A DNA stretch of 64,000 nt, taken from contig JBFIML010000005.1 in NCBI GenBank assembly GCA_041611735.1, positions 71,664-135,663 on the forward strand. Reading direction: 5' to 3'. This DNA is from Myxococcota bacterium (GTDB lineage Bacteria > Myxococcota_A > UBA9160 > PR03). How positions within the stretch are numbered: the first letter of the stretch is position 1; each line of letters opens with the position of its first letter. The notes under the pieces are model-generated. The model did not search any database. It was not told the origin of the DNA and saw nothing but the letters and a program-made list of their open reading frames with translations. Shown piece by piece: positions 1 to 64,000 of the stretch. The translations under genes and the position numbers were made by a program.

Positions 1-149
1 ACCTGCGCGAGCTGCGCGGCAAGAAGGCGCGGCTGCGCTCCAAGGTGCGCGACCTCTCGCATCTGCTCTCGCCGGAGGAGGCCGAGCAGGCCGAGGCGGG
101 GACGGCGGCAGAGATGCTCGCCGAGGACGAGGCGAAGCCCGACGAATAG
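1..149 (+). CDS. rplS: 50S ribosomal protein L19, C-terminal part (partial)
   Basis: Frame from nt 3 reads (Y)LRELRGKKARLRSKVRD..., matching the L19 C-terminal YLRELRGKxAR motif. An acidic tail follows, then TAG at 147-149. The yraN/rsmI neighbourhood is consistent. Confidence 0.85.
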   Translation, partial: LRELRGKKARLRSKVRDLSHLLSPEEAEQAEAGTAAEMLAEDEAKPDE

Positions 150-156
150 CCCCGTG

Positions 157-528
157 CTAGTCGCCGGCGTCGAAGGCCCCCTCCAGGTGGTCCAGGGCCA
201 CACGGCCTCGCGCATCCACCCGGCACGTCACCACGTCGAAACGCACGCGCGGCCCGACGCCCCGGTGGGCCGCCAGCCACGCCGCTGCACCGCGGACCAG
301 GCGCGCCCGCTTGCGGGCGTCCACCGCTTCCTCGGGAGGCCCGAGTCGGTGCGAGCGGCGGGTTTTCACCTCTACGAAGGCCACCAGCCCCGGCCGCGTC
401 GCCACCAGATCGATCTCGACGCCTCCCGCGCGCACGTTGCGCGCCACGATGCGATACCCTCGCCTCGCAAGGAGGGCGGCGGCACGAGCTTCGCCCTCGG
501 CGCCGAGAGCGCGACGCGGATCGCGCAG
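157..528 (-). CDS. yraN: YraN family (UPF0102) putative endonuclease
   Basis: RRALGAEGEARAAALL, RNVRAGGVEIDLV, FVEVKTR and RFDVV motifs within ORF 157..873. Start uncertain; a CTG at 528 follows GGAG. Confidence 0.85.
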   Translation of the reverse strand: MRDPRRALGAEGEARAAALLARRGYRIVARNVRAGGVEIDLVATRPGLVAFVEVKTRRSHRLGPPEEAVDARKRARLVRGAAAWLAAHRGVGPRVRFDVVTCRVDARGRVALDHLEGAFDAGD

Positions 529-575
529 GTCGCATCTCCGCGGGACCGACGGGGGGAGCCTGGAGCCTAGCGCAC

Positions 576-1412
576 TTGGGGACCCTCCACGTCGTGGCCA
601 CGCCGATCGGCAACCTGGAGGACGTGACCTTGCGCGCGCTGCGCGTGCTCGCCGAGGCCGACACGCTGCTGGCCGAGGACACGCGGCGCACGCGCACGCT
701 GCTGGTGCACCACGGCATCCGGGCTCGCCCGCGCTCCCTGCACGCCCACAACGAGGCCGCGCGCACGGGCGAGGTCCTGGCGGCGCTGCGGGCCGGGCAG
801 CAGGTGGCCCTGGTGTGCGACGCTGGGACGCCGCTGGTCTCCGATCCCGGCGAGCGCCTGGTGGCGGCCGCACTGGCCGACGGGCACCGGGTGGAGCCGG
901 TGCCCGGGGCGTCGGCGGTGCTGGCGGCCCTCGCGGTGGCCGGCTTCCGGAACACGCCTTTCACCTTCCTCGGCTTCCTGCCCCGGCGCGTCGGCGAGCG
1001 TCGCGAGCGGCTCGCGAACCTGCGCGCCCGCCCGGAGACGCTGGTGCTCTTCGAGTCGCCGCGTCGGGTGGGGACGACGCTCCGCGAGCTGGCCGAAGCC
1101 CTCGGCGCCGGGCGGCAAGCCTGTGTGGCGCGCGAGCTCACCAAGCGGCACGAGGAGGTCGTGCGCGGTCCGCTCGCCTCCCTGGCGGAGCGCTTCGCCG
1201 ACGGGGCCCGCGGCGAGGTCACCCTCGTCGTGGAGGGAGATGCCGGGTCCGCAGAGGCGACCGCCGCGCCCGAGACCGTGGACGCGCGCATCCGCGGGCT
1301 GCTGGCGGAGGGCCGCTCGCCGCGCGAGATCGCCGCCGCCCTGGCGCCGACCCTGCGGCTGCGCAAGCGCGAGGTGTACGCGCGCGCCGTGGCGGCGCGG
1401 GAGCGGCGGTGA
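576..1412 (+). CDS. rsmI: 16S rRNA (cytidine1402-2'-O)-methyltransferase
   Basis: LHVVATPIGNLEDVTLRAL, AEDTR, DAGTPLVSDPG, FESPRR, RELTKRHEE motifs. Confidence 0.95.
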   Translation: MGTLHVVATPIGNLEDVTLRALRVLAEADTLLAEDTRRTRTLLVHHGIRARPRSLHAHNEAARTGEVLAALRAGQQVALVCDAGTPLVSDPGERLVAAALADGHRVEPVPGASAVLAALAVAGFRNTPFTFLGFLPRRVGERRERLANLRARPETLVLFESPRRVGTTLRELAEALGAGRQACVARELTKRHEEVVRGPLASLAERFADGARGEVTLVVEGDAGSAEATAAPETVDARIRGLLAEGRSPREIAAALAPTLRLRKREVYARAVAARERR

Positions 1413-3049
1413 GCCCGCCGACCCCGGCCCGGCTGTGGCGAACCCTGCGGCGCCTGCGCGGCGACCAGGCGCGCGCCCAGCTCCGGCATCGCCTGCGGGG
1501 CGCCCCGGCGCCGCGCCCCTGGGTGGGCGAAGCGCCGGAGCTCGGCGTGCAGGCGCCCCGGGCTCCCTTCCTCCATGCCCCGCCCCACGCCCGCTACGAA
1601 GGCGAGGGCACCTTCGACCTGCTCAACCGCGAGGTGGAGTTCCGCCAGGGCATCGACTGGGACTACACGGAAGAGGGGCCGCTGTGGGCGTTCCACCTGC
1701 ACCAGTTCGACTACCTTCGCGCGCCGCACCTCGATCCCCGCACGCGCACCGCCCTGCTGCTCGACTGGATCGAGCGGCACCCGCGCGGCGTCGGCTGGCT
1801 CGGGCACCCGCTCTCGCTGCGCACCATGAACTGGCTCAAGCTCCTGCTCACGCCGGGGGCGTTCGACCTGAACGAGGCGACGGGGCGCTTCCTGCGCGCG
1901 TCCCTGGGCCAGCAGCTCCAGGTGCTGGCCGCGCGCCCCGAGACCCACCTGTTGGCGAACCACTACCTCTCGAACCTGCTGGCCCTGGTCTTCGCCGGGA
2001 TCGTGCTTGACGGACCCGCGGCGGAACGCTGGCGCGGCCTCCAGGCGGCGCTTCGCGTCGAGCTGGCGGAGCAGGTGCTGGCGGACGGGGCCCACTTCGA
2101 GCGCAGCCCCATGTATCACGCGCTGCTCCTGGAGGCGGTGCTCGACCTGGCCAACGTGGCCGCCGCCTCGGCGCGGACGCCGGAGGGGCTCGAGGAGACG
2201 CTGCGCGAGACCGCCGCGCGCATGCTCGGGGCCCTGCGGGTGTGGACCCACCCGGACGGTCGCATCGCGCTGTTCGGGGACTCTGCCTTGGGCATCGCCC
2301 AGGAGCCCGCCACCCTGGAGCGCTACGCGGCCGCCCTCGGCATCGCGGTCAAGGAGCCGGCCCGGGACGGGCTGCTGGAGCGGGCGCGCTTCGTGCGGCT
2401 GGCGGCCGGGCCCTTCCACGCCATCGCGACCTTCGGGGACCCGTCGCCCGACTACCAGCCCGGTCACTCCCACGCCGACGCGCTCTCCTTCGAGCTCTCC
2501 CTGGGGAGCCAGCGGGTCGTAACCGACACCGGGGTCGCCGAGTACGTGCGGGGCGCCTACCGGGAGGCGAGCCGCGCCACCCGCTCCCACGCCACCCTGG
2601 AGATCGACGGCCGGGACCAGGCCGAGTGCTGGCACTCCTTCCGCGTCGGCGGCCGCCCCCGGGTCGAGCTGCTGCACGCGGAGCCGGACCGCGTGGCCGA
2701 GGGCACCTGCGCCAGCTGGGCCACCCCCCAGGTGGTGCACCGGCGCCGCTTCCGGGTGGACGAGCGCACCCTGCAGATCCTCGACGCGGTGGAGGGGCGA
2801 CCGCATCGGGTGCGACTCACCCTGCCGCTCGCGCCGGGCCTGGAGCCCGAGCTCTCGGCCGAGGTGGCGCGCCTGCGCCTGCCCGAAGGGCGTCGGCTTG
2901 AGATCGCGCTTCCTCGCGGCGTGGGCTGGCGGGTGGAGCGCCGGCTCTACTTTCCGGAGTTCGGCCGGGTGGTGGAGCGCGCCGCCCTCGTGGGGGAGGG
3001 CGCGCGCCTTCCCTCCAGCACGTGGCTGTTCCGCTTCGCGAGCAGCTAG
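1409..3049 (+). CDS. Heparinase II/III-family protein (WeeF-like)
   Basis: GTG overlaps the rsmI stop (GTGA). Motifs LWAFHLHQFDYL, ETHLLANHY, DGAHFERSPMYH, QPGHSHADALSFEL, RATRSHAT. Confidence 0.85.
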   Translation: MSPPTPARLWRTLRRLRGDQARAQLRHRLRGAPAPRPWVGEAPELGVQAPRAPFLHAPPHARYEGEGTFDLLNREVEFRQGIDWDYTEEGPLWAFHLHQFDYLRAPHLDPRTRTALLLDWIERHPRGVGWLGHPLSLRTMNWLKLLLTPGAFDLNEATGRFLRASLGQQLQVLAARPETHLLANHYLSNLLALVFAGIVLDGPAAERWRGLQAALRVELAEQVLADGAHFERSPMYHALLLEAVLDLANVAAASARTPEGLEETLRETAARMLGALRVWTHPDGRIALFGDSALGIAQEPATLERYAAALGIAVKEPARDGLLERARFVRLAAGPFHAIATFGDPSPDYQPGHSHADALSFELSLGSQRVVTDTGVAEYVRGAYREASRATRSHATLEIDGRDQAECWHSFRVGGRPRVELLHAEPDRVAEGTCASWATPQVVHRRRFRVDERTLQILDAVEGRPHRVRLTLPLAPGLEPELSAEVARLRLPEGRRLEIALPRGVGWRVERRLYFPEFGRVVERAALVGEGARLPSSTWLFRFASS

Positions 3050-3063
3050 GCCGCCGGGGTGCC

Positions 3064-3681
3064 TCAGGGATGGATCGTGACGGGGGTGCCCGGGGCGACG
3101 CGCCCGGCCAGCAGTTCGATCTCGTCGTCGGTCATGGCGATGCAGCCCGTGGTCCAGTCCAGGTGCGAGGAGTCGCCGCGCCAGCGCGCGCCCTCGCCGT
3201 GGAAGCCGAGACCGCTCCCGAGCGGGGTGTCGGCGGGAGGCGGGAAGCCCGCCTCGTGGGCGCGCAGGATGCGCCGGTGCTGCGCGGCGTCGATGAGCCC
3301 CTCGGCCAGGCCGGCGTCGGCGTCCGCGGGCGAGGGATAGTCGATGGGGAGGAAGCGGTGGAAGCGGCTCGGCCGCGCGGGTCCCGTGACGTGGTAGCTG
3401 CCCTCCGGCGTACGCAGGTCGCCGGCGTGGCGCTTGGGGCCGACCGGGTCGCGTCCCAGGGCGACCCGCAGCGTCACCTCGGCGCCCCCTTCGCACTCGG
3501 CCACCAGCCGGCGCTCGGACTTGAAGACCTGGATCGCGACGATGCGTTCGCAGGGTGGCTGCGGCCGCGCCGCAGGCAGCGGCTCCGGCGCCGGGGCGGG
3601 GAGGGGCTCCGGTGGGGCCGGGGCAGGCGGCCGGGCGGGGACGGCGCAGGCCAGGGCGAGAAGGCCCGCCAGGAGCGCCAT
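3064..3681 (-). CDS. YkuD-domain L,D-transpeptidase family lipoprotein, YafK/DpaA(LdtF)-like
   Basis: Signal with LALAC lipobox, Pro-rich linker, then GPKRHAGDLRTPEGSY, RFHRFLPIDYP and catalytic FHGEG...WTTGCIAM (C-terminal part of ORF 3064..7653). Confidence 0.8.
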   Translation of the reverse strand: MALLAGLLALACAVPARPPAPAPPEPLPAPAPEPLPAARPQPPCERIVAIQVFKSERRLVAECEGGAEVTLRVALGRDPVGPKRHAGDLRTPEGSYHVTGPARPSRFHRFLPIDYPSPADADAGLAEGLIDAAQHRRILRAHEAGFPPPADTPLGSGLGFHGEGARWRGDSSHLDWTTGCIAMTDDEIELLAGRVAPGTPVTIHP

Positions 3682-4605
3682 GGCGGCCCCGGCACGGGCG
3701 CCGGGCTCCTGCTCGCCCTGGCCCTCGGGCTCGCTCCCGCGCCGCCGGTCCGGGCGGAGGACGCCCCTGCGCCCCTGCGCCCGCTGGTGGGCCGGGAGTC
3801 CACCGACCTGATCCAGCCCGACGACACGCTCCTCGACGTGGCCTTCCGTCACCGCCTGGGCTTCGAGGCCGTCGAACGCCTGAACCCCCACGTGGACGTC
3901 TGGATCCCCGACCCCGGCACGGTCGTGCGTCTGCCGACGCGCACGATGCCTCCGGAAGCCGAACCCGAGGGCCTCGTCCTGAACGTGCCGGAAATGCGCC
4001 TCTACGACTTCACGGTGGACCCGGCCCCCGAGATCTTCGCGGTGGCGGTGGGCGATGCGGAAGACCCGACTCCGATCGGCAACTTCCGCATCGGCACCAA
4101 GCGCATCGACCCGGTTTGGAACGTGCCCGAGTCGATCCGTCTCGAAAAGCCGCATCTTCCCCCGCTCGTTCCACCGGGGCCCGACAATCCCCTGGGCGAC
4201 CGCTGGATGACGATCGGGAGCAGCTCCTACGGCATCCACGGCACGAACATCCGCTGGTCGATCGGGCACACGGCCACCCACGGCTGCGTGCGTCTCTACG
4301 CCGACGAGATGCGCCGTCTCTTCGAGCGCGTGCCCAGCGGCACCCGGCTCCAGAGCGTCTACCAGCCCGTCAAGTGGGGCCGCGACGGCCAGCGCATCTA
4401 CCTCGAGGTGCACCGCGACCTCTACGGGCGCGAGCCCGACCTGCTGGCGGCGGCCCTGCGGCGCCCCGCGGAGCTCGGGATCCTGGAGCGGCTGGACGTT
4501 CCACTCGTGGAGCGGGTCGTCGCCGAGGCGCGCGGCATCCCGGTCCCGGTCGGCACGCTGCCCCCCGACGCGAGCGGCCCGCCTACTTCCGGATCCCCTT
4601 TCTGA
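3680..4605 (+). CDS. LysM + YkuD L,D-transpeptidase (ErfK/YbiS/YcfS type); probable 1-nt frameshift near the start
   Basis: Signal LLLALALGLAPAPPVRA, LysM-like DTLLDVAFRHRLG...LNP, catalytic YGIHGTN...THGCVRL, C-domain YQPVKWG...IYLEVH. ATG 3680 follows AGGAG and becomes in-frame with +1 C in CCCC 3687-3690. Confidence 0.85.
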
Positions 4606-4885
4606 AGATCGCGTCCGCCTTGCGCGCCGATTCCTCGGCGCTGGTGGCCGCGGCACGCGCCTGCGCCTCGGCCTCCTCGGCCCGGCGCACGGCCTGCTCG
4701 GCGGTCTGCTGGGCGGCGGCGGCGCGCTCGTCGGCCGCCTGGGCGCGCCGATCGGCAGCCCGGGCCGCCTCCTCCACGGCGCCCACGCGCCCCTCCAGGT
4801 CGTCCACCCGGCCGCTCGTCGCGCAGCCCGCCAGGCCCACGCCGAGCACCAGGGCCACAGCGATTCCGAATCCACGTCCGAACAC
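4583..4885 (-). CDS. Lpp/OprI-family alanine-zipper outer-membrane lipoprotein
   Basis: Strong SD AAGGAGG, lipobox LAGC, Ala-rich coiled coil, C-terminus ADAIFRKGIRK ending in Lys. Confidence 0.85.
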   Translation of the reverse strand: MFGRGFGIAVALVLGVGLAGCATSGRVDDLEGRVGAVEEAARAADRRAQAADERAAAAQQTAEQAVRRAEEAEAQARAAATSAEESARKADAIFRKGIRK

Positions 4886-4931
4886 GGTCGATCCTCCTTT
4901 TCCGTTGGTGTTGCACAGGGTCTTCCGAAAC

Positions 4932-7115
<2,184 letters not shown>

Positions 7116-7156
7116 CTACGCGTGCCTGCCGCGGCCGACGGGAGGAAGGGCTGATC

Positions 7157-8311
7157 GTGGGGGGGAGCGCCACCGAGCCGCGCGAGCAACAGCTCCGCGC
7201 CCTGCTGGACGCCGTCACGGATGGCCTCGTCCTGTGCGGAGGCGGCGGTCGCATCGCGTGGGCCAATCCCGCCCTGGCGACCCTGGCCGGCCTGGAGGGT
7301 CCCGAGAAGCTGGCGGGCCGGGCGCTCGCGGACCTGTTCGAGGAGGCGGATCTCGGGCTCCTCGCCCCGGCCTTTCGCGGCCCCGTGGAGTGCCACCTGG
7401 TCGTCCCTGGAAGCGGGTCGCGTCGGGTCCTGGTGGACCGCCTGGGCCTTCCAGCCGGCGACGCCGAGGCCGCCCTCCGGGTGCGCGACGTCTCCGAGCT
7501 CTCGGCGCGCAGCGCAGAGGTCCTGCGCATGGCCCGGGCGCTCCAGCGCGCCAATCGCGAGTGCGCCGACCTGCGCGAGCGGCTGCGGCGCGACGCCGCA
7601 GCCCGGGAGCAGCTGCTCACCGTGGTGAGCCACGAGCTGCGTACGCCCGTCACCGTGATCGCGGGCTACAACCGCCTGCTGCTGGCCGGCAAGGTGGGCC
7701 CCCTCAATCCGGAGCAGGAGCACTTCGTCCAGGAGAGCCAGAAGAGCTGCCAGCGCCTCAACCAGTTCATCGGCAACCTGCTGGAGCGGGCGCGCGGCCT
7801 GATGGGGGAGGGCGTGCTGGAGCTCCACGACGCTCCCCTCGCCCCCGCGATCCAGGCGGTGGTGGGCCTGCTGACCCCGCTCCTGCGCGAGCACCGCCTG
7901 GAGGTGGGGCTCGCGCTCCCCCCCGACCTGCCACCGGCCCGCTTCGACCCCCTGCGCCTCGAGCAGGTGCTCACCAACCTGCTGGACAACGCCATCAAGT
8001 TCGCCCCGGCCGGAAGCCGGCTCGAGATCTCGGCGCGGGCCATGGAGGCGCAGGGCGAGCCGTGGCTCGAGGTGGCGGTGGCGGACCGCGGGCCGGGGGT
8101 TCCCGACGCGGACCGCGAGCGAATCTTCGAGGCCTACGCCCAGGCCGAGGCGGGCCGGGGCGGCGGCGGCCTCGGCCTGGGTCTCGCCATCTGTCGCCGC
8201 ATCGTGGAGGCCCACGGTGGTCGCATCGGCGCCGAGCCGCGTGCCGGGGGCGGGAGCCGCTTCGTCTTCACGCTCCCCGCAGCCGATGCCCGGCCGGGAG
8301 CCCGCGCCTAG
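7157..8311 (+). CDS. Cytoplasmic PAS-domain sensor histidine kinase
   Basis: PAS-like N-terminus (LLDAVTDGLVL...WANPAL), H-box SHELRTP, N-box NLLDNAIKF, G1 DRGPG, G2 GLGLGLAIC. No TM segment. Confidence 0.92.
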   Translation: MGGSATEPREQQLRALLDAVTDGLVLCGGGGRIAWANPALATLAGLEGPEKLAGRALADLFEEADLGLLAPAFRGPVECHLVVPGSGSRRVLVDRLGLPAGDAEAALRVRDVSELSARSAEVLRMARALQRANRECADLRERLRRDAAAREQLLTVVSHELRTPVTVIAGYNRLLLAGKVGPLNPEQEHFVQESQKSCQRLNQFIGNLLERARGLMGEGVLELHDAPLAPAIQAVVGLLTPLLREHRLEVGLALPPDLPPARFDPLRLEQVLTNLLDNAIKFAPAGSRLEISARAMEAQGEPWLEVAVADRGPGVPDADRERIFEAYAQAEAGRGGGGLGLGLAICRRIVEAHGGRIGAEPRAGGGSRFVFTLPAADARPGARA

Positions 8312-9763
8312 ATGGCGGCTGCCCGCCGCCGCGCTTCGAAGCCCCGGGGCCGCCCCAAGAGCAAGCGTCCGCGCGTTCTCGTGGTGGACGATGCCGAGGG
8401 CATCCGCAGCTACCTGGCCGATCTCCTCAAGCTCAAGGGCTGGCAGGTGGACACGGCCGCCGACGGCCGGCAGGCCCTGGAGCTCCTGGAGGGTGGAGCC
8501 GGCCCCGACGTGATCCTCCTGGACGTGATGATGCCCGGGATGGACGGGCTCGAGACCCTGAGCCGCCTGCGCGAGCGGGACTCGCGCACGCCGGTCGTGA
8601 TGCTCTCGGTGGTCGGCAAGGCCAGCACCATCGTCCAGGCCATGCATCTCGGCGCCTCGGACTACCTGAACAAGCCCTTCGAGGAAGCCGAGCTCGACGC
8701 GGTGCTCAATCAGGTGCGCGAGCACCGGGCCCTGGAGGACGAGCGCGAGCGCCTGGTGAACGAGCTCGACGCGACCGTGGAGGGCGCCGTCTGGAAGAGC
8801 GAGCCCATGTTGCGCGTACGCGAGGTCATCGACCAGATCGCCGAAACCGACGTGACGGTGCTGATCCAGGGCGAGAGCGGGGTCGGCAAGGAGATCGTCG
8901 CCCGCACCGTGCACCATGCCTCCTCCCGCGCAGAGCAGGCCTTCGTCAAGGTGAACTGTGCGGCGCTTCCGGAGGAGCTGCTGGAGAGCGAGCTGTTCGG
9001 CTACGAGAAGGGGGCCTTCACCGGCGCCACGGCCCGCAAACCCGGCAAGTTCGAGGTGGCGGATCGGGGCACGATCTTCCTGGACGAGATCGGGGAGATG
9101 AGCCCGGCGCTCCAGGCCAAGCTGCTCCAGGTGCTCCAGGACGCGAGCTTCTCGCGCCTCGGTGGCAACCGCGAGATCCGCGTCGACGTGCGGGTGGTGT
9201 GCGCCACGAACCGGCCCCTGGAGCAGATGGTCGCGCAGGGGACCTTCCGCGAAGACCTCTTCTATCGGCTGAACGTGGTCAACGTGGCGATCCCGCCGCT
9301 GCGGGAGCGTCGTGAGGAGATCCCGACCCTGCTGGAGACGTTCCTGGCCCGCTATGCGGCCCGCTACCGCAAGCCCCGCCCGCGCGCCAGCGCCCAGCTG
9401 CTCGGCGCCCTGGAGCGCCATCCGTTCCCGGGCAACGTCCGCGAGCTCGAGAACATGGTCAAGCGCATCGTGGTGCTGGAGGGCGAGGACTCCATCCTGG
9501 AGGAGGTCTACGCCTACGGCCGGCACGCGACGCGCCGCGGCCCGAGTCCCTTCCAGGTCCTGCTCGAGGAGATCGAGGCCACCGCCGGCGAGATCCCCCT
9601 CAAGGAGGTGGGCCGGCGCGCCGCCCTCGAGGCGGAGCGCGAGGCGATCGAGCGCGTGCTGCACCGGACCCAGTGGAACCGCAAGAAGGCGGCGGGCCTG
9701 CTCGGGGTGAGCTACAAGACCCTGCTGCAGAAGATCCGCGAGTGCGGCCTGGAGCCGGACTAG
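8312..9763 (+). CDS. Sigma54-dependent (NtrC-type) response regulator
   Basis: Receiver (VVDD, LLDVMMPGMDG), GESGVGKE, GAFTGA, FLDEIGEM, FREDLFYRL, Fis-type HTH. Confidence 0.96.
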   Translation: MAAARRRASKPRGRPKSKRPRVLVVDDAEGIRSYLADLLKLKGWQVDTAADGRQALELLEGGAGPDVILLDVMMPGMDGLETLSRLRERDSRTPVVMLSVVGKASTIVQAMHLGASDYLNKPFEEAELDAVLNQVREHRALEDERERLVNELDATVEGAVWKSEPMLRVREVIDQIAETDVTVLIQGESGVGKEIVARTVHHASSRAEQAFVKVNCAALPEELLESELFGYEKGAFTGATARKPGKFEVADRGTIFLDEIGEMSPALQAKLLQVLQDASFSRLGGNREIRVDVRVVCATNRPLEQMVAQGTFREDLFYRLNVVNVAIPPLRERREEIPTLLETFLARYAARYRKPRPRASAQLLGALERHPFPGNVRELENMVKRIVVLEGEDSILEEVYAYGRHATRRGPSPFQVLLEEIEATAGEIPLKEVGRRAALEAEREAIERVLHRTQWNRKKAAGLLGVSYKTLLQKIRECGLEPD

Positions 9764-9813
9764 CGGCGGCCCGCCGCGCGGTTCGCGGCAAGCTCCGAAC
9801 CCGCCAGCCGAGC

Positions 9814-11022
9814 ATGAGATCGATCGCTCCGCTTCGCAACCCGATCCGGAACTACGCATGGGGCTCCCGCACGGCCCTGGCCGGGTTCATGGGGCGCCCG
9901 GCGCCGACGCCAGAGCCGGAGGCGGAGCTGTGGATGGGAGCGCATCCGAGCGCGCCCTCGCAGGTGCCGGTCGGCTCGCGCTGGCGCTCGCTCGCGGAGG
10001 TGATCCAGGAGGCCCCCGGCCCGGTGCTCGGGGAGCGCGTGCTGGAGCGCTTCGGGCCCCGGCTCCCGTTCCTCTTCAAGGTGCTGGCCGTGGAGCGACC
10101 GCTCTCGATCCAGGCCCACCCGGATGCCGCCCAGGCCCGCGCGGGCTTCCAGCGCGAGAACGCCGCGGGGATTCCCCTCGACGCTCCGCAACGCAACTAT
10201 CGGGACGCGAGCCACAAGCCCGAGCTGGTGTGCGCGTTGAGCGAGTTCCGCGCCCTGGTGGGGTTTCGGCCCCCGGGCGAGGTGGCGGACCTCTTCGGGC
10301 GTCTCGCGATCCCCGTCCTCGGGCCGGAGCTCGAGCGGCTGGCGTCGGAGCGCTCCTCGGGCCGGCTGCGCGAATTGTTCGCGGCCTTGCTCGGCCTCGA
10401 GCCGGGGCGTCGCGGCCAGGCGGTTTCCCAGGCGTTGGACGCGGCCCGCAGCTCCGCCGGCGACGATCCGGCCTGCCAGCGCATGATCGCCCTCGCCGAG
10501 GCCTACCCCCAGGACGTCGGGGTGGTGGCGAGCCTGCTGCTCAACCCCGTGGTGCTGCGGCCCGGGGAGGCTGCCTTCCTGGGTCCGCGGGAGCTGCACT
10601 GCTACCTCTCCGGGCTCGCCGTCGAGCTGATGGCCAACTCGGACAACGTGCTGCGCGGCGGGCTCACGACGAAGCACGTGGACGTGGACGAGCTGCTCGC
10701 GACCCTCGACTTCGATGCGGCCGGGTGCGCTCGCGTGCTTCCGGAGCCGGCCGGGGTCGACGAGGCCGGGCGGCGCTACCGCACAGCGGCCCGGGAGTTC
10801 GAGCTGACGGAGCTGCGGCTGACCTCCGCCCGATCGCTGGCCGGAGAGCCCAGCGTGGCCATTCTCCTGTGTGCGTCCGGGGAGGTGCGGCTCGAGGACG
10901 CCCACGGAACCCGGCTTCGCCTGGGACGCGGGCAGTCGGCGCTGGTCCCGGCAGCGGCCGCGCCGGTCTCGGGGGAGGGCCGCGCGCTGCTCTACCGGGC
11001 GGCCGTGCCTAACGCTGGGTGA
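9814..11022 (+). CDS. manA: Mannose-6-phosphate isomerase class I
   Basis: [51 protein letters not shown]. Confidence 0.95.
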
Positions 11023-12004
11023 CGCGGCGGCCGGGGTAGCCGGTGCGGGGCTCGCCGGCGTCGAGACGCCGCCGGAAGTTCTCCACGGTACGCGCGAGCC
11101 CGTCGCGCAGCGGCACCTTCGGCTCCCAGCCGAGCAGGCGGCGGGCCCTTCCGATGTCGGGCTGTCGCTGGGCGGGGTCGTCCTGGGGGAGCGGACGGTG
11201 GACCACCGGGCAGCGCTTGCCCGCCACGGCCTGGACCAGCTCGGCCAGCTCGTTCATGGAGAACTCGCCCGGGTTGCCCACGTTGACCGGCTCGTGGGAC
11301 GCCTCGCCCTCGTAGCGCATCAGGCGGAGCAGGCCCTCCACGAGATCGTCCACGTAGCAGAAGGAGCGGGTCTGGGTCCCGTCGCCGTAGATCGTGAGGG
11401 GCTCGTCCAGCAGGGTCTGGACCACCAAATTGCTCACCACCCGGCCGTCGTCCAGCGCCATGCGCGGGCCGTAGGTATTGAAGATGCGGGCGATCCGGAT
11501 GTCCACCGCGTGACTGCGGTGGTAGTCCTTGAACAGGGCCTCGGCGCAGCGCTTGCCCTCGTCGTAGCAGGAGCGGACCCCGATCGGGTTCACGCGGCCC
11601 CAGTAGGTCTCGGGCTGAGGATGGATCTCCGGGTCGCCGTAGATCTCGCTGGTGCTGGCGTGCAGGATGCGCGCCCCCGTGCGTTTCGCGAGACCCAGCA
11701 TGTTGATGGAGCCCATCACCGACGTCTTGATGGTCTTGATCGGGTTGTACTGGTAGTGGATCGGCGAAGCCGGGCAGGCGAGATTGAAGATCCAGTCCAC
11801 CTCGATCAGGAGGGGCTCGATCACATCGTGGCGGATCAGCTCGAAGTTCGGCCGTTCGAGCAGCTGGGCGATGTTGCGCTTGTTGCCCGTGAAGAAGTTG
11901 TCGAGGCACAGCACGTCCAGGCCGGCCTCCACCAGCCGGTCGCAGAGGTGGGATCCCAGGAATCCGGCTCCCCCCGTGACGAGAACGCGCTGTCCGACTT
12001 CCAT
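11009..12004 (-). CDS. uxs: UDP-glucuronate decarboxylase (UDP-xylose synthase)
   Basis: [56 protein letters not shown]. Confidence 0.92.
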
Positions 12005-12031
12005 GCCTGGACTCCGCAAGGATCCGAGAGC

Positions 12032-13054
12032 TTATCGGCTTTCGGCCGCGGCAGCCTGATCTCCGCTGGAGTCCCGCGCATAGCCGCTCGGATGGGCCGC
12101 GTGCCAGCGCCAGGCGGAGGCTGCGATGCGATCCAGGTCCGTCCAGCGGGCCTGCCAGCCGAGGGCCTGCCGGGCCCGGCTCGGATCGGCCACGAGCGCC
12201 GGCGGGTCGCCGGGACGCCGGGGCCCCACCCGGGCCGGGATCGGGTGGCCGGTGACCCTGCGGCAGGCCTCCACCACCTCTCGCACGCTGAAGCCACGGC
12301 CCGTGCCCAGGTTGAGGCAGAGCCCCTCGCCGGGCCGGAGGCGCTCCAGGGCCAGCCGGTGGGCCTCGGCCAGGTCCTCCACGTGGATGTAGTCCCGGAT
12401 GCAGGTTCCGTCCGGGGTGGGGTAGTCGTCGCCGTGCAGGGTCAGGTGATCGGAGCGTCCCAGGGCCACGCGCAGGGCCGCGGGGATCAGGTGCGTCTCG
12501 GGCTCGTGGTCCTCGCCCAGACGGCCGTCCTGGGAGGCGCCGCAGGCATTGAAGTAGCGCAACGACGCGAACCCCAGGCCGTAGGCGCGGGAGTAGTCGG
12601 TGAGGGCCCGCTCCACGGCGAGCTTGCTGAAGCCGTAGGGGTTCACGGGGCGCTGGGGGGTGTCCTCGCCGATGGGCATCTCGGGGGGCTCGCCGTAGGT
12701 GGCGCAGGTGCTGGAGAAGACCAGTCGGTGCACGTCCGCGGCCCGCATGGCGTCCAGCAGCGAGAGCGTCCCCACCAGATTGTTCCGGTAGTAGAGCGCC
12801 GGGTCCGCTACGGACTCGCCCACCAGGGCATAGGCGGCGAAGTGCATGACGGCGTCGATCCGCTGCTGGCGGAGCACGTCTTCGAGCCGCTCGCGCTCGG
12901 CCAGCCCGCCGCGGACGAGGCGGCCCTCGGGGACGACCGCCGGGTGGCCGCGGGAGAGGTCGTCGTAGACCCAGACCTCGTGGCCGTGGCGCCGCAGATG
13001 GGCCGCGGCCACGCTTCCGATGTATCCCGCTCCACCGGGCACGAGGACGTTCAT
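12032..13054 (-). CDS. galE: UDP-glucose 4-epimerase
   Basis: GGAGYIGS, HFAAYALVGES, FSSTCATYG, PYGFSK, LRYFNA, ETHLIP, DGTCIRDYIHV. Confidence 0.95.
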   Translation of the reverse strand: MNVLVPGGAGYIGSVAAAHLRRHGHEVWVYDDLSRGHPAVVPEGRLVRGGLAERERLEDVLRQQRIDAVMHFAAYALVGESVADPALYYRNNLVGTLSLLDAMRAADVHRLVFSSTCATYGEPPEMPIGEDTPQRPVNPYGFSKLAVERALTDYSRAYGLGFASLRYFNACGASQDGRLGEDHEPETHLIPAALRVALGRSDHLTLHGDDYPTPDGTCIRDYIHVEDLAEAHRLALERLRPGEGLCLNLGTGRGFSVREVVEACRRVTGHPIPARVGPRRPGDPPALVADPSRARQALGWQARWTDLDRIAASAWRWHAAHPSGYARDSSGDQAAAAESR

Positions 13055-13091
13055 GGGCCACCCCGGAGCGGCCCCGGAGAAGGGCTCCTCG

Positions 13092-14607
13092 TCACTTGCA
13101 CAGCGCCAGGAACAAGCCGCTCTGCACGGTGGAACAGGACTCCCGCTCGACGTCTCCCACCTCCACGGTAGCGACGCAGGCGAAGCCCCGCTGCTGGCAG
13201 ACCGCGTCTCCCGTGTCGAAGCTCCCGGGGCCCGGGTCGCCCCAGGAGGCGACCCCGTGGCCGTTGGCTCCGGAGTTGGTCACCAGCGTGCCGTTGGCGT
13301 CCGCGAAGCTCTGCTGCCGGTTGGCGTTGCTGCCGTGGAAGGAGAGGTCGAGACGCCTGCCGGTGCCCGGCACCACGTCCCGGATCTGGAGGTCGCCGTG
13401 GAAGCGGGCGCTCACCCGGCTCTGCTGGCTGCCCACGTAGAAGCCGACGCCGGGTGAGGGCTGGGAGCTCCCGAGCACCTGGACCACCGGCTGGCCGTTG
13501 GCGGCATGGGTCAGGATGCGCAGCGTCGCCCCCACGCCCGGGGTGGCCGCGGTCACCGGATCGGTCATGAAGACCCAGCGGGCCTCCTGGCTGACGGAGC
13601 GCCACTCGTGCTGCAGGGTCCGGTATCCCGTCTGGAAGAACGCGAAGTCCTGCACCAGGGTCGCGGAGCCGGATCCGACCGATGCCAGCTCGGCCGTCGC
13701 CCCGCTGTCGCGACCGTGCAGACAGTCACCCGGCGAGGCGACCCCGGACGCATGGCGGAAGGTGACCGCGCCGGGCCCTGGCGTCGAGATGATCCACACC
13801 GCTCCCTTCACGGTGCCGCTCGGCGGGCAGCTGCCCGCACGGACGTCCACCGGCTCCAGGGTCGTGAAGGTGCCGGTGGTCCCGACCAGCGTCGCCGAGG
13901 AATCCGTCTCGAGGCGGTCTCCGGCACCGGGCTGGGTGCCGGCGCCGTGCTGGCGAAGCACAAGGTCACGTCGTTCGGAAGCGGGACGTTCCAGCGCTCG
14001 ATGCGGGCCTGGCCGATCACGCTTCCGTCGAGGCCCGAGCGCAGGATCACGCGATCCTTCGCCTGGAACGTACCGGTCACCGAGGACACGCGACTCGACC
14101 CGTCCGCGGAGAGCACGTTCCAGTTCTGCTCGAACCAGGTCTGGTGATCGGTGACGGGCCCGTTGTCGAAGCTGAACTCGTTCTTCAGGTTGACCGAGTG
14201 CTCGTAGGGATTCAGGTGCCCGCCACCCGCCGAAGAGCGGTTCCAGGCCCAGCCCCCGATGCAGTCGGGCTCCTTGGAGAGCCAGGAGCTGGTCGGCCCG
14301 CAGTTCACGTCCAGGACGGCCTGGGTCTCGTGGAAGGAGCTCGGGAACACGCTCCCCACGGCGTTGCTCGGGTCCAGCGCTGGGTCCGGCCCAGGGGGGC
14401 CTCCACGCCCACGGTCAACTCGAGGAAGCGCGCCGGCGTGGTGCCCGTGAGGTCCCCGGCGAGCGCCGCGGAGAGACTCGTGGTCAGGGGATCGTCCGGC
14501 GGGTCGGTCGCGTCCTGGCTGGAAATCTCGGGAGCGCCGGCCTGCACGATGGCCGAGCCGGCGAGTCCCAGCAGGATCAGGACGAGAAGGCGAGCGGTCG
14601 CGGGCAC
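13092..14607 (-). CDS. Secreted hypothetical protein (~505 aa) split by two apparent +1 frameshifts
   Basis: Signal peptide in ORF 14305..14607, continuing in the frame of 13808..14614 and then 13092..13961. +1 G at 14394-14399 and at 13929-13931 gives one ORF. Beta-rich, with a Cys-rich C-terminus. Confidence 0.65.
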
Positions 14608-14695
14608 CTGCCAACCTCCGGTTCGCCAGTGCGCCCGGGTGCCGAGTCTATCACGAGGGCCGGCCCGTCTGCCGCGCAGGCCGCGCCCGCTCGGG

Positions 14696-16093
14696 CTAAC
14701 GCGCTCCGAGCGCGCCGCCCGGGTCCACGAGGCCCTGCACCACCACCCCGGGCCCCAGGTGCACGGCGCTCACGTTGCTCTCGATATGGAGGCCCGGCTG
14801 CTGGGGCGATGAGAGCCAGATTTGGCTCAGGGTGATCTCCGCCGAGTCCAGCAGGATCGCGCCCGCCAACCTTCCGCCGCGCACGGAGCCGCCTTCGATC
14901 TCCACGTCCTCCCAGCGCGTGAGCAGCAGGCCGTAGGAACAGTCGGTTTCGGAATCCACCTCGTTGTCGTGCATCACCAGTCCAGTCGACCGCTGGGGTG
15001 CGCCTCGTACGTCGATCTCCGCGTAGCCTACCTCGCCGCGGGTGCAGTTGTGCTCCAGGAGATTGCGCTCCACGAGGAGGTCGTCCCCGTCGCAGGCGAG
15101 GCGCAGGCCCGGCCCCTGGTTGCTGTGCACGTAGTTGTCCCGGATCGCGAGGGGGGACGAGACCCCGGCGCAGCCGATCCCGGCGCCGCCGCTCCCGTTC
15201 ACGCCGCTCCCGCCCGAGACGTCGACCACGTTGCCCTCGATCCGACCGCCGTGGGTATTGTTGACGATGATCCCCGCTCCCAGGGCATAGTGGACCGTGT
15301 TGGCAGCGAACACGAAGTCGGCGACGAAGCCGTTGGGCGGGGTCTCCTCGGTGTGGTTCGTGAAGGCCTCGATGCCGATCTTCGTGACCCTCCAGACGTG
15401 GTTCTCGCGCACGGTGGTGCCGCTGCTTCCGGGTCCGACCAGGTAGATGCCGTGCCCGCTGCGCTGGCGGCCCTCGACGTGGGGATCCTCTCCGGCCTCG
15501 AGCAACCCGGGGCAGGGGATGTCCGTATGGCAGCCGATGTCGTGCACGAGATTGCGGGTCACGGTCCAGGCGGGCGCGTCGCGCAGCAGGATGCCGGCCG
15601 TCATCAGGTGGGCCACCTCGAGGTTCTCGATGCGGCCCCAGGGCGTCGGGGTCCGCGACCGGCTCGCCACGTAGATGCCGATGCTGTCCATGGGATCCAC
15701 CGAATCCGGCTGCTCGCTCTTGCGCCCGTCGATGCCGAGATCCTGGATCACGAGGCCGAGCGGTCCCCCGTCCACCTTCAGGACGGGGCCCGGTGCGGGG
15801 ACGGGCGCGCGCAGCAGCGTGCGCTGCGGACCCGCACCCTGGAGGACGAGCCCCTCCGGAAACCCCGGCCCCAGGACGAGGGCCACGTCCTCCCAGACCC
15901 CCTCGTCGAGGAGCAGGTGGCAGCCGGGACGACAGTCTTCCAGGGCCTGCTCGAGGTCGGCGCCCGTCAGGCGGCCGTCCGCGTCGATGTCGCCGACCGG
16001 CACCAGAGGCCGGGGCCCGCTGCACGCCAGCGCCGTCCAGGCCGCCGCCAGGGCGAGCAGCGCCCGCCCCACGTGAGATCCGCCAGCTCGCAT
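14696..16093 (-). CDS. Lipoprotein with right-handed parallel beta-helix repeats (pectin-lyase-like fold)
   Basis: Lipobox TALAC, EF-hand/dockerin-like GDIDADGRLTGADL, repeated GIYV/GILL/GIEA/GIIV...N-x-V turns. Start 16093 or 16114. Confidence 0.75.
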   Translation of the reverse strand: MRAGGSHVGRALLALAAAWTALACSGPRPLVPVGDIDADGRLTGADLEQALEDCRPGCHLLLDEGVWEDVALVLGPGFPEGLVLQGAGPQRTLLRAPVPAPGPVLKVDGGPLGLVIQDLGIDGRKSEQPDSVDPMDSIGIYVASRSRTPTPWGRIENLEVAHLMTAGILLRDAPAWTVTRNLVHDIGCHTDIPCPGLLEAGEDPHVEGRQRSGHGIYLVGPGSSGTTVRENHVWRVTKIGIEAFTNHTEETPPNGFVADFVFAANTVHYALGAGIIVNNTHGGRIEGNVVDVSGGSGVNGSGGAGIGCAGVSSPLAIRDNYVHSNQGPGLRLACDGDDLLVERNLLEHNCTRGEVGYAEIDVRGAPQRSTGLVMHDNEVDSETDCSYGLLLTRWEDVEIEGGSVRGGRLAGAILLDSAEITLSQIWLSSPQQPGLHIESNVSAVHLGPGVVVQGLVDPGGALGAR

Positions 16094-16274
16094 CGCGGTC
16101 CAGGTGAACGGCATCGGGAGCTCCTTCCACAGGGGTCGCTAGAGCGGGAGGTCGAGGCAGCATGGCATGGATCGGGGGATTCCCCAACGCCAAAGTGCCC
16201 GGAGACGGAGCGTGGTAGAGTCTCGGCTCCGACGTCCAGGGGGTGAACCGTCGCGTCGCGGCCTTCCAACGCAG

Positions 16275-17761
16275 GTGAGGAGGGAGGGGACGCGGCCGCC
16301 CCCGCGGGCCTCGCCCGCCGCTTCCTGCTGGGCACCCTCTACGTCGGCGCCGGGAGCTGGCTCACCTATCTCCTGACCTTCGTGATCCAGATCCTGATCG
16401 CGCGGCTGCTCGGCCCCGCGGAGCTCGGGATCTACGCCTTCGTCTTCGCCATCAACGAGCTGCTGCACATCGTGGGCGCCTTCTCCCTGGGGGCCGCCCT
16501 GATCCAGTCGCGCGAGGAGTCCCAGCGGCTCTACGACACGGCCCTCGTCATGTCCCTGGGGCTGGCCGGGGTGGGCCTGCTGGCGAGCCTGCTGATCGCC
16601 CCCCTGCTCTGGGTCTACCACCGGCCCGAGGCCGCCTGGTTCCTGCTGGCCATGGCCCTGGCGCGCGTGGCGCAGATGGCCTCCCGGGTTCCCAACGCCC
16701 AGCTCGAGCGGACCCTGCGCTACGGGCCGCTCAGCGTCATCTCCGTGGTGACGAGCAGCCTGCCGAACCTGCTGGCCCTGGCCCTCGCCGCCCTCGGCGT
16801 GGGGGCCTGGAGCCTGGTGGTCCGCGACGTGCTGGCCGCCGCGCTCGTTCTCGTCCTGACCCAGATCTGGTCCGCCTACCGGTTTGGCGCCCGACTCGAT
16901 CGCGAGGCGGCGCGCCGGCTGATGGACTTCGCGCGTCCCATGTTCTGGTCCCGCTCCCTGGACGTCGTCCTGCAGCGCGTGGACCGCGTGGCCGTGGGCG
17001 CCGCGTTCGGCGACGCGGTCACGGGCCTCTACCACCAGGCCCGCTTCCTCTCCGAGGCCGGGCTCGTCGCCACGCGTCCCGTCACCCAGCTCTCCTTCAA
17101 CCTGTTCGCCCGCGTGCAGGACGAGCCGGGCCGGCGCGACCGCTCCTTCGCGCTGATCCAGTACTTCCTGGTGCGCATCATCCTGGCGGGGGCGGTGGTG
17201 CTCCTGGTGACGTCCGAGGAGGTGCTGCGTCTGCTGCTCGGCCCGGAATGGCTGCCGGCGGCACCCCTGCTGCGGGGTCTCGGCGTGTACGCGGCGACGA
17301 TGCCGGTGCTGGAGAACCTGAAGATGCTGTTCCTGGGCGTGGGCGAGGTGGTTCGCAACGTGCGCATCCGCCTGGTGCAGCTGCTGTGCTTCGCCCCCGG
17401 CGTGGCGGTGGCCAGCTGGCAGGAGAGCATTGCCGGCGTGGCCGCGGCCCTGGTGGCCTCCACGGTGGTCGGACTCGGCCTGGCCTGGCACTACAGCGCC
17501 GATCTCGTGGCGCGGCCGACCCGGCGGCTGTTCGGCGCGCCGCTGCTGGCGGCCGGGATGACCCTGGTGGGCTGCGGGGCGCTCGCGGCGGTGGGCGTCT
17601 TCCCGGCGCTGCCCTGGATGCTGCGCCCCTTGATCCCGCCGCTCCTCTACGGGCTGCTGCTCCTGGTTCTGGAGCGCTCGGTCCTGCTGCAGGAGCTGCG
17701 CTACCTCCGCGCGCAGCTCCGCCAGCGACCGACGCGGGGGGCCGTCGCCTCGGAGCTCTGA
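16275..17761 (+). CDS. wzx: Wzx-type oligosaccharide flippase
   Basis: Multi-TM; ARLLGPAELGIYA, GAALIQ, GLYHQA, LLLGPEWLPAAPLL. The frame extends upstream of 16382 (GLARRFLLGTLY). GTG 16275 is in frame with +1 G at 16286-16289. Confidence 0.85.
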
Positions 17762-17884
17762 AGCGGACGCGCAGCCCTGCACCGCTCCCCGGCTTCGGGC
17801 TACAGTCCGGCGGCGAGGAACCTTGGCGCAGTTGCCCATCACCACTCCCGCCGCTCGCTCCCCGCTCGCACGCAGGCGGCGGCC

Positions 17885-19009
17885 ATGACCGGTAGCCCGG
17901 CTCGGGAACCCGCACGGCAGCGCCCCGCCCGCGCCCCGCTGCTCGGGCCCGTGCTTCGCGACCTTCGTGGGGGAGGGCCGCGCCTGGTGGCCGAGAAGAT
18001 CCTGGGCCGGGCGCGCCGTGGCTACCAGTACGGCCTCTACACCTTCAACGTCCGGCGCCTGGTGCGACGCCCGGAGTCCGTGCGGATCGACCGGCCGATC
18101 TTCATCCTGGGCGTCCAGGGTGGCGGCGTCACCGTGCTCGCCCGCACCCTGTATCGGCATCCGCAGGCGGTCTACGCCACGGGAAACTCCCGCTACTGGG
18201 CAGGCATCGACGAGATCCACAACTGCCCGCACATCCGGGACCTTCCGGATCCCCTGGTTCACCGCTCGTACCACTTCGGCAACGTGGATTCGAGCGTCGT
18301 GCACCACCCCCGCTACGGCTATCAGCGCTCCTGGCTCTATGCGATCGACGAGTTCCTGCCGCTCTACCGGCGTGGCGCCGACGACGTGGACCCGGAGACC
18401 ACGCGACGCTTCCGGAGGGTGCTCCAGAAGGCGATCCTCGCCTATGCGCCGGACCCGGACGACGCCCGCTTCGTGGACATGAGCCAGCTCTACACCATCC
18501 AGGTCCCCTACCTGGCCCGCATGCTCCAGGACTGCGACCCGCGCTTCGTGCTGGTTTCGCGCAACCCCTACGTCACCTGCGCACGGGCCGCGGCCAAGGA
18601 GTTCGGGCCCGAGAAGGGCAGCTACATTGGCGACGATCGCAAGGCCCGGAATCGCTGCGTGATCGAGCACTGGAGCAACTCCTATCGCCTGGCGCTGGAG
18701 GCCGCAGCCCAGGGGGTGCCCCTCCTCCCGCTTCGCTACGAGGACTTCCTGGCCCGGCCCGAGGCCATCGTCCGGCGGATCTGCCAGTTCGCCGCTCTCG
18801 AGTTCCATCCCCGCCAGGTTCCGGCCCCGGACCACAGCTTCCCGATCGGCTCGCTCGAAGCGAGCAAGTGGTATCCGCTGCGTCCCGCGGAGAACGCGCT
18901 GTACCTGAAGGACATCGACCCGGAGCTGGTCGAGGGGCTGAACGAGCGGGCGGGCAACCTGGTGGAGCGGCTGGGCTACGAGCGGCTGGAGCCGCGGCGG
19001 TCGCGGTGA
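17885..19009 (+). CDS. Sulfotransferase-family protein (degenerate PAPS loop)
   Basis: RPIFILGVQGGGVTVLARTLYRHP, FVLVSRNP, LRYEDFLARPEAIVRRICQF, LVERLGY. Confidence 0.75.
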   Translation: MTGSPAREPARQRPARAPLLGPVLRDLRGGGPRLVAEKILGRARRGYQYGLYTFNVRRLVRRPESVRIDRPIFILGVQGGGVTVLARTLYRHPQAVYATGNSRYWAGIDEIHNCPHIRDLPDPLVHRSYHFGNVDSSVVHHPRYGYQRSWLYAIDEFLPLYRRGADDVDPETTRRFRRVLQKAILAYAPDPDDARFVDMSQLYTIQVPYLARMLQDCDPRFVLVSRNPYVTCARAAAKEFGPEKGSYIGDDRKARNRCVIEHWSNSYRLALEAAAQGVPLLPLRYEDFLARPEAIVRRICQFAALEFHPRQVPAPDHSFPIGSLEASKWYPLRPAENALYLKDIDPELVEGLNERAGNLVERLGYERLEPRRSR

Positions 19010-20094
19010 CGCCTTCCCGCGCCCCGGCCGTCCTCGTCGTGGGCCGCTTCTATACCGAGGCGTTCGCGCTCCACATCGCGGAGACCCTCCAGGCCATGGG
19101 CCATGAGGTCCCGCGCTTCGAGACGGGAATCCGCCAGAACGAACGCGGCGGGGGTCTCGCCAAGCGCTGGACCCAGGTCCGCACGGCGGCGCACGAGCTG
19201 GCGCGCAACGTGCGCTGGATGCAGGACCGCCAGACCCAGCGCTTGCTGCGGGTTGCCGGCGGACGCAGCGTGGACCTGGTCCTCGTCTGCCACGACTTCC
19301 TGCTGCCGCGCGAGGTGGCGCGGCTGCGCGACGCGACCGGAGCTCCGGTGGTGCTGTGGTTTCCCGACGCGATCTCCAACTTCACGAAGATGTACTGGGC
19401 GAACGCAGGCTACGACCACCTGTTCTTCAAGGATCCGTACGTGGTCCACACGCTGCGGCGCACCCTCGACCGCCCCGTCCATTACCTCCCCGAGTGCTGC
19501 AACCCCGAACGCCACCGCCCCGTGGCGCTCGGACCGGAGGACGAGCGCCGCTACGGCTGCGACATCGCCACGGCGGGCAACCTGTACGCCTATCGGGCGG
19601 CCTTCTTCGCCCAGCTGGCGGACTACCGGGTGCGCATCTGGGGCAATCCGCCTCCTCTCTGGATGGACACGAGCCGCATCGGAGCGATGATCCAGGGTCG
19701 CTTCGTGGCCCACGACGAGAAGGCCCGCGCCTTCCTGGCGGCGAAGATCGTGCTGAACAGCCTGCACCCGGCGGAGATCTGGGGCATCAACGCTCGGGCC
19801 TTCGAGATCGCCGCAGTGGGGGGCTTCCAGATCATCGACTGGCGCCCGGGCCTGGACGCGCTGCTGCGGGACGGCCGCGAGGTGGTCTCCTTCCGCGACC
19901 GCAAGGAGCTGCGGGCGAAGCTGGACCACTACCTGGCGCACGCGGAGGAGCGGCAGACCATCGCCGAGGCCGGCCGGGAGCGGGCACGGCGCGAGCACAC
20001 CTACCGCCGTCGCCTCGAGCTGCTGGTGGACACGGTGCAGGGCCGCGCCGAGGGCTTCCCGCTGCCGTCGGTGGACGTGCCCGGTGGCCGCTAG
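19006..20094 (+). CDS. CgeB/YkvP-like glycosyltransferase
   Basis: GTGA overlap; LWFPDA, YLPECCNP, KIVLNSLH, INARAFEIAAVGGF, REHTYRRR. Confidence 0.85.
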   Translation: MTPSRAPAVLVVGRFYTEAFALHIAETLQAMGHEVPRFETGIRQNERGGGLAKRWTQVRTAAHELARNVRWMQDRQTQRLLRVAGGRSVDLVLVCHDFLLPREVARLRDATGAPVVLWFPDAISNFTKMYWANAGYDHLFFKDPYVVHTLRRTLDRPVHYLPECCNPERHRPVALGPEDERRYGCDIATAGNLYAYRAAFFAQLADYRVRIWGNPPPLWMDTSRIGAMIQGRFVAHDEKARAFLAAKIVLNSLHPAEIWGINARAFEIAAVGGFQIIDWRPGLDALLRDGREVVSFRDRKELRAKLDHYLAHAEERQTIAEAGRERARREHTYRRRLELLVDTVQGRAEGFPLPSVDVPGGR

Positions 20095-20142
20095 CGGCTG
20101 GCCGGGCAGGGCGCCTCCCCAGCCCGCCGCCATTTCTCGCGG

Positions 20143-21060
20143 CTAGGGACCCAGGGCTTCCAGGACGCGGGCGTGGGCGGGCAGGTCGGGCCGCAGCGCC
20201 ACCACGTCCGGCGAGCCGGGCTCGGCGACGTCCGCCGGCTCGGCGTGCAGGCGGCCCTCGCGCAACGCGAAGACCGGGTAGCCGGCCTCCGCCAGCAGGC
20301 GCCGCACCGCGGCGTAGCTCGTGCCGGCGGCGGAGAAGTGCCGGGAGTCTGCCTCGAAGACCACCACGGGGGGTGAAGCGCCGCGCAGCAGGCCGCGCGC
20401 GCCCCGCAGGACCTCGAGCTCCATGCCCTCCACGTCGATCTTGACCAGGTCCGGCGTCCGGCGTCCGGCAAAGTACGCATCCAGGGTCGTCACCTCGGCG
20501 TCCACGGGGATGCCCTCGGGATGGGCGTAGCGCGAGGAGAGGCCCGAGATGGCGGGCACGGTGTGCAGCGTGATGCGGCCCGCAGTCGCACCGACCGCCC
20601 CGGACAGCAGCGTGACGTTGCGGAAGCCGTTCAGCTCCAGGTTCCGCAGCAGCCGCGCCCGGGTGGCTGGCACCGGCTCGAAGGCATGAACCGCGCCATC
20701 CGGGCCGGCGCGGCGGGCGGCCCACAGCGTGTAGAGGCCCAGGTTCGCGCCCACGTCGGCGAACACCCCGCCTGGGGGGAGGGCGGCCTCGAAGAGCGGC
20801 GCCAGGTGGGGCCGCGTGTGGCCCAGGAGGACGAGACCGAGCATGTTGGCGTCCCGCCCCGGGTTCCCCTCGAAGCGAAGGCCCTCCCAGAACCTGCCGC
20901 GCACCGTCGCGTCGAAGCGGCGCGCGTAGCGTTTGAGGCCGACGATCAGCGCGTCGCGCCCCGGGAAGTCGGGTGCGGCGTAGGCGAGGCTCACGCCCCG
21001 CAGCGCCCACCGCAGCCTGCGGGGCGCCTCGGGCCCCCGGTCCGACCGGGCCGGGTTCAC
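20143..21060 (-). CDS. FkbM family methyltransferase
   Basis: FADVGANLGLYT, AVHAFEP, TTLDAY, LVKIDVEGMELEVLRG. Confidence 0.9.
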   Translation of the reverse strand: MNPARSDRGPEAPRRLRWALRGVSLAYAAPDFPGRDALIVGLKRYARRFDATVRGRFWEGLRFEGNPGRDANMLGLVLLGHTRPHLAPLFEAALPPGGVFADVGANLGLYTLWAARRAGPDGAVHAFEPVPATRARLLRNLELNGFRNVTLLSGAVGATAGRITLHTVPAISGLSSRYAHPEGIPVDAEVTTLDAYFAGRRTPDLVKIDVEGMELEVLRGARGLLRGASPPVVVFEADSRHFSAAGTSYAAVRRLLAEAGYPVFALREGRLHAEPADVAEPGSPDVVALRPDLPAHARVLEALGP

Positions 21061-21830
21061 GAAGGCCGCTCGAAGACGTGGACGCAGCCGTGGCGCGCCA
21101 CCCCGCGGAAGCCGAGCCCCTCGAAGGCCGCCTGCAGGCTCGCCTCGTCCTCGTCCCGGCCTTCGAAGCGCACCGGGTGGAGCTCGATCACGACCTGCTC
21201 GCAGGCTGCCAGCGCGCTCGCGTCCCGGCGCACGATGCCCGCCTCGGCTCCTTCGATGTCGGCCACCAGGGCGAAGGGCCCCACGTCGTGCTCCTTCAGC
21301 AGCTGGGAGAGCCTCGCCGTCGGCACGTGGCGCACGCCGCGTCCCGTGGCGTCGCGACCGATGGTGCTGCCGCCCAGGTTCGTGTCCCCGAAGACGAGCT
21401 CGACCTCCTGGCGCTCCGGGTCGTAATCGAGGGCCCGATTCACCACGGACACCGGGTGGCCGGGCGCGTTGGCGGCGAGATTCTGGCGCAGCAGCGGAAT
21501 CAAGTCGGGGTTCGCCTCCACGCACACGAGCTTTCTTCCCGGGGCCTGGCGGCGAGCCACGGCGCACGCGACCACCCCGATGCTGCTGCCGAGCTCGACC
21601 ACGTCCAGGTTCCGGCGCAGCCGGCTGCGCACGAAGCGCATCTCGGCGCTCTCGTAGATGCCGAAGAAGATGCTCGCCGCGAGGCGCGCTGGGACCAGAG
21701 GGGAGCTCACGTCGATGCGGGAGCCCGGAAAGCGCAGGTTCGGCACTCGCTGGCCGAAGACCGCCGCGATGGTTGCGCCGACCGGCGCGCTGCAGGCGAT
21801 CCCAGCCACCCACGTCTTGGCGCGCGACAT
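21057..21830 (-). CDS. FkbM family methyltransferase
   Basis: GIYESAE, VVELGSSIG, VCVEANP, LVADIEGAE, IELH. SD GGAGG before ATG. Confidence 0.8.
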   Translation of the reverse strand: MSRAKTWVAGIACSAPVGATIAAVFGQRVPNLRFPGSRIDVSSPLVPARLAASIFFGIYESAEMRFVRSRLRRNLDVVELGSSIGVVACAVARRQAPGRKLVCVEANPDLIPLLRQNLAANAPGHPVSVVNRALDYDPERQEVELVFGDTNLGGSTIGRDATGRGVRHVPTARLSQLLKEHDVGPFALVADIEGAEAGIVRRDASALAACEQVVIELHPVRFEGRDEDEASLQAAFEGLGFRGVARHGCVHVFERPS

Positions 21831-21944
21831 CTCCTCCCGCCCCACGGCCCGTACGGGCCGGTGTGCGTCCCCCGCCGGACACGAAGCGCGAGAGTATACT
21901 CGGCGGACCCTGTTCGCGGGAACCGTCGCCGGAGGATTGCTTCG

Positions 21945-23150
21945 CTGGCCACCCGTCTCGCCGTCATCGTGAGCCACCCGATCCAGCACTTCGCGCCCTG
22001 GTACCGGGAAGTCGCCCGCCGCGGTGCCCTCGAGCTGCACGTGCTGTTCTGCTGCGACTGGGGCGTGCAGGAAGTGGTGGATCCAGGCTTCGCAACGGCG
22101 TTCAAGTGGGACGTGCCGCTGACGGAAGGCTATTCCCACGAGTTCCTGCCCATTGCGCGTCGTCCCCGCCGCCTCGGCTTCTTCGAGGTGGACAATCCCC
22201 AGGTCGCCACGGCGCTCGACCGCTTCGAGCCGGACGTGGTGCAGGTGCTCGGCTGGGCCTACCGCACCAACTGGCGGGCGCTGGCGTGGGCGCGCCGGTG
22301 CCGGCGGCCGGTGCTCCTGTACACGGACTCGAACGTGAAGGAACAGGTGGCGGTCTGGAAGGTGCGGCTCAAGCGCCCGCTGATCCGCCGCTTCTACCGG
22401 CGCGTGGACGGCGCGCTGTACGTGGGGGACAACAACCGCGCCTACCACCGGGCCTACGGGCTTCCCGAGGAGCGGCTCTTTCCGGGCGTCTACCCCATCG
22501 ACCGGGCGCGGTTGCTGGCCGCGGCGCCCGACCGGAAGGCGGCCCGGCGCACGCTGAGATCCCGCCACGGCGTGCCCGAGGATGCCTTCCTGGTGATCTC
22601 GTGCGGCAAGTACCTGCCGCGCAAGCGCCACCTCGACCTGGCGGCGGCCGCCGCGCAGCTCGCGGCGCGCCAGCGCCCGGTGTGGGCGCTCCTGGTGGGC
22701 GAAGGCCCTCAGCGCCCGGAGCTGGAGGCCTGGCTGCGCCAGCGCCAGATCCGCAACGTGGCGCTCACGGGCTTCGTGAATCAGGCGGAGATCCCGCACT
22801 ACTACGCGGCGGCGGATGCCGTCGCCGTGCCTTCCGACTTCGACCCGCACCCGCTCGTGGTCTCCGAAGCGGCGAGTTTCGGCCTGCCGGTCCTGGCCAG
22901 CGACGCGATCGGCTGCATCGGCGAGAACGACACGGCGCGGCCCGACGTGAACGCGCTGGTCTTTCCGTGTGGGGACGTGGCGGGCCTGGTCCAGGGGATC
23001 GCCCGCCTGCTAGATGATCCGGCGCTCCGGCGCCGCATGGGCGAAGCCTCGCTGCGCATTTCCGAGTGGCAGGACGCGAGCGTGGCGGCGGAGGCCCTGG
23101 CCCGGGCCAGCCAGGCGCTGGTGCGCCTGGGGCCGCGCCGGACGCGCTAG
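21945..23150 (+). CDS. GT4 glycosyltransferase
   Basis: RLAVIVSHPIQH, DPGFATAFKWDVPLTEGY, GFVNQAEIP, DPHPLVVSEA. Start approximate (CTG after GGAGGA). Confidence 0.88.
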   Translation: MATRLAVIVSHPIQHFAPWYREVARRGALELHVLFCCDWGVQEVVDPGFATAFKWDVPLTEGYSHEFLPIARRPRRLGFFEVDNPQVATALDRFEPDVVQVLGWAYRTNWRALAWARRCRRPVLLYTDSNVKEQVAVWKVRLKRPLIRRFYRRVDGALYVGDNNRAYHRAYGLPEERLFPGVYPIDRARLLAAAPDRKAARRTLRSRHGVPEDAFLVISCGKYLPRKRHLDLAAAAAQLAARQRPVWALLVGEGPQRPELEAWLRQRQIRNVALTGFVNQAEIPHYYAAADAVAVPSDFDPHPLVVSEAASFGLPVLASDAIGCIGENDTARPDVNALVFPCGDVAGLVQGIARLLDDPALRRRMGEASLRISEWQDASVAAEALARASQALVRLGPRRTR

Positions 23151-24259
23151 CCGCCGAGCTCGAGGGCGCGCAGCAGGTCCGCGCGGAAGCGCGCGTAGGC
23201 GAAGCGCTGGCGGGCCTGGCGACGGCCCGCCTCCGCCAGGCGCTCGCGCCGGTCGGAATCCAGCAGGAGCTCCGTCACCGCCTCGGCGAGGGGGGCGACC
23301 TCGCCGTAGGGAACCAGCAGGCCCGTCTCGCCCGGGCTGATCACCTGGCCTGCGGCGTCGGCGGTGGAGCCGATGCAGGGGAGCCCGTGCCACAGGGCCT
23401 CGGCGTAGACGAGCCCGAAGCCCTCCTGGCGGCTCGGCATGCTGAACAGCGAGGCGCGCCGGAAGAGCCGCGCGAGCTCGTGGTCGGAGACCCGACCCAG
23501 GAAGCGCACCGCGCCGGCGAGGCCGAGCTCCCGGGCCTTGGCCTCCAGCCGCTCGCGGTCGTCGCCGCCGCCGGCCACCCAGAGCTCCGCCCGGGGTACG
23601 CGCGCGCGGACCCCGGGCCAGGCCTCCAGCAGCTGGTCGTGCCCCTTGCCCCGCTCCTCCGCCCACATGCGGCCCACGATCAGGGCGGCCGGTTCGCGGG
23701 CCAGGCGCGCCAGCTCGTCTTCCCGCGCCTGCCAGGCCGCCACCCGTTCCGGGTCGATGCAGAGCGGGACGACGCGCACCCGGTCCGCGAGCGGGGGGAA
23801 ACGCTTCCTCACGTCCGCGGCGGTGTGCTCCGAGTTGGCCAGCAGCCGCCAGGCGGCGTCCAGGGCCCGGCGCCGGGAGTCGTGTCCCACGCGGCCGAGC
23901 TCGATGCCGTGCAAGAAGATGGCGCTGCGGGCAGCAGCGAGACCGAGCCCCGGGATCACCGCGGCGCGGGCGGGCCCCAGCTGGTCGAAGAAGACGAGAT
24001 CCGACCGCTGGCGGCGGAAGCTGCGCCAGAGCTGCCACACGAAGCGCGCCTGGGAGCCCGCGGCCAGGCGCTGCTCGCCCCGGGGCGGCGGATCCGGGGG
24101 CGCCGCCGGGTCGTCGAGCAGCAGGACCCGGTCGCTGCGTTCCAGGCGGCCCGCCTGGACCTCCTCGTCCAGGGCCCGGGTCACGCAGCGCGCCACGCTC
24201 GCGATGCCGCCGTCGATGCGGAGGCCGGTCAGGCCCAGGAGCACGCGCTGCGGCGTCAT
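23147..24259 (-). CDS. GT4 glycosyltransferase
   Basis: DGGIASV, FLHGIE, KGHDQLL, PSRQEGFGLVYAEA. Confidence 0.9.
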   Translation of the reverse strand: MTPQRVLLGLTGLRIDGGIASVARCVTRALDEEVQAGRLERSDRVLLLDDPAAPPDPPPRGEQRLAAGSQARFVWQLWRSFRRQRSDLVFFDQLGPARAAVIPGLGLAAARSAIFLHGIELGRVGHDSRRRALDAAWRLLANSEHTAADVRKRFPPLADRVRVVPLCIDPERVAAWQAREDELARLAREPAALIVGRMWAEERGKGHDQLLEAWPGVRARVPRAELWVAGGGDDRERLEAKARELGLAGAVRFLGRVSDHELARLFRRASLFSMPSRQEGFGLVYAEALWHGLPCIGSTADAAGQVISPGETGLLVPYGEVAPLAEAVTELLLDSDRRERLAEAGRRQARQRFAYARFRADLLRALELGG

Positions 24260-24268
24260 GCGGCGCGC

Positions 24269-24274
24269 AGTATA
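24269..24274 (-). promoter_or_regulatory. Putative -10 box (TATACT) 9 nt before the GT4 start; leaderless-type
   Basis: Minus strand reads TATACT-gcgcgccgc-ATG, with no SD. Confidence 0.5.
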
Positions 24275-24323
24275 GAGGAGGCGAGAGCGACCGCCGTCGC
24301 GAAGCCCCACTGCGGCCGGCCGC

Positions 24324-24329
24324 TACACT
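24324..24329 (+). promoter_or_regulatory. Putative -10 box (TACACT) 9 nt before the asnB start; leaderless-type
   Basis: TACACT-gcgcgctcc-ATG, with no SD. Confidence 0.5.
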
Positions 24330-24338
24330 GCGCGCTCC

Positions 24339-26192
24339 ATGTGCGGAGTCGCGGGCATCCTCGAGTACGCCGGCCGTCGGACGGTGGACCCCGCGAGCCT
24401 CGAAGCCCTGCGCGACGCCCAGCGCCATCGCGGTCCCGACGACGCCGGGCTGTGGATCGCGCCGGACGGGGCCACGGGCCTGGCCCATCGCCGCCTCTCG
24501 ATTCTCGACCTCTCGCCCGCAGGCCATCAGCCCATGGCCACGCCGGATGGCCGCCTGCACGTGGTCTACAACGGCGAGATCTACAACTATCCGGAGCTGC
24601 GGCGCGAGCTCGAGACGAGCGGGCACCACTTCGTCTCGGGAGCCGATACGGAGGTGCTGCTGCACGGCTGGCGCGCCTGGGGCACGCGGCTGCTGGACCG
24701 ACTGCGCGGCATGTTCGCCTTCGCGCTCCACGATACGGAACGACGCGAGACCTTCCTGGCCCGCGATCCGCTCGGGATCAAGCCCCTGTACTGGAGCGAT
24801 GGGGCGGGGCGCTTCGCCTTCGCGTCGGAGGTGCAAGCGCTGCGCAGCGTGCTCGGCGCCGGAGACCTGGATCCCGAGGGGCTGGCCAGCTACCTGCTGT
24901 GGGGCTCCATCGCGCCGCCCCACACGCTCCACGCGGGAGTGCGCGCGCTCCCGCCGGGATCCTGGATGCGCGTGGCTTCGGGCGGGGTGGCGGGTCCGTT
25001 CCGCTACTTCGCCGCCGAGCAGGAGCTCGGCCGCGCCGAGCCCATGACCCCCGAAGAAGCCGGCGAGGCGATCCGCGCCGCGCTCGTGGACTCCGCCCGC
25101 CACCACCTGCTGGCCGACGTCCCGGTGGGCTCGTTCCTCTCGGGGGGCGTCGACTCCTCGGCGCTGCTCGGGCTCCTGGCCGAGTGCCACCGCGGCCCGA
25201 TCCGCACCGTCACCCTGGCCTTCGACGTCCCCGCCCTGGACGAGAGCGCCCTGGCCCGGGTGGGGGCCGAGCTCTACGGCTCCGACCACCACGAGATCCC
25301 GATCCGCATCGACGAGATCCGCGACCGCATGCCGGACGCCGTGCAGGCCCTGGACCAGCCCTCCATCGACGGCATCAACACCTACTTCGTCTCCGAGGCC
25401 GCGGTTCGTGCGGGGCTCAAGGTAGCGGTCTCGGGCGTGGGCGGGGACGAGCTCTTCGGGGGCTACGCGAGCTTCGCGCGCATCCCGCGCGTGCGCCGCG
25501 TGCACCGGCGCCTGACCGCGGTCCCGGGTGTCGCGGAGGTCCTGGCGCCCGCCGCCCGGCGTCTCGCCGCGGCACGCCCCGGACCGCGCCTGGCCAAGCT
25601 GGCCCGCGCCCTGGCCGGGGGCGGGGACGACGCGGGCGCCTACTTCGCCGAGCGCGGCCTGTTCGGTCCCGAGGAGGTTCGTGCCCTGCTGGCGCCGCAG
25701 CTGGCCGAGGCGGTGGCGGCGTGCGATCCCCGGGAATCCCTGCGCAGGCGCGTGGCCCTGGACGCCCTGCCCGAGGAGGAGCGCGTCTCGGCCCTCGAGA
25801 TCCGGCAGTACCTCCAGGTGCAGCTGCTGCGCGACACCGATGCCACCAGCATGCGCCACTCGCTCGAGGTGCGCACTCCGCTGGTGGACCGCGAGCTGCT
25901 GCGTCTGGCGGCGCGCGTTCCGCCGGGCCTGCGTTGCGAGGGCCCCGCCAAGCGGCGGCTCCGGGAGGCGCCGCGGCCGCCGGTTCCGCCGGCACTCTGG
26001 GAGCGCCGCAAGCAGGGCTTCACGCTGCCGTTCGAACCCTGGCTGCGGAGCGGGGCCCTGCCGGCCCGGCTCCCCGAGCACCCCTGGCTGCGTTCCGCAG
26101 CGGTGGCGCGCGTGGCCCGGGACTTCCGCCGCGGGCGGGTCCACTGGTCCCGGCTCTGGGCCCTGGTGGTCCTCGAGCACTTCCTGAGCTAG
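24339..26192 (+). CDS. asnB: Asparagine synthase-like glutamine amidotransferase (polysaccharide amidation)
   Basis: N-terminal MCG, HRGPD, HRRLSILD, NGEIYN, RDPLGIKPLY, LSGGVDSS, SGVGGDELFGGY, KQGF. Confidence 0.95.
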   Translation: MCGVAGILEYAGRRTVDPASLEALRDAQRHRGPDDAGLWIAPDGATGLAHRRLSILDLSPAGHQPMATPDGRLHVVYNGEIYNYPELRRELETSGHHFVSGADTEVLLHGWRAWGTRLLDRLRGMFAFALHDTERRETFLARDPLGIKPLYWSDGAGRFAFASEVQALRSVLGAGDLDPEGLASYLLWGSIAPPHTLHAGVRALPPGSWMRVASGGVAGPFRYFAAEQELGRAEPMTPEEAGEAIRAALVDSARHHLLADVPVGSFLSGGVDSSALLGLLAECHRGPIRTVTLAFDVPALDESALARVGAELYGSDHHEIPIRIDEIRDRMPDAVQALDQPSIDGINTYFVSEAAVRAGLKVAVSGVGGDELFGGYASFARIPRVRRVHRRLTAVPGVAEVLAPAARRLAAARPGPRLAKLARALAGGGDDAGAYFAERGLFGPEEVRALLAPQLAEAVAACDPRESLRRRVALDALPEEERVSALEIRQYLQVQLLRDTDATSMRHSLEVRTPLVDRELLRLAARVPPGLRCEGPAKRRLREAPRPPVPPALWERRKQGFTLPFEPWLRSGALPARLPEHPWLRSAAVARVARDFRRGRVHWSRLWALVVLEHFLS

Positions 26193-26239
26193 CGGCCTGA
26201 CGGCTCGGGCACGCCGCTTGGCCGGCTGCGGCCAGCGGC

Positions 26240-26245
26240 TATCCT
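26240..26245 (+). promoter_or_regulatory. Putative -10 box (TATCCT) 9 nt before the GT4 start
   Basis: TATCCT-gcgcccgcc-GTG, with no SD. Confidence 0.45.
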
Positions 26246-26254
26246 GCGCCCGCC

Positions 26255-27349
26255 GTGCGCCCCCGAGTGCTCGTGAACATGCTGTCCGTGGCCCACGGCG
26301 GCGGGCGAAGCTACGCGGTCAACCTGCTGCGCCAGCTCGAGCGCGACGACCGCGGCTTCCACGTGACGTTGCTGGTGCCGCCCGGCGACCTGGCCCGGCT
26401 CGCGACGCGCCGGGTGGAGGTCCGGAGCCTGCCGCTCCCCTCCGGGCTGCGGCTCCCGCTGCGGCTGCTCTACGAGGAGCTCGTGCTCCCGCTTCGGGCG
26501 CGTCGCTACGACCTCCTCTACGGGATTGCCGACCTGGCCCCCCTGCTCCCCGGCGTTCCGACGGTGGTGGCGCTGCGCAACCTGAACATCTACGACCGTC
26601 GCTATTACGACAACCTGCGCCTGCGCACGCTGGAGCGACTGGTGCGAGCCGGGCTGCGACACGTGCGCAAGGTGGTCTTCGCCACGCGCGCCGCGGCCGA
26701 CGAGATCGGCAGGCGACTGGCCCTGGAGGAGGCGCGCATCGCCGTGGTGCCGTACGGAATCGAGCTCGGCGCGTTCGCGGACGCTCCGCCGCCCGCGAGC
26801 GAGGCGCCGTACCTCTTCCTCCCCGCGGCCCTGGAGCGCCACAAGAATCTCGAGGTGCTGCTGGAGAGCCTGCTCCACGTGGCGGAGCCGCGCCTCGAGC
26901 TCTGGATCGCGGGGACCGACTTCACGGATCCGCCCTATGCCCGGGAGATCCGCGCGCGCATCCGGCGCCTCGGCCTGGAGAAGCGCGTGCGCCTGCTGGG
27001 ACTCGTCCCCTACCAGGAGATCCTCTCCTACTATCGGGGGGCCTGGGCGTTGGCCTTTCCCTCGCTGCTCGAGACCTTCGGTCACCCGGTGCTCGAGGCC
27101 ATGTTCGCGGGCACGCCCCTGGTGGTGTCCGACATCCCGGCCTTTCGGGAGCTGGCCGGCGATGCGGCGCGCTACTTCCCGCCGCGCGATCCGCTGGCAC
27201 TCGCCCGGGCCATCGACGCGGTGCGGGCCGAGCCGACGGCCACCCGGGAGCGCGTCGAGCGAGGCAGGCAGCGGGTGGGCCGCTTCACCTGGGAGCGGTC
27301 CGTGGACGAGCTGTGCCGCGTCTTCGAGAGCGTGCTGCGCCAGGGGTGA
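26255..27349 (+). CDS. GT4 glycosyltransferase
   Basis: GGGRSY, HKNL, FPSLLETFGHPVLEAM, VSDIP. Confidence 0.9.
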   Translation: MRPRVLVNMLSVAHGGGRSYAVNLLRQLERDDRGFHVTLLVPPGDLARLATRRVEVRSLPLPSGLRLPLRLLYEELVLPLRARRYDLLYGIADLAPLLPGVPTVVALRNLNIYDRRYYDNLRLRTLERLVRAGLRHVRKVVFATRAAADEIGRRLALEEARIAVVPYGIELGAFADAPPPASEAPYLFLPAALERHKNLEVLLESLLHVAEPRLELWIAGTDFTDPPYAREIRARIRRLGLEKRVRLLGLVPYQEILSYYRGAWALAFPSLLETFGHPVLEAMFAGTPLVVSDIPAFRELAGDAARYFPPRDPLALARAIDAVRAEPTATRERVERGRQRVGRFTWERSVDELCRVFESVLRQG

Positions 27350-27359
27350 GAACTCCGGG

Positions 27360-29612
27360 CTAGGGAGGCCCGTCGAGAACCACCAGGCGGCTGCTCCCCC
27401 GGGCCTGGGAGGCCTTCCAGCCCGGGATGCGGCTCCCGATCGCCACGGCCGAGTTCGAGGCGAGCCCGCCGGTCAGGCGCAGGCTGCCCCGTTCGATGGC
27501 CGAGTTCAGGAAGATCGGCCCGCCCGCGGCCGAGAAGTCCACCAGCGGCTGCGGCGACGCCGCCTCGGGCGGGGCGAGCCGCAGCCGGTCGAAGACCAGG
27601 GGAAAGCCGGCGCCGGTCATGGTGGTGGTCACCAGGACGGGCGAGGTGGAGTCGAGAGCGTGGAAGTACCAGACCCCGCTGGCCGAGTTGCGGACGGAGA
27701 GATCCCGCTCGCGGGTGCCGCGCACCGTCGCGCCGAGAACCGCCCAGGTCCCTCCGCTGAGGGCCCCCTCCGCGTGCCCCATGCTGATGCGGTTGTCCAC
27801 GAAGCGGCCCCGGTAGACCAGGTTCGCCAGCGCGTTGTAGGACCCGATCGCCAGGCCGTGGCCCGCGTTCTGGAACGCCACATCCACCATCAGGTTCTCG
27901 GAGCACTGGGCCCCCGACTCGAGCCCGATCCCGAGGCCGTAGGCGCCGCCGTCGAAGACGACGTCGTAGAAGGACACCTCCTGGCTGGCGTGTCCCACCC
28001 CCTGCGCGTTCTCCAGGGCGAAGGCGGCCTCGCCCCCGGGCGCCGGGCCCTGCGTGCCGGGTGCCGTCCGGAACGTGATGCCCTGGACGGTGGCGTACGC
28101 GAGGCCCTGCGTGGCGAAGACGCCCCCGCTTCCGTCGCGCCGGACGACGGTACGGTCGCTTCCCGCCCCGGCGATCCACCCCCCGGACGGATGCCGGGTG
28201 CAGCGCGCCTTGCGGTGGTTGAGCCGCAGGACGTCCGTGACCCGGTAGGTCCCGGCCGGGAGATGCAGCAGCTTGGGCGTCTTGCCGTCGCAGCCCGCGT
28301 CGAGGGCGGCCTGGATGGCCCGGGTGTCGTCGTGCTCGCCGTCCCCGCGCGCTCCGAAATCGCCCACGCTCAACATGCCCGGCAGGGCGCGGGTCAGGCG
28401 GGGGCGGGGCAGGGGAGGCGGGACCTCGACGAGCGGGAAGCTCGGCAGCGCCGCCTTCGGGCCCGGGCTGCGATCGGCCAGGAAACGGGTCCCCGGTGGG
28501 ATGGGAATGCGGGTCCGGTGGCGGTAGGAGTGGAGGTTGGCCCGGGCGAAGACCCGCTTCGTTGACTCCGGAAACGCTCCGGCCTCGTCGAAGACCAGGT
28601 TCCCCACCGCCACCAGTGTGGCCTTGGGAGCATTGCCGGAGACCAGGGCGCCGGCGCCGAGTGCCCCGTTGTTGCCCGCCAGCCAGACGCTGCCCGTGGC
28701 GTGGTAGTCCACGAAGCGCCCGCGCCCGCGTCCCTGGCCGGCCCAGCTGCCTCCGTTCGAGAGCAGGACGAGGTCCACCGGTTGCGACGTGGGTGGGACG
28801 TGCACGAGGGTCGAGGGAAACGTCCCCCGACGGGCGCCGTTGTTGCCCTCGCTTCGCACGTTGGCGATCACGTGGGGGCCGTGGCGGGAGGCCGCGTCGA
28901 TGCGGAAGTCCGCGATGCCGTTGCCGGCCTGCACGCCCGTGCCGAAGACGCGCAGGTGCCCGCGCCGCACCCAGACGTGGAAGAGTGCGTCGCCGGGGAG
29001 GCGCGGCGGCCGCCCGGCGTTCGAGATGTTGCCCCCGACCAGCACGACGCGTGCATCCGGATGGTCCACCACCACGGTCGACTGCACTGCGCCCCGGGGC
29101 AGGAAGACGCTCCCCTGGAGACGCACGTCGCCGGGGCCCTGCAGGACGAGCGCGGACTCGGCCACGCTGCAGTCCTGGAGCTCGAGCTGGAGTGGCTCCC
29201 GATTGCGCGCCAGGACGGCGACGAAGCCCGGCGGGCCGTCCCGCTGTGGGGCCTCCAGGCGCAGCCCGGCGAGATTCACGTGGGGCGCCTTCTCCAGCAC
29301 GAAGAGCGGATGCTCCGGATGCCGCGGCACGAGCCGCGTGTGGACCCGGTCGGCCCCGTGCAGGAAGAGGGGCTCGTCGCGGGAGACCACCAGGGGATTG
29401 TCCACCCGATGGACCCCCGGCCGCAGGTAGACGTGCCGGTGCGCGGCCAGGGCCTTCGCCAGGGAGGCGCCCGGCTCGAGGGCCACGAAGGCGTCGTAGC
29501 TCGCCGGTCGCCCGTCGGTCCCCCGGGCCGCGTGGGGAGCCACCCCGGGAACGGCGAGCAGGACGAGGAGCGCGATCCGCAGGCGGGACGGCGCGGGCGC
29601 CGTCCCGCTCAC
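27360..29612 (-). CDS. Secreted tandem beta-helix protein with Pectate_lyase_3/GH28-like domain
   Basis: Signal IALLVLLAVPGVAPHA, N-terminal YLRPGVHRV...LHGADR module, internal SVGDFGARGDGEHDDTRAIQAALDA...LPAGTYRV. Confidence 0.75.
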   Translation of the reverse strand: MSGTAPAPSRLRIALLVLLAVPGVAPHAARGTDGRPASYDAFVALEPGASLAKALAAHRHVYLRPGVHRVDNPLVVSRDEPLFLHGADRVHTRLVPRHPEHPLFVLEKAPHVNLAGLRLEAPQRDGPPGFVAVLARNREPLQLELQDCSVAESALVLQGPGDVRLQGSVFLPRGAVQSTVVVDHPDARVVLVGGNISNAGRPPRLPGDALFHVWVRRGHLRVFGTGVQAGNGIADFRIDAASRHGPHVIANVRSEGNNGARRGTFPSTLVHVPPTSQPVDLVLLSNGGSWAGQGRGRGRFVDYHATGSVWLAGNNGALGAGALVSGNAPKATLVAVGNLVFDEAGAFPESTKRVFARANLHSYRHRTRIPIPPGTRFLADRSPGPKAALPSFPLVEVPPPLPRPRLTRALPGMLSVGDFGARGDGEHDDTRAIQAALDAGCDGKTPKLLHLPAGTYRVTDVLRLNHRKARCTRHPSGGWIAGAGSDRTVVRRDGSGGVFATQGLAYATVQGITFRTAPGTQGPAPGGEAAFALENAQGVGHASQEVSFYDVVFDGGAYGLGIGLESGAQCSENLMVDVAFQNAGHGLAIGSYNALANLVYRGRFVDNRISMGHAEGALSGGTWAVLGATVRGTRERDLSVRNSASGVWYFHALDSTSPVLVTTTMTGAGFPLVFDRLRLAPPEAASPQPLVDFSAAGGPIFLNSAIERGSLRLTGGLASNSAVAIGSRIPGWKASQARGSSRLVVLDGPP

Positions 29613-30793
29613 CGCCGACGGGAGGTCCGGCGCCGGCGCCGTGCGGCGCGCAGCAGGGGGACCACCAGCAGTGCCTCGAGGCCCAGCAGACCGCAGCCAC
29701 CCTCGGGCGCCTCGGTGTCGTCCCAGTCGGCGGAGCACTGCGGGTCGGCGGGGTAGTCGATCAGGCCGTCGCCGTCGTTGTCTGCCCCGTCCTGGCACTG
29801 GCCGACCTCCGAGCTGCCGAGCCGGTCCTTGCACGTGATTTCCCACAACGCCTCGAGGTTCCCGTCGAAGTCCTCGTCGAGGCCACCGAAGTCGATGCGC
29901 CCATCGCCGTCGTTGTCCACGCCGTCCACGCAAGGCAGCGTGGGCAGGGTCTGGAACACCCACTTCTCGGGATCGATGTAGTTGACGCCGTCCACGCCGA
30001 TCCCGATCTGGGTGAGCAGCGGCATGTTGCCGGTGGGCCCGGGATAGCCGTAGACGAACAGGCCGTGCGCGTGGGCCCGGTCGACCACCGCCTGGGTGAT
30101 GGTGTTGGTGAGGATGCCGACGCCGAAGTCGCCGTTGGCGGCCAGTTCCTGGAGGACCGGGTCCGTCAGGTCGGCGGCCGCGTAGCCGCCCACGATGCGC
30201 CGCACGTTGGGCAGGTTCTGGCGGAACTCCGGGTTCATGATCTGCTGCCGGGTCCACACGATCAAGGTGTCCGGGTCGATCCCCGTGCGCTGGAAGATGT
30301 CGAGGATCGGCAGCGTCTGGCCCGGGTTCTTGATCTCCACCACCAGCGAGAGCCCGCTTCCGTCCACGAGCAGCAGGGCCTCCTCGAGGGTCGGCATCGG
30401 CGTGCCCGCGAACGCCGGGTCGAACCAGGAGCCGGCGTCGAGCTGCTGGAGCTGGGCCACGGTGAAGTCCCCGGGCCGGGGAAAGCGGCCCAGGGGATTG
30501 TTCGAGGCGACCACGCAGTCGTAGCCCCAGTCCTCGATGTTGGTGGTGCGGCAGAGGCTCACGTCGTGGTGGAGGATGGGGATCCCGTCCGCACTCGACC
30601 AGGAGTCCGTCTCCATCCACTGGTTCCCGATGGAGAGGGTGTGGGCGAAGGTGGGAAGCGTGTTCTCGGGAGCATGCACGCGTCCGCCCCGGTGCACGAG
30701 CCCCGTGACCTTGGCCTCGGCCGCGCCCGTCAGCAGGACGAGGGCCAGCGCCGCCAGCCCCGTTCGTCCAGCGCGAAACGCGTTCGCTCCCAT
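29609..30793 (-). CDS. Exported glycerophosphodiester phosphodiesterase (GDPD) with Cys/Asp Ca-binding repeats and a C-terminal sorting signal
   Basis: Signal ...LLTGAAEA; HRGG, PENT, METD, HHD, PTLEEAL, VEIK; two CxDGxDNDGDGxID repeats; tail GGCGLLGLEALLVVPLLRAARRRRR. Confidence 0.85.
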   Translation of the reverse strand: MGANAFRAGRTGLAALALVLLTGAAEAKVTGLVHRGGRVHAPENTLPTFAHTLSIGNQWMETDSWSSADGIPILHHDVSLCRTTNIEDWGYDCVVASNNPLGRFPRPGDFTVAQLQQLDAGSWFDPAFAGTPMPTLEEALLLVDGSGLSLVVEIKNPGQTLPILDIFQRTGIDPDTLIVWTRQQIMNPEFRQNLPNVRRIVGGYAAADLTDPVLQELAANGDFGVGILTNTITQAVVDRAHAHGLFVYGYPGPTGNMPLLTQIGIGVDGVNYIDPEKWVFQTLPTLPCVDGVDNDGDGRIDFGGLDEDFDGNLEALWEITCKDRLGSSEVGQCQDGADNDGDGLIDYPADPQCSADWDDTEAPEGGCGLLGLEALLVVPLLRAARRRRRTSRRR

Positions 30794-31115
30794 CGTCCTG
30801 GTTCTCCCCGCCAATCCGACCATGATCTGGGCAGGCTGCGCCGGAGTCAAGCCGACGCTGCGACGCAGCGCAGGCGCAAGGAGCGGGATGCCAGGCGAGG
30901 CGGCAGGATAGGGGGCGCCCCTGCGGATCGGCGCTGGCTCGGAGCTCGGGGCGCGCCGCTCAATGGCGACGGGCGACGCGCCGATCCCTGCGGGCAGGCC
31001 GGTCCCCTTGCGCCCCAGGTCGCCTGGGATAACCTGCTGTGTTTTCAAAGCCTTAGCCAGGAGCCCAGGCCGGACCGCAGCCCGGTTGGGGGGACCAGGA
31101 CGGGAACCAGCTTCC

Positions 31116-31796
31116 ATGCAAGGACTGCTCAACCTCGGCTCGGGCGCCCCCCTCTCGATCCCGGCCCTGCTGCTCAACATCGCCGTGGGCGTGGTGCTGG
31201 CCGGAGTCCTGCGCTGGCACTTCCAGCGCTTCGGCTCGAGCCTCTCGAACCGCGCCGAGTTCGCGCAGATCTTCCCCTTCATCCTGCTGACCACGATCCT
31301 GATCATCACGGTCGTGAAGTCGTCCCTCGCCCTCTCCCTGGGCCTGGTGGGGGCCCTCTCCATCGTGCGCTTCCGGACCCCGGTCAAGGAGCCCGAGGAG
31401 CTGGCCTACCTCTTCATGGCCATCGCCATGGGGCTCGGGCTCGGCGCCGACCAGACCATCCCCACCGTCGTGGCGGGCCTGCTGATCCTCGGCATCGTGG
31501 CCGCCTTCCGCTGGCAGCGCGCGGGCTCCGAGCAGAAGAACCTGTTCCTCTCCGTGGCCTGCCCCGACGACCGCCGCGACGGGCGCTTCCTCGAATCGCT
31601 GAACGAGGTGGTGCAGCGGCACGTCTCGGCGGGCGACATGCGGCGCGTGGACGCCCGCGACGGGGCGTGGGAGGCAACCTTCCTGCTGGACGTGAAGGAC
31701 AGCCAGAGCGTGGTCTCGCTGATGGACGACCTGCGCAGCACGTTCCCCGGCGTCGGGCTCACCTTCATCGATCAGAACCGAATGCCCAGCGTGTAG
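31116..31796 (+). CDS. DUF4956 membrane protein
   Basis: LIITVVKSSLALSLGLVGALSIVRFRTPVKEPEELAYLF signature, several TMs and a soluble C-terminal domain. Confidence 0.9.
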   Translation: MQGLLNLGSGAPLSIPALLLNIAVGVVLAGVLRWHFQRFGSSLSNRAEFAQIFPFILLTTILIITVVKSSLALSLGLVGALSIVRFRTPVKEPEELAYLFMAIAMGLGLGADQTIPTVVAGLLILGIVAAFRWQRAGSEQKNLFLSVACPDDRRDGRFLESLNEVVQRHVSAGDMRRVDARDGAWEATFLLDVKDSQSVVSLMDDLRSTFPGVGLTFIDQNRMPSV

Positions 31797-31812
31797 CGAC
31801 GAGGGCTCTTCC

Positions 31813-34455
31813 GTGCTCCTCGACTCCGGACCGAAGCAAGGGGCCGCGCGGCCGCGGCGGCGCGTGGTGTGGCCGCTCGGCCTGCTCGTCCTGCTGGCCT
31901 GGGGGGGCATCTTCTTCGCCGCAGGCTTCGCCTTCCGGGACTTCATCCGGCCGAGCCTCCAGGCCCTGACCGGCCGCACCCAGCTCGATGACGCCCTCGA
32001 CTCCGTGCTGCGGGCGCCCGGCCGCTGGATACGCGCGCGGGTGCGTCCCGCGCCGGTAGAGACCCTGCACCTCGACATCCGGTTCCGGCACCTGCGCAAG
32101 ATCCACGAGAAGCGCGAGGAGGCGCTGGCGCAGGGGCTGCTCGTCACCGCGGACGACGACATGGTGCCCGCCGAGATCCGGCACGGAGACCGCACCCTGC
32201 CCGTGAAGCTGCGCCTGAAGGGCGACCTTTCGGACCACCTGGAGGGTGACAAGTGGTCGTTCCGCATCCACGTGCGCCGCGGAGATGCGCTGTTCGGAAT
32301 GCGGCGCTTCTCGATCCAGGCGCCGTCCACCCGGGGCTTCCAGGCGGAGCCGCTGTTCTTCGAGACCTTGCGCCAGGAGGGCGTGCTCGCCCCCCGCTAC
32401 GTCTTCGTGGACGTGCGGGTCAACGGCAAGGACATCGGGCTCATGGGTCTCGAGGAGCACTTCAGCAAGGAGCTGCTCGAGTCCCAGAGGCGTCGCGAGG
32501 GCGTGATCCTCAAGTTCGACGAGTCGCTCTTCTGGGAGAACGTGCTGGTGAACGGCCAGCACGGGCCCTACGACAACTACCGCCTGGCCCCCATCGTGCC
32601 CTTCGGAGGGGGCGGCATCGAGGCGTCTCCCACCCTGTCGGCGGACCTGGCCGCCTCCACGGCGTTGCTACGCGCCTTCGTGGAGGAGAAGGTCACGGCC
32701 TCCCAGGCCTTCGACGAGGAGCTCCTGGGACGCTTCCTGGCGGTCTGCGAGCTGTGGAGTTCCCTGCACGCCGTGCGCTGGCACAACCTGCGCTTCTACT
32801 TCAATCCGGTGGACCGCGAGCTCGAGCCGATCGGCTTCGACGGGAATCTCCAGGCCCACTACGTCGGCAACGGGTTGCTGGTGCTGGAGGAGCCCATCGG
32901 GCGCCTGTTCCTGTCCGATGCGCGCGTGCGCGAGGCCTATGTCAGGAACCTGCGGCGCCTGGCGGGGCAGATGGTGGACGGCTCGCTGCCCGCGCGGTTG
33001 CGCGAGCTGGAGGCGCCGCTCTTGCGCGTGCTCCAGGCGGAGTTCCCGTTGCGGGCTCCCGTCGACTTCGGTCCGCTGGTGGCCCGGGCCCGCGAGCTCG
33101 ATCTCCTGGAGGTCGCCGGGCTCGCCAACTTCCGCACTCCGGCGCCCCGCTCCGAGCGCAGCTGGCCGGCCGTGGTGGTGGCCAGCCTGGTCGAGGACGC
33201 AAACGGACCGCTGCTCGAGCTGCGCAACCCGCTGCCCCTGCCGGTGCGCATCGAGACCCTGAGCGTGCGGAGCAACCGGGCCGACGACGGGGCGCTGCCC
33301 GGGCTCCCGCTGCGGCTCGAGCCCACGGACGTGGGGGGGCGCCCGGAGCCCGTGACGCTGCGTCTGCCGGGCCAGGCAGCGCGTGCCGCCGATGCGGTGG
33401 TGGAAGGCACGGCCGTCGTGGACGGAGCGGCGCGTCCCTACCGCTTCGAAGCCCGCCGCTCCCCGGCGACGGCGTCCGGACCCCTGCTTCCGGCCGTGGA
33501 CACGGAGACGCTGCTCCGACGCCACGCCTTCCTGGCCCGCGACGAAGACGCCGGCTTCCTGCGCGTGCGCCCCGGCACCTGGTCGGTCGAGGCTCCCCTG
33601 CTCCTGCCCGAGGGCCTCGGCCTGCGCATGGCCGCGGGGACGACGCTGCGCTTCGCCCCGGAAGCGAGCCTGGTGGCCCGGGGGCCACTCGATTTCCGCG
33701 GGCGACCCGACGCCCCCATCGTCCTCGAGCCCCGGGACGAGTCGGCGGCCGGAGCCTGGCGCGGCGTCCTGGTGCTCGGCGCAGGGCAGGAGTCGCGCTG
33801 GTCCCACGTGCAGGTGCGTGGCACCGACGCCTTCCGCCTGGGCGCGTGGAGCCTCACCGGAGCGATCACCTTCTACGAGAGCGACGCGCGTCTCGAGCAC
33901 TGCCGCTTCACCGGCAACCGCGGCGAGGATTCGCTCAACGTGATCCGCTCCCGGCTGACGCTCCTCGAGCCCGTCTTCCGCGACGCCGCCTCCGACGCCT
34001 TCGACGGGGACTTCGTGGAGGGGAGCGTGGTCGGGGGGCTCTTCGAGGACGTGGCAGGGGACGCGGTGGACGTGAGCGGCTCGCAGCTGGAGGTGCGGGG
34101 AACCGTCTTCCGGCGCATCCGGGACAAGGCGGTCTCGGTGGGGGAGGGCAGCCGCCTCGTGGCCAGCGGCCTGCTGGTGGAGCAGTCCGGTACGGGGATC
34201 GCCAGCAAGGACCGCTCCGAGGCCGTAGTGAGCGACTCCACCCTGCGCGGCATCGAGCACGTGGCCCTCATGGCATACGTCAAGAAGGCCGAATACGGTC
34301 CTGCCAGCCTGCAGGCGCACAAGATCACCGTGGAAGGCGCCGCCCACGAGGCCCTGGCCCAGACCGGCAGCCGGATCACCCTGGACGGGCGGAGCGTGCC
34401 GGAGACGGAGTTCGACGTGGACCGGCTCTACCGCGAAGGGTACATGAAGAAGTGA
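31813..34455 (+). CDS. CotH kinase-family protein fused to a C-terminal right-handed beta-helix
   Basis: N-terminal TM; KLRLKGD...HLEGDKWSFRI, VRVNGKDIGLMGLEEH, HNLRFYFNP...EPIGFDG; C-terminal EDSLN/DAFDGDF/GDAVDVSGS/DKAVSVGEGS turns. Confidence 0.8.
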   Translation: MLLDSGPKQGAARPRRRVVWPLGLLVLLAWGGIFFAAGFAFRDFIRPSLQALTGRTQLDDALDSVLRAPGRWIRARVRPAPVETLHLDIRFRHLRKIHEKREEALAQGLLVTADDDMVPAEIRHGDRTLPVKLRLKGDLSDHLEGDKWSFRIHVRRGDALFGMRRFSIQAPSTRGFQAEPLFFETLRQEGVLAPRYVFVDVRVNGKDIGLMGLEEHFSKELLESQRRREGVILKFDESLFWENVLVNGQHGPYDNYRLAPIVPFGGGGIEASPTLSADLAASTALLRAFVEEKVTASQAFDEELLGRFLAVCELWSSLHAVRWHNLRFYFNPVDRELEPIGFDGNLQAHYVGNGLLVLEEPIGRLFLSDARVREAYVRNLRRLAGQMVDGSLPARLRELEAPLLRVLQAEFPLRAPVDFGPLVARARELDLLEVAGLANFRTPAPRSERSWPAVVVASLVEDANGPLLELRNPLPLPVRIETLSVRSNRADDGALPGLPLRLEPTDVGGRPEPVTLRLPGQAARAADAVVEGTAVVDGAARPYRFEARRSPATASGPLLPAVDTETLLRRHAFLARDEDAGFLRVRPGTWSVEAPLLLPEGLGLRMAAGTTLRFAPEASLVARGPLDFRGRPDAPIVLEPRDESAAGAWRGVLVLGAGQESRWSHVQVRGTDAFRLGAWSLTGAITFYESDARLEHCRFTGNRGEDSLNVIRSRLTLLEPVFRDAASDAFDGDFVEGSVVGGLFEDVAGDAVDVSGSQLEVRGTVFRRIRDKAVSVGEGSRLVASGLLVEQSGTGIASKDRSEAVVSDSTLRGIEHVALMAYVKKAEYGPASLQAHKITVEGAAHEALAQTGSRITLDGRSVPETEFDVDRLYREGYMKK

Positions 34456-35138
34456 CCGTCTCCGCCGCCGACCTGCGTTACGAGGTCAAGTTCGTGGCCT
34501 CTCCCCTCGGGCTGGCGACCCTCGAGCGCTGGATCCGCGACCATCCGGCGGGCTTCCGCGTGGCCTATCCGGCTCGGCAGGTGAACAGTGCCTACTTCGA
34601 CGACCACGACCTCTCGGCCTACGCGGAGAACCTCTCGGGCGTCAGCGCACGAACCAAGGTCCGCTTCCGCTGGTATGGCGAGGACGACGGGAGCCCGAGC
34701 GGGGTCCTGGAGCTCAAGTGCAAACGCAACCGGCTCGGCTGGAAGCGCAGCCACCCGGTCGCCGCACTCCCGCTGGCCGGTGTGAGCTGGCGGGAGATCC
34801 TGCGCAAGCTGAGGGACCAGGTGCATCCGGAGGCGCGCCTGGCCCTGGACGCCCACCCGGTGGTGGTGCTGGTGAACCGCTACTGGAGGCAGTACTGGGT
34901 CTCCCAGGACGGCCGGGTGCGCATCACCCTGGACGCGCGCCAGCGCGTCTACGATCAGCGCCGCTCCGCCACCCCCAACCTCGAGCGGCCCGTGAACCTG
35001 CCGGACACGCCGGTCCTGGAGATCAAGGGCGCCTTCCAGGACCGGGCGCGGGTGGAGCTGGCGATCCAGGGCGTGCCGCTCCGCGTGAGCCGCCACTCCA
35101 AGTACGTGGTGGGCGTGCAGAGGATCCTGGCCGCCTGA
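34452..35138 (+). CDS. VTC domain (polyphosphate polymerase / TTM) protein
   Basis: GTGA overlap; RYEVKF, VNSAYFD, RTKVRFRWYG, LELKCK, YWRQY, RITLD, VLEIK, SKY. Confidence 0.88.
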   Translation: MTVSAADLRYEVKFVASPLGLATLERWIRDHPAGFRVAYPARQVNSAYFDDHDLSAYAENLSGVSARTKVRFRWYGEDDGSPSGVLELKCKRNRLGWKRSHPVAALPLAGVSWREILRKLRDQVHPEARLALDAHPVVVLVNRYWRQYWVSQDGRVRITLDARQRVYDQRRSATPNLERPVNLPDTPVLEIKGAFQDRARVELAIQGVPLRVSRHSKYVVGVQRILAA

Positions 35139-35174
35139 GGCGCCCATGTCGGGCTTCGCGGAGACGACTGGAGC

Positions 35175-36959
35175 ATGACGGGAGCCACTGCTCGACGCGC
35201 GCGCGCGGGCTTCCTCGGGGTCTTCTGGCTCTACCTGGTGGGCCTGGCCTTGGCGACCACTCCAGCCCACTACGCCGCCCTCGACCTGGCCGGAATCAGC
35301 GTGCTCTATGCCCTCCTGGCGGTGTCCCTGGGGCTGGGTGCGCTCTGGCTCGCCTGCTTCGGCTGGCTGGCGGCGCTGCCGGCAGCCCTGGGTCTCGCGG
35401 CCGTGTCGGTCTGGCACCTGCGCGAGCAGACCTGGCTGCCCTATTCGCGCCAGGCCTTCGTGTCGAGCGTCGTGGTGACGGCGGTCGTCCTGGTGCCCCT
35501 GCTCCGCGCGCTGGCGCCCTCCACCCGCCGGCGCACCCTCCGGGCGAGCCTGGCGGCAGCCGCCGCCCTGGTCATCGCCCTGCTCGGGGCCTACTTCGGC
35601 TCCAACCAGCTTCGCTGGCATCTGCTCCTGCACAACAAGCTGATGGGGACGCCCACCTTCCTGGCCCTCGGAAGGCCCGCCGGCGACGTGCGCAGCGCGC
35701 TCTGGGACTCCCGATCCGGGAGCGGCATCCTGCCGCCCGCGATCCGGGCACCGGCCCGCAGCGTGCCGGTGCCCGGGGCGTCCCCCGACGTGGTCTTCGT
35801 CCTGATCGACACCCTGCGAGCCGACGCGCTGGCCCTGCACGGAGGCGCCCCCGACCTCATGCCGGGGCTGAACCGGCTCGCGGAGCGCTCCCTGGTCTTC
35901 GAAGACCTGCGGGCCAACGCGAGCTGGACCAAGTCTTCGGTGGCCTCCTTCTTCACCGGCTTGCTTCCCGAGGAGCACGGAGCCGTCGATCATCCCGACC
36001 GCCTGCGAGGCGAATGGACCGCGCTGGCAGAGGTCTTCGCGGACCTGGGCTATCGGACGGCGGCCTTCGTGACCAACTACGGCAACGTCGGGCGCGCCAC
36101 GGGCTTCGATCAGGGCTTCGAGGAGTTCTACGAGCTCAAGCGGGACGGGGCCGTCTATACCCGGGCCGAAGGCGTGAACGCGGCGGTGAACCAGTGGATC
36201 GGCCGCGCCGGCCTGGCTGCGCCGGGCCGCGCGCCATTCTTCCTCTACGTCCACTACCTGGATCCACACCTTCCCTACCTGAGCGGCCCCGGGTGGTCGC
36301 CGATCCACGCCCGGGCGCGGGAGGCCTACGATGCCGAGCTTCGCTACGTCGACCGGGCGGTGTCCGAGCTGGTGGATCGCCTGCTCGCGGCCCTTGGCAG
36401 CGGGACCTTCGTCTTCGTGACGTCCGATCACGGGGAGGAGTTCGGCGATCACGGGGAGCGGGACCACGGGCACTCGCTGTACCCGGAGCAGCTCCACCTG
36501 CCGGCGATCCTGCTGACCCCCGCCGGCCGGCACGAGCGGATCGGGGCCCGGCTCGAGGCGCGGGACTTCTTCGACCTGCTGGCGGAGATCGCGCGAGGCG
36601 ACAGCCTGGACGTGGTGTCCTGGAGCCGGGCCCGGAGCCGATCGATCCGGTACGCCTCCCAGTACGTGTCGCGCCCGGCGACCGCCCTGCATCGGCCCCA
36701 GCTGCGGGACACGGTGATGCGATCCGTGGAGGACCCGGACTGGACCCTGATCTGGTCGGGCTTCGGCGAGACCTGGGAGCTCTACCACGACGGGCGGGAT
36801 CCCCGGGAGCTGCAGAACGTGGCGCGGGCCCGACGCGAGACGCTCCAGGCTCTGCGCCCGCGCCTGGACGAAGCGGTGCGCTTCTGGACCCGGCCCGTCG
36901 CCGCCGAACAGTCCCACGACACCATCGAGATGCTCCGCAAGCTCGGCTACGTGCAGTGA
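35175..36959 (+). CDS. Membrane-anchored sulfatase/alkaline-phosphatase-superfamily protein (LtaS-like architecture)
   Basis: About 5 N-terminal TMs, then VLIDTLRAD, ASWTKSSVASFFTG, YVHYLDPHLPY, TSDHGEEF...HG, LRKLGY. Confidence 0.85.
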   Translation: MTGATARRARAGFLGVFWLYLVGLALATTPAHYAALDLAGISVLYALLAVSLGLGALWLACFGWLAALPAALGLAAVSVWHLREQTWLPYSRQAFVSSVVVTAVVLVPLLRALAPSTRRRTLRASLAAAAALVIALLGAYFGSNQLRWHLLLHNKLMGTPTFLALGRPAGDVRSALWDSRSGSGILPPAIRAPARSVPVPGASPDVVFVLIDTLRADALALHGGAPDLMPGLNRLAERSLVFEDLRANASWTKSSVASFFTGLLPEEHGAVDHPDRLRGEWTALAEVFADLGYRTAAFVTNYGNVGRATGFDQGFEEFYELKRDGAVYTRAEGVNAAVNQWIGRAGLAAPGRAPFFLYVHYLDPHLPYLSGPGWSPIHARAREAYDAELRYVDRAVSELVDRLLAALGSGTFVFVTSDHGEEFGDHGERDHGHSLYPEQLHLPAILLTPAGRHERIGARLEARDFFDLLAEIARGDSLDVVSWSRARSRSIRYASQYVSRPATALHRPQLRDTVMRSVEDPDWTLIWSGFGETWELYHDGRDPRELQNVARARRETLQALRPRLDEAVRFWTRPVAAEQSHDTIEMLRKLGYVQ

Positions 36960-36963
36960 CCGT

Positions 36964-38496
36964 TCAGCCCCGGGAGGGGTCGCCGAGCGGCGCTTCCGGC
37001 GCGGCCGGGACGCGGGCCGACGGGCGGCCGGTCAGGAACACCACCAGGAAGTGGGTGGCCAGGATGGGCGCCAGGGCGAAGGCCGTCGCCGAGAGCGTCT
37101 GCGAGAACGTGCCCATCAGCTTGGTCAGGACCTGCACCACGACCACGGTGGCGGCCAGGATGCCCGGGGTCGTGGCATTGGGCCCCAGGAAGGAGGCCTG
37201 GAACAGCCGCAGCAGGATCCCGTACAGGAGCATGCCACCCACCACCCCCAGCGTGCCGAAGTTCAGATAGAACTCGCCCAGGAAGGTGGGTCCGGTGGAG
37301 GACTCGATGTGCGGGCCCGAACCGTAGACGGCGGTGATCCAGCGGCCGATGGTGATCTCGGGCTTGTCGGGCCAGAAGGCGCGGGGAACGAAGGCGAGGA
37401 AGAAGAGCCCGAGGGTCCGGCCCTTCTGGAATGGGGAGACGGCGGGCGTGTCCCGGACGATCACGGACTCGATGCCCAGGCCGTCGAGCCGGCTGCCGGT
37501 GGCCATGACCCCCTCCAGCACGTAGGACGAGGAGCGGCTGCCGCCCAGGTAGTCCGAGACCGCCTCGAGCGCCGGAGCCGGATTGCGCAGCACGTCCACC
37601 ACGGTGCGCCGATTGTCGTCGAGGATGACTTCCCGGTAGAACTGCGAGAGCGGGTAGAGCAGCATCAGGACGGCCAGGCCCGCCAGGAGCCAGCGGGCGC
37701 GGATGCGGGCGCGCACCAGCATGGCGGTCAGCACCACCGTGGCCAGGAACACGAGGGTCCGGCGCTTGGACCCCGTCAGGAAGCCGAGGGCCGTGGCCAG
37801 GGGCAGCGTCGTCACCAGGACGAAGACCGCCAGGCGCGAGCGGTAGCGCAGCGCCGCGATGGTGAGCAGCACGTACCCGTAGTTGATGGACGAGGCCAGG
37901 GCTCCGATGAACCCGGTTCCGAGCGCGCCGAGCAGCCCGAGGTACCCCGCGACGACGATCGACCAGCCGAACGGCAGCATGAGCAGGCCGATCAGGACGG
38001 TGACCTGGGGCGGCCAGTCGTGCAGCAGGCGCTGGCGCTCGCGGGCCGGCGAGACGCGCAGCGGGAGCGTGGCGTAGCCGGCCAGGAGCGACAGCAGACC
38101 CAGCAGCGCGACCCACTGCCCCCGCACCACGTGACGCGGGAACAGGTTGGTGTTGCTGGTGCTGGCCGCGTCGGTGGGTCCTTCCACCAGGAGGTAGTGG
38201 GTGAAGACGGGAAGCACGAAGTGGGACAGGAAGACGAGCGCCAGGATCGAGAGCAGCAGGTGCCGCCGCTCGGGCGGGCGGGCCATGTCGAGGCACAACG
38301 GGACCAGACACAGCGCCCCGGTCGTGAGCGCGAGGGCCAGCATCGGCACGTGGTCGCCGCGAACGCCCAGGGCGACCCCGAAGGCGAAGATCGTGACGGC
38401 CAGGGGCGGCAGGATCCCGAGCAGGATGGAGGCCAGACGCGGGTTGCCGCGACCGCTGGCCAGCGCGGCGGCCTGGGCCGGGGTCGTTGCGCTCAC
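36964..38496 (-). CDS. wzy: Putative Wzy polysaccharide polymerase
   Basis: About 11 TMs with a large late periplasmic loop; GSKRR, FVPRAFWPDKP, GEFYLNFG motifs; located in the EPS operon. Confidence 0.7.
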   Translation of the reverse strand: MSATTPAQAAALASGRGNPRLASILLGILPPLAVTIFAFGVALGVRGDHVPMLALALTTGALCLVPLCLDMARPPERRHLLLSILALVFLSHFVLPVFTHYLLVEGPTDAASTSNTNLFPRHVVRGQWVALLGLLSLLAGYATLPLRVSPARERQRLLHDWPPQVTVLIGLLMLPFGWSIVVAGYLGLLGALGTGFIGALASSINYGYVLLTIAALRYRSRLAVFVLVTTLPLATALGFLTGSKRRTLVFLATVVLTAMLVRARIRARWLLAGLAVLMLLYPLSQFYREVILDDNRRTVVDVLRNPAPALEAVSDYLGGSRSSSYVLEGVMATGSRLDGLGIESVIVRDTPAVSPFQKGRTLGLFFLAFVPRAFWPDKPEITIGRWITAVYGSGPHIESSTGPTFLGEFYLNFGTLGVVGGMLLYGILLRLFQASFLGPNATTPGILAATVVVVQVLTKLMGTFSQTLSATAFALAPILATHFLVVFLTGRPSARVPAAPEAPLGDPSRG

Positions 38497-40637
38497 GGTC
38501 GCTCCAAGTCCTCGCCAGCCGCACCGGCCAGAGCGAAGGTTGCGTTGGAGACCGCCTCGATCTCCTCCAGCGTGAAGGGGGAGGGACGCCCGGCCCGCAC
38601 CGCCGCCACCACCTCCGCCACGGCCGTGGAGTGGCCCTTGTCCTGGCTGAGGCCCCGCGCCGGGGCGCCGCGGCCACCCAGGATGCGGGTGTGCCGGAAG
38701 TTGTCGCACAGGGCGGTCATGCCGTCGCCGGACACCTCGAAGCGCTCCTTGGGGAGTTCCCCGCTCGCCCGGGCCAGGTACTCGACGGTGGCCACGGAGC
38801 CGTCCGCAAAGTGGAGCCAGGCCACCAGGGAGTCGTCCAGCTCCGGGTCGCGTCCCAGCGCATGGCTCGCCACGCGGGTCGGCGGCGCCCCCACCAGGAA
38901 GCTGCAGAGATCCACGAAGTGGCACACCTCGCCCACGATGCGGCCGCCGCCCACGGCGGGGTCCGTGATCCACGTCCCGCGCGGCGTCGGCCCGGCGGCC
39001 ACGCCGTAGCGGATGGCCAGGGGCCCGCTGCGCCGCGCGAAGGCCTCCCGCACGGCCCGCGCGTGGCGCGAGAAGCGCCGGTTGTAGCCCACCGTCAGGA
39101 AGCCCCCGGTCTCGCGCGCCGCCGCCACCACGCGCCTCACCGCGTCGGGCGCGAGGCCCACGGGCTTCTCCAGCCAGACCGCCTTTCCCGCCCGCAGCGC
39201 CTGCTCCGCCAGCGCCGCGTGGCTGTCGTGGCGGGTGGCCACGAAGACCAGGTCCACACGCGGGTCTGCCAGCACGGCGTCCGGGTCCGTCCCACAGCTC
39301 TCGAAACCGAAGCGCTCCGCAGTGCGCCGGGCCGACGCGCCGGTGGCGGTGACGAGGACGCGGCGCGCCACCTTCTCCACGCCGGAGAGGGCGGGCAGCA
39401 GCACCGCCTTCGCGTAGTTCCCGGCGCCCAGGAAGGCCACCCCGAGCTGATCGCTCGGCGCGCGCTCGGCGCGGGCGGCGGAGCCCGCGGTGGCGAGGGT
39501 GCGGGCCCCGGACGGCTCCTCGGCGTAGCGGAACAGCACGGCCAGGGCCCGGCTCTCCCCCCGGGCCAGATCCCCGTAGGCGCGTTCGGCGGCTTCGAAG
39601 GGCAGCGTCTGCACGGCGAGGCGGCCCGGATCCACCGACCCGGAGGCCACCAGGCCCAGGAAGGCCTCCAGGTTGCGGTTCTCCGTCCAGCGGACGTAGG
39701 GGAGGGGGTAGTCGAGTCCCAGCTCCTCGTAACGCCGGTCGTAGCGGCCCGGGCCGTAGGACCGGCTCATGCGGAGCTCGAGCTCCTTCTCGTAGAAGGT
39801 GCGCCGATCGAGCTCCAGGGCCGTGGCACCCACCACCACCACGCGCCCCTTGAGGCGGCACAGCTCCGCCGCCTGCTGGATGGGCGCCGACGTCTCCGCG
39901 GCGGCGGTGACGAGGGCCAGGTCGGCCCCGTGGCCGTCGCTGGCCCGGTCCCGCCAGCCCTGGAGGTCGTCGCCGGGGGTGGCGCCCCACTCGGCCCCCT
40001 GGTCGAGGGCCTGTTTCACCCGGGCCGGGTCCAGATCGATGGCCAGCACCCGGCAGCCGTTGGCCCGCAGCAGCTGGACCGCCAGCTGCCCGATCAGCCC
40101 GAGCCCGATCACCGCGGCCAGCTCGCCGAGCGCCGGCCCCGCGATGCGCAGACCCTGGAGGGCGATGGCGCCCAGGGTCGCGAAGGCCGCCTTCTCCAGG
40201 GGCACCTCGTCGGGCACCGCCACCACCAGGTTCTCGGGCACCGCCACCAGCTCGGCGTGGTTCGCGTAGCCCGCGCCGGCGCAGGCCACACGGTCCCCGG
40301 GGCGGAAGCGCGCGACGCCCTCGCCCACGGCCTCCACCACGCCGGCGCACGAGTAGCCCAGGGGCTGCGGGGCCTCGAGGCGATTCATCACCGTGCGCAG
40401 GGTCGGCAGCGGCCCCTCCTGGCGCAGCTTGCGGGTCACCTGCCGCACCAGGTCGGGCCGGCTGCGAGCCTTGCCCAGCATGGACTTGCGCGCGAAGTCC
40501 AGGGCCATCTTCTCGGTGCCCGGGGAGACCACCGAGAAGACGTTGCGCACCCGCACCTCGCCCGCCCCCACCGCCGGGGCCGGCACCTCCAGCAGCTCCA
40601 GGGCGCCGCTGCGAGGGTTCTGGACCACCTGCTTCAC
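38493..40637 (-). CDS. Bi-domain oxidoreductase (Zn-ADH-like + Gfo/Idh/MocA; WeeE-like)
   Basis: SPGTE, PLGYSCAG, GLGLIGQL, SRSYGPGRYD...YVRWTENRN, ATRHDSH, EKP, GYNRRF, GEVCHFVD. Confidence 0.92.
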   Translation of the reverse strand: MKQVVQNPRSGALELLEVPAPAVGAGEVRVRNVFSVVSPGTEKMALDFARKSMLGKARSRPDLVRQVTRKLRQEGPLPTLRTVMNRLEAPQPLGYSCAGVVEAVGEGVARFRPGDRVACAGAGYANHAELVAVPENLVVAVPDEVPLEKAAFATLGAIALQGLRIAGPALGELAAVIGLGLIGQLAVQLLRANGCRVLAIDLDPARVKQALDQGAEWGATPGDDLQGWRDRASDGHGADLALVTAAAETSAPIQQAAELCRLKGRVVVVGATALELDRRTFYEKELELRMSRSYGPGRYDRRYEELGLDYPLPYVRWTENRNLEAFLGLVASGSVDPGRLAVQTLPFEAAERAYGDLARGESRALAVLFRYAEEPSGARTLATAGSAARAERAPSDQLGVAFLGAGNYAKAVLLPALSGVEKVARRVLVTATGASARRTAERFGFESCGTDPDAVLADPRVDLVFVATRHDSHAALAEQALRAGKAVWLEKPVGLAPDAVRRVVAAARETGGFLTVGYNRRFSRHARAVREAFARRSGPLAIRYGVAAGPTPRGTWITDPAVGGGRIVGEVCHFVDLCSFLVGAPPTRVASHALGRDPELDDSLVAWLHFADGSVATVEYLARASGELPKERFEVSGDGMTALCDNFRHTRILGGRGAPARGLSQDKGHSTAVAEVVAAVRAGRPSPFTLEEIEAVSNATFALAGAAGEDLERP

Positions 40638-42112
40638 GACGTCTCCCGCTCGATGCGTCCGACCCAGCCCGGATGGGCCAGGAAGACCCGCTCGGTCCGG
40701 ACCTCGTCGAGCCCCATCTCGCGCGGGGCGAAGGAAGCGGAGACCTCGCAGACGGCCACGTCCGCGGCCTCGCGAACCGCCGTGATGCGCGGTCCGGAGT
40801 CGCGCATGGGCTCCCAGATCTTCGGGATCCGGCTCTCGTCGAAGCCCATCAGCCGCACCGCCACCAGGTCGAGGGCCACGGGATCGGTGGCGGCGAGCAC
40901 CACGCCCAGGGGCACGTCGCGCGGCGCGAGCGGCCCCGCCCCCTCACCGGCCACGATCCCGTCCAGCACCGTGAGCACGCTGCGCACGGGCCGGGGCGCA
41001 TCCAGGTGCAGCCCGTTGCGGTCGCTGTAATAGAGGCAACGATTGAGGTCGCAGCACATGCGCCAGGTGGTGCGGTTGCCGTGCCAGTTTCCGCTGCGGA
41101 TGAAGTCCTGGCCGCGGGCGGCACTCTCCAGGCGGCGGGCGGCGCGGAAGACGCGCAGCAGGCGGCCTCGGGCCAGCAGCGGCCGGGCCAGCTCGGTCGC
41201 CCGGCTCCTCCAACGGTCGATGCGGCGGTCCTGCGGGAACTCGTCGCCTCCGTCGCGGGCGGCCCCCAGGCTGTGGTGCGGGAGCCAGTTCTTGTCCCCA
41301 TTGATGCCCACCAGGTTCTTCAGGGCGAGGGTGACGCCGGTCTTCTTGTGGGTCTTGAGCTTGGGTAGGTTCACCACCAGGTCCGCGGACAGCACCGTCT
41401 CCGACAGCAGGTAGGCGTGGCGGCCGTCCCGGTGGTGCTCGGTGGTGGGGCCCGGATCGTAGTCGGCGCCCCGGAAGCGCCGCGGGTCGAGGCCCGAGCC
41501 GGTGAAGAAGCTGCGCTCCCCCAGGTCCACCGCCCGGTAGCCGGCCGGGTCGCCCGGCAGGGCCCGGCGCTCGGCCACGATGCCGTCGCGGAACACCACC
41601 GCTTCGCGACGCAGGTCGATCAGCTCCAGACCGCGGCCCAGGGTCTCCTCGTAGAAGGCCACCAGGACGTCGAGCCCGGCGAGGTCCCGGATGCGCTCGA
41701 AGTCACAGTCCTGCTGGGGGGCCTCGGCCACCGCCACGGAGCCCTCGGTGCCCACCGCCAGGAAGGCATAGTCGGCCACGGCGCGCAGGATCGAGCCGTG
41801 GGTGATCACGCTATCGACGCTGGCTCCCTCCAGCGGATTCCAGTGCCGGATGAAGTTCGGCTTGAGCACCACCCGCGCGCCCCGGCCCACCAGGGCGCCG
41901 AGCGGGTTCCAGGCGGCGCCGCCGAAGCGTTCGCGGTCCAGGCCCAGGCCGAACAGGGCCGCCCGCACCCCCGCGTAGGCCGGGTTGAAGGGGCCGTCCT
42001 CGGCGGTGTCGCCCAGGACGCCCACCAGCTCCGGATAGATCTTCCCCGGTCCCCAGGGCGGCTGCAGCCCGGCGTAGCTGCGCTCCGTGCGAGCCAGACC
42101 GACGCGGATCAC
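40634..42112 (-). CDS. DUF362 domain protein
   Basis: VVLKPN, NLPKLKTHKKTGVTLALKN, DGIVAGEGAGP, DPVALD. Confidence 0.88.
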   Translation of the reverse strand: MIRVGLARTERSYAGLQPPWGPGKIYPELVGVLGDTAEDGPFNPAYAGVRAALFGLGLDRERFGGAAWNPLGALVGRGARVVLKPNFIRHWNPLEGASVDSVITHGSILRAVADYAFLAVGTEGSVAVAEAPQQDCDFERIRDLAGLDVLVAFYEETLGRGLELIDLRREAVVFRDGIVAERRALPGDPAGYRAVDLGERSFFTGSGLDPRRFRGADYDPGPTTEHHRDGRHAYLLSETVLSADLVVNLPKLKTHKKTGVTLALKNLVGINGDKNWLPHHSLGAARDGGDEFPQDRRIDRWRSRATELARPLLARGRLLRVFRAARRLESAARGQDFIRSGNWHGNRTTWRMCCDLNRCLYYSDRNGLHLDAPRPVRSVLTVLDGIVAGEGAGPLAPRDVPLGVVLAATDPVALDLVAVRLMGFDESRIPKIWEPMRDSGPRITAVREAADVAVCEVSASFAPREMGLDEVRTERVFLAHPGWVGRIERETS

Positions 42113-43497
42113 CGTTCCAGCCTCGCCACGCGGGACTTGACCGCCCGGAACTTCCCGTTGGGCTCGCGAGGGATCGTCTCCACCGGATGGATCTCCACCC
42201 CGATGGCCTCGCCGAGCCGCGAGCGGATCTCCTTGACCAGCGTCCGCTGCGAGGCCTCTCCCCAGGAGGATCTCGGCACGACGAGGACTTCGATGGAGTC
42301 CCGGTCCTCCTGGAGGATCTGCGCCTCGGCCACGTCGTGCTGCTCCTTGAAGACGTGATCGAGCCGCCCGACCAGCCGGCCGTCGGGAGTCATCACGTAG
42401 TCCTCGATGCGCCCGTCCACGTCCAGGAAGACGTCGCCGGGGCGACCGCAGGGGCAGGGTCTCTTGAGGCGCGTCCCCACGTCACCCACCCGGTAGCGCA
42501 GGAAGGGGGTCGCGTCGGTCGCGAGGCCCGTCACCAGCAGCGGCCCCCGCACCCAGTCGGCCGTCTCCTCCTGGCCTTCCACCTCGACGATGCCGAACTC
42601 CATGTCCACGTGCAGGTGGTTCTCGGGACAGCCCGTCATGGAGACGCAGAACTCGCTGGTTCCGTAGCGGTCGCGCACCGGGGCGCCGAAGGCCTGCTCG
42701 ATGGTCTGGCGCTGGAAGGCGAGCAGCGACTCGGAGGAGGTGAAGACCGCCGCGAGCCGGCCCGGGGCCAGGGGCCTTCCCATTTCGAGCATGGCGCGGC
42801 CCACCAGGTGGAGCGATGAGGGGTAGCCCTGGGCGTAGCGGGCCGGGAGGGCGTGGATCGCGTCCACGTAGTGACGCAGGTTGTCCGGCGTCATGTGGTA
42901 GAGGGAGAAGAGCGTCTGCCCCCCCCACCGATTGCGGCGCCAGAAGGGCGGGGAGGTGCTGGCGAAGGGCACGATGATCTGTCCGCCGAAGGAGAGATGG
43001 GGGTCGCGCAGCGCGACCCCGCAAGCACGGCGCAGGCGCCAGACCGTCGCGTACTCCTCTGCCAGGGTCTCCGGCGTGTACCACAGCCGCAGGGCCGTCC
43101 CCGTGGTTCCGCTGGTCTTGCCCTGGCGCAGGCGGCGGGGCGGCACGTCCTCGGCCACGAAGCGCTCGGGCGCGGCGGCGTACTCCTCCTTCGCCAGCAC
43201 GGGAAGCTGGGCCAGGGTCTTCTCGATGCCGGTGTGCGGGTCCCGGGCCTCCCCCGGAGGCGGGACGTCCAGCCCGCGGTAGTGGGGGACGAAGCGGCGT
43301 GCCCGCTCCAGGAGCCTTCGCAGGCGGTCCCACTGCAGCGCGTGCAGGCGCTCCGGCGTGGAGCGGCCCGTCTCCTCCCACTCGGCCAGCACGCGCCGGA
43401 AGTGGGGTGTGAAGCGCGTGCGGGCGCGCTGGAATCCGGCCCAGCTGCAGGCCAGGTCCTGCATCGGCACCGGAAGGGCCTCGTAGAGCCGGCTCAC
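42109..43497 (-). CDS. Phenylacetate-CoA ligase-family (CapK-like) adenylate-forming enzyme
   Basis: KTSGTTG P-loop, QGYPS, SSESL, DRYGTSE, PFLRYRVGD, DGR, NGKFR. Confidence 0.88.
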   Translation of the reverse strand: MSRLYEALPVPMQDLACSWAGFQRARTRFTPHFRRVLAEWEETGRSTPERLHALQWDRLRRLLERARRFVPHYRGLDVPPPGEARDPHTGIEKTLAQLPVLAKEEYAAAPERFVAEDVPPRRLRQGKTSGTTGTALRLWYTPETLAEEYATVWRLRRACGVALRDPHLSFGGQIIVPFASTSPPFWRRNRWGGQTLFSLYHMTPDNLRHYVDAIHALPARYAQGYPSSLHLVGRAMLEMGRPLAPGRLAAVFTSSESLLAFQRQTIEQAFGAPVRDRYGTSEFCVSMTGCPENHLHVDMEFGIVEVEGQEETADWVRGPLLVTGLATDATPFLRYRVGDVGTRLKRPCPCGRPGDVFLDVDGRIEDYVMTPDGRLVGRLDHVFKEQHDVAEAQILQEDRDSIEVLVVPRSSWGEASQRTLVKEIRSRLGEAIGVEIHPVETIPREPNGKFRAVKSRVARLER

Positions 43498-44735
43498 GGC
43501 GCGGCCTCGACGGTCCGCTCGAGGAAGCGCGCCATGGCCCGCGCCAGGTCGTCGCGACGGAACTCGCGCTCCACCCACTCGCGCCCCGCGCGCGCGCGGG
43601 CCGCGGCCTCCGCCGGGTGCGTGCGCACGTGGCGGATCGCCCGGGCGAGCGCGTCCGGGTCCTCCGGGTCGATCACGAAGGCGGCCTTGCTCTCGGCCAC
43701 CAGACGCCGGATCTCGCCCCGGGCCGCCAGCACCACCGGCCGCTCCAGGGCCAGGAACTCGAAGATCTTGGACGGGATCACGGTCTCGAAGACGGCCAGG
43801 TCGCGCAGCATGACCAGCAGGAGGTCCAGGGAGGCCAGCCAGGCGGGGATCTCCTCCCGGGGCCGCAGGCCGAGGAAGCGCACGTTCTGGAGCCCGCGTC
43901 GCTGCGCCTCGGCTTCCAGGCGGGCGCGGTCTGCGCCGTCGCCGATCAGGAGCAGACGCACCGCGGGGTCCTGGCGCAGGCGTTCGGCCGCGTCGAGCAA
44001 CGCGCCGAGACCGTGGGCGAGGCCCAAGGTGCCCACGTACGCCACCCGGAAGCCGTCCTCCAAGCCGTGACGCCGCAGCAGCTCGCGGTCGGGCGGGCGG
44101 GGTCGGAAGCGCTCGGTGTCGATGCCGTTGTACACGAGGGTGATCCGCTCGCGCGGGATCCCGCGGCGCGCGATGTGATCCGCGAAGGAATCCGTCACGA
44201 CGACGATCCCGGCGGTGCTCCGATACAGGCGCGTCTCCATCCATTCCAGCAGCCGGATGGCCAGGCGGCTGCGGAGCTGCCCGAGCTGGACGATCGAATC
44301 GGGCCAGAGGTCGCGGACCTCCAGCACGAAGGGCCTGCCCTTGAGCCGCGCCACCAGCGCTCCGGCCACGCCGCAGAAGAACTGCGGGCTCGTGGCGACC
44401 ACCACGTCCGGGCGCCCGGCCCGCCGCGAGGCCAGGACCGCCGTCAGCGCGAACAGCAGGTAGTTCAGGGTGCGGCGCAGGAAGCCCTCGTTGGCGGTCA
44501 GGTACATCCAGGTGCGGATCACGCGGATGCCGTCGACCCACTCCTCCTGGATCCAGCGGTTCTGGTAGCCCGGGAAGAGCTCGCCACGCGGGTGGTTCGG
44601 CACCCCGGTGACGACCGTGACCTCGTGGCCGTCCGCGACCCAGCGCCGGGCGTGCTCGTGGGTGCGGTTGGCGGGGGCATTCACCTCCGGCGGGAAATAG
44701 TGGCTGAGCAGCAGGACGCGCACGACCGAGCGCAT
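43494..44735 (-). CDS. GT4 glycosyltransferase, WbuB-like
   Basis: HYFPPEVNAPA, VPNHPRG, TSPQFF, EVRDLWPDS, YVGTLGLAHGL, IPSKIFE. Confidence 0.92.
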   Translation of the reverse strand: MRSVVRVLLLSHYFPPEVNAPANRTHEHARRWVADGHEVTVVTGVPNHPRGELFPGYQNRWIQEEWVDGIRVIRTWMYLTANEGFLRRTLNYLLFALTAVLASRRAGRPDVVVATSPQFFCGVAGALVARLKGRPFVLEVRDLWPDSIVQLGQLRSRLAIRLLEWMETRLYRSTAGIVVVTDSFADHIARRGIPRERITLVYNGIDTERFRPRPPDRELLRRHGLEDGFRVAYVGTLGLAHGLGALLDAAERLRQDPAVRLLLIGDGADRARLEAEAQRRGLQNVRFLGLRPREEIPAWLASLDLLLVMLRDLAVFETVIPSKIFEFLALERPVVLAARGEIRRLVAESKAAFVIDPEDPDALARAIRHVRTHPAEAAARARAGREWVEREFRRDDLARAMARFLERTVEAAP

Positions 44736-45398
44736 TCACTCCGGTACGTATTCGGGGAGCCGCGGCACCACCAGGCCCGCGAGCTCCAGGAACGAGGCTT
44801 CGGCGCCGGCCTCGTCGTCGCGGAGGATCGGCGTGGTGAAGCGTACGAGCGAGCCGTCGGTGCGGCCCCGGCGCGCCCGATCCAAGAACAGGTCCACGAT
44901 CTTGAGCCAGTCGTCGGCGATCACGCGCCCGCGCGACTGATACCAGTAGTACACCAGCTGGCGGAGATCGCCGCGGGCGATGACGAGCCGGTTCACGAAC
45001 GCCGGGCCCTGCGGCAGCCCGGGCAGGTCGAGGGGCACCTTGCTCGCGCCGATGATGTCCCAGCCGGAGCCCGGCAGGCAGTGCTTGGGCGGGTGGATCG
45101 AGTTCTCGGCGGAGCCGCCCCCCTCCCGGCGCACCTGCGTGGCGTGGTATCCCACGTACACGCCCACCCGGGTTCGCGGCTCGTCCTTCTCGTAGTCGCA
45201 GATCAGGTAGTCCGTGGCGCCCAGGTTGCGCTCCACGGCGGGATCCAACCGCTCGCGCTCGGCGCAGCGCCAGGGGCCGAGCTCGAGCGGGACGCCGGCA
45301 AAGGAGGCGCGCGCGGGGACCACCTCCTCGGTGGCCAGGAAGTGGTAGGTGTAGAAGTTGAGCGCCAGGAAGACGAGCGCGACGCTGGCCTTGGTCAT
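44736..45398 (-). CDS. epsI: EpsI family exosortase-associated protein
   Basis: N-terminal TM; YVGYH, IHPPKHCLPGSGW, LVYYWYQSRGR, RTDGSLVR. Confidence 0.9.
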   Translation of the reverse strand: MTKASVALVFLALNFYTYHFLATEEVVPARASFAGVPLELGPWRCAERERLDPAVERNLGATDYLICDYEKDEPRTRVGVYVGYHATQVRREGGGSAENSIHPPKHCLPGSGWDIIGASKVPLDLPGLPQGPAFVNRLVIARGDLRQLVYYWYQSRGRVIADDWLKIVDLFLDRARRGRTDGSLVRFTTPILRDDEAGAEASFLELAGLVVPRLPEYVPE

Positions 45399-46306
45399 GT
45401 CCGGGCCTCCCCCATGCGCGCGGGGCTCCGCCGGCGCGGCCACAGCCTCGCCAGCAGCCAGGCCTCCGCCAGCAGCAGCAGGAAGGCCGCCCCGAAGGTG
45501 AACAGCCCCTGGAACTCGTGGATCCAGCCCTCGGCCGCCGGCTGGCCATAGTGGTAGGTGAGGATACCGGTCAGGGCCACGCGGAAGGCGTTGACCAGGA
45601 TGGCGATGGGGATCGCGGAGAGGACGATCACGAGCCGCTCGGAGATGGTCTTGCGAAAGAAGTAGGCAAAGACCACCCCGAGCGTGATCAGCGCCATGAG
45701 CGAGCGCAGGCCGCTACAGGCCTCGGCCACGAAGAGCTGCGAGTGCGGCAGGTGGATGATGTTGCCCTCGCGCAGCGCCGGGACCCCGAGATAGTAGAGC
45801 GCCTGCACCGCCCAGTCCGCCGCCTGCAGCTGGAGTGGAAACGCCACCACGTTGACCAGGGACTGGGGCAGCGGGACCATCATGAACAGGAACAGCAGCG
45901 GGAAGGCGAGCACCGCAAAGACGCGCCGGCCGAGCACCAGCCACACCAGTCCGATCACCGTCAGCACGAAGGAGACGCGCATGTTCATGAGCTCGACGCC
46001 GAGCCGACCCACGGCCAGCGTCGCGCTGCCGAGCGCGAGCGGGAGGACGCCCCACCAGGACGGCTCGATCGGCGCCCGGCGCAGTGCCGCGCGCCGCTCC
46101 CAGGCGAAGTAGAGCGCCAGCGGGACGATCAGGAAGCCGTGGGAGTAGTCCTCGACGTGGTACCAGTGCAGCCCCATGTACCACAGCACCGGAGCGTAGA
46201 CCCCGAGGGTGAGCGCCAGCAGGGCGAGCAGGAACCAGGGCGCGGCGCGTTGCGCCGCGCTGGTCCGGGCGAGCTCGCTCGTCACCGGGCTGGCGTCGGT
46301 GGCCAA
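45395..46306 (-). CDS. xrt: Exosortase (EpsH/Xrt family)
   Basis: YSHGFLI, FPLLFL..MVPLP, catalytic Cys VAEACSGLRSL, Arg NAFRV, His WIHEFQG. Confidence 0.95.
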   Translation of the reverse strand: MATDASPVTSELARTSAAQRAAPWFLLALLALTLGVYAPVLWYMGLHWYHVEDYSHGFLIVPLALYFAWERRAALRRAPIEPSWWGVLPLALGSATLAVGRLGVELMNMRVSFVLTVIGLVWLVLGRRVFAVLAFPLLFLFMMVPLPQSLVNVVAFPLQLQAADWAVQALYYLGVPALREGNIIHLPHSQLFVAEACSGLRSLMALITLGVVFAYFFRKTISERLVIVLSAIPIAILVNAFRVALTGILTYHYGQPAAEGWIHEFQGLFTFGAAFLLLLAEAWLLARLWPRRRSPARMGEART

Positions 46307-46328
46307 GGGCCGCGCGATCTCCCGCCTC

Positions 46329-46511
46329 CTAGAAGAGGGCGTAGATGAAGGGCGCGACCGCCGAGCCTTCCGTGAGCACGATCAGCACGGAGAGCAGGAG
46401 CATCGTGACCATGATCGGGCCGAGCCACCACTTCTTGCGCACCCGCATGAAGGCCCAGAGCTCCCGAAAGATGGAGAGCCGCTCGAATCGACCACCGCTC
46501 GCGCGCGCCAT
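46329..46511 (-). CDS. DUF5989 (SxtK-like) small membrane protein
   Basis: ELWAFMRVRKKWWLGP...GSAVAPFIYALF signature. Confidence 0.9.
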   Translation of the reverse strand: MARASGGRFERLSIFRELWAFMRVRKKWWLGPIMVTMLLLSVLIVLTEGSAVAPFIYALF

Positions 46512-46546
46512 GGAATCTCCTCTCGAAACGGCCCGGCAACCGGGCC

Positions 46547-48286
46547 TCAGTCCAGCTCGTAGATGGTGCGCCAGTCCACGTCCTCGCGCAGCTCGGGCTG
46601 CTCGCGCTTCTCCAGCAGGTGGCTGCCGAGCACGAGGACGTCCATGTCCGTCCGCATGAAGCAGAGGTACGCGTCCTCGGGAGAGCAGACGATCGGCTCG
46701 CCCCGGACGTTGAAGGACGTGTTGATCAGCACCGGGCAGCCCGTCTGCCGCTCGAACTCCGCGAGCAGGGCGTGGAACTCCGGCGCCGCCTCCCGGGTCA
46801 CGGTCTGCAGCCGGGCGGAGCCGTCCACGTGGGTGACGGCGGGGATGTCGCGGCCCTCCCGCACCGGACAGACCAGCAGCATGTACGGGCTCTCCCGGTC
46901 GATGTCGAACCACTCGGCGGCTCGCTCCGCCAGGATCGCGGGCGCGAACGGCCGGAAGCTCTCCCGGAACTTGATCTTCAGGTTGACCCGCTGCCAGTTC
47001 TCCTTGCGGCGCGGGTCCGCCAGGATGCTGCGGCTGCCGAGGGAGCGCGGTCCCCATTCCAGGCGCCCCTGGAACCAGCCCACCACGGCCTGGTCTTCGT
47101 GGATGCGCCGCGCCACCTCCCGGGTCAGCTCCTCGCGGGGCAGCGTGCGATAGGGCACGCCCTTGGCGTCGAGGAAGCGCTGGATCTTGTCGTCGGAGTA
47201 GGCAGGTCCCCAGTAGGGATGCTCCATGCGCCACACGCGCGGCTTGCCGAGCACGGTGTTGTGCACGAAGAGTGCGGCGCCGAGGGCGCTGCCCGCGTCG
47301 CCCGCCGCCGGTTGCACCCAGAGGTTGCGGAAGGGCCCCTCGCGGACGATGCGGCCGTTGGCCACGCAGTTGAGCGCCACGCCGCCGGCCATGCACAGGT
47401 TCTCGAGGCCCGTGTGCGCGTGGAGATCGCGCACCAGCCGCAGCATGATCTCCTCGGTCACCTTCTGGATGCTGGCTGCGCAGTCCCAGTGGAACTGCTC
47501 GAGCTTGCTCTCCGGCTCCCGGCGCGGCTGGCGGAACAGCTCCTCGAAGCGCCGGTTGGTCATGGTGAGACCGTAGTCGTACGCGAAGTACTTCATGTTG
47601 AGCTTGAAGGATCCGTCGTCGCGCAGGTCCACCAGCTCCTTCAGGATGAGGTCGGTGTACTTCGGCTCGCCGTAGGGCGCCGCGCCCATGACCTTGTACT
47701 CGGCGCTGTTCACCTTGAAGCCCAGGTAGTAGGTGAAGGCGCTGTAGAGGAGCCCCAGGGAGTGGGGGAAGCGGATCTCCCGGGCCAGCTCGATCTTCCC
47801 TTCGCGCCCGATGCCCTGGGTGGCGGTGGCCCACTCCCCCACGCCGTCCACGGTGAGGATGGCCGCCTCCTCGAAGGGGGAGGGCAGGAAGGCGGCCGCC
47901 GCGTGGGACTGGTGGTGCTCCGCGAACAGCACCTCGCCCTGGTAGCCGAGCTCCTTGCGGATCATGTTCGGGACCCAGAGCTTCTCCTTGAGCCAGACCG
48001 GAAGCGCCTTGGAGAAGGACGGCAGCGAGCGTGGAAAGGTGGCCAGGTAGGTGATCAGGATGCGCTCGAACTTGATGAAGGGCTTGTCGTAGAACGCCAC
48101 GTAATCGAGATCGGCGGGCGTGAGCCCCGCCTCGCGCAGGCACCAGGCCACGGCCTGGCGCGGAAGGTCCGGGTCGTGCTTCTTGCGGGTGAAGCGCTCC
48201 TCGTGGGCGGCGGCCACCAGGCGGCCTTCCTGGAGCAGGGCGGCGGCGGCGTCGTGGTAGAAGCAGGAGATCCCGAGGATGTTCAT
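46547..48286 (-). CDS. Carbamoyltransferase (NodU/CmcH/SxtI family)
   Basis: ILGISCFYHDAAA, EERFTR, EHHQSHA, DGVGE, EYKVMG, GGVALNC, EWGPRSLGSRS, RESFRPFAP, NTSFN. Confidence 0.96.
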   Translation of the reverse strand: MNILGISCFYHDAAAALLQEGRLVAAAHEERFTRKKHDPDLPRQAVAWCLREAGLTPADLDYVAFYDKPFIKFERILITYLATFPRSLPSFSKALPVWLKEKLWVPNMIRKELGYQGEVLFAEHHQSHAAAAFLPSPFEEAAILTVDGVGEWATATQGIGREGKIELAREIRFPHSLGLLYSAFTYYLGFKVNSAEYKVMGAAPYGEPKYTDLILKELVDLRDDGSFKLNMKYFAYDYGLTMTNRRFEELFRQPRREPESKLEQFHWDCAASIQKVTEEIMLRLVRDLHAHTGLENLCMAGGVALNCVANGRIVREGPFRNLWVQPAAGDAGSALGAALFVHNTVLGKPRVWRMEHPYWGPAYSDDKIQRFLDAKGVPYRTLPREELTREVARRIHEDQAVVGWFQGRLEWGPRSLGSRSILADPRRKENWQRVNLKIKFRESFRPFAPAILAERAAEWFDIDRESPYMLLVCPVREGRDIPAVTHVDGSARLQTVTREAAPEFHALLAEFERQTGCPVLINTSFNVRGEPIVCSPEDAYLCFMRTDMDVLVLGSHLLEKREQPELREDVDWRTIYELD

Positions 48287-48311
48287 GCGTCGCAGGCTCC
48301 GGGAGGATGGG

Positions 48312-48563
48312 TCAGAAGGGCTGCTTCAGGTTGTCGAGCTCGGGCGGCCGCGCGTCGCTGTCGCGCCAGGCGGAGTCCGGCTGGCCCAGCCGGTGCTTGT
48401 CCAGGAAGTCGCGACCCGCCAGCTGGGTGACGACCGCCACCGGACCGAACACGAAGGCGTACACGAAGCCGAGCACCACCAGGGTCTGCACCTCGCCGAA
48501 GCGCGCCGCCAGGGCCAGCCAGCCCTGCCAGAGCCGTCGCCGGAGCGTCCGCAAGCCGCTCAC
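48312..48563 (-). CDS. SxtJ-family small membrane protein (short form)
   Basis: WQGWLALAARFG.VQTLVVLG.VY..VFGP...GRDFL...SAW...QPF. Adjacent to the carbamoyltransferase. Confidence 0.8.
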   Translation of the reverse strand: MSGLRTLRRRLWQGWLALAARFGEVQTLVVLGFVYAFVFGPVAVVTQLAGRDFLDKHRLGQPDSAWRDSDARPPELDNLKQPF

Positions 48564-49675
48564 GCCGCCACCCCCAGGTCCCGGGCCAGGACCGCCACGA
48601 TGCGGCGGGCGGCCTCGCCGTCCCAGTCCGCCGGGACGCGTCCGCCCTTGCCGCCGCCGTCCAGGATCTTGCGCACCTCGACCCGGATCGTAACCGGGTC
48701 GGAGCCCACCAGCGTGTTCGTGCCGTGGGTCACCGTGACGGGCCGCTCGGTGTTGTCGCGCAGGGTGAGGCAGGGGACGCCGAGCACCGTCGTCTCCTCC
48801 TGGATCCCCCCCGAGTCGGTGAGGACGAGGCGGGCCTCCGACATGGCGCGCAGGAAGTCCAGGTAGCCCAGGGGCTCCACCAGCCGCAGCTTCGGCGCGT
48901 GGCCGCCCAGCAGGCGCTCGATGGAGGCCCGGGTTCGCGGGTGGATCGGGAAGAGCACCGGGATCTCCTGGTGTACCCCCTCCAGCACCTGGAAGAGCCG
49001 GTGCAGCCGCTGGGGGTCGTCCACGTTGCTGGGCCGGTGCAGGGTCAGCACCGCGTAGCTCTTCGGCTCGAGCCCCAGGCGCTCCAGGGTATCCAGTCGC
49101 CGGGCCTGCTCCAAGTGGGCCCGCAGCGTGTCGATCATGACGTTGCCCACCCGGTGGATGCGGTGGCGTTCGACCCCCTCCCGGAGCAGGTTCTCCTCCC
49201 CGGCGGGCTCGGTGACGAAGAGCCACTCGGAGATGGCATCGGTCAGCCGGCGGTTCACCTCCTCGGGCATGGAGGGGTCGAAGGAGCGCAGCCCGGCCTC
49301 CACATGGGCCACGGGGATGCCGAGCTTCACCGCCGCCAGGGCGGCCGCCAGGGTGGAATTCACGTCACCCACCACCACCACCGCCCGGGGCTGCCGTTCC
49401 AGCAGGACGAGCTCGATCCGGCTCAGCACCTCGGCGGTCTGGCGGGCGTGGCTGCCGGATCCCACGTCCAGGTTCACCTCGGGCTCCGGGATCCCCAGCT
49501 CCTCGAAGAAGCGCCTCGACATGGCGTCGTCGTAGTGCTGGCCGGTGTGGACGAGGCACGGCTCGAAGCCCGGCCGGGCCCGCAGCTCCCGCAGCAAGGG
49601 CGCGATCTTCATGAAGTTCGGGCGTGCCCCGGCTACCAGCAGGAGACGCGCGGGTGCCTGGGCCTCCAGGGTCAT
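48560..49675 (-). CDS. wecB: UDP-N-acetylglucosamine 2-epimerase (non-hydrolysing)
   Basis: GARPNFMK, HTGQHYD, VGDVNST, HVEAGLRSFD, PEEVNR, TDSGGIQEE, TERP. Confidence 0.96.
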   Translation of the reverse strand: MTLEAQAPARLLLVAGARPNFMKIAPLLRELRARPGFEPCLVHTGQHYDDAMSRRFFEELGIPEPEVNLDVGSGSHARQTAEVLSRIELVLLERQPRAVVVVGDVNSTLAAALAAVKLGIPVAHVEAGLRSFDPSMPEEVNRRLTDAISEWLFVTEPAGEENLLREGVERHRIHRVGNVMIDTLRAHLEQARRLDTLERLGLEPKSYAVLTLHRPSNVDDPQRLHRLFQVLEGVHQEIPVLFPIHPRTRASIERLLGGHAPKLRLVEPLGYLDFLRAMSEARLVLTDSGGIQEETTVLGVPCLTLRDNTERPVTVTHGTNTLVGSDPVTIRVEVRKILDGGGKGGRVPADWDGEAARRIVAVLARDLGVAA

Positions 49676-49707
49676 CGGCTCTCCTTCGGGACGACGGCGC
49701 CCGCGGC

Positions 49708-49723
49708 TGCGAGAAATGTGCCA
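49708..49723 (-). promoter_or_regulatory. Sigma54 (-24/-12) promoter for the wecB...wzy operon
   Basis: Minus strand TGGCACATTTCTCGCA has GG and GC at consensus spacing, about 33 nt upstream of the wecB ATG. Confidence 0.7.
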
Positions 49724-49842
49724 GCCCCCGGCCCGGCACCCCGGGGCTCTCGGGCATCGCCCCGGGAACCCCTCAGGATGCCTCCCCGGGGCATTTCTGC
49801 CACCCTCCCGCCCCTTGGAACCACTTTACCGGTCGAGGAAAA

Positions 49843-49884
49843 ATGATTCTCAGCAGGAAAGGGTCTTCCCAAGCGGAGAATAAT
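49843..49884. promoter_or_regulatory. Imperfect inverted repeat; candidate enhancer (UAS) for a sigma54 activator
   Basis: ATGATTCTCAGC-N18-GCGGAGAATAAT (10/12 complementary) in an AT-richer patch between the two sigma54 motifs. Confidence 0.5.
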
Positions 49885-49970
49885 CTTACACACTATGGGG
49901 TCCCGCGCCGGCTGGTCCGGCCCGGGGCGGGTGGCGCGGGCAAGGCTGCCGGCCCGGCTCGGATCCGGGC

Positions 49971-49986
49971 TGGCACGGGGCTGGCA
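49971..49986 (+). promoter_or_regulatory. Sigma54 (-24/-12) promoter for the regulator-wza-wzc operon
   Basis: TGGCACGGGGCTGGCA has GG and GC at consensus spacing, upstream of ATG 50043 (SD GGAGG). Confidence 0.7.
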
Positions 49987-50042
49987 GCCCCGCCGTGAGC
50001 ACCCCCTGGCCCCAAAACTCGTTTCGAGGGGAGGAGGCGGTC

Positions 50043-51461
50043 ATGGCCGAGCCGTACCGCGTGCTCGTGATCGACGACGACCCCGGGCTTCGGGACTACC
50101 TGGGCGCACTCGCTGCACGTCAGGGCTACGTGGTGCTCAGCGTGCCCACCGGCGAGGAGGCCCTGGAGAAGCTCGACGACGCCCGGCCCGACCTCGTGAC
50201 CCTGGATCTCGTGCTACCCGGCATGGATGGGCTCGAGACCCTGCGTCACATCAAGAAGCGCATTCCCGACGTGCCGGTGGTGATGCTCTCCGGGCACGGG
50301 CAAGCCCGCAACATCGTCGAGGCCATGAAGCTCGGCGCCACCGACTTCCTCCGCAAGCCCTTCGAAGTGGAGGAGCTCGAGGTCTCGTTCCAGAAGGCGC
50401 TCGAGAAGCGGGCCCTGCGCGAGGAAGTGGAGGAGCTACGCGGGCGCGTGCGTTCGGAGGCCGAGCTCCTGCTCCTGTGCGGCGACGACACCAAGATGCG
50501 CGAGGTACGGGAGATCATCGAGCAGGTCGCCGCCACCGACATCACCGTGCTGGTGCGGGGCGAGAGCGGCACTGGCAAGGAGGTGGTGGCGCGGGCCCTG
50601 CATCGCCTCTCGGACCGGCGCGAACGCCCCTTCGTCAAGGTCAACTGCGCGGCGTTGCCCTCCGAGCTGCTGGAGAGCGAGCTGTTCGGCTTCGAGCGCG
50701 GCGCCTTCACGGGCGCCCAGCGCCGGAAGCTCGGCAAGTTCGAGTACGCCAACACGGGGACCATCTTCCTGGACGAGATCAGCGAGATGCACCCGGGCCT
50801 GCAGGCCAAGCTGCTTCAGGTGCTGCAGGACGGCGAGTTCTCGCGGCTCGGCGGCGAGAGCGACGTGCGCGTGGACACCCGAATCCTCGCCGCCACCAAC
50901 CGCGATCTGGAGAAGGCGGTGGCCGACGGCAGCTTCCGCGAAGACCTCCTCTTCCGCCTGAACGTGGTCACGGTCCTGCTGCCTCCGTTGCGGGATCGGC
51001 GCGACGCCATCCCGTTGCTGATCGAGCACTTCCTGGCCAAGTACAACCAGCAGTACGGGAAGAACTTGAAGAGCCTCTCGCTGGACACGTTCGATGTGTT
51101 CATGCAATACCGCTGGCCGGGAAACGTGCGGGAGCTCGAGAACCTGGTGAAGCGCATCGTGGTGCTGGGCAACGAGCAGACCGTGGTGGACGAGATCTCC
51201 AAGAAATTGCGTGAGGAGCCCAGCGGCGGCGACGAGCCGGCCCTGGATCTCGGCGCCCTCGGCGTCGATCTGGCCAATGGCAAGGCGGTGGACCTGAAGG
51301 CGATCGCCAAGCGAGCCGCCCAGATCGCGGAGAAGCGCGTCATCGAGCGCGTGCTGGAGCAGACGCGTTGGAATCGCAAGGAGGCCGCCGAGCGCTTACA
51401 GATCAGCTACAAGGCGCTCCTGTACAAGATGAAGGACAACGGCCTGAGTGAAGCGCGCTGA
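50043..51461 (+). CDS. Sigma54-dependent response regulator of the EPS locus
   Basis: Receiver, GESGTGKE, GAFTGA, FLDEISE, WPGNVRELEN, HTH WNRKEAAERLQISYKALLYK. Confidence 0.95.
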   Translation: MAEPYRVLVIDDDPGLRDYLGALAARQGYVVLSVPTGEEALEKLDDARPDLVTLDLVLPGMDGLETLRHIKKRIPDVPVVMLSGHGQARNIVEAMKLGATDFLRKPFEVEELEVSFQKALEKRALREEVEELRGRVRSEAELLLLCGDDTKMREVREIIEQVAATDITVLVRGESGTGKEVVARALHRLSDRRERPFVKVNCAALPSELLESELFGFERGAFTGAQRRKLGKFEYANTGTIFLDEISEMHPGLQAKLLQVLQDGEFSRLGGESDVRVDTRILAATNRDLEKAVADGSFREDLLFRLNVVTVLLPPLRDRRDAIPLLIEHFLAKYNQQYGKNLKSLSLDTFDVFMQYRWPGNVRELENLVKRIVVLGNEQTVVDEISKKLREEPSGGDEPALDLGALGVDLANGKAVDLKAIAKRAAQIAEKRVIERVLEQTRWNRKEAAERLQISYKALLYKMKDNGLSEAR

Positions 51462-51482
51462 GCCGCAAGCGGGGGAAGAGAG

Positions 51483-52082
51483 GTGAAGGGAGTCCGACAC
51501 GAGGCGCTGCTCGCGATCGCGGTCCTCGCCGGGGTGGCCTGTGCCTCCCGGGCGCTGCCGCCGCCGCCCGACCCGAACCCCCTGGACCGCGAGGCGTACG
51601 TGATCGAGCCTTCGGACGTTCTCAGCATCCGTGTCTGGAAGAATGCCGAGCTCTCCCTGGACCAGGTGCCGGTGCGGCCCGACGGGAAGATCTCGGTCCC
51701 CCTGGTGGACGACGTGCAGGCCGCCGGCCTCACCACCGAGGAGCTCAAGCAGGTCCTGACCCGCGCCCTGAGCGAGTACGTGGCGTCTCCGGACGTGACC
51801 GTGGTCGTGCTTCGCATGGACAGCAAGCGGGTTTTCGTGATGGGCGAAGTGACGCGGCCCAGCACGGTCCCCCTGACCCAGGACCTGCGGGTGCTCGACG
51901 CCATCGCCATCGCCGGCGGGTTCAACGCCTTCGCGAACAAGCGCAAGGTGAAGGTGTTGCGGCGCACCCAGGATGGCAGTGTGGTCGAGTACCGCTTTGA
52001 CTACGACGCCTTCGTGCGGGGGGATGCGCAGGGATCCAATCTGGTGCTGCATCCGGGTGACACGATCGTGGTGCCGGACTGA
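51483..52082 (+). CDS. wza: Short polysaccharide export (Wza/OPX) lipoprotein
   Basis: Lipobox GVAC; YVIEPSDVLSI, VRPDGKISVPL, VFVMGEV, LHPGDTIVVP. Lacks the C-terminal OM helix. Confidence 0.92.
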   Translation: MKGVRHEALLAIAVLAGVACASRALPPPPDPNPLDREAYVIEPSDVLSIRVWKNAELSLDQVPVRPDGKISVPLVDDVQAAGLTTEELKQVLTRALSEYVASPDVTVVVLRMDSKRVFVMGEVTRPSTVPLTQDLRVLDAIAIAGGFNAFANKRKVKVLRRTQDGSVVEYRFDYDAFVRGDAQGSNLVLHPGDTIVVPD

Positions 52083-52096
52083 GACGGGAGTTCGCG

Positions 52097-53350
52097 GTGG
52101 CGATGCGCATGCTCGCGCTGATTCTCGCCCTGGGCCTGCTCGGAGCCCCGGCGGCCGCGGAGGAGCTCCTGGTGGGCCTCACCAGCCAGACCGGCTGGAA
52201 CGACAACGTCTTCTTCAGCACCGAGGACGTGGAATCGGGCGTTCCCTACCGCCTCTCCCCCTGGATCGATCTCGATCGACGCCAGGGCGACCTGACCTAC
52301 AACCTGAACCTGCGCCTGAGCTACGAGGACTTCGTCGACGTCTCGGACGCCGACACGATCGACACGCTGGCCCGCCTGCGGGGGGGATACCGCTTCTCCG
52401 ACACCACCCGCCTGAGCTTCCGGGAGGAGTTTGCGCGCACCCAGAGCCTGTCGCGTCGGCTGGAAGGCCTCGACCCGGGAAGCGAAGACGACCTCGCCCC
52501 GGACATCGAGCTGGAGCGGCAGCGGCTGCTGCGCAACTCCGTCTTCCTGGGCCTGGAGCACTCGCTGTCCCGACGTTGGCAGGTGAACGCGAACTTCGCC
52601 GACACGCTGTTCGACCCGCAGGACGATGACCTCGTGGACAGCAACTCGGCGTCCGCCACCACCAACCTCTCCTATCTCCTCTCGCCGCGCACCCGGGTGG
52701 GCCTCGGCTTCGGGGCCACGCGCCAGGACTTCAGCGACACGCCGGTGCGGGACGGGGGCACCACCAACTTCTATCGTCTGTTCGCGAGCTGGAGCCACCT
52801 GTTCACCCCGACGCTCTCGGTGGCCCTGCAGGCGGGGCCCACCTGGATCGACTCGGATGTCGGCGGGACGAGGGGGTCCGAGAGCCGCCTGACGTACTTC
52901 GGGAACGCCAGCCTCAGCAAGAGCTGGGAGACGCTGGACGGCGCCCTGAGCTACAATCGGACCGAGAGCACGTCCTCGGGTGTCTCTGGCGGCAGCGTCC
53001 TCGACTCGGTCACCGGGAGCCTGTCCTGGGCGCCCTCGCACCGCTGGACCTACACGCTGATCGGCTCGTGGGCCCGGCGCACGGCCGCCACCGAGCAGCT
53101 GGGGATCTTCTTCACCAGCCCCACGGAAATCACGCTGCGGGAGATCACCACCGATGACGCCGTGGACACCACCCGCATCGAAGTCAAGGTGCAACGCAGC
53201 CTCAGCAAGCGGCTGAGCGTCTTCGGGCTGGCGACCTGGCTGCACCAGGAGCGGAACTTCTCCTCCGCGGCGCGCGACCTGAACAGCGAGCAGGAGCAGA
53301 TCGCGGTCCTGTTCGGGATCATCTGGAAGACCGAACCGAGGCACCTTTGA
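52097..53350 (+). CDS. Outer-membrane beta-barrel associated with EPS export
   Basis: Signal peptide, WNDNV start and alternating amphipathic strands. Lies between a short wza and wzc. Confidence 0.75.
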   Translation: MAMRMLALILALGLLGAPAAAEELLVGLTSQTGWNDNVFFSTEDVESGVPYRLSPWIDLDRRQGDLTYNLNLRLSYEDFVDVSDADTIDTLARLRGGYRFSDTTRLSFREEFARTQSLSRRLEGLDPGSEDDLAPDIELERQRLLRNSVFLGLEHSLSRRWQVNANFADTLFDPQDDDLVDSNSASATTNLSYLLSPRTRVGLGFGATRQDFSDTPVRDGGTTNFYRLFASWSHLFTPTLSVALQAGPTWIDSDVGGTRGSESRLTYFGNASLSKSWETLDGALSYNRTESTSSGVSGGSVLDSVTGSLSWAPSHRWTYTLIGSWARRTAATEQLGIFFTSPTEITLREITTDDAVDTTRIEVKVQRSLSKRLSVFGLATWLHQERNFSSAARDLNSEQEQIAVLFGIIWKTEPRHL

Positions 53351-53366
53351 GAGGCAAGGCGGAGCC

Positions 53367-54980
53367 ATGGACGTACAAGCCGGCCTGCAACTGAAGGACC
53401 TGGTGGCGATGCTGCGCCGACGCCTCGGGGTGATCCTGGCCGTCGCCGGGGCGGTGTTCCTGGCCGCGGTGCTGGTGGCGGCGTTCCTGCCCAACCAGTA
53501 CGAGTCGTATGCGACGCTGCTGGTGGAGCCCCAGGCCATTTCCCAGAAGCTGGTGGAGGCGGGCCTCGAGGGCAGCGACCTGAACAGCCGCCTGCACCTG
53601 ATGACCATGCAGATCCTGAGCCGGCCCCGGCTCTCGCGCGTCATCGACGAGCTCGGTCTGTACGCAGCCGAGTCGAAGGAGAGGACCCGCGAAGAGGTGA
53701 TCGGCCTGATGCGGGGGCGCATCCGCGTGGAGCCCGTGCTCCCGGAGCTCGAGCAGGGCACCCTGCGGCGCAGCCGCGACGTCGCGATCAACACCTTCCG
53801 CCTCCACTTCCGCGACGACTCCAGCCGGACGGCCGCCGAGGTCACCAACCGTCTCGCCAACGACTTCATCGAGGAGCACATCCGGGAGCGCGTCCAGATC
53901 TCGGGCGACACGGCGGAGTTCATCGACAGTGAGCGCACGCGCCTGGCCCAGCGCATCCGCGAGCTCGAAGCGCAGATCGCCCAGGTCAAGGGGGAGAACG
54001 CGGGCCGGCTGCCCGAGGACATGGTCGCCAACCAGCGCATCCTGGAGCGCGCTCTCGGCGACTTGCGGGCGGTGGAGCGCGAACTCGCCCAGGCCCGCAG
54101 CGACGAGGCCTTCTACGGCCAGCAGGTTCTCAACTCCGCCAGCGGCGCGGGCCCCGAGGACGTGGTGAGCCCTGCCCGGCGTATGCGTCTACTGGAGCTG
54201 CAGCTCGCCGAGCAGCGCTCGCGCGGCTTCACCGACAAGCACCCGGACGTGATCGCGGTCCGGCAGGAGATCGCCGTCCTGCGCCAGCAGGTCGGGGAGC
54301 CGGGCGACGGCGAGGAGCCGTCGTCGCTGGTGCAGCAGAATGCCCAGGCGGAGCAGAACCGGGCGGCCCTGCGGGCGCAGGCCGCCCTGGCGGAGATGGA
54401 GCGGCTCCGGGTCCAGATCGACGAGGCCCAGGCCAAGCTCGCCGCCACCCCGCGCGTGGCGGAGCAGCTCGACGGCCTCCAGCGCGAGTACGAGCACCTG
54501 TTCCGGAGCTACCAGCAGTTCAGCAGCAAGCGGCTCGACGCGGCGGTGGCGGCCAACATGGAGCGGCGTCAGAAGGGCGAGCAGGTCCGCGTGCTCGAGG
54601 CGGCCTTCCCGGCCCCGGTTCCCTCCTCGCCGAACCGGCCGCTGATCCTCGTGCTCGGGGCCATGCTCGGCCTCGCGCTGGGCGGCGGTGTGGGGCTGCT
54701 GCTCGAGAGCGTGGATTCCTCGTTCCACGACGCCCGGCGGCTTCAGCAGGCGCTCCGCGTCCCGGTGCTGGCCGCGATCCCCGGCATCCTGCTGGAAAGC
54801 GACCGCCGCGCCCTGCGGCGCCGGCGCCTGGCTCGGGGCGTCGGGGCGGCGGTGGTGGTGCTCGTGGTGCTGGGGGCGGCGGCGGTGGGCTATCGCGTGG
54901 TGAACGGCGGCGGCAAGGCCGGGGGTTCCCGGCCCGCGCCCGCGGCGGCGGCCTTCGACGGCTTCGAGCGGCTGGGGTAG
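53367..54980 (+). CDS. wzc: Polysaccharide co-polymerase (Wzc/GumC N-terminal part)
   Basis: TM-LPNQYES.A, coiled coils, FTDKHPDV, ERRQKGEQVRVLE...PSSPNR, TM, VPVLAAIP, extra C-terminal TM. Confidence 0.9.
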   Translation: MDVQAGLQLKDLVAMLRRRLGVILAVAGAVFLAAVLVAAFLPNQYESYATLLVEPQAISQKLVEAGLEGSDLNSRLHLMTMQILSRPRLSRVIDELGLYAAESKERTREEVIGLMRGRIRVEPVLPELEQGTLRRSRDVAINTFRLHFRDDSSRTAAEVTNRLANDFIEEHIRERVQISGDTAEFIDSERTRLAQRIRELEAQIAQVKGENAGRLPEDMVANQRILERALGDLRAVERELAQARSDEAFYGQQVLNSASGAGPEDVVSPARRMRLLELQLAEQRSRGFTDKHPDVIAVRQEIAVLRQQVGEPGDGEEPSSLVQQNAQAEQNRAALRAQAALAEMERLRVQIDEAQAKLAATPRVAEQLDGLQREYEHLFRSYQQFSSKRLDAAVAANMERRQKGEQVRVLEAAFPAPVPSSPNRPLILVLGAMLGLALGGGVGLLLESVDSSFHDARRLQQALRVPVLAAIPGILLESDRRALRRRRLARGVGAAVVVLVVLGAAAVGYRVVNGGGKAGGSRPAPAAAAFDGFERLG

Positions 54981-54990
54981 CGGCGCAGCG

Positions 54991-55884
54991 ATGTACCTGG
55001 AGTACTACGGTCTGGTTCGAGCGCCCTTCGAGATGACGCCGGATCCGGCGTTCCTCTACCTGGGCGAGGTCCACCGGGAGGGGCTCGCCACCCTGGTCTA
55101 CGGGGTACGCGCGCGCAAGGGGTTCCTGCTGCTCACGGGTGAGGTGGGAACCGGGAAGACCACGCTCCTGCACGCCCTGCTCTCGCAGCTCGACAGCTCC
55201 ACCGCCTCCGCCTTCGTCTTCAATCCACGGGTCGAGCCCCTCGACTTCTTCCGTCTGCTCTTCGAGGACTACGGCATCTCCGCGTTCTGCCGCACCAAGG
55301 CGGACTTCCTGATCGCCCTCAACCGCTTCCTGATCCGGCGTCTCGAGCAGGATCAGCCGAGCCTGCTGATCGTGGACGAGGCCCAGAACCTCTCGCCGGA
55401 GATGCTGGAGGAGATCCGCCTGCTCTCGAACCTGGAGACGCCCACCTCCAAGCTGATCCAGATCATGCTGGTGGGACAGCCCGAGCTCGCCCAGAAGCTG
55501 GCCCGGCCCGAGCTGCGGCAGCTCCGCCAACGGATCGTCTTGCGCCACCACCTGCGGCCCTTCGACGAAGCAGAGACGGCGTCCTACGTGGAGGAGCGGC
55601 TGCGACTGGCCGGCTACACGGGCAAGGGCGTCTTCAATCGGTCCGCGCTGCGCGAGCTGTTCGAAGTGAGCGGCGGCGTGCCCCGCCTGATCAACGTCGT
55701 GAGCGACGGGGCGCTCCTGCTCGGCTACTCGCAGGATCGCGCCACGCTCGGCGCCGAGGAAGTTCGCGCGGTGGCGCGGGATCTGGGCCTGCCGGAGGCG
55801 GGCGAGAAGGATGGCTCACGGACGGACGGGGACGGGACGCCAGCGCCACGAGCGCGGCGGCGGCGCTTCCGCCTGTTCGGCTGA
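54991..55884 (+). CDS. ExeA-like AAA ATPase (exosortase-system-associated type)
   Basis: YYGL..APF..TPDP.F, GEVGTGKT, LLIVDEAQNL, LVGQPEL, GVPRLIN. Confidence 0.9.
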   Translation: MYLEYYGLVRAPFEMTPDPAFLYLGEVHREGLATLVYGVRARKGFLLLTGEVGTGKTTLLHALLSQLDSSTASAFVFNPRVEPLDFFRLLFEDYGISAFCRTKADFLIALNRFLIRRLEQDQPSLLIVDEAQNLSPEMLEEIRLLSNLETPTSKLIQIMLVGQPELAQKLARPELRQLRQRIVLRHHLRPFDEAETASYVEERLRLAGYTGKGVFNRSALRELFEVSGGVPRLINVVSDGALLLGYSQDRATLGAEEVRAVARDLGLPEAGEKDGSRTDGDGTPAPRARRRRFRLFG

Positions 55885-55902
55885 GTCGGGGGGAGTGTAC
55901 TG

Positions 55903-56745
55903 ATGGGGAAGGTCTACGACGCCCTCCAGCGCGCCGAGTCGGAGCGCAAGCGCCGAGCCGCTGGCACGCCGGATGCGGCGGCGGAGATCGACTGGGTGCC
56001 CACCGCCGCGGCGGTGCCCCGGGCGCGGCGGGCCGGCCGGCTCGGCCGCTGGCTCGCCCGCGTCCGGCGCGACGAGTCCGGCGGCGAGGCGGGTGCCATC
56101 AACAAGCGGCGCATCACGCTGCTCCATCCGGACTCCTTCGCGGCCGAGCAGTTCCGTACGCTGCGCGCGCGCATCGATTCGCTCGCCACGGAGCGGCCGA
56201 TCCGGAGCATCGCGGTCACGAGCGCCGTGGCGGGCGAAGGCAAGACGCTCGCGGCGGTGAACCTGGCGACGGTGAGCGGCATGGGCGTGGGGCGGCGCGT
56301 CCTGCTGGTGGACTGCGATCTGCGCAAGCCGAAGGTGGCCGCGTCGCTGCGGATCCAGCCGGTGGCGGGACTGGCGGAGGTCCTGCTCGATCAGGCCCCC
56401 CTGGAGCGGGCGGTGCACCGGGTCGAGGGCGCGAGCCTGGAGGTGCTCCCGGTGCGCGACCAGCCCTCGAACCCTTCCGAGCTGCTCGCTTCCGACCGCA
56501 TGCGCAAGCTCGTGGAGGAGCTGGGCCGCAGCTACGACCGGGTCATCTTCGACACGCCGGCCTCGCTGGCGCTGCCGGATGCGAAGATCGTGAGCGATCT
56601 CAGCGATGGTCTCGTCTTCGTGGTGCGGGCGGATTGCACGCCCCAGGAGGATGTGACCGCGGCGCTCGACCTGCTCGACCGCCGCCGCGTGCTGGGTGTC
56701 GTGCTGAACGGGGCCCGGATCAAGGCGAAGCGCTACGGCTACTGA
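55903..56745 (+). CDS. BY-kinase (CpsD/CapB tyrosine autokinase)
   Basis: EQFRTLR, SAVAGEGKT, LLVDCDLRKP, VIFDTP, short Tyr tail KRYGY. Confidence 0.93.
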   Translation: MGKVYDALQRAESERKRRAAGTPDAAAEIDWVPTAAAVPRARRAGRLGRWLARVRRDESGGEAGAINKRRITLLHPDSFAAEQFRTLRARIDSLATERPIRSIAVTSAVAGEGKTLAAVNLATVSGMGVGRRVLLVDCDLRKPKVAASLRIQPVAGLAEVLLDQAPLERAVHRVEGASLEVLPVRDQPSNPSELLASDRMRKLVEELGRSYDRVIFDTPASLALPDAKIVSDLSDGLVFVVRADCTPQEDVTAALDLLDRRRVLGVVLNGARIKAKRYGY

Positions 56746-56768
56746 GCCGGGGGGCGGTGGGAAAGACG

Positions 56769-57869
56769 GTGACCGGCTTCGAGGCCCTGATTCCGCTCTC
56801 GGCGGCCGCGGTGGTGGCGGCCCTGGCCACGCCCATCGTGGCGCGAGGGGCGCTGCTGCTCGGCATGGTGGATCGCCCGGACGATCGCAAGGTGAACCGG
56901 CGTCCGAACATCCCCCTGCTCGGAGGTCTGGCGGTCGCCCTGGGTCTCTTCGTGGGCCTGGCTGCGGCGCTGCTGTTGGCCGACGATCCGGTGCCCTACC
57001 GCGGCCACCTGGAGGGACTGCTGCTCGGGGGCGCGCTGTTGCTGGCACTGGGCGCCGTGGACGATCGCTTTCCGCTCGGGGCCCGACCCAAGCTGCTGAT
57101 CCAGAGCATCGCTGCCTTGATCGCCATCTTCTACGGCTTTCGAATCGACCACTTCACGGATCCGCTCACGCGCAACGTGACGTGGCTCTCGCCACCGGTC
57201 ATGTGGATCGTGACGACGATCTGGATCGTGGGTATCACCAACGCCATGAACCTGATCGACGGCCTCGATGGTCTCGCGGCGGGCGTCGGGGCCATCATCG
57301 GCGCCACGCTCACCTGGATCTGCTGGCAGGCCGGACAGCCGGCGGGCGTCCTGATGGGCGCCGCCTTCGTGGGGGCGCTGCTCGGCTTCCTGCCCTTCAA
57401 CTTCTCGCCGGCCCGCATCTTCCTGGGCGACGCCGGAGCGCTCTTCATCGGCTACGTGCTGGCGCTGCTGGCCCTGGAGGGGTACCGGAAGATCTCGGTC
57501 CTGACCTTCCTGGTGCCGATCCTGGCCCTGGCGGTGCCGCTCATGGACACCTCGCTCTCGATCGTGCGCCGCCTGCGCCGCCGGTCCTCCATCCTGTCCG
57601 CCGACCGCTTCCACATGCACCACCAGCTGCTCGAGTCGGAGGGCTCCCAGCGCTCGGCGGTGTTGTCCCTCTACTTCCTGACCGCCTGCTTCTGCGTGAT
57701 CGCCCTCTCCTTCACGAACCTGGAAGGGACTGCCGCACTGATCTTCCTGGCGCTCGTGCTGATCCTGACCGTGCGCTTGCTGCGCAACCTCGGCTTCTTC
57801 CACGACGAGCCGGGCCCGGAGGTCCGTGCGGGCGAGGGCGGGCCCGGGCCCGAGAAGGGACGCCAGTGA
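56769..57869 (+). CDS. wecA: Undecaprenyl-phosphate GlcNAc-1-phosphate transferase (WecA/MraY family)
   Basis: DRPDDRK, PLLGGLA, GAVDD, NAMNLIDGLDGLA, FNFSPARIFLGDAG, DRFHMHH. Confidence 0.9.
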   Translation: MTGFEALIPLSAAAVVAALATPIVARGALLLGMVDRPDDRKVNRRPNIPLLGGLAVALGLFVGLAAALLLADDPVPYRGHLEGLLLGGALLLALGAVDDRFPLGARPKLLIQSIAALIAIFYGFRIDHFTDPLTRNVTWLSPPVMWIVTTIWIVGITNAMNLIDGLDGLAAGVGAIIGATLTWICWQAGQPAGVLMGAAFVGALLGFLPFNFSPARIFLGDAGALFIGYVLALLALEGYRKISVLTFLVPILALAVPLMDTSLSIVRRLRRRSSILSADRFHMHHQLLESEGSQRSAVLSLYFLTACFCVIALSFTNLEGTAALIFLALVLILTVRLLRNLGFFHDEPGPEVRAGEGGPGPEKGRQ

Positions 57870-58867
57870 GCTCCGAGCGGGCGCTGATCACCGGCATCAC
57901 CGGCCAGGACGGCTCCTATCTGGCTGAGCTCCTGCTCGAGCGCGGCTACGAGGTCCACGGCATGGTGCGACGCTCGAGCACCGAGAACTTCGAGCGCATC
58001 GCCCAGCTGCGCAGCCGGCTTCGGCTGCACCAGGCGGACCTGCTCGACCAGATGTCGCTGGTGGACCTGATCCGGCGCGTGCGCCCCCGGGAGGTCTACA
58101 ACCTCGCCGCCCAGTCCTTCGTGCCCACGTCCTGGGTCCAGCCCTCCCTGACCGGGGAGTTCACGGCACTCGGGGTCACGCGCATGCTCGAGGCGGTGCG
58201 GCTCGTCGACCCGGAGATCCGCTTCTACCAGGCGTCGAGCTCGGAGATGTTCGGCAAGGCGCGCGAGGTGCCCCAGAGCGAACTCACCCCCTTCCACCCC
58301 CGCAGCCCCTACGCCGTGGCCAAGGTCTACGGTCACTGGATCACCGTGAACTACCGCGAGAGCTACGGGCTGTTTGCCGTGTCGGGGATCCTGTTCAACC
58401 ACGAGTCGCCCAGGCGCGGACGCGAGTTCGTGACGCGCAAGATCAGCGAGGGGGTGGCCCGCATCAAGCTGGGCCTGGCGGACGAGCTCTTGCTCGGAAG
58501 CCTGGATGCCCGGCGCGACTGGGGCTACGCGCCCGAGTACGTGGACGCCATGTGGCGCATGCTCCGGCAGTCGGCCCCGGGCGACTACGTGATCGGAACC
58601 GGCGAGCATCACGCGGTGCGCGACTTCGTGGAGATCGCCTTCAAGCACGTGGGGCTCGATCCGCACGATTTCGTGCGCGTGGATGCGGCGCTCGTGCGAC
58701 CGGCGGAGGTGGATGCGCTGCTGGCCGATCCCTCCAAGGCCCGCCGGGAGCTCGGGTGGCGGTCGACCACCGCGTTCCCGGAGCTCGTGCACATCATGGT
58801 GGAGGCGGACCTCGAGCTGCAGGAGCGAGCCAGCGGCCGGCGGCGGGGCGGGGCCGGGACGCGATGA
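57866..58867 (+). CDS. gmd: GDP-mannose 4,6-dehydratase
   Basis: ALITGITGQDGSYL, YNLAAQS, YQASSSEMFG, PRSPYAVAK, NHESPRRG.EFVTRK, RDWG. Confidence 0.97.
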   Translation: MSSERALITGITGQDGSYLAELLLERGYEVHGMVRRSSTENFERIAQLRSRLRLHQADLLDQMSLVDLIRRVRPREVYNLAAQSFVPTSWVQPSLTGEFTALGVTRMLEAVRLVDPEIRFYQASSSEMFGKAREVPQSELTPFHPRSPYAVAKVYGHWITVNYRESYGLFAVSGILFNHESPRRGREFVTRKISEGVARIKLGLADELLLGSLDARRDWGYAPEYVDAMWRMLRQSAPGDYVIGTGEHHAVRDFVEIAFKHVGLDPHDFVRVDAALVRPAEVDALLADPSKARRELGWRSTTAFPELVHIMVEADLELQERASGRRRGGAGTR

Positions 58868-59823
58868 GCCGGCCGGAGCGCGTGCTCGTGACCGGTGCGG
58901 CGGGCTTCATCGGCTCGACGCTCGTGGATCGCCTGCTCGCCGAAGGTCGCCGGGTCGTGGGGCTCGACAACCTGGATCCCTTCTATCCGGAGGCCGAGAA
59001 GCGTCGCAATCTGCACGCGGCGCTGGGCTCGGAGCGTTTCACTCTGGAGCGTGGCGACGTGCGGGATGCGGGCGCGCTCCAGCGCCTGTTCGAGATGCAC
59101 CGCTTCGAGGCCGTCGTGCACCTGGCGGCGCTGGCCGGCGTACGTCCCAGCCTGGAGCGCCCGGCTGCGTACGCGGACGTCAACGTCCACGGCACCGCCG
59201 TGGTGCTCGAGGCGGCCGTGCGCCACGGCGCGCCGCCGGTGGTCTTCGCCTCCTCGTCCTCGGTGTACGGAGAGCGGAGCGGCGGGCCCTTCCGCGAGAG
59301 CGATCCGGTGGAGCGTCCCATCTCCCCCTACGCGGCCACCAAACGGGCCGGAGAGCTGCTCGCCCACACCTTCCACCATGCCCACGGGCTCGCGGTCACC
59401 TGCGCGCGCATCTTCACGGTCTACGGGCCCCGGCAACGCCCGGATCTGGCGATTCGCAAGTTCGCGGAGCGCATGGGGCGCGGCGAAGCGATCCCCGTCT
59501 ACGGCGACGGCTCGAGCCTGCGCGACTTCACCTACGTGGACGATCTGGTGGACGGCCTGCTGCGGGCCCTGGACCGGGACCTGGGCTTCGCCATCCTGAA
59601 CTTCGGCGCCGGGCGGACCGTGGCGCTCAGCGAGGTCATCGCGTTGCTGGAGCAGCGCCTCGGAGTCAAGGCGACCGTCGAATGGCTGCCGCCCCAGACC
59701 GGAGACGTGCCGCGCACCTGGGCCGACGTGACGGCGGCGCGCGCGGCCCTCGGCTATGCGCCTTCCGTTTCGTTGCAGGAGGGCCTCGAGCGATTCGTCG
59801 CGTGGATGAAGGAGAAGACGTGA
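58864..59823 (+). CDS. NAD-dependent epimerase, UDP-glucuronate 4-epimerase-like
   Basis: GAAGFIGS, HLAALAGVRPS, PISPYAATK, FTVYGPRQRPDLA, RDFTYVDD. Confidence 0.85.
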   Translation: MSRPERVLVTGAAGFIGSTLVDRLLAEGRRVVGLDNLDPFYPEAEKRRNLHAALGSERFTLERGDVRDAGALQRLFEMHRFEAVVHLAALAGVRPSLERPAAYADVNVHGTAVVLEAAVRHGAPPVVFASSSSVYGERSGGPFRESDPVERPISPYAATKRAGELLAHTFHHAHGLAVTCARIFTVYGPRQRPDLAIRKFAERMGRGEAIPVYGDGSSLRDFTYVDDLVDGLLRALDRDLGFAILNFGAGRTVALSEVIALLEQRLGVKATVEWLPPQTGDVPRTWADVTAARAALGYAPSVSLQEGLERFVAWMKEKT

Positions 59824-60791
59824 GCCAACCGAGGATGATGGGGAGCGCGCTGGTGACGGGCGGGGCCGGCTTCATCGGCAGCCACCTGGTGGATCATCTC
59901 GCGGACGCGGGCTGGGCGGTACGGGTGCTCGACGACTTCTCGAGCGGGCGCATCGAGAACCTGGCGCACTGCCGCGAGCGCATCGAGCTGCTGCAGGGCG
60001 ATCTCGGCGACCCGGAGACCCTGGTCCATGCGATCGAGGGCGTGGACGTCGTGTTCCATCAGGGGGCGGTGCCTTCGGTGCCGCGCAGTGTGGCGGAGCC
60101 CCTGCGAACCAACGCGGTCAACGTCTCGGGAACCCTGCTGGTGCTGGAGGGAGCCCGTCGGGCCAGGGTTCGCCGGGTGGTGTTCGCCGCCTCGTCGTCG
60201 GCCTACGGGGACACCCCCGAGCTGCCCAAGGAGGAGAGCATGCCGCCGCGGCCCCTGTCGCCCTACGCACTGCAGAAGTACGCGGGCGAGGTCTACTGCC
60301 GGCTCTATCACGAGCTCTACGGTCTGGAGACCGTGGCGCTGCGCTACTTCAACGTGTTCGGGCCGCGTCAGGACCCGCGTAGCGAGTACGCCGCCGTGGT
60401 GCCGCGGTTCGTGGAGGCGTGTCTGCGAGGACGGGCGCCGCGCATCTACGGGGACGGGGAGCAGAGCCGGGACTTCACCTACGTGGAAGACGCGGTGCGG
60501 GCCAACCTGCTGGCCGCCACGGCGCCCAAGGCCCCGGGCAACGTAATCAACGTGGCCGGCGGGCGCCGGGTCACCCTGAACGAGCTGCTGGCGACCATCC
60601 AGCAGGTCACGGGGGCCCGGGTGGCGGCCACCCACGAGGCGCCGCGCCCCGGGGACGTGCGGCACAGTCTCGCGGACCTGCGCCGGGCCCGGACACTGCT
60701 CGGCTACGAACCGTCGGTGTCGCTGCGGGAAGGGCTGCGGAAGACGATCGAAACGTTCCAGTTGGAGTCGGACGAGGAGCAGACGACATGA
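59820..60791 (+). CDS. SDR epimerase, UDP-GlcNAc 4-epimerase (WbpP-like)
   Basis: GGAGFIGSH, HQGAVPSVPRS, PLSPYALQK, RYFNVFGPRQDP.SEYAAV. Confidence 0.85.
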   Translation: MSQPRMMGSALVTGGAGFIGSHLVDHLADAGWAVRVLDDFSSGRIENLAHCRERIELLQGDLGDPETLVHAIEGVDVVFHQGAVPSVPRSVAEPLRTNAVNVSGTLLVLEGARRARVRRVVFAASSSAYGDTPELPKEESMPPRPLSPYALQKYAGEVYCRLYHELYGLETVALRYFNVFGPRQDPRSEYAAVVPRFVEACLRGRAPRIYGDGEQSRDFTYVEDAVRANLLAATAPKAPGNVINVAGGRRVTLNELLATIQQVTGARVAATHEAPRPGDVRHSLADLRRARTLLGYEPSVSLREGLRKTIETFQLESDEEQTT

Positions 60792-62098
60792 ACATCTGTG
60801 TGATCGGAACGGGATACGTGGGGCTGGTGACGGGTGCCTGCTTCGCCGAGTTCGGCGTGCAGGTGGTGTGCGCCGACAAGGACGCCGAGAAGATTGCGGC
60901 GCTCGAGCGGGGCGAGATCCCGATCTACGAGCCGGGCCTCGATGTGCTGGTCGAGCGCAACGTGCGGGAGCGGCGCCTGTCCTTCACGACGGACACGGCC
61001 GAGGCGGTGCGCAACTCGCTGGTGCTGTTCATCGCGGTGCAGACCCCTCCTCGCCACGACGGCGCGACGGACCTCTCGGCCGTCGAGGCGGTGGCGCGCG
61101 AGATCGGGCGCGCCATGGACGGGTACAAGGTCGTGGTGACCAAGAGCACCGTGCCGGTGGGCACCTCGCAGAAGGTCCAGGCCTGGATCGAGGAGGAGCT
61201 CGAGGCGGCGGGTCGATCGTTCCACCTCAGCGTGGCTTCGAATCCCGAGTTCCTGCGCGAAGGGGCCGCCATCGGCGACTTCATGCGACCGGACCGGGTG
61301 GTGATCGGGTCCGAGGACGCCGAGGCCACCGCCATCCTCAAGGATCTCTACCGGCCCCTCTACCTGAACGAGACGCCCTTCGTGATGACGAACATCGCGA
61401 CGGCCGAGCTCACGAAGTACGCGGCCAACGCCTTCCTCGCCACCAAGATCTCGTTCATCAACGAGATGGCGAACCTGTGCGAGCGGATCGGGGGCGACGT
61501 CCACGGCGTGGCGCGCGGGATCGGGCTCGATCGCCGCATCGGGCCCAAGTTCCTGCACCCGGGCCCCGGGTTCGGCGGGTCCTGCTTCCCCAAGGACACG
61601 CGCTCGGCGGCGCACTTCGCTCGCGAATCGGGCGAGCGACTGGAGGTCGTCGAGGCGGTGATCCGCGCCAACGAGCGCCAGCGGCAGCGCATGGTCGAGA
61701 AGATCGAGGCCACGCTCGAGGGCAAGGTCCGTGGCCGGACCATCGGGGTGCTCGGGCTCTCCTTCAAGCCGGAGACCGACGACATGCGCGACGCGCCGGC
61801 GGTGGACATCATCCGGGGATTGCTGGCGCGCGGGGCCATGGTGCGGGCCTACGACCCGGCCGCCATGGATCACGCAGCGAAGCTGCTGCCCGAGATCACC
61901 CTGTGCAAGAACGCCTACGACGTCTGCCAGGGCTCCGACGCCCTGGTGATCGTCACCGAGTGGAACCAGTTCCGGATGCTGGACCTGGAGCGCGTGCATG
62001 GTTTGCTGCGGCAGCCGGTGCTGGTGGACCTGCGCAACGTGTACGAGCCGGAGGCGGTGCGGGCGCGGGGCTTCCGGTACGCCTCCGTCGGCCGGTGA
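60788..62098 (+). CDS. ugd: UDP-glucose 6-dehydrogenase
   Basis: GTGYVGL, PIYEPGL, KSTVPVG, NPEFLREG, GFGGSCFPKD, FKPETDDMR. Confidence 0.95.
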   Translation: MNICVIGTGYVGLVTGACFAEFGVQVVCADKDAEKIAALERGEIPIYEPGLDVLVERNVRERRLSFTTDTAEAVRNSLVLFIAVQTPPRHDGATDLSAVEAVAREIGRAMDGYKVVVTKSTVPVGTSQKVQAWIEEELEAAGRSFHLSVASNPEFLREGAAIGDFMRPDRVVIGSEDAEATAILKDLYRPLYLNETPFVMTNIATAELTKYAANAFLATKISFINEMANLCERIGGDVHGVARGIGLDRRIGPKFLHPGPGFGGSCFPKDTRSAAHFARESGERLEVVEAVIRANERQRQRMVEKIEATLEGKVRGRTIGVLGLSFKPETDDMRDAPAVDIIRGLLARGAMVRAYDPAAMDHAAKLLPEITLCKNAYDVCQGSDALVIVTEWNQFRMLDLERVHGLLRQPVLVDLRNVYEPEAVRARGFRYASVGR

Positions 62099-63177
62099 AG
62101 CGAACCAGTCGGGCTCGCCTGCACGCCGTCGTGCTGGCCGGCGGCGCCGGGCAGCGCTTCTGGCCCCGCTCGCGACGGGCCCGGCCCAAGCCGCTGCTGC
62201 GCGTCGTGGGCGGACGCACGCTGCTCGAGGCCACGCTCGAGCGGGCCGGCCGCCTGGCCCCGCCCGGGCGCACCTGGCTGGTGTGCGCCGCGGAGCACGC
62301 CGCGCCCATGCGGCGGGCGGCGGGGCTGCCGCCGGGCCGGGTGCTGGTGGAGCCGTGCGGCCGCAACACCGCCATGGCCGTGGCCTGGGCCGCCTGCCGC
62401 ATCGCGGCGAAGGATCCCGAAGCGGTGCTGGCAGTCCTTCCGGCGGACCACCACGTTCCCGATGCACGGGCCTTCGCGGCGGCCCTGCGGCGGGCGGCCC
62501 GGGCCGCCCAGCGGGCCGGGGTGCTGGTCACCCTGGGCGTGCGGCCCACGCGGGCCGAGACCGGCTACGGTTACATCCAGGTGGGCCCGGCAGCGCCGGC
62601 GCCCTTCACGGGACTTCACCGGGTGCGCCGTTTCGTCGAGAAGCCATCCGAGGCGCGGGCCCGTCGCTTCGTGCGCAACGGGGGATTTCTGTGGAACGCA
62701 GGGGTGTTCGTCTGGCGGGCGGCCACGATCCTGGAGGAGATCGGGCGCTGGGCGCCGGAGCTGGACCGGGCGCTGGCTCCGCTGCGACGGGCCCCGGCGG
62801 CGCGGGCGGCCCGGGAGGCCGCCTACCGGCGCGCCCCGGCGCTGCCGATCGACGTGGCCGTGCTGGAGCGCAGCCGGAGGGTGTGGACGCTGCCGGTTGG
62901 CTTCCACTGGAGCGACGTGGGCACCTGGGCCTCCCTGGCCGAGGAGCTGGGAGCGGGTCCGGGGGCCAACCGCGTGGTGGAGGGAGAGGCAATCCTGGAG
63001 GGCGCCGACGGCAACCTGGTATGGGGTGGGCGGCGGCCCGTGGCGCTGGTGGGCGTGGAGGGCCTCGCCGTGGTGGACGCGGACGACGCCCTCCTGGTGG
63101 CCCGCCTCGACCGCAGTGGCGCCGTCCGCCGGGTGGTGGAGCGCCTGCACGGGCGCGGGCGCACGGACCTGATCTGA
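62095..63177 (+). CDS. manC: Mannose-1-phosphate guanylyltransferase
   Basis: VLAGGAGQRFWPRSR..RPK, EPCGRNTA, PADH, ETGYGYI, FVEKP, WNAG, WSDVGTW. Confidence 0.93.
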   Translation: MKRTSRARLHAVVLAGGAGQRFWPRSRRARPKPLLRVVGGRTLLEATLERAGRLAPPGRTWLVCAAEHAAPMRRAAGLPPGRVLVEPCGRNTAMAVAWAACRIAAKDPEAVLAVLPADHHVPDARAFAAALRRAARAAQRAGVLVTLGVRPTRAETGYGYIQVGPAAPAPFTGLHRVRRFVEKPSEARARRFVRNGGFLWNAGVFVWRAATILEEIGRWAPELDRALAPLRRAPAARAAREAAYRRAPALPIDVAVLERSRRVWTLPVGFHWSDVGTWASLAEELGAGPGANRVVEGEAILEGADGNLVWGGRRPVALVGVEGLAVVDADDALLVARLDRSGAVRRVVERLHGRGRTDLI

Positions 63178-63193
63178 GGGGGCGCGGAAGGCC

Positions 63194-63868
63194 ATGACGA
63201 ACGGATCGGGCGGCAAGGAAGCCCTCGATTCCCTGCGCATGCTCCCGCTGTTCAAGGAGCTCGGGGAGGGCGGTCTGGAGGAGATCGCCGCCCACCTGAT
63301 CGAGCGGCGCTACCCCCGCAACACCACCATCGTCGAAGAGGGTCTGCCCGGCGACTACATGTACGTGATCCGCGAGGGTCGCGTGAAGGTCACCAAGCTC
63401 TCCGAAGACGGGCGCGAGAAGATCCTCGAGATCCTGGAGGCGGGCGACTTCTTCGGCGAGATGTCGCTGCTCGACCGCGAGCCGCGCTCCGCGTCGGTGA
63501 AGACGCTCGATGCGTCGCGGCTGCTCGCGCTCTCCCGCAACGACTTCCTGAGCGTGCTGCGCCGCAGTCCGGACGTGTCCGTGGCAGTGATCCAGGAGCT
63601 TTCCCGGCGGCTGCGCTGGGCCGACGAGCAGACGAGTGCGCTCTCCTTCCACCGGGTGAAGGACCGCGCCCAGGGGCTCCTGCGGCGCCTCGCCAAGGAG
63701 CCGCGCGAGGCGGGCGCCTGGCTGGCCACGAGCCCCCTCACCCACCAGCAGATCGCCGAGATGATCGGCACCTCCCGGGAGACCGTGACCCGGGTGGTCA
63801 AGGAGCTCAAGCAGGAGTCCTGGCTGCGCCAGGAAGGCAAGCGCTACCTGGTTGCCGCCGATTCCTGA
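63194..63868 (+). CDS. Crp/Fnr family transcriptional regulator
   Basis: cNMP-binding FFGEMSLL...RSASV; HTH THQQIAEMIGTSRETVTR. Confidence 0.93.
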   Translation: MTNGSGGKEALDSLRMLPLFKELGEGGLEEIAAHLIERRYPRNTTIVEEGLPGDYMYVIREGRVKVTKLSEDGREKILEILEAGDFFGEMSLLDREPRSASVKTLDASRLLALSRNDFLSVLRRSPDVSVAVIQELSRRLRWADEQTSALSFHRVKDRAQGLLRRLAKEPREAGAWLATSPLTHQQIAEMIGTSRETVTRVVKELKQESWLRQEGKRYLVAADS

Positions 63869-63914
63869 TCCCCGGTGGCTCATACCCGCCCGGCCGCGGT
63901 CCGATACGCCCGGT

Positions 63915-64000
63915 GTGGCGATCCAGGACGCCGAATTCGCCCGCTGGCTCACCGAGTCCTTCCGCTCGGGCCTCGTGGCCGTCGACGCCGAGGGTCGGCT
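63915..64000 (+). CDS. N-terminus of a probable PAS-domain protein/sensor kinase (partial)
   Basis: GTG...VAIQDAEFARWLTESFRSGLVAVDAEGR resembles a PAS-domain start. Runs off the window. Confidence 0.5.
   Translation, partial: MAIQDAEFARWLTESFRSGLVAVDAEGR

Follow-up and report, generated by a model that had tools for sequence, protein, structure and literature searches.

ATP is lacking outside the cytoplasm, and the locus described here touches on how bacteria drive phosphoryl transfer there, and on the dedicated export of polyphosphate. Within the 64,000-nt stretch of DNA that we analysed (the window), four co-oriented genes follow one another on the forward strand: a DUF4956 membrane protein (226 aa, 31116..31796; Pfam PF16316), a CotH-like/beta-helix protein (880 aa, 31813..34455; assigned from Pfam, Foldseek, a profile–profile match and its hydrophobic segments), a stand-alone VTC domain protein (228 aa, 34452..35138; PF09359) and an alkaline phosphatase (AP)-superfamily enzyme (594 aa, 35175..36959; PF00884). 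The original prediction, made from the letters of the DNA, read these four as one system that makes polyphosphate, exports it and uses it to phosphorylate the cell surface. That interpretation is partly supported: the families and the packing hold, a core of three genes proves to be conserved, and the fourth gene falls outside it.

Gene order, surroundings and conservation

The four reading frames are as tightly packed as was first noted, with junctions of a 16-nt gap, a GTGA overlap and a 36-nt gap (ORF coordinates), and the start of the DUF4956 gene at 31116 agrees with the N-termini of its orthologues. Surrounding genes form an exopolysaccharide (EPS) locus with exosortase EpsH and EpsI, a Wzx-type flippase, a Wzy-like polymerase, GT4s, Poly_export, Wzz and an initiating transferase (Pfam, NCBIfam); a Pfam scan detected neither Pel families nor DUF4832 among the 46 window genes. 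The carrier of this EPS locus is a marine Myxococcota-like MAG; the metagenomes listed as containing the sequence are DNA sets from marine and sediment samples, with no RNA set among them. Upstream of the run, a divergent intergenic region of 322 bp (30794..31115, delimited by GC3-phase gene calling) is presumed to be the operon promoter region; a pattern scan found no sigma-54-like site in it, and 42 matches in the whole window against 55.6 expected.

On the far side of this region, on the reverse strand, lies a gene for a secreted glycerophosphodiester phosphodiesterase (GDPD; 394 aa, 29609..30793; Pfam E 7.9e-19, with NCBIfam support), which has a signal peptide and a C-terminal tail rich in Cys, hydrophobic residues and Arg; no named C-terminal sorting-signal model of NCBIfam matched the tail. 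This gene is context and not core. A longer reverse-strand frame (29609-31387) was rejected, as it runs antisense over the DUF4956 gene and its matches elsewhere are to the antisense strand of that gene only.

The VTC–DUF4956–CotH-like triad is a conserved unit, present in many phyla and in about half of the sampled genomes of the phylum. A search of 201 genomes of the phylum gave 119 VTC matches, of which 115 lie within 6 kb of a DUF4956 gene on the same strand, and every VTC-positive genome (98/98) also carries DUF4956; the proposed linkage of the two is thus one of near-obligate neighbours. The triad is complete in 14 of 20 related loci. A further 80 cross-phylum loci (L032-L111), gathered by search patterns taken from the DUF4956 alignment, hold VTC in 67 cases, a CotH-like gene in 61 and both in 54. 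Of 14 control genomes, 3 carry each of the families VTC, DUF4956 and CotH, the same ones every time; module carriers among the named control genomes are Bacteroides (B. thetaiotaomicron), Corynebacterium (C. glutamicum) and Methanosarcina. Because the core recurs in many genomes, the arrangement is not one of chance. The EPS setting, evident at this locus, is common elsewhere and not universal: of 22 loci scanned, 9 have glycan genes next to the triad, 4 have phosphate genes there and 13 lack an EPS context.

The fourth gene behaves differently from these three. Its product matches PF00884 (Sulfatase/AP) at 122.3 bits (E 3.3e-35); it carries a DHG metal motif and, at its N-terminus, five hydrophobic segments. 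Aligned with iduronate sulfatase, it presents Thr at the formylglycine position and lacks the Pro and Arg of C/S-x-P-x-R (CxPxR); with a Thr nucleophile, it is not a sulfatase. LtaS, EptA/MCR, OpgB and BcsG are membrane-anchored phosphotransferases of the AP superfamily, and our enzyme shares with them a multi-TM N-terminal anchor, a periplasmic AP-superfamily domain and the Thr nucleophile. It differs from LtaS, EptA and BcsG in reaching no specific family model (NCBIfam models of PEtN transferases score 15-23 bits against cut-offs of ~500 or more). Although this LtaS-like gene had been counted as part of the unit, homologues adjoin the triad at a single locus among the 20 related ones (L009, on the opposite strand) and at a single one among the 80 from across phyla (L034), and none is found in the syntenic EPS locus L017; the gene is a locus-specific neighbour, outside the conserved triad.

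Features of the three core proteins

To our knowledge, VTC is the only family of polyphosphate polymerases other than the PPKs. The VTC protein covers 233 of the 235 positions of PF09359 (74.4 bits against a cut-off of 23, E 1.3e-20), and has no hydrophobic or TM segment and no further Pfam domain. A profile of 16 orthologues matches the catalytic domain of yeast Vtc4 (3g3q, E 9.3e-9), and its sequence matches in the PDB are to Vtc2/3/4 tunnel domains only. Residues R9, E11, K13, R67, K69, R71, R73, E87, K89, E190, K192, S216 and K217 are invariant, the tunnel residues being kept in 64-67 of 67 cross-phylum relatives, in keeping with the expected stand-alone cytoplasmic VTC domain with basic tunnel motifs. 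Alignment to Vtc4 places E-x-K on two strands, as in Vtc4, at sites that are acidic in TTM hydrolases. The pair S216-K217 aligns with the S-K motif of Vtc4, in a stretch that is not significant alone and with the motif invariant in 64/67 relatives; the catalytic Lys of Vtc4 is Lys-458 (PMC4641920, in the text drawn on here). The first strand reads R-x-E-x-K and lies outside the Vtc4 alignment; its Glu, E11, is invariant in 67/67. According to the same portion of PMC4641920, TTM hydrolases have an acidic second-metal patch, to which the first-strand Glu position of VTC belongs, and the tunnel of AtTTM3 looks like that of Vtc4, yet the enzyme is a tripolyphosphatase. Retention of E11 therefore leaves room for hydrolase activity. 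PPK1, PPK2 and PPX are encoded elsewhere in the genome, which makes the VTC protein an extra, dedicated enzyme.

The DUF4956 protein exceeds its Pfam cut-off (PF16316, 54.2 bits against 30.6, E 1.9e-14) and, in agreement with its first description as multi-TM, has five TM helices, followed by a C-terminal ferredoxin-like/ACT domain (aa ~139-226; AF2 model, pLDDT 79). The distribution of K/R by loop predicts an N-out, C-in topology, and by the positive-inside rule the charged loop and the ACT domain would lie in the cytoplasm. An alignment of 16 orthologues contains an invariant block of basic and acidic residues; the invariance of this motif across L032-L111 is partly built in, since the search patterns came from the DUF4956 alignment, and the 16-orthologue alignment alone is free of this bias. 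Structure searches relate the C-terminal domain to ACT/S6-like folds (Z ~10) and weakly to the C-domain of MgtC (2lqj, E 5e-3), and the closest Atlas matches include a cluster of MgtC proteins (score 0.78, a lead only). The MgtC Pfam model does not match, and the sequence profile has no match in the PDB up to E 10. In both families, a ferredoxin-like/ACT domain follows a small membrane domain of several helices; DUF4956 differs in its own invariant charged block and its linkage to VTC, and the structural and Atlas signals for MgtC are weak. Likeness to a Vtc1-type TM channel or to Vtc TM subunits was not detected by sequence profile, Foldseek or VIA-align, a result that is uninformative for the TM part, as Foldseek and VIA-align matched the C-terminal domain alone and barely probed the helices. 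Likewise, a 1:1 complex prediction of DUF4956 with VTC gave a score of 0.00, which is no answer and speaks neither for nor against contact.

The CotH-like protein is laid out as a signal-anchor (aa ~21-43), a CotH-fold domain (aa ~84-440), a beta-sandwich (aa ~456-549) and a right-handed beta-helix (aa ~574-860). A single N-terminal hydrophobic anchor preceded by five K/R suggests an N-in orientation, which would put both the CotH-like domain and the beta-helix in the periplasm, in line with the location outside the cytoplasm first proposed for them. Unlike the VTC and DUF4956 models, the CotH model PF08757 stays under its cut-off (22.7 bits against 23.8) and covers model positions 1-114 of 322 only, corresponding to the N-lobe. 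The AF2 model (pLDDT 83) nevertheless superimposes on B. cereus CotH 5jd9 (Foldseek E 4.5e-12, TM 0.68 on the target, 377 columns), and the sequence profile matches that of canonical CotH in hhalign (99% probability, E 2.9e-18); at the level of predicted structure and profile, the presence of a CotH kinase fold is confirmed. Foldseek also relates the C-terminal part of the model to enzymes with a right-handed beta-helix (GH87, AlgG, AlgE and alginate lyases).

Fold, anchor and beta-helix thus stand as foreseen; the canonical catalytic Asp does not. In the profile alignment, His319 occupies the position of the catalytic-loop Asp of CotH, and Asn325 and Asp343 align with the canonical catalytic-loop Asn and the metal-binding Asp of the W-D motif. 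These Asp positions correspond to D228 and D251, the catalytic residues given for B. subtilis CotH in the cited part of PMC7821199, when the latter are placed on the canonical motif by spacing rather than by alignment of the B. subtilis protein. Among 61 CotH-like relatives, 51 have His and 2 have Asp at the catalytic-Asp position, 51 keep N325 and 48 keep D343. The exchange of Asp for His means that ordinary kinase chemistry is not to be assumed, and the conserved H...N...D pattern would argue for an active, non-canonical site. In 4 of 14 aligned orthologues (L010, L011, L012 and L014), the CotH-like domain has no His and mostly no Asn or Asp and still belongs to a triad, so catalysis by this domain may be non-essential. 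At L017, a syntenic EPS locus, no VTC or DUF4956 gene adjoins the best CotH-like orthologue. Compared with the Bacillus spore-coat kinase CotH (PDB 5jd9/5jda), the protein shares the fold, the catalytic-loop Asn and the metal-binding Asp, and differs in its membrane anchor, predicted periplasmic location, fused beta-helix and His for catalytic Asp.

Relation to Pel accessory genes and to eukaryotic VTC

The triad gene set is already published for Gram-positive Pel loci. Whitfield et al (10.1101/768473; PMC7112168) describe cotH, a "polyphosphate polymerase" and DUF4956 (with DUF4832) as accessory to Gram-positive pel loci, and in Streptococcus intermedius SIR_1592-1594 form the triad beside Pel genes, mutants of the DUF4956-like and CotH-like genes showing lower Pel-dependent aggregation (PMC12345266). 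The portions of these papers used here contain mutant phenotypes and no biochemistry, and our literature search found biochemical activity reported for no bacterial member of the triad; the statement in the original prediction that the pathway is not experimentally characterised was therefore nearly right, the phenotypes at Pel loci being the exception. In the same text, the S. intermedius authors describe their DUF4956 homologue as "MgtC TM + ACT", suppose that polyphosphate remains cytoplasmic and report that the triad was not found outside Pel loci; in contrast to this last point, our phylum, cross-phylum and 22-locus neighbourhood scans place it in many non-Pel contexts.

As far as those accounts go, both sets have the three families contiguous and beside exopolysaccharide genes, and in both the CotH-like protein is secreted, the VTC-like protein is cytoplasmic and the remaining protein is of the TM + ACT type. 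The present set differs in its Gram-negative-type host, its Wzx/Wzy/exosortase locus, the absence of pelDEADAFG contiguity and of DUF4832, and its gene order (DUF4956 > CotH-like > VTC). The CotH-like domain here has His for the catalytic Asp, whereas the catalytic residues of S. intermedius CotH are reported present, and it is fused C-terminally to a beta-helix instead of FN3.

The eukaryotic VTC complex (yeast Vtc4/Vtc3 or Vtc2/Vtc1; PDB 3g3q, 7ytj, 8i6v) has in common with the bacterial protein the PF09359 tunnel domain and its conserved basic residues, and offers a precedent for polyphosphate synthesis coupled to membrane passage (PMC4641920, as excerpted). The bacterial VTC protein has neither SPX nor a TM domain of its own; its putative membrane partner would be DUF4956, with five helices and an ACT-like domain, and we infer any coupling between the two.

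A possible envelope module and competing readings

We tentatively put forward, as a possible rather than a probable account, a conserved three-gene envelope module (polyphosphate synthesis by VTC, passage through DUF4956 and periplasmic phosphorylation of a glycan) accompanied by one local gene; the synthesis, the contact between proteins, the translocation, the donor and the acceptor are what we infer. The cytoplasmic VTC protein would act as a Vtc4-type tunnel enzyme, turning NTP into a phosphoanhydride chain (polyphosphate) at the inner membrane face. DUF4956 would be its obligatory membrane partner, probably oligomeric, whose charged cytoplasmic loop and ACT-like domain would take up the enzyme or the chain and move the chain across the membrane. 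On the other side, the beta-helix of the periplasmic protein would bind glycan (here the EPS of the exosortase locus), and the His-variant CotH-fold domain would pass phosphate or a piece of polyphosphate from the exported donor to it. The AP-superfamily enzyme, with its LtaS/EptA/BcsG-like layout, and the GDPD would more likely add and trim phospholipid-derived phospho-alcohol decorations on the same polymer, independently of polyphosphate. A stricter version, which we consider doubtful, is a split bacterial VTC machine: a soluble Vtc4-like polymerase seated on a DUF4956 oligomer would thread polyphosphate into the periplasm, and the His-variant enzyme, perhaps via phospho-histidine, would use it as an ATP-free phosphoryl donor to (poly)phosphorylate a polysaccharide held by the beta-helix.

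Several observations speak against the module, among them the 13 of 22 triad loci that lack EPS context and the resemblance of the DUF4956 layout to MgtC, a regulator and not a channel. In a cytoplasmic, regulatory account, which we hold to be rather unlikely, VTC-made polyphosphate stays inside, DUF4956 is an MgtC-like membrane regulator that senses a small ligand through its ACT domain and tunes phosphate/ATP balance or EPS output, and the CotH-like/beta-helix protein acts on glycan or surface proteins, or merely binds them, with no part for polyphosphate. The ACT/PII/MgtC-like C-terminal domain, the Atlas lead, the published "MgtC TM + ACT" description with its cytoplasmic polyphosphate (PMC12345266, as far as cited), the four orthologues short of the H/N/D residues and the solitary CotH-like gene of L017 all point this way, the last three counting against the module as well. 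Such a regulator leaves unexplained why a cytoplasmic VTC nearly always comes with DUF4956 (115/119), why the third gene, across phyla, usually encodes an exported protein and why the cell should have a second polyphosphate synthase besides PPK1/PPK2, and the residues that DUF4956 keeps invariant in the membrane and in its loop would fit a working site better than a sensor.

The chemistry of the tunnel itself could also be other than polymerization. Near-identical TTM tunnels have different activities, AtTTM3 being the case in point (PMC4641920, in the part cited), and the invariant E11 would suit a VTC protein that hydrolyses tri/polyphosphates, or cleaves NTP as a motor or gate, and that powers or controls a DUF4956 moving cargo other than polyphosphate to the periplasmic protein. 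We regard this as improbable, since the family model matched is PF09359 and not CYTH, the only sequence matches in the PDB are Vtc2/3/4 tunnel domains, two acidic-patch positions are Lys as in Vtc4, and 64 of 67 relatives keep the S-K pair at the catalytic-Lys site. Least likely is the full four-gene pathway, with VTC/DUF4956 making and exporting polyphosphate, CotH using it and the LtaS-like enzyme as an integral fourth step: the 36-nt gap before the fourth gene is tight, and the CotH-like protein and the fourth enzyme both appear to be periplasm-facing handlers of phosphate esters, but the scarcity of fourth-gene homologues beside the triad (1/20, on the opposite strand, and 1/80) and their absence from syntenic L017 weigh heavily against it.

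In the three-gene module, the VTC family is tied to a constant membrane partner and to a kinase-fold protein that is exported. Should the module reading be true, bacteria would have an equivalent of the VTC machine of eukaryotes and a new class of glycan-modifying enzyme, and the module would offer a point of access to EPS and biofilm properties; the conserved change of Asp to His makes for a sharp, testable prediction. Should it fail, the module would still be a well-defined target of three proteins.

Gene content and conservation of the operon

At a G+C of ~72%, genes in the window were called by codon-position G+C. Four plus-strand genes follow one another: the DUF4956 gene (31116-31796; Pfam DUF4956, 54.2 bits), a CotH-like/beta-helix gene (31813-34455; Pfam CotH at 22.7 bits against a cut-off of 23.8, the match being confined to the N-lobe), the VTC gene (34452-35138; Pfam VTC, 74.4 bits) and a gene for an alkaline phosphatase (AP)-superfamily enzyme (35175-36959; Pfam Sulfatase/AP fold, 122.3 bits). 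The first and second genes are 16 nt apart, the second and third overlap by GTGA, and 36 nt separate the third from the fourth. These gene calls and junctions, together with Pfam for DUF4956, VTC and Sulfatase/AP, confirm the arrangement described in the original prediction, which read all four as one cassette that makes, exports and uses polyphosphate (polyP). That interpretation is partly supported: a VTC–DUF4956–CotH-like unit is conserved, but neither the fourth gene's membership nor a canonical CotH kinase is supported.

In an evenly sampled set of 201 genomes from the phylum, VTC is carried by 98, DUF4956 by 104 and CotH by 113. The expected association of VTC with DUF4956 was borne out, with a same-strand DUF4956 gene at most 6 kb from 115 of 119 VTC match rows (a few of these rows being halves of one split match) and DUF4956 present in all 98 VTC genomes. 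The two genes are immediately adjacent in 77 of the 115 pairs and enclose a gene of 1.4–3.8 kb in the other 38, the class to which the window's pair belongs. Relatives of the window's CotH-like/beta-helix protein occur in 27/201 genomes, lying between DUF4956 and VTC, and tblastn recovered the order DUF4956, CotH-like, VTC in 14 of 20 fetched loci. Across 80 loci from many phyla, located via DUF4956 (all counts are lower bounds, several loci ending at contig ends), VTC occurs in 67, a CotH-like domain in 61 and both in 54, upholding co-occurrence of the three core genes; the order is DUF4956>CotH-like>VTC in 38, CotH-like>DUF4956>VTC in 12 and DUF4956>VTC>CotH-like in 4, and the kinase-like and beta-helix parts share one ORF in 53/80. 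In a panel of 14 named controls, VTC, DUF4956 and CotH are all detected in three genomes (Bacteroides thetaiotaomicron, Corynebacterium glutamicum and Methanosarcina acetivorans); B. subtilis is positive for CotH only. A homologue of the fourth gene, by contrast with its predicted place in the cassette, lies near the triad in only 1/20 phylum loci (L009, on the opposite strand) and 1/80 cross-phylum loci (L034), and we therefore place this gene outside the conserved unit.

Flanking genes were scanned at 22 loci (124 of 200 chosen ORFs). The proposed link to glycan loci held in part: genes of glycan synthesis or modification flank the triad in 9/22, but the other loci have phosphate genes (4/22; L035, L069, L046 and L065) or unrelated genes as flanks. 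A soluble inorganic pyrophosphatase directly adjoins the triad in two unrelated loci (L035, 5058-5705, minus strand; L069, 10108-10752, plus strand), and in L046 and L065 its flanking genes include PhoD/PhoX phosphatases. In L039 the triad is followed immediately downstream by a second CotH-like/beta-helix paralogue (9105-11987, plus strand), 960 aa long and matching Pfam CotH and Beta_helix. Three further loci (L022, L023 and L024, from genomes G185, G192 and G038) have the order canonical Asp-type lipoprotein-like CotH, VTC, DUF4956, the last with a much stronger Pfam match (E about 1e-38 to 1e-44); this differing form implies at least two module subtypes within one phylum.

Predicted features of the three proteins

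The CotH-like protein was modeled with AF2 at pLDDT 83 and pTM 0.82. Five Lys/Arg residues precede its N-terminal anchor helix, and we therefore predict an N-in topology with the bulk of the protein outside. Its kinase-like domain superposes on B. cereus CotH (Foldseek, E 4.5e-12), a beta-sandwich is also present, and the C-terminal right-handed beta-helix resembles GH87 glucanases, AlgG/AlgE epimerases and alginate lyases (Foldseek, E 4e-6 to 7e-4). All of eight canonical CotH proteins taken from the phylum carry D-x4-N in the catalytic loop and, ~20 residues on, W-D, a spacing that fits D228 and D251 of B. subtilis CotH, described as catalytic in PMC7821199. Profile–profile alignment to these canonical proteins (99% probability, E 2.9e-18) places His319 at the catalytic Asp, Asn325 at the loop Asn and Asp343 at the W-D Asp. 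Among the 61 cross-phylum relatives, the catalytic Asp position is His in 51 and Asp in 2, the loop Asn is kept in 51, the metal-binding Asp in 48, and each residue of the Glu-Pro pair before it (the "invariant pair") in 57; these counts point to a conserved non-canonical active site rather than random decay. Four of 14 aligned orthologues (L010, L011, L012 and L014; phylum-sample family f16) lack the His and mostly the Asn and Asp too; they are shorter (647–753 aa), and still lie between DUF4956 and VTC. Hence the fold, anchor and beta-helix of the predicted membrane-anchored CotH kinase stand, but with a sub-threshold Pfam score and His for the catalytic Asp the protein shares the CotH fold and is not a member of the kinase family by that family's own criteria.

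No hydrophobic segment was found in the VTC protein. In the PDB, a 16-orthologue profile matches only the Vtc4/Vtc2/Vtc3 tunnel domains (3g3q, E 9.3e-9), and alignment with Vtc4 pairs the R-x-R-W-Y-G, two E-x-K strands, Y-x-R and S-K-Y/F motifs. As described in PMC4641920, TTM hydrolases have four Glu at positions that are basic in Vtc4p, whose catalytic residue is Lys-458, and AtTTM3 has a look-alike tunnel yet is a hydrolase. Two of these Glu positions are Lys in the VTC protein and the first strand begins with Arg, but one Glu (E11) is kept; the tunnel residues, E11 included, are invariant in 64–67 of 67 cross-phylum relatives. Judged by sequence, this soluble protein with conserved Lys/Arg positions is a VTC domain family member and likely a polymerase.

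In the AF2 model of DUF4956 (pLDDT 79), five helices are followed by a ferredoxin-like domain at the C-terminus. This domain resembles ACT, PII-like and S6 folds (Z ~10) and bears a weak similarity to the C-domain of MgtC. In 16 orthologues (32–63% identity), an invariant block containing K68, R85, R87, K91, E92, E94 and E95 spans the third helix and next loop. From Lys/Arg counts we predict that the N-terminus is out and that loop 1, the invariant-block loop and the ACT domain are cytoplasmic. A streptococcal homologue has been termed "MgtC TM + ACT" (mBio 2025; PMC12345266), and an Atlas match to an MgtC cluster at 0.78 is a lead only.

The exopolysaccharide locus and its accompanying enzymes

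The source genome (4.09 Mb, 118 contigs, 95% complete) has single copies of VTC, DUF4956 and CotH-like genes and encodes PPK1, PPK2 and PPX elsewhere; its nearest DUF4956 relatives are in MAGs labeled Myxococcota, Myxococcales or Deltaproteobacteria, and marine and sediment metagenomes contain the window DNA. The predicted EPS setting was corroborated by gene content: exosortase EpsH and EpsI, a Wzx-type flippase, a Wzy-like polymerase, several GT4s, AsnB, Poly_export, Wzz/GNVR, an initiating transferase, a sulfotransferase (17885-19009, plus strand) and a carbamoyltransferase (46547-48286, minus strand). The last two, with two FkbM-type methyltransferases (20143-21845, minus strand), suggest a heavily decorated polymer. 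The exosortase (44736-46306, minus strand) is split into an EpsH-type and an EpsI gene, whose ORFs overlap by ~50 nt and correspond to the N-terminal and the C-terminal half of the XrtD-type model. The locus is bordered by genes for a PAS histidine kinase and for two sigma-54-dependent response regulators (7157-9763 and 49995-51461, plus strand); a window scan found no enrichment of the sigma-54 -24/-12 consensus.

The AP-superfamily enzyme has five N-terminal hydrophobic segments before its catalytic fold, an arrangement known from membrane-anchored phospho-alcohol transferases (LtaS, EptA, OpgB, BcsG). Thr occupies the sulfatase formylglycine-Cys position, the motif's P/R is absent, and no specific NCBIfam model was reached. 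Its divergent neighbor is a secreted glycerophosphodiester phosphodiesterase (GDPD; 29609-30793, minus strand) whose C-terminus consists of an acidic double-disulfide repeat followed by Cys, a hydrophobic segment and a tail rich in Arg; from the Cys onward it looks like a C-terminal sorting signal, presumably MYXO-CTERM-like, and matches no NCBIfam sorting-signal model. The longest ORF for this gene (29609-31387, minus strand) was rejected as 594 nt too long, running antisense over the DUF4956 gene; its first ~80 residues match sequence antisense to DUF4956 genes in 8/20 and 33/80 other loci, an artefact of high G+C. In our reading, these two enzymes, AP-superfamily and GDPD, serve the EPS locus in a distinct decoration/trimming role.

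Proposed mechanism and published precedent

Near-obligate VTC–DUF4956 pairing, an exported protein as usual third member and standard polyP enzymes encoded at other places in the genome are best explained by a machine in which the soluble VTC tunnel enzyme and DUF4956 would make a phosphoanhydride polymer inside and pass it outside; the periplasmic CotH-like protein would be its user, the beta-helix holding a glycan. Beyond gene anatomy, we infer every step. Against make-and-export stand the Glu retained in the VTC tunnel, the resemblance of DUF4956 to MgtC, the CotH-like orthologues without H/N/D, and one syntenic locus (L017; G183:C51, 1-16610) where the CotH-like gene (6944-9613) lies among the same EPS genes (AsnB, GT4s, Wzy-like at 41% identity, oxidoreductase at 68%, DUF362 at 69%) and has neither DUF4956 nor VTC nor an AP-superfamily gene as its neighbor. 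Its product is the best orthologue of the window's protein (45% identity), and two VTC–DUF4956 pairs occur elsewhere in that genome, one 33 kb off on the same contig. Downstream in L017 is an ORF of 648 aa that matches Metallophos weakly.

The gene association is already in print: cotH, polyphosphate polymerase, DUF4956 and DUF4832 are listed as accessories of Gram-positive pel operons (Whitfield et al., 10.1101/768473), whereas the window's triad lies in an exosortase/Wzx-Wzy EPS locus. All three triad proteins are described in S. intermedius, where DUF4956-like and CotH-like mutants show less Pel and aggregation, and where passages of those papers suppose that polyP may stay cytoplasmic and report no instance of the triad beyond Pel loci (10.1101/2024.04.20.589940; PMC12345266). 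The 201-genome survey, the 80 cross-phylum loci and the 22-locus flank scan contradict this last point: the triad occurs outside Pel loci. The literature searched on DUF4956, CotH and bacterial VTC/TTM polyphosphate polymerase yielded no biochemical study of the module, which is published yet uncharacterised. The window holds a variant of it, particular in its exosortase/Wzx-Wzy setting, beta-helix fusion, His-variant site and accompanying AP-superfamily and GDPD genes. The module is widely distributed, and its predicted chemistry lends itself to direct tests.
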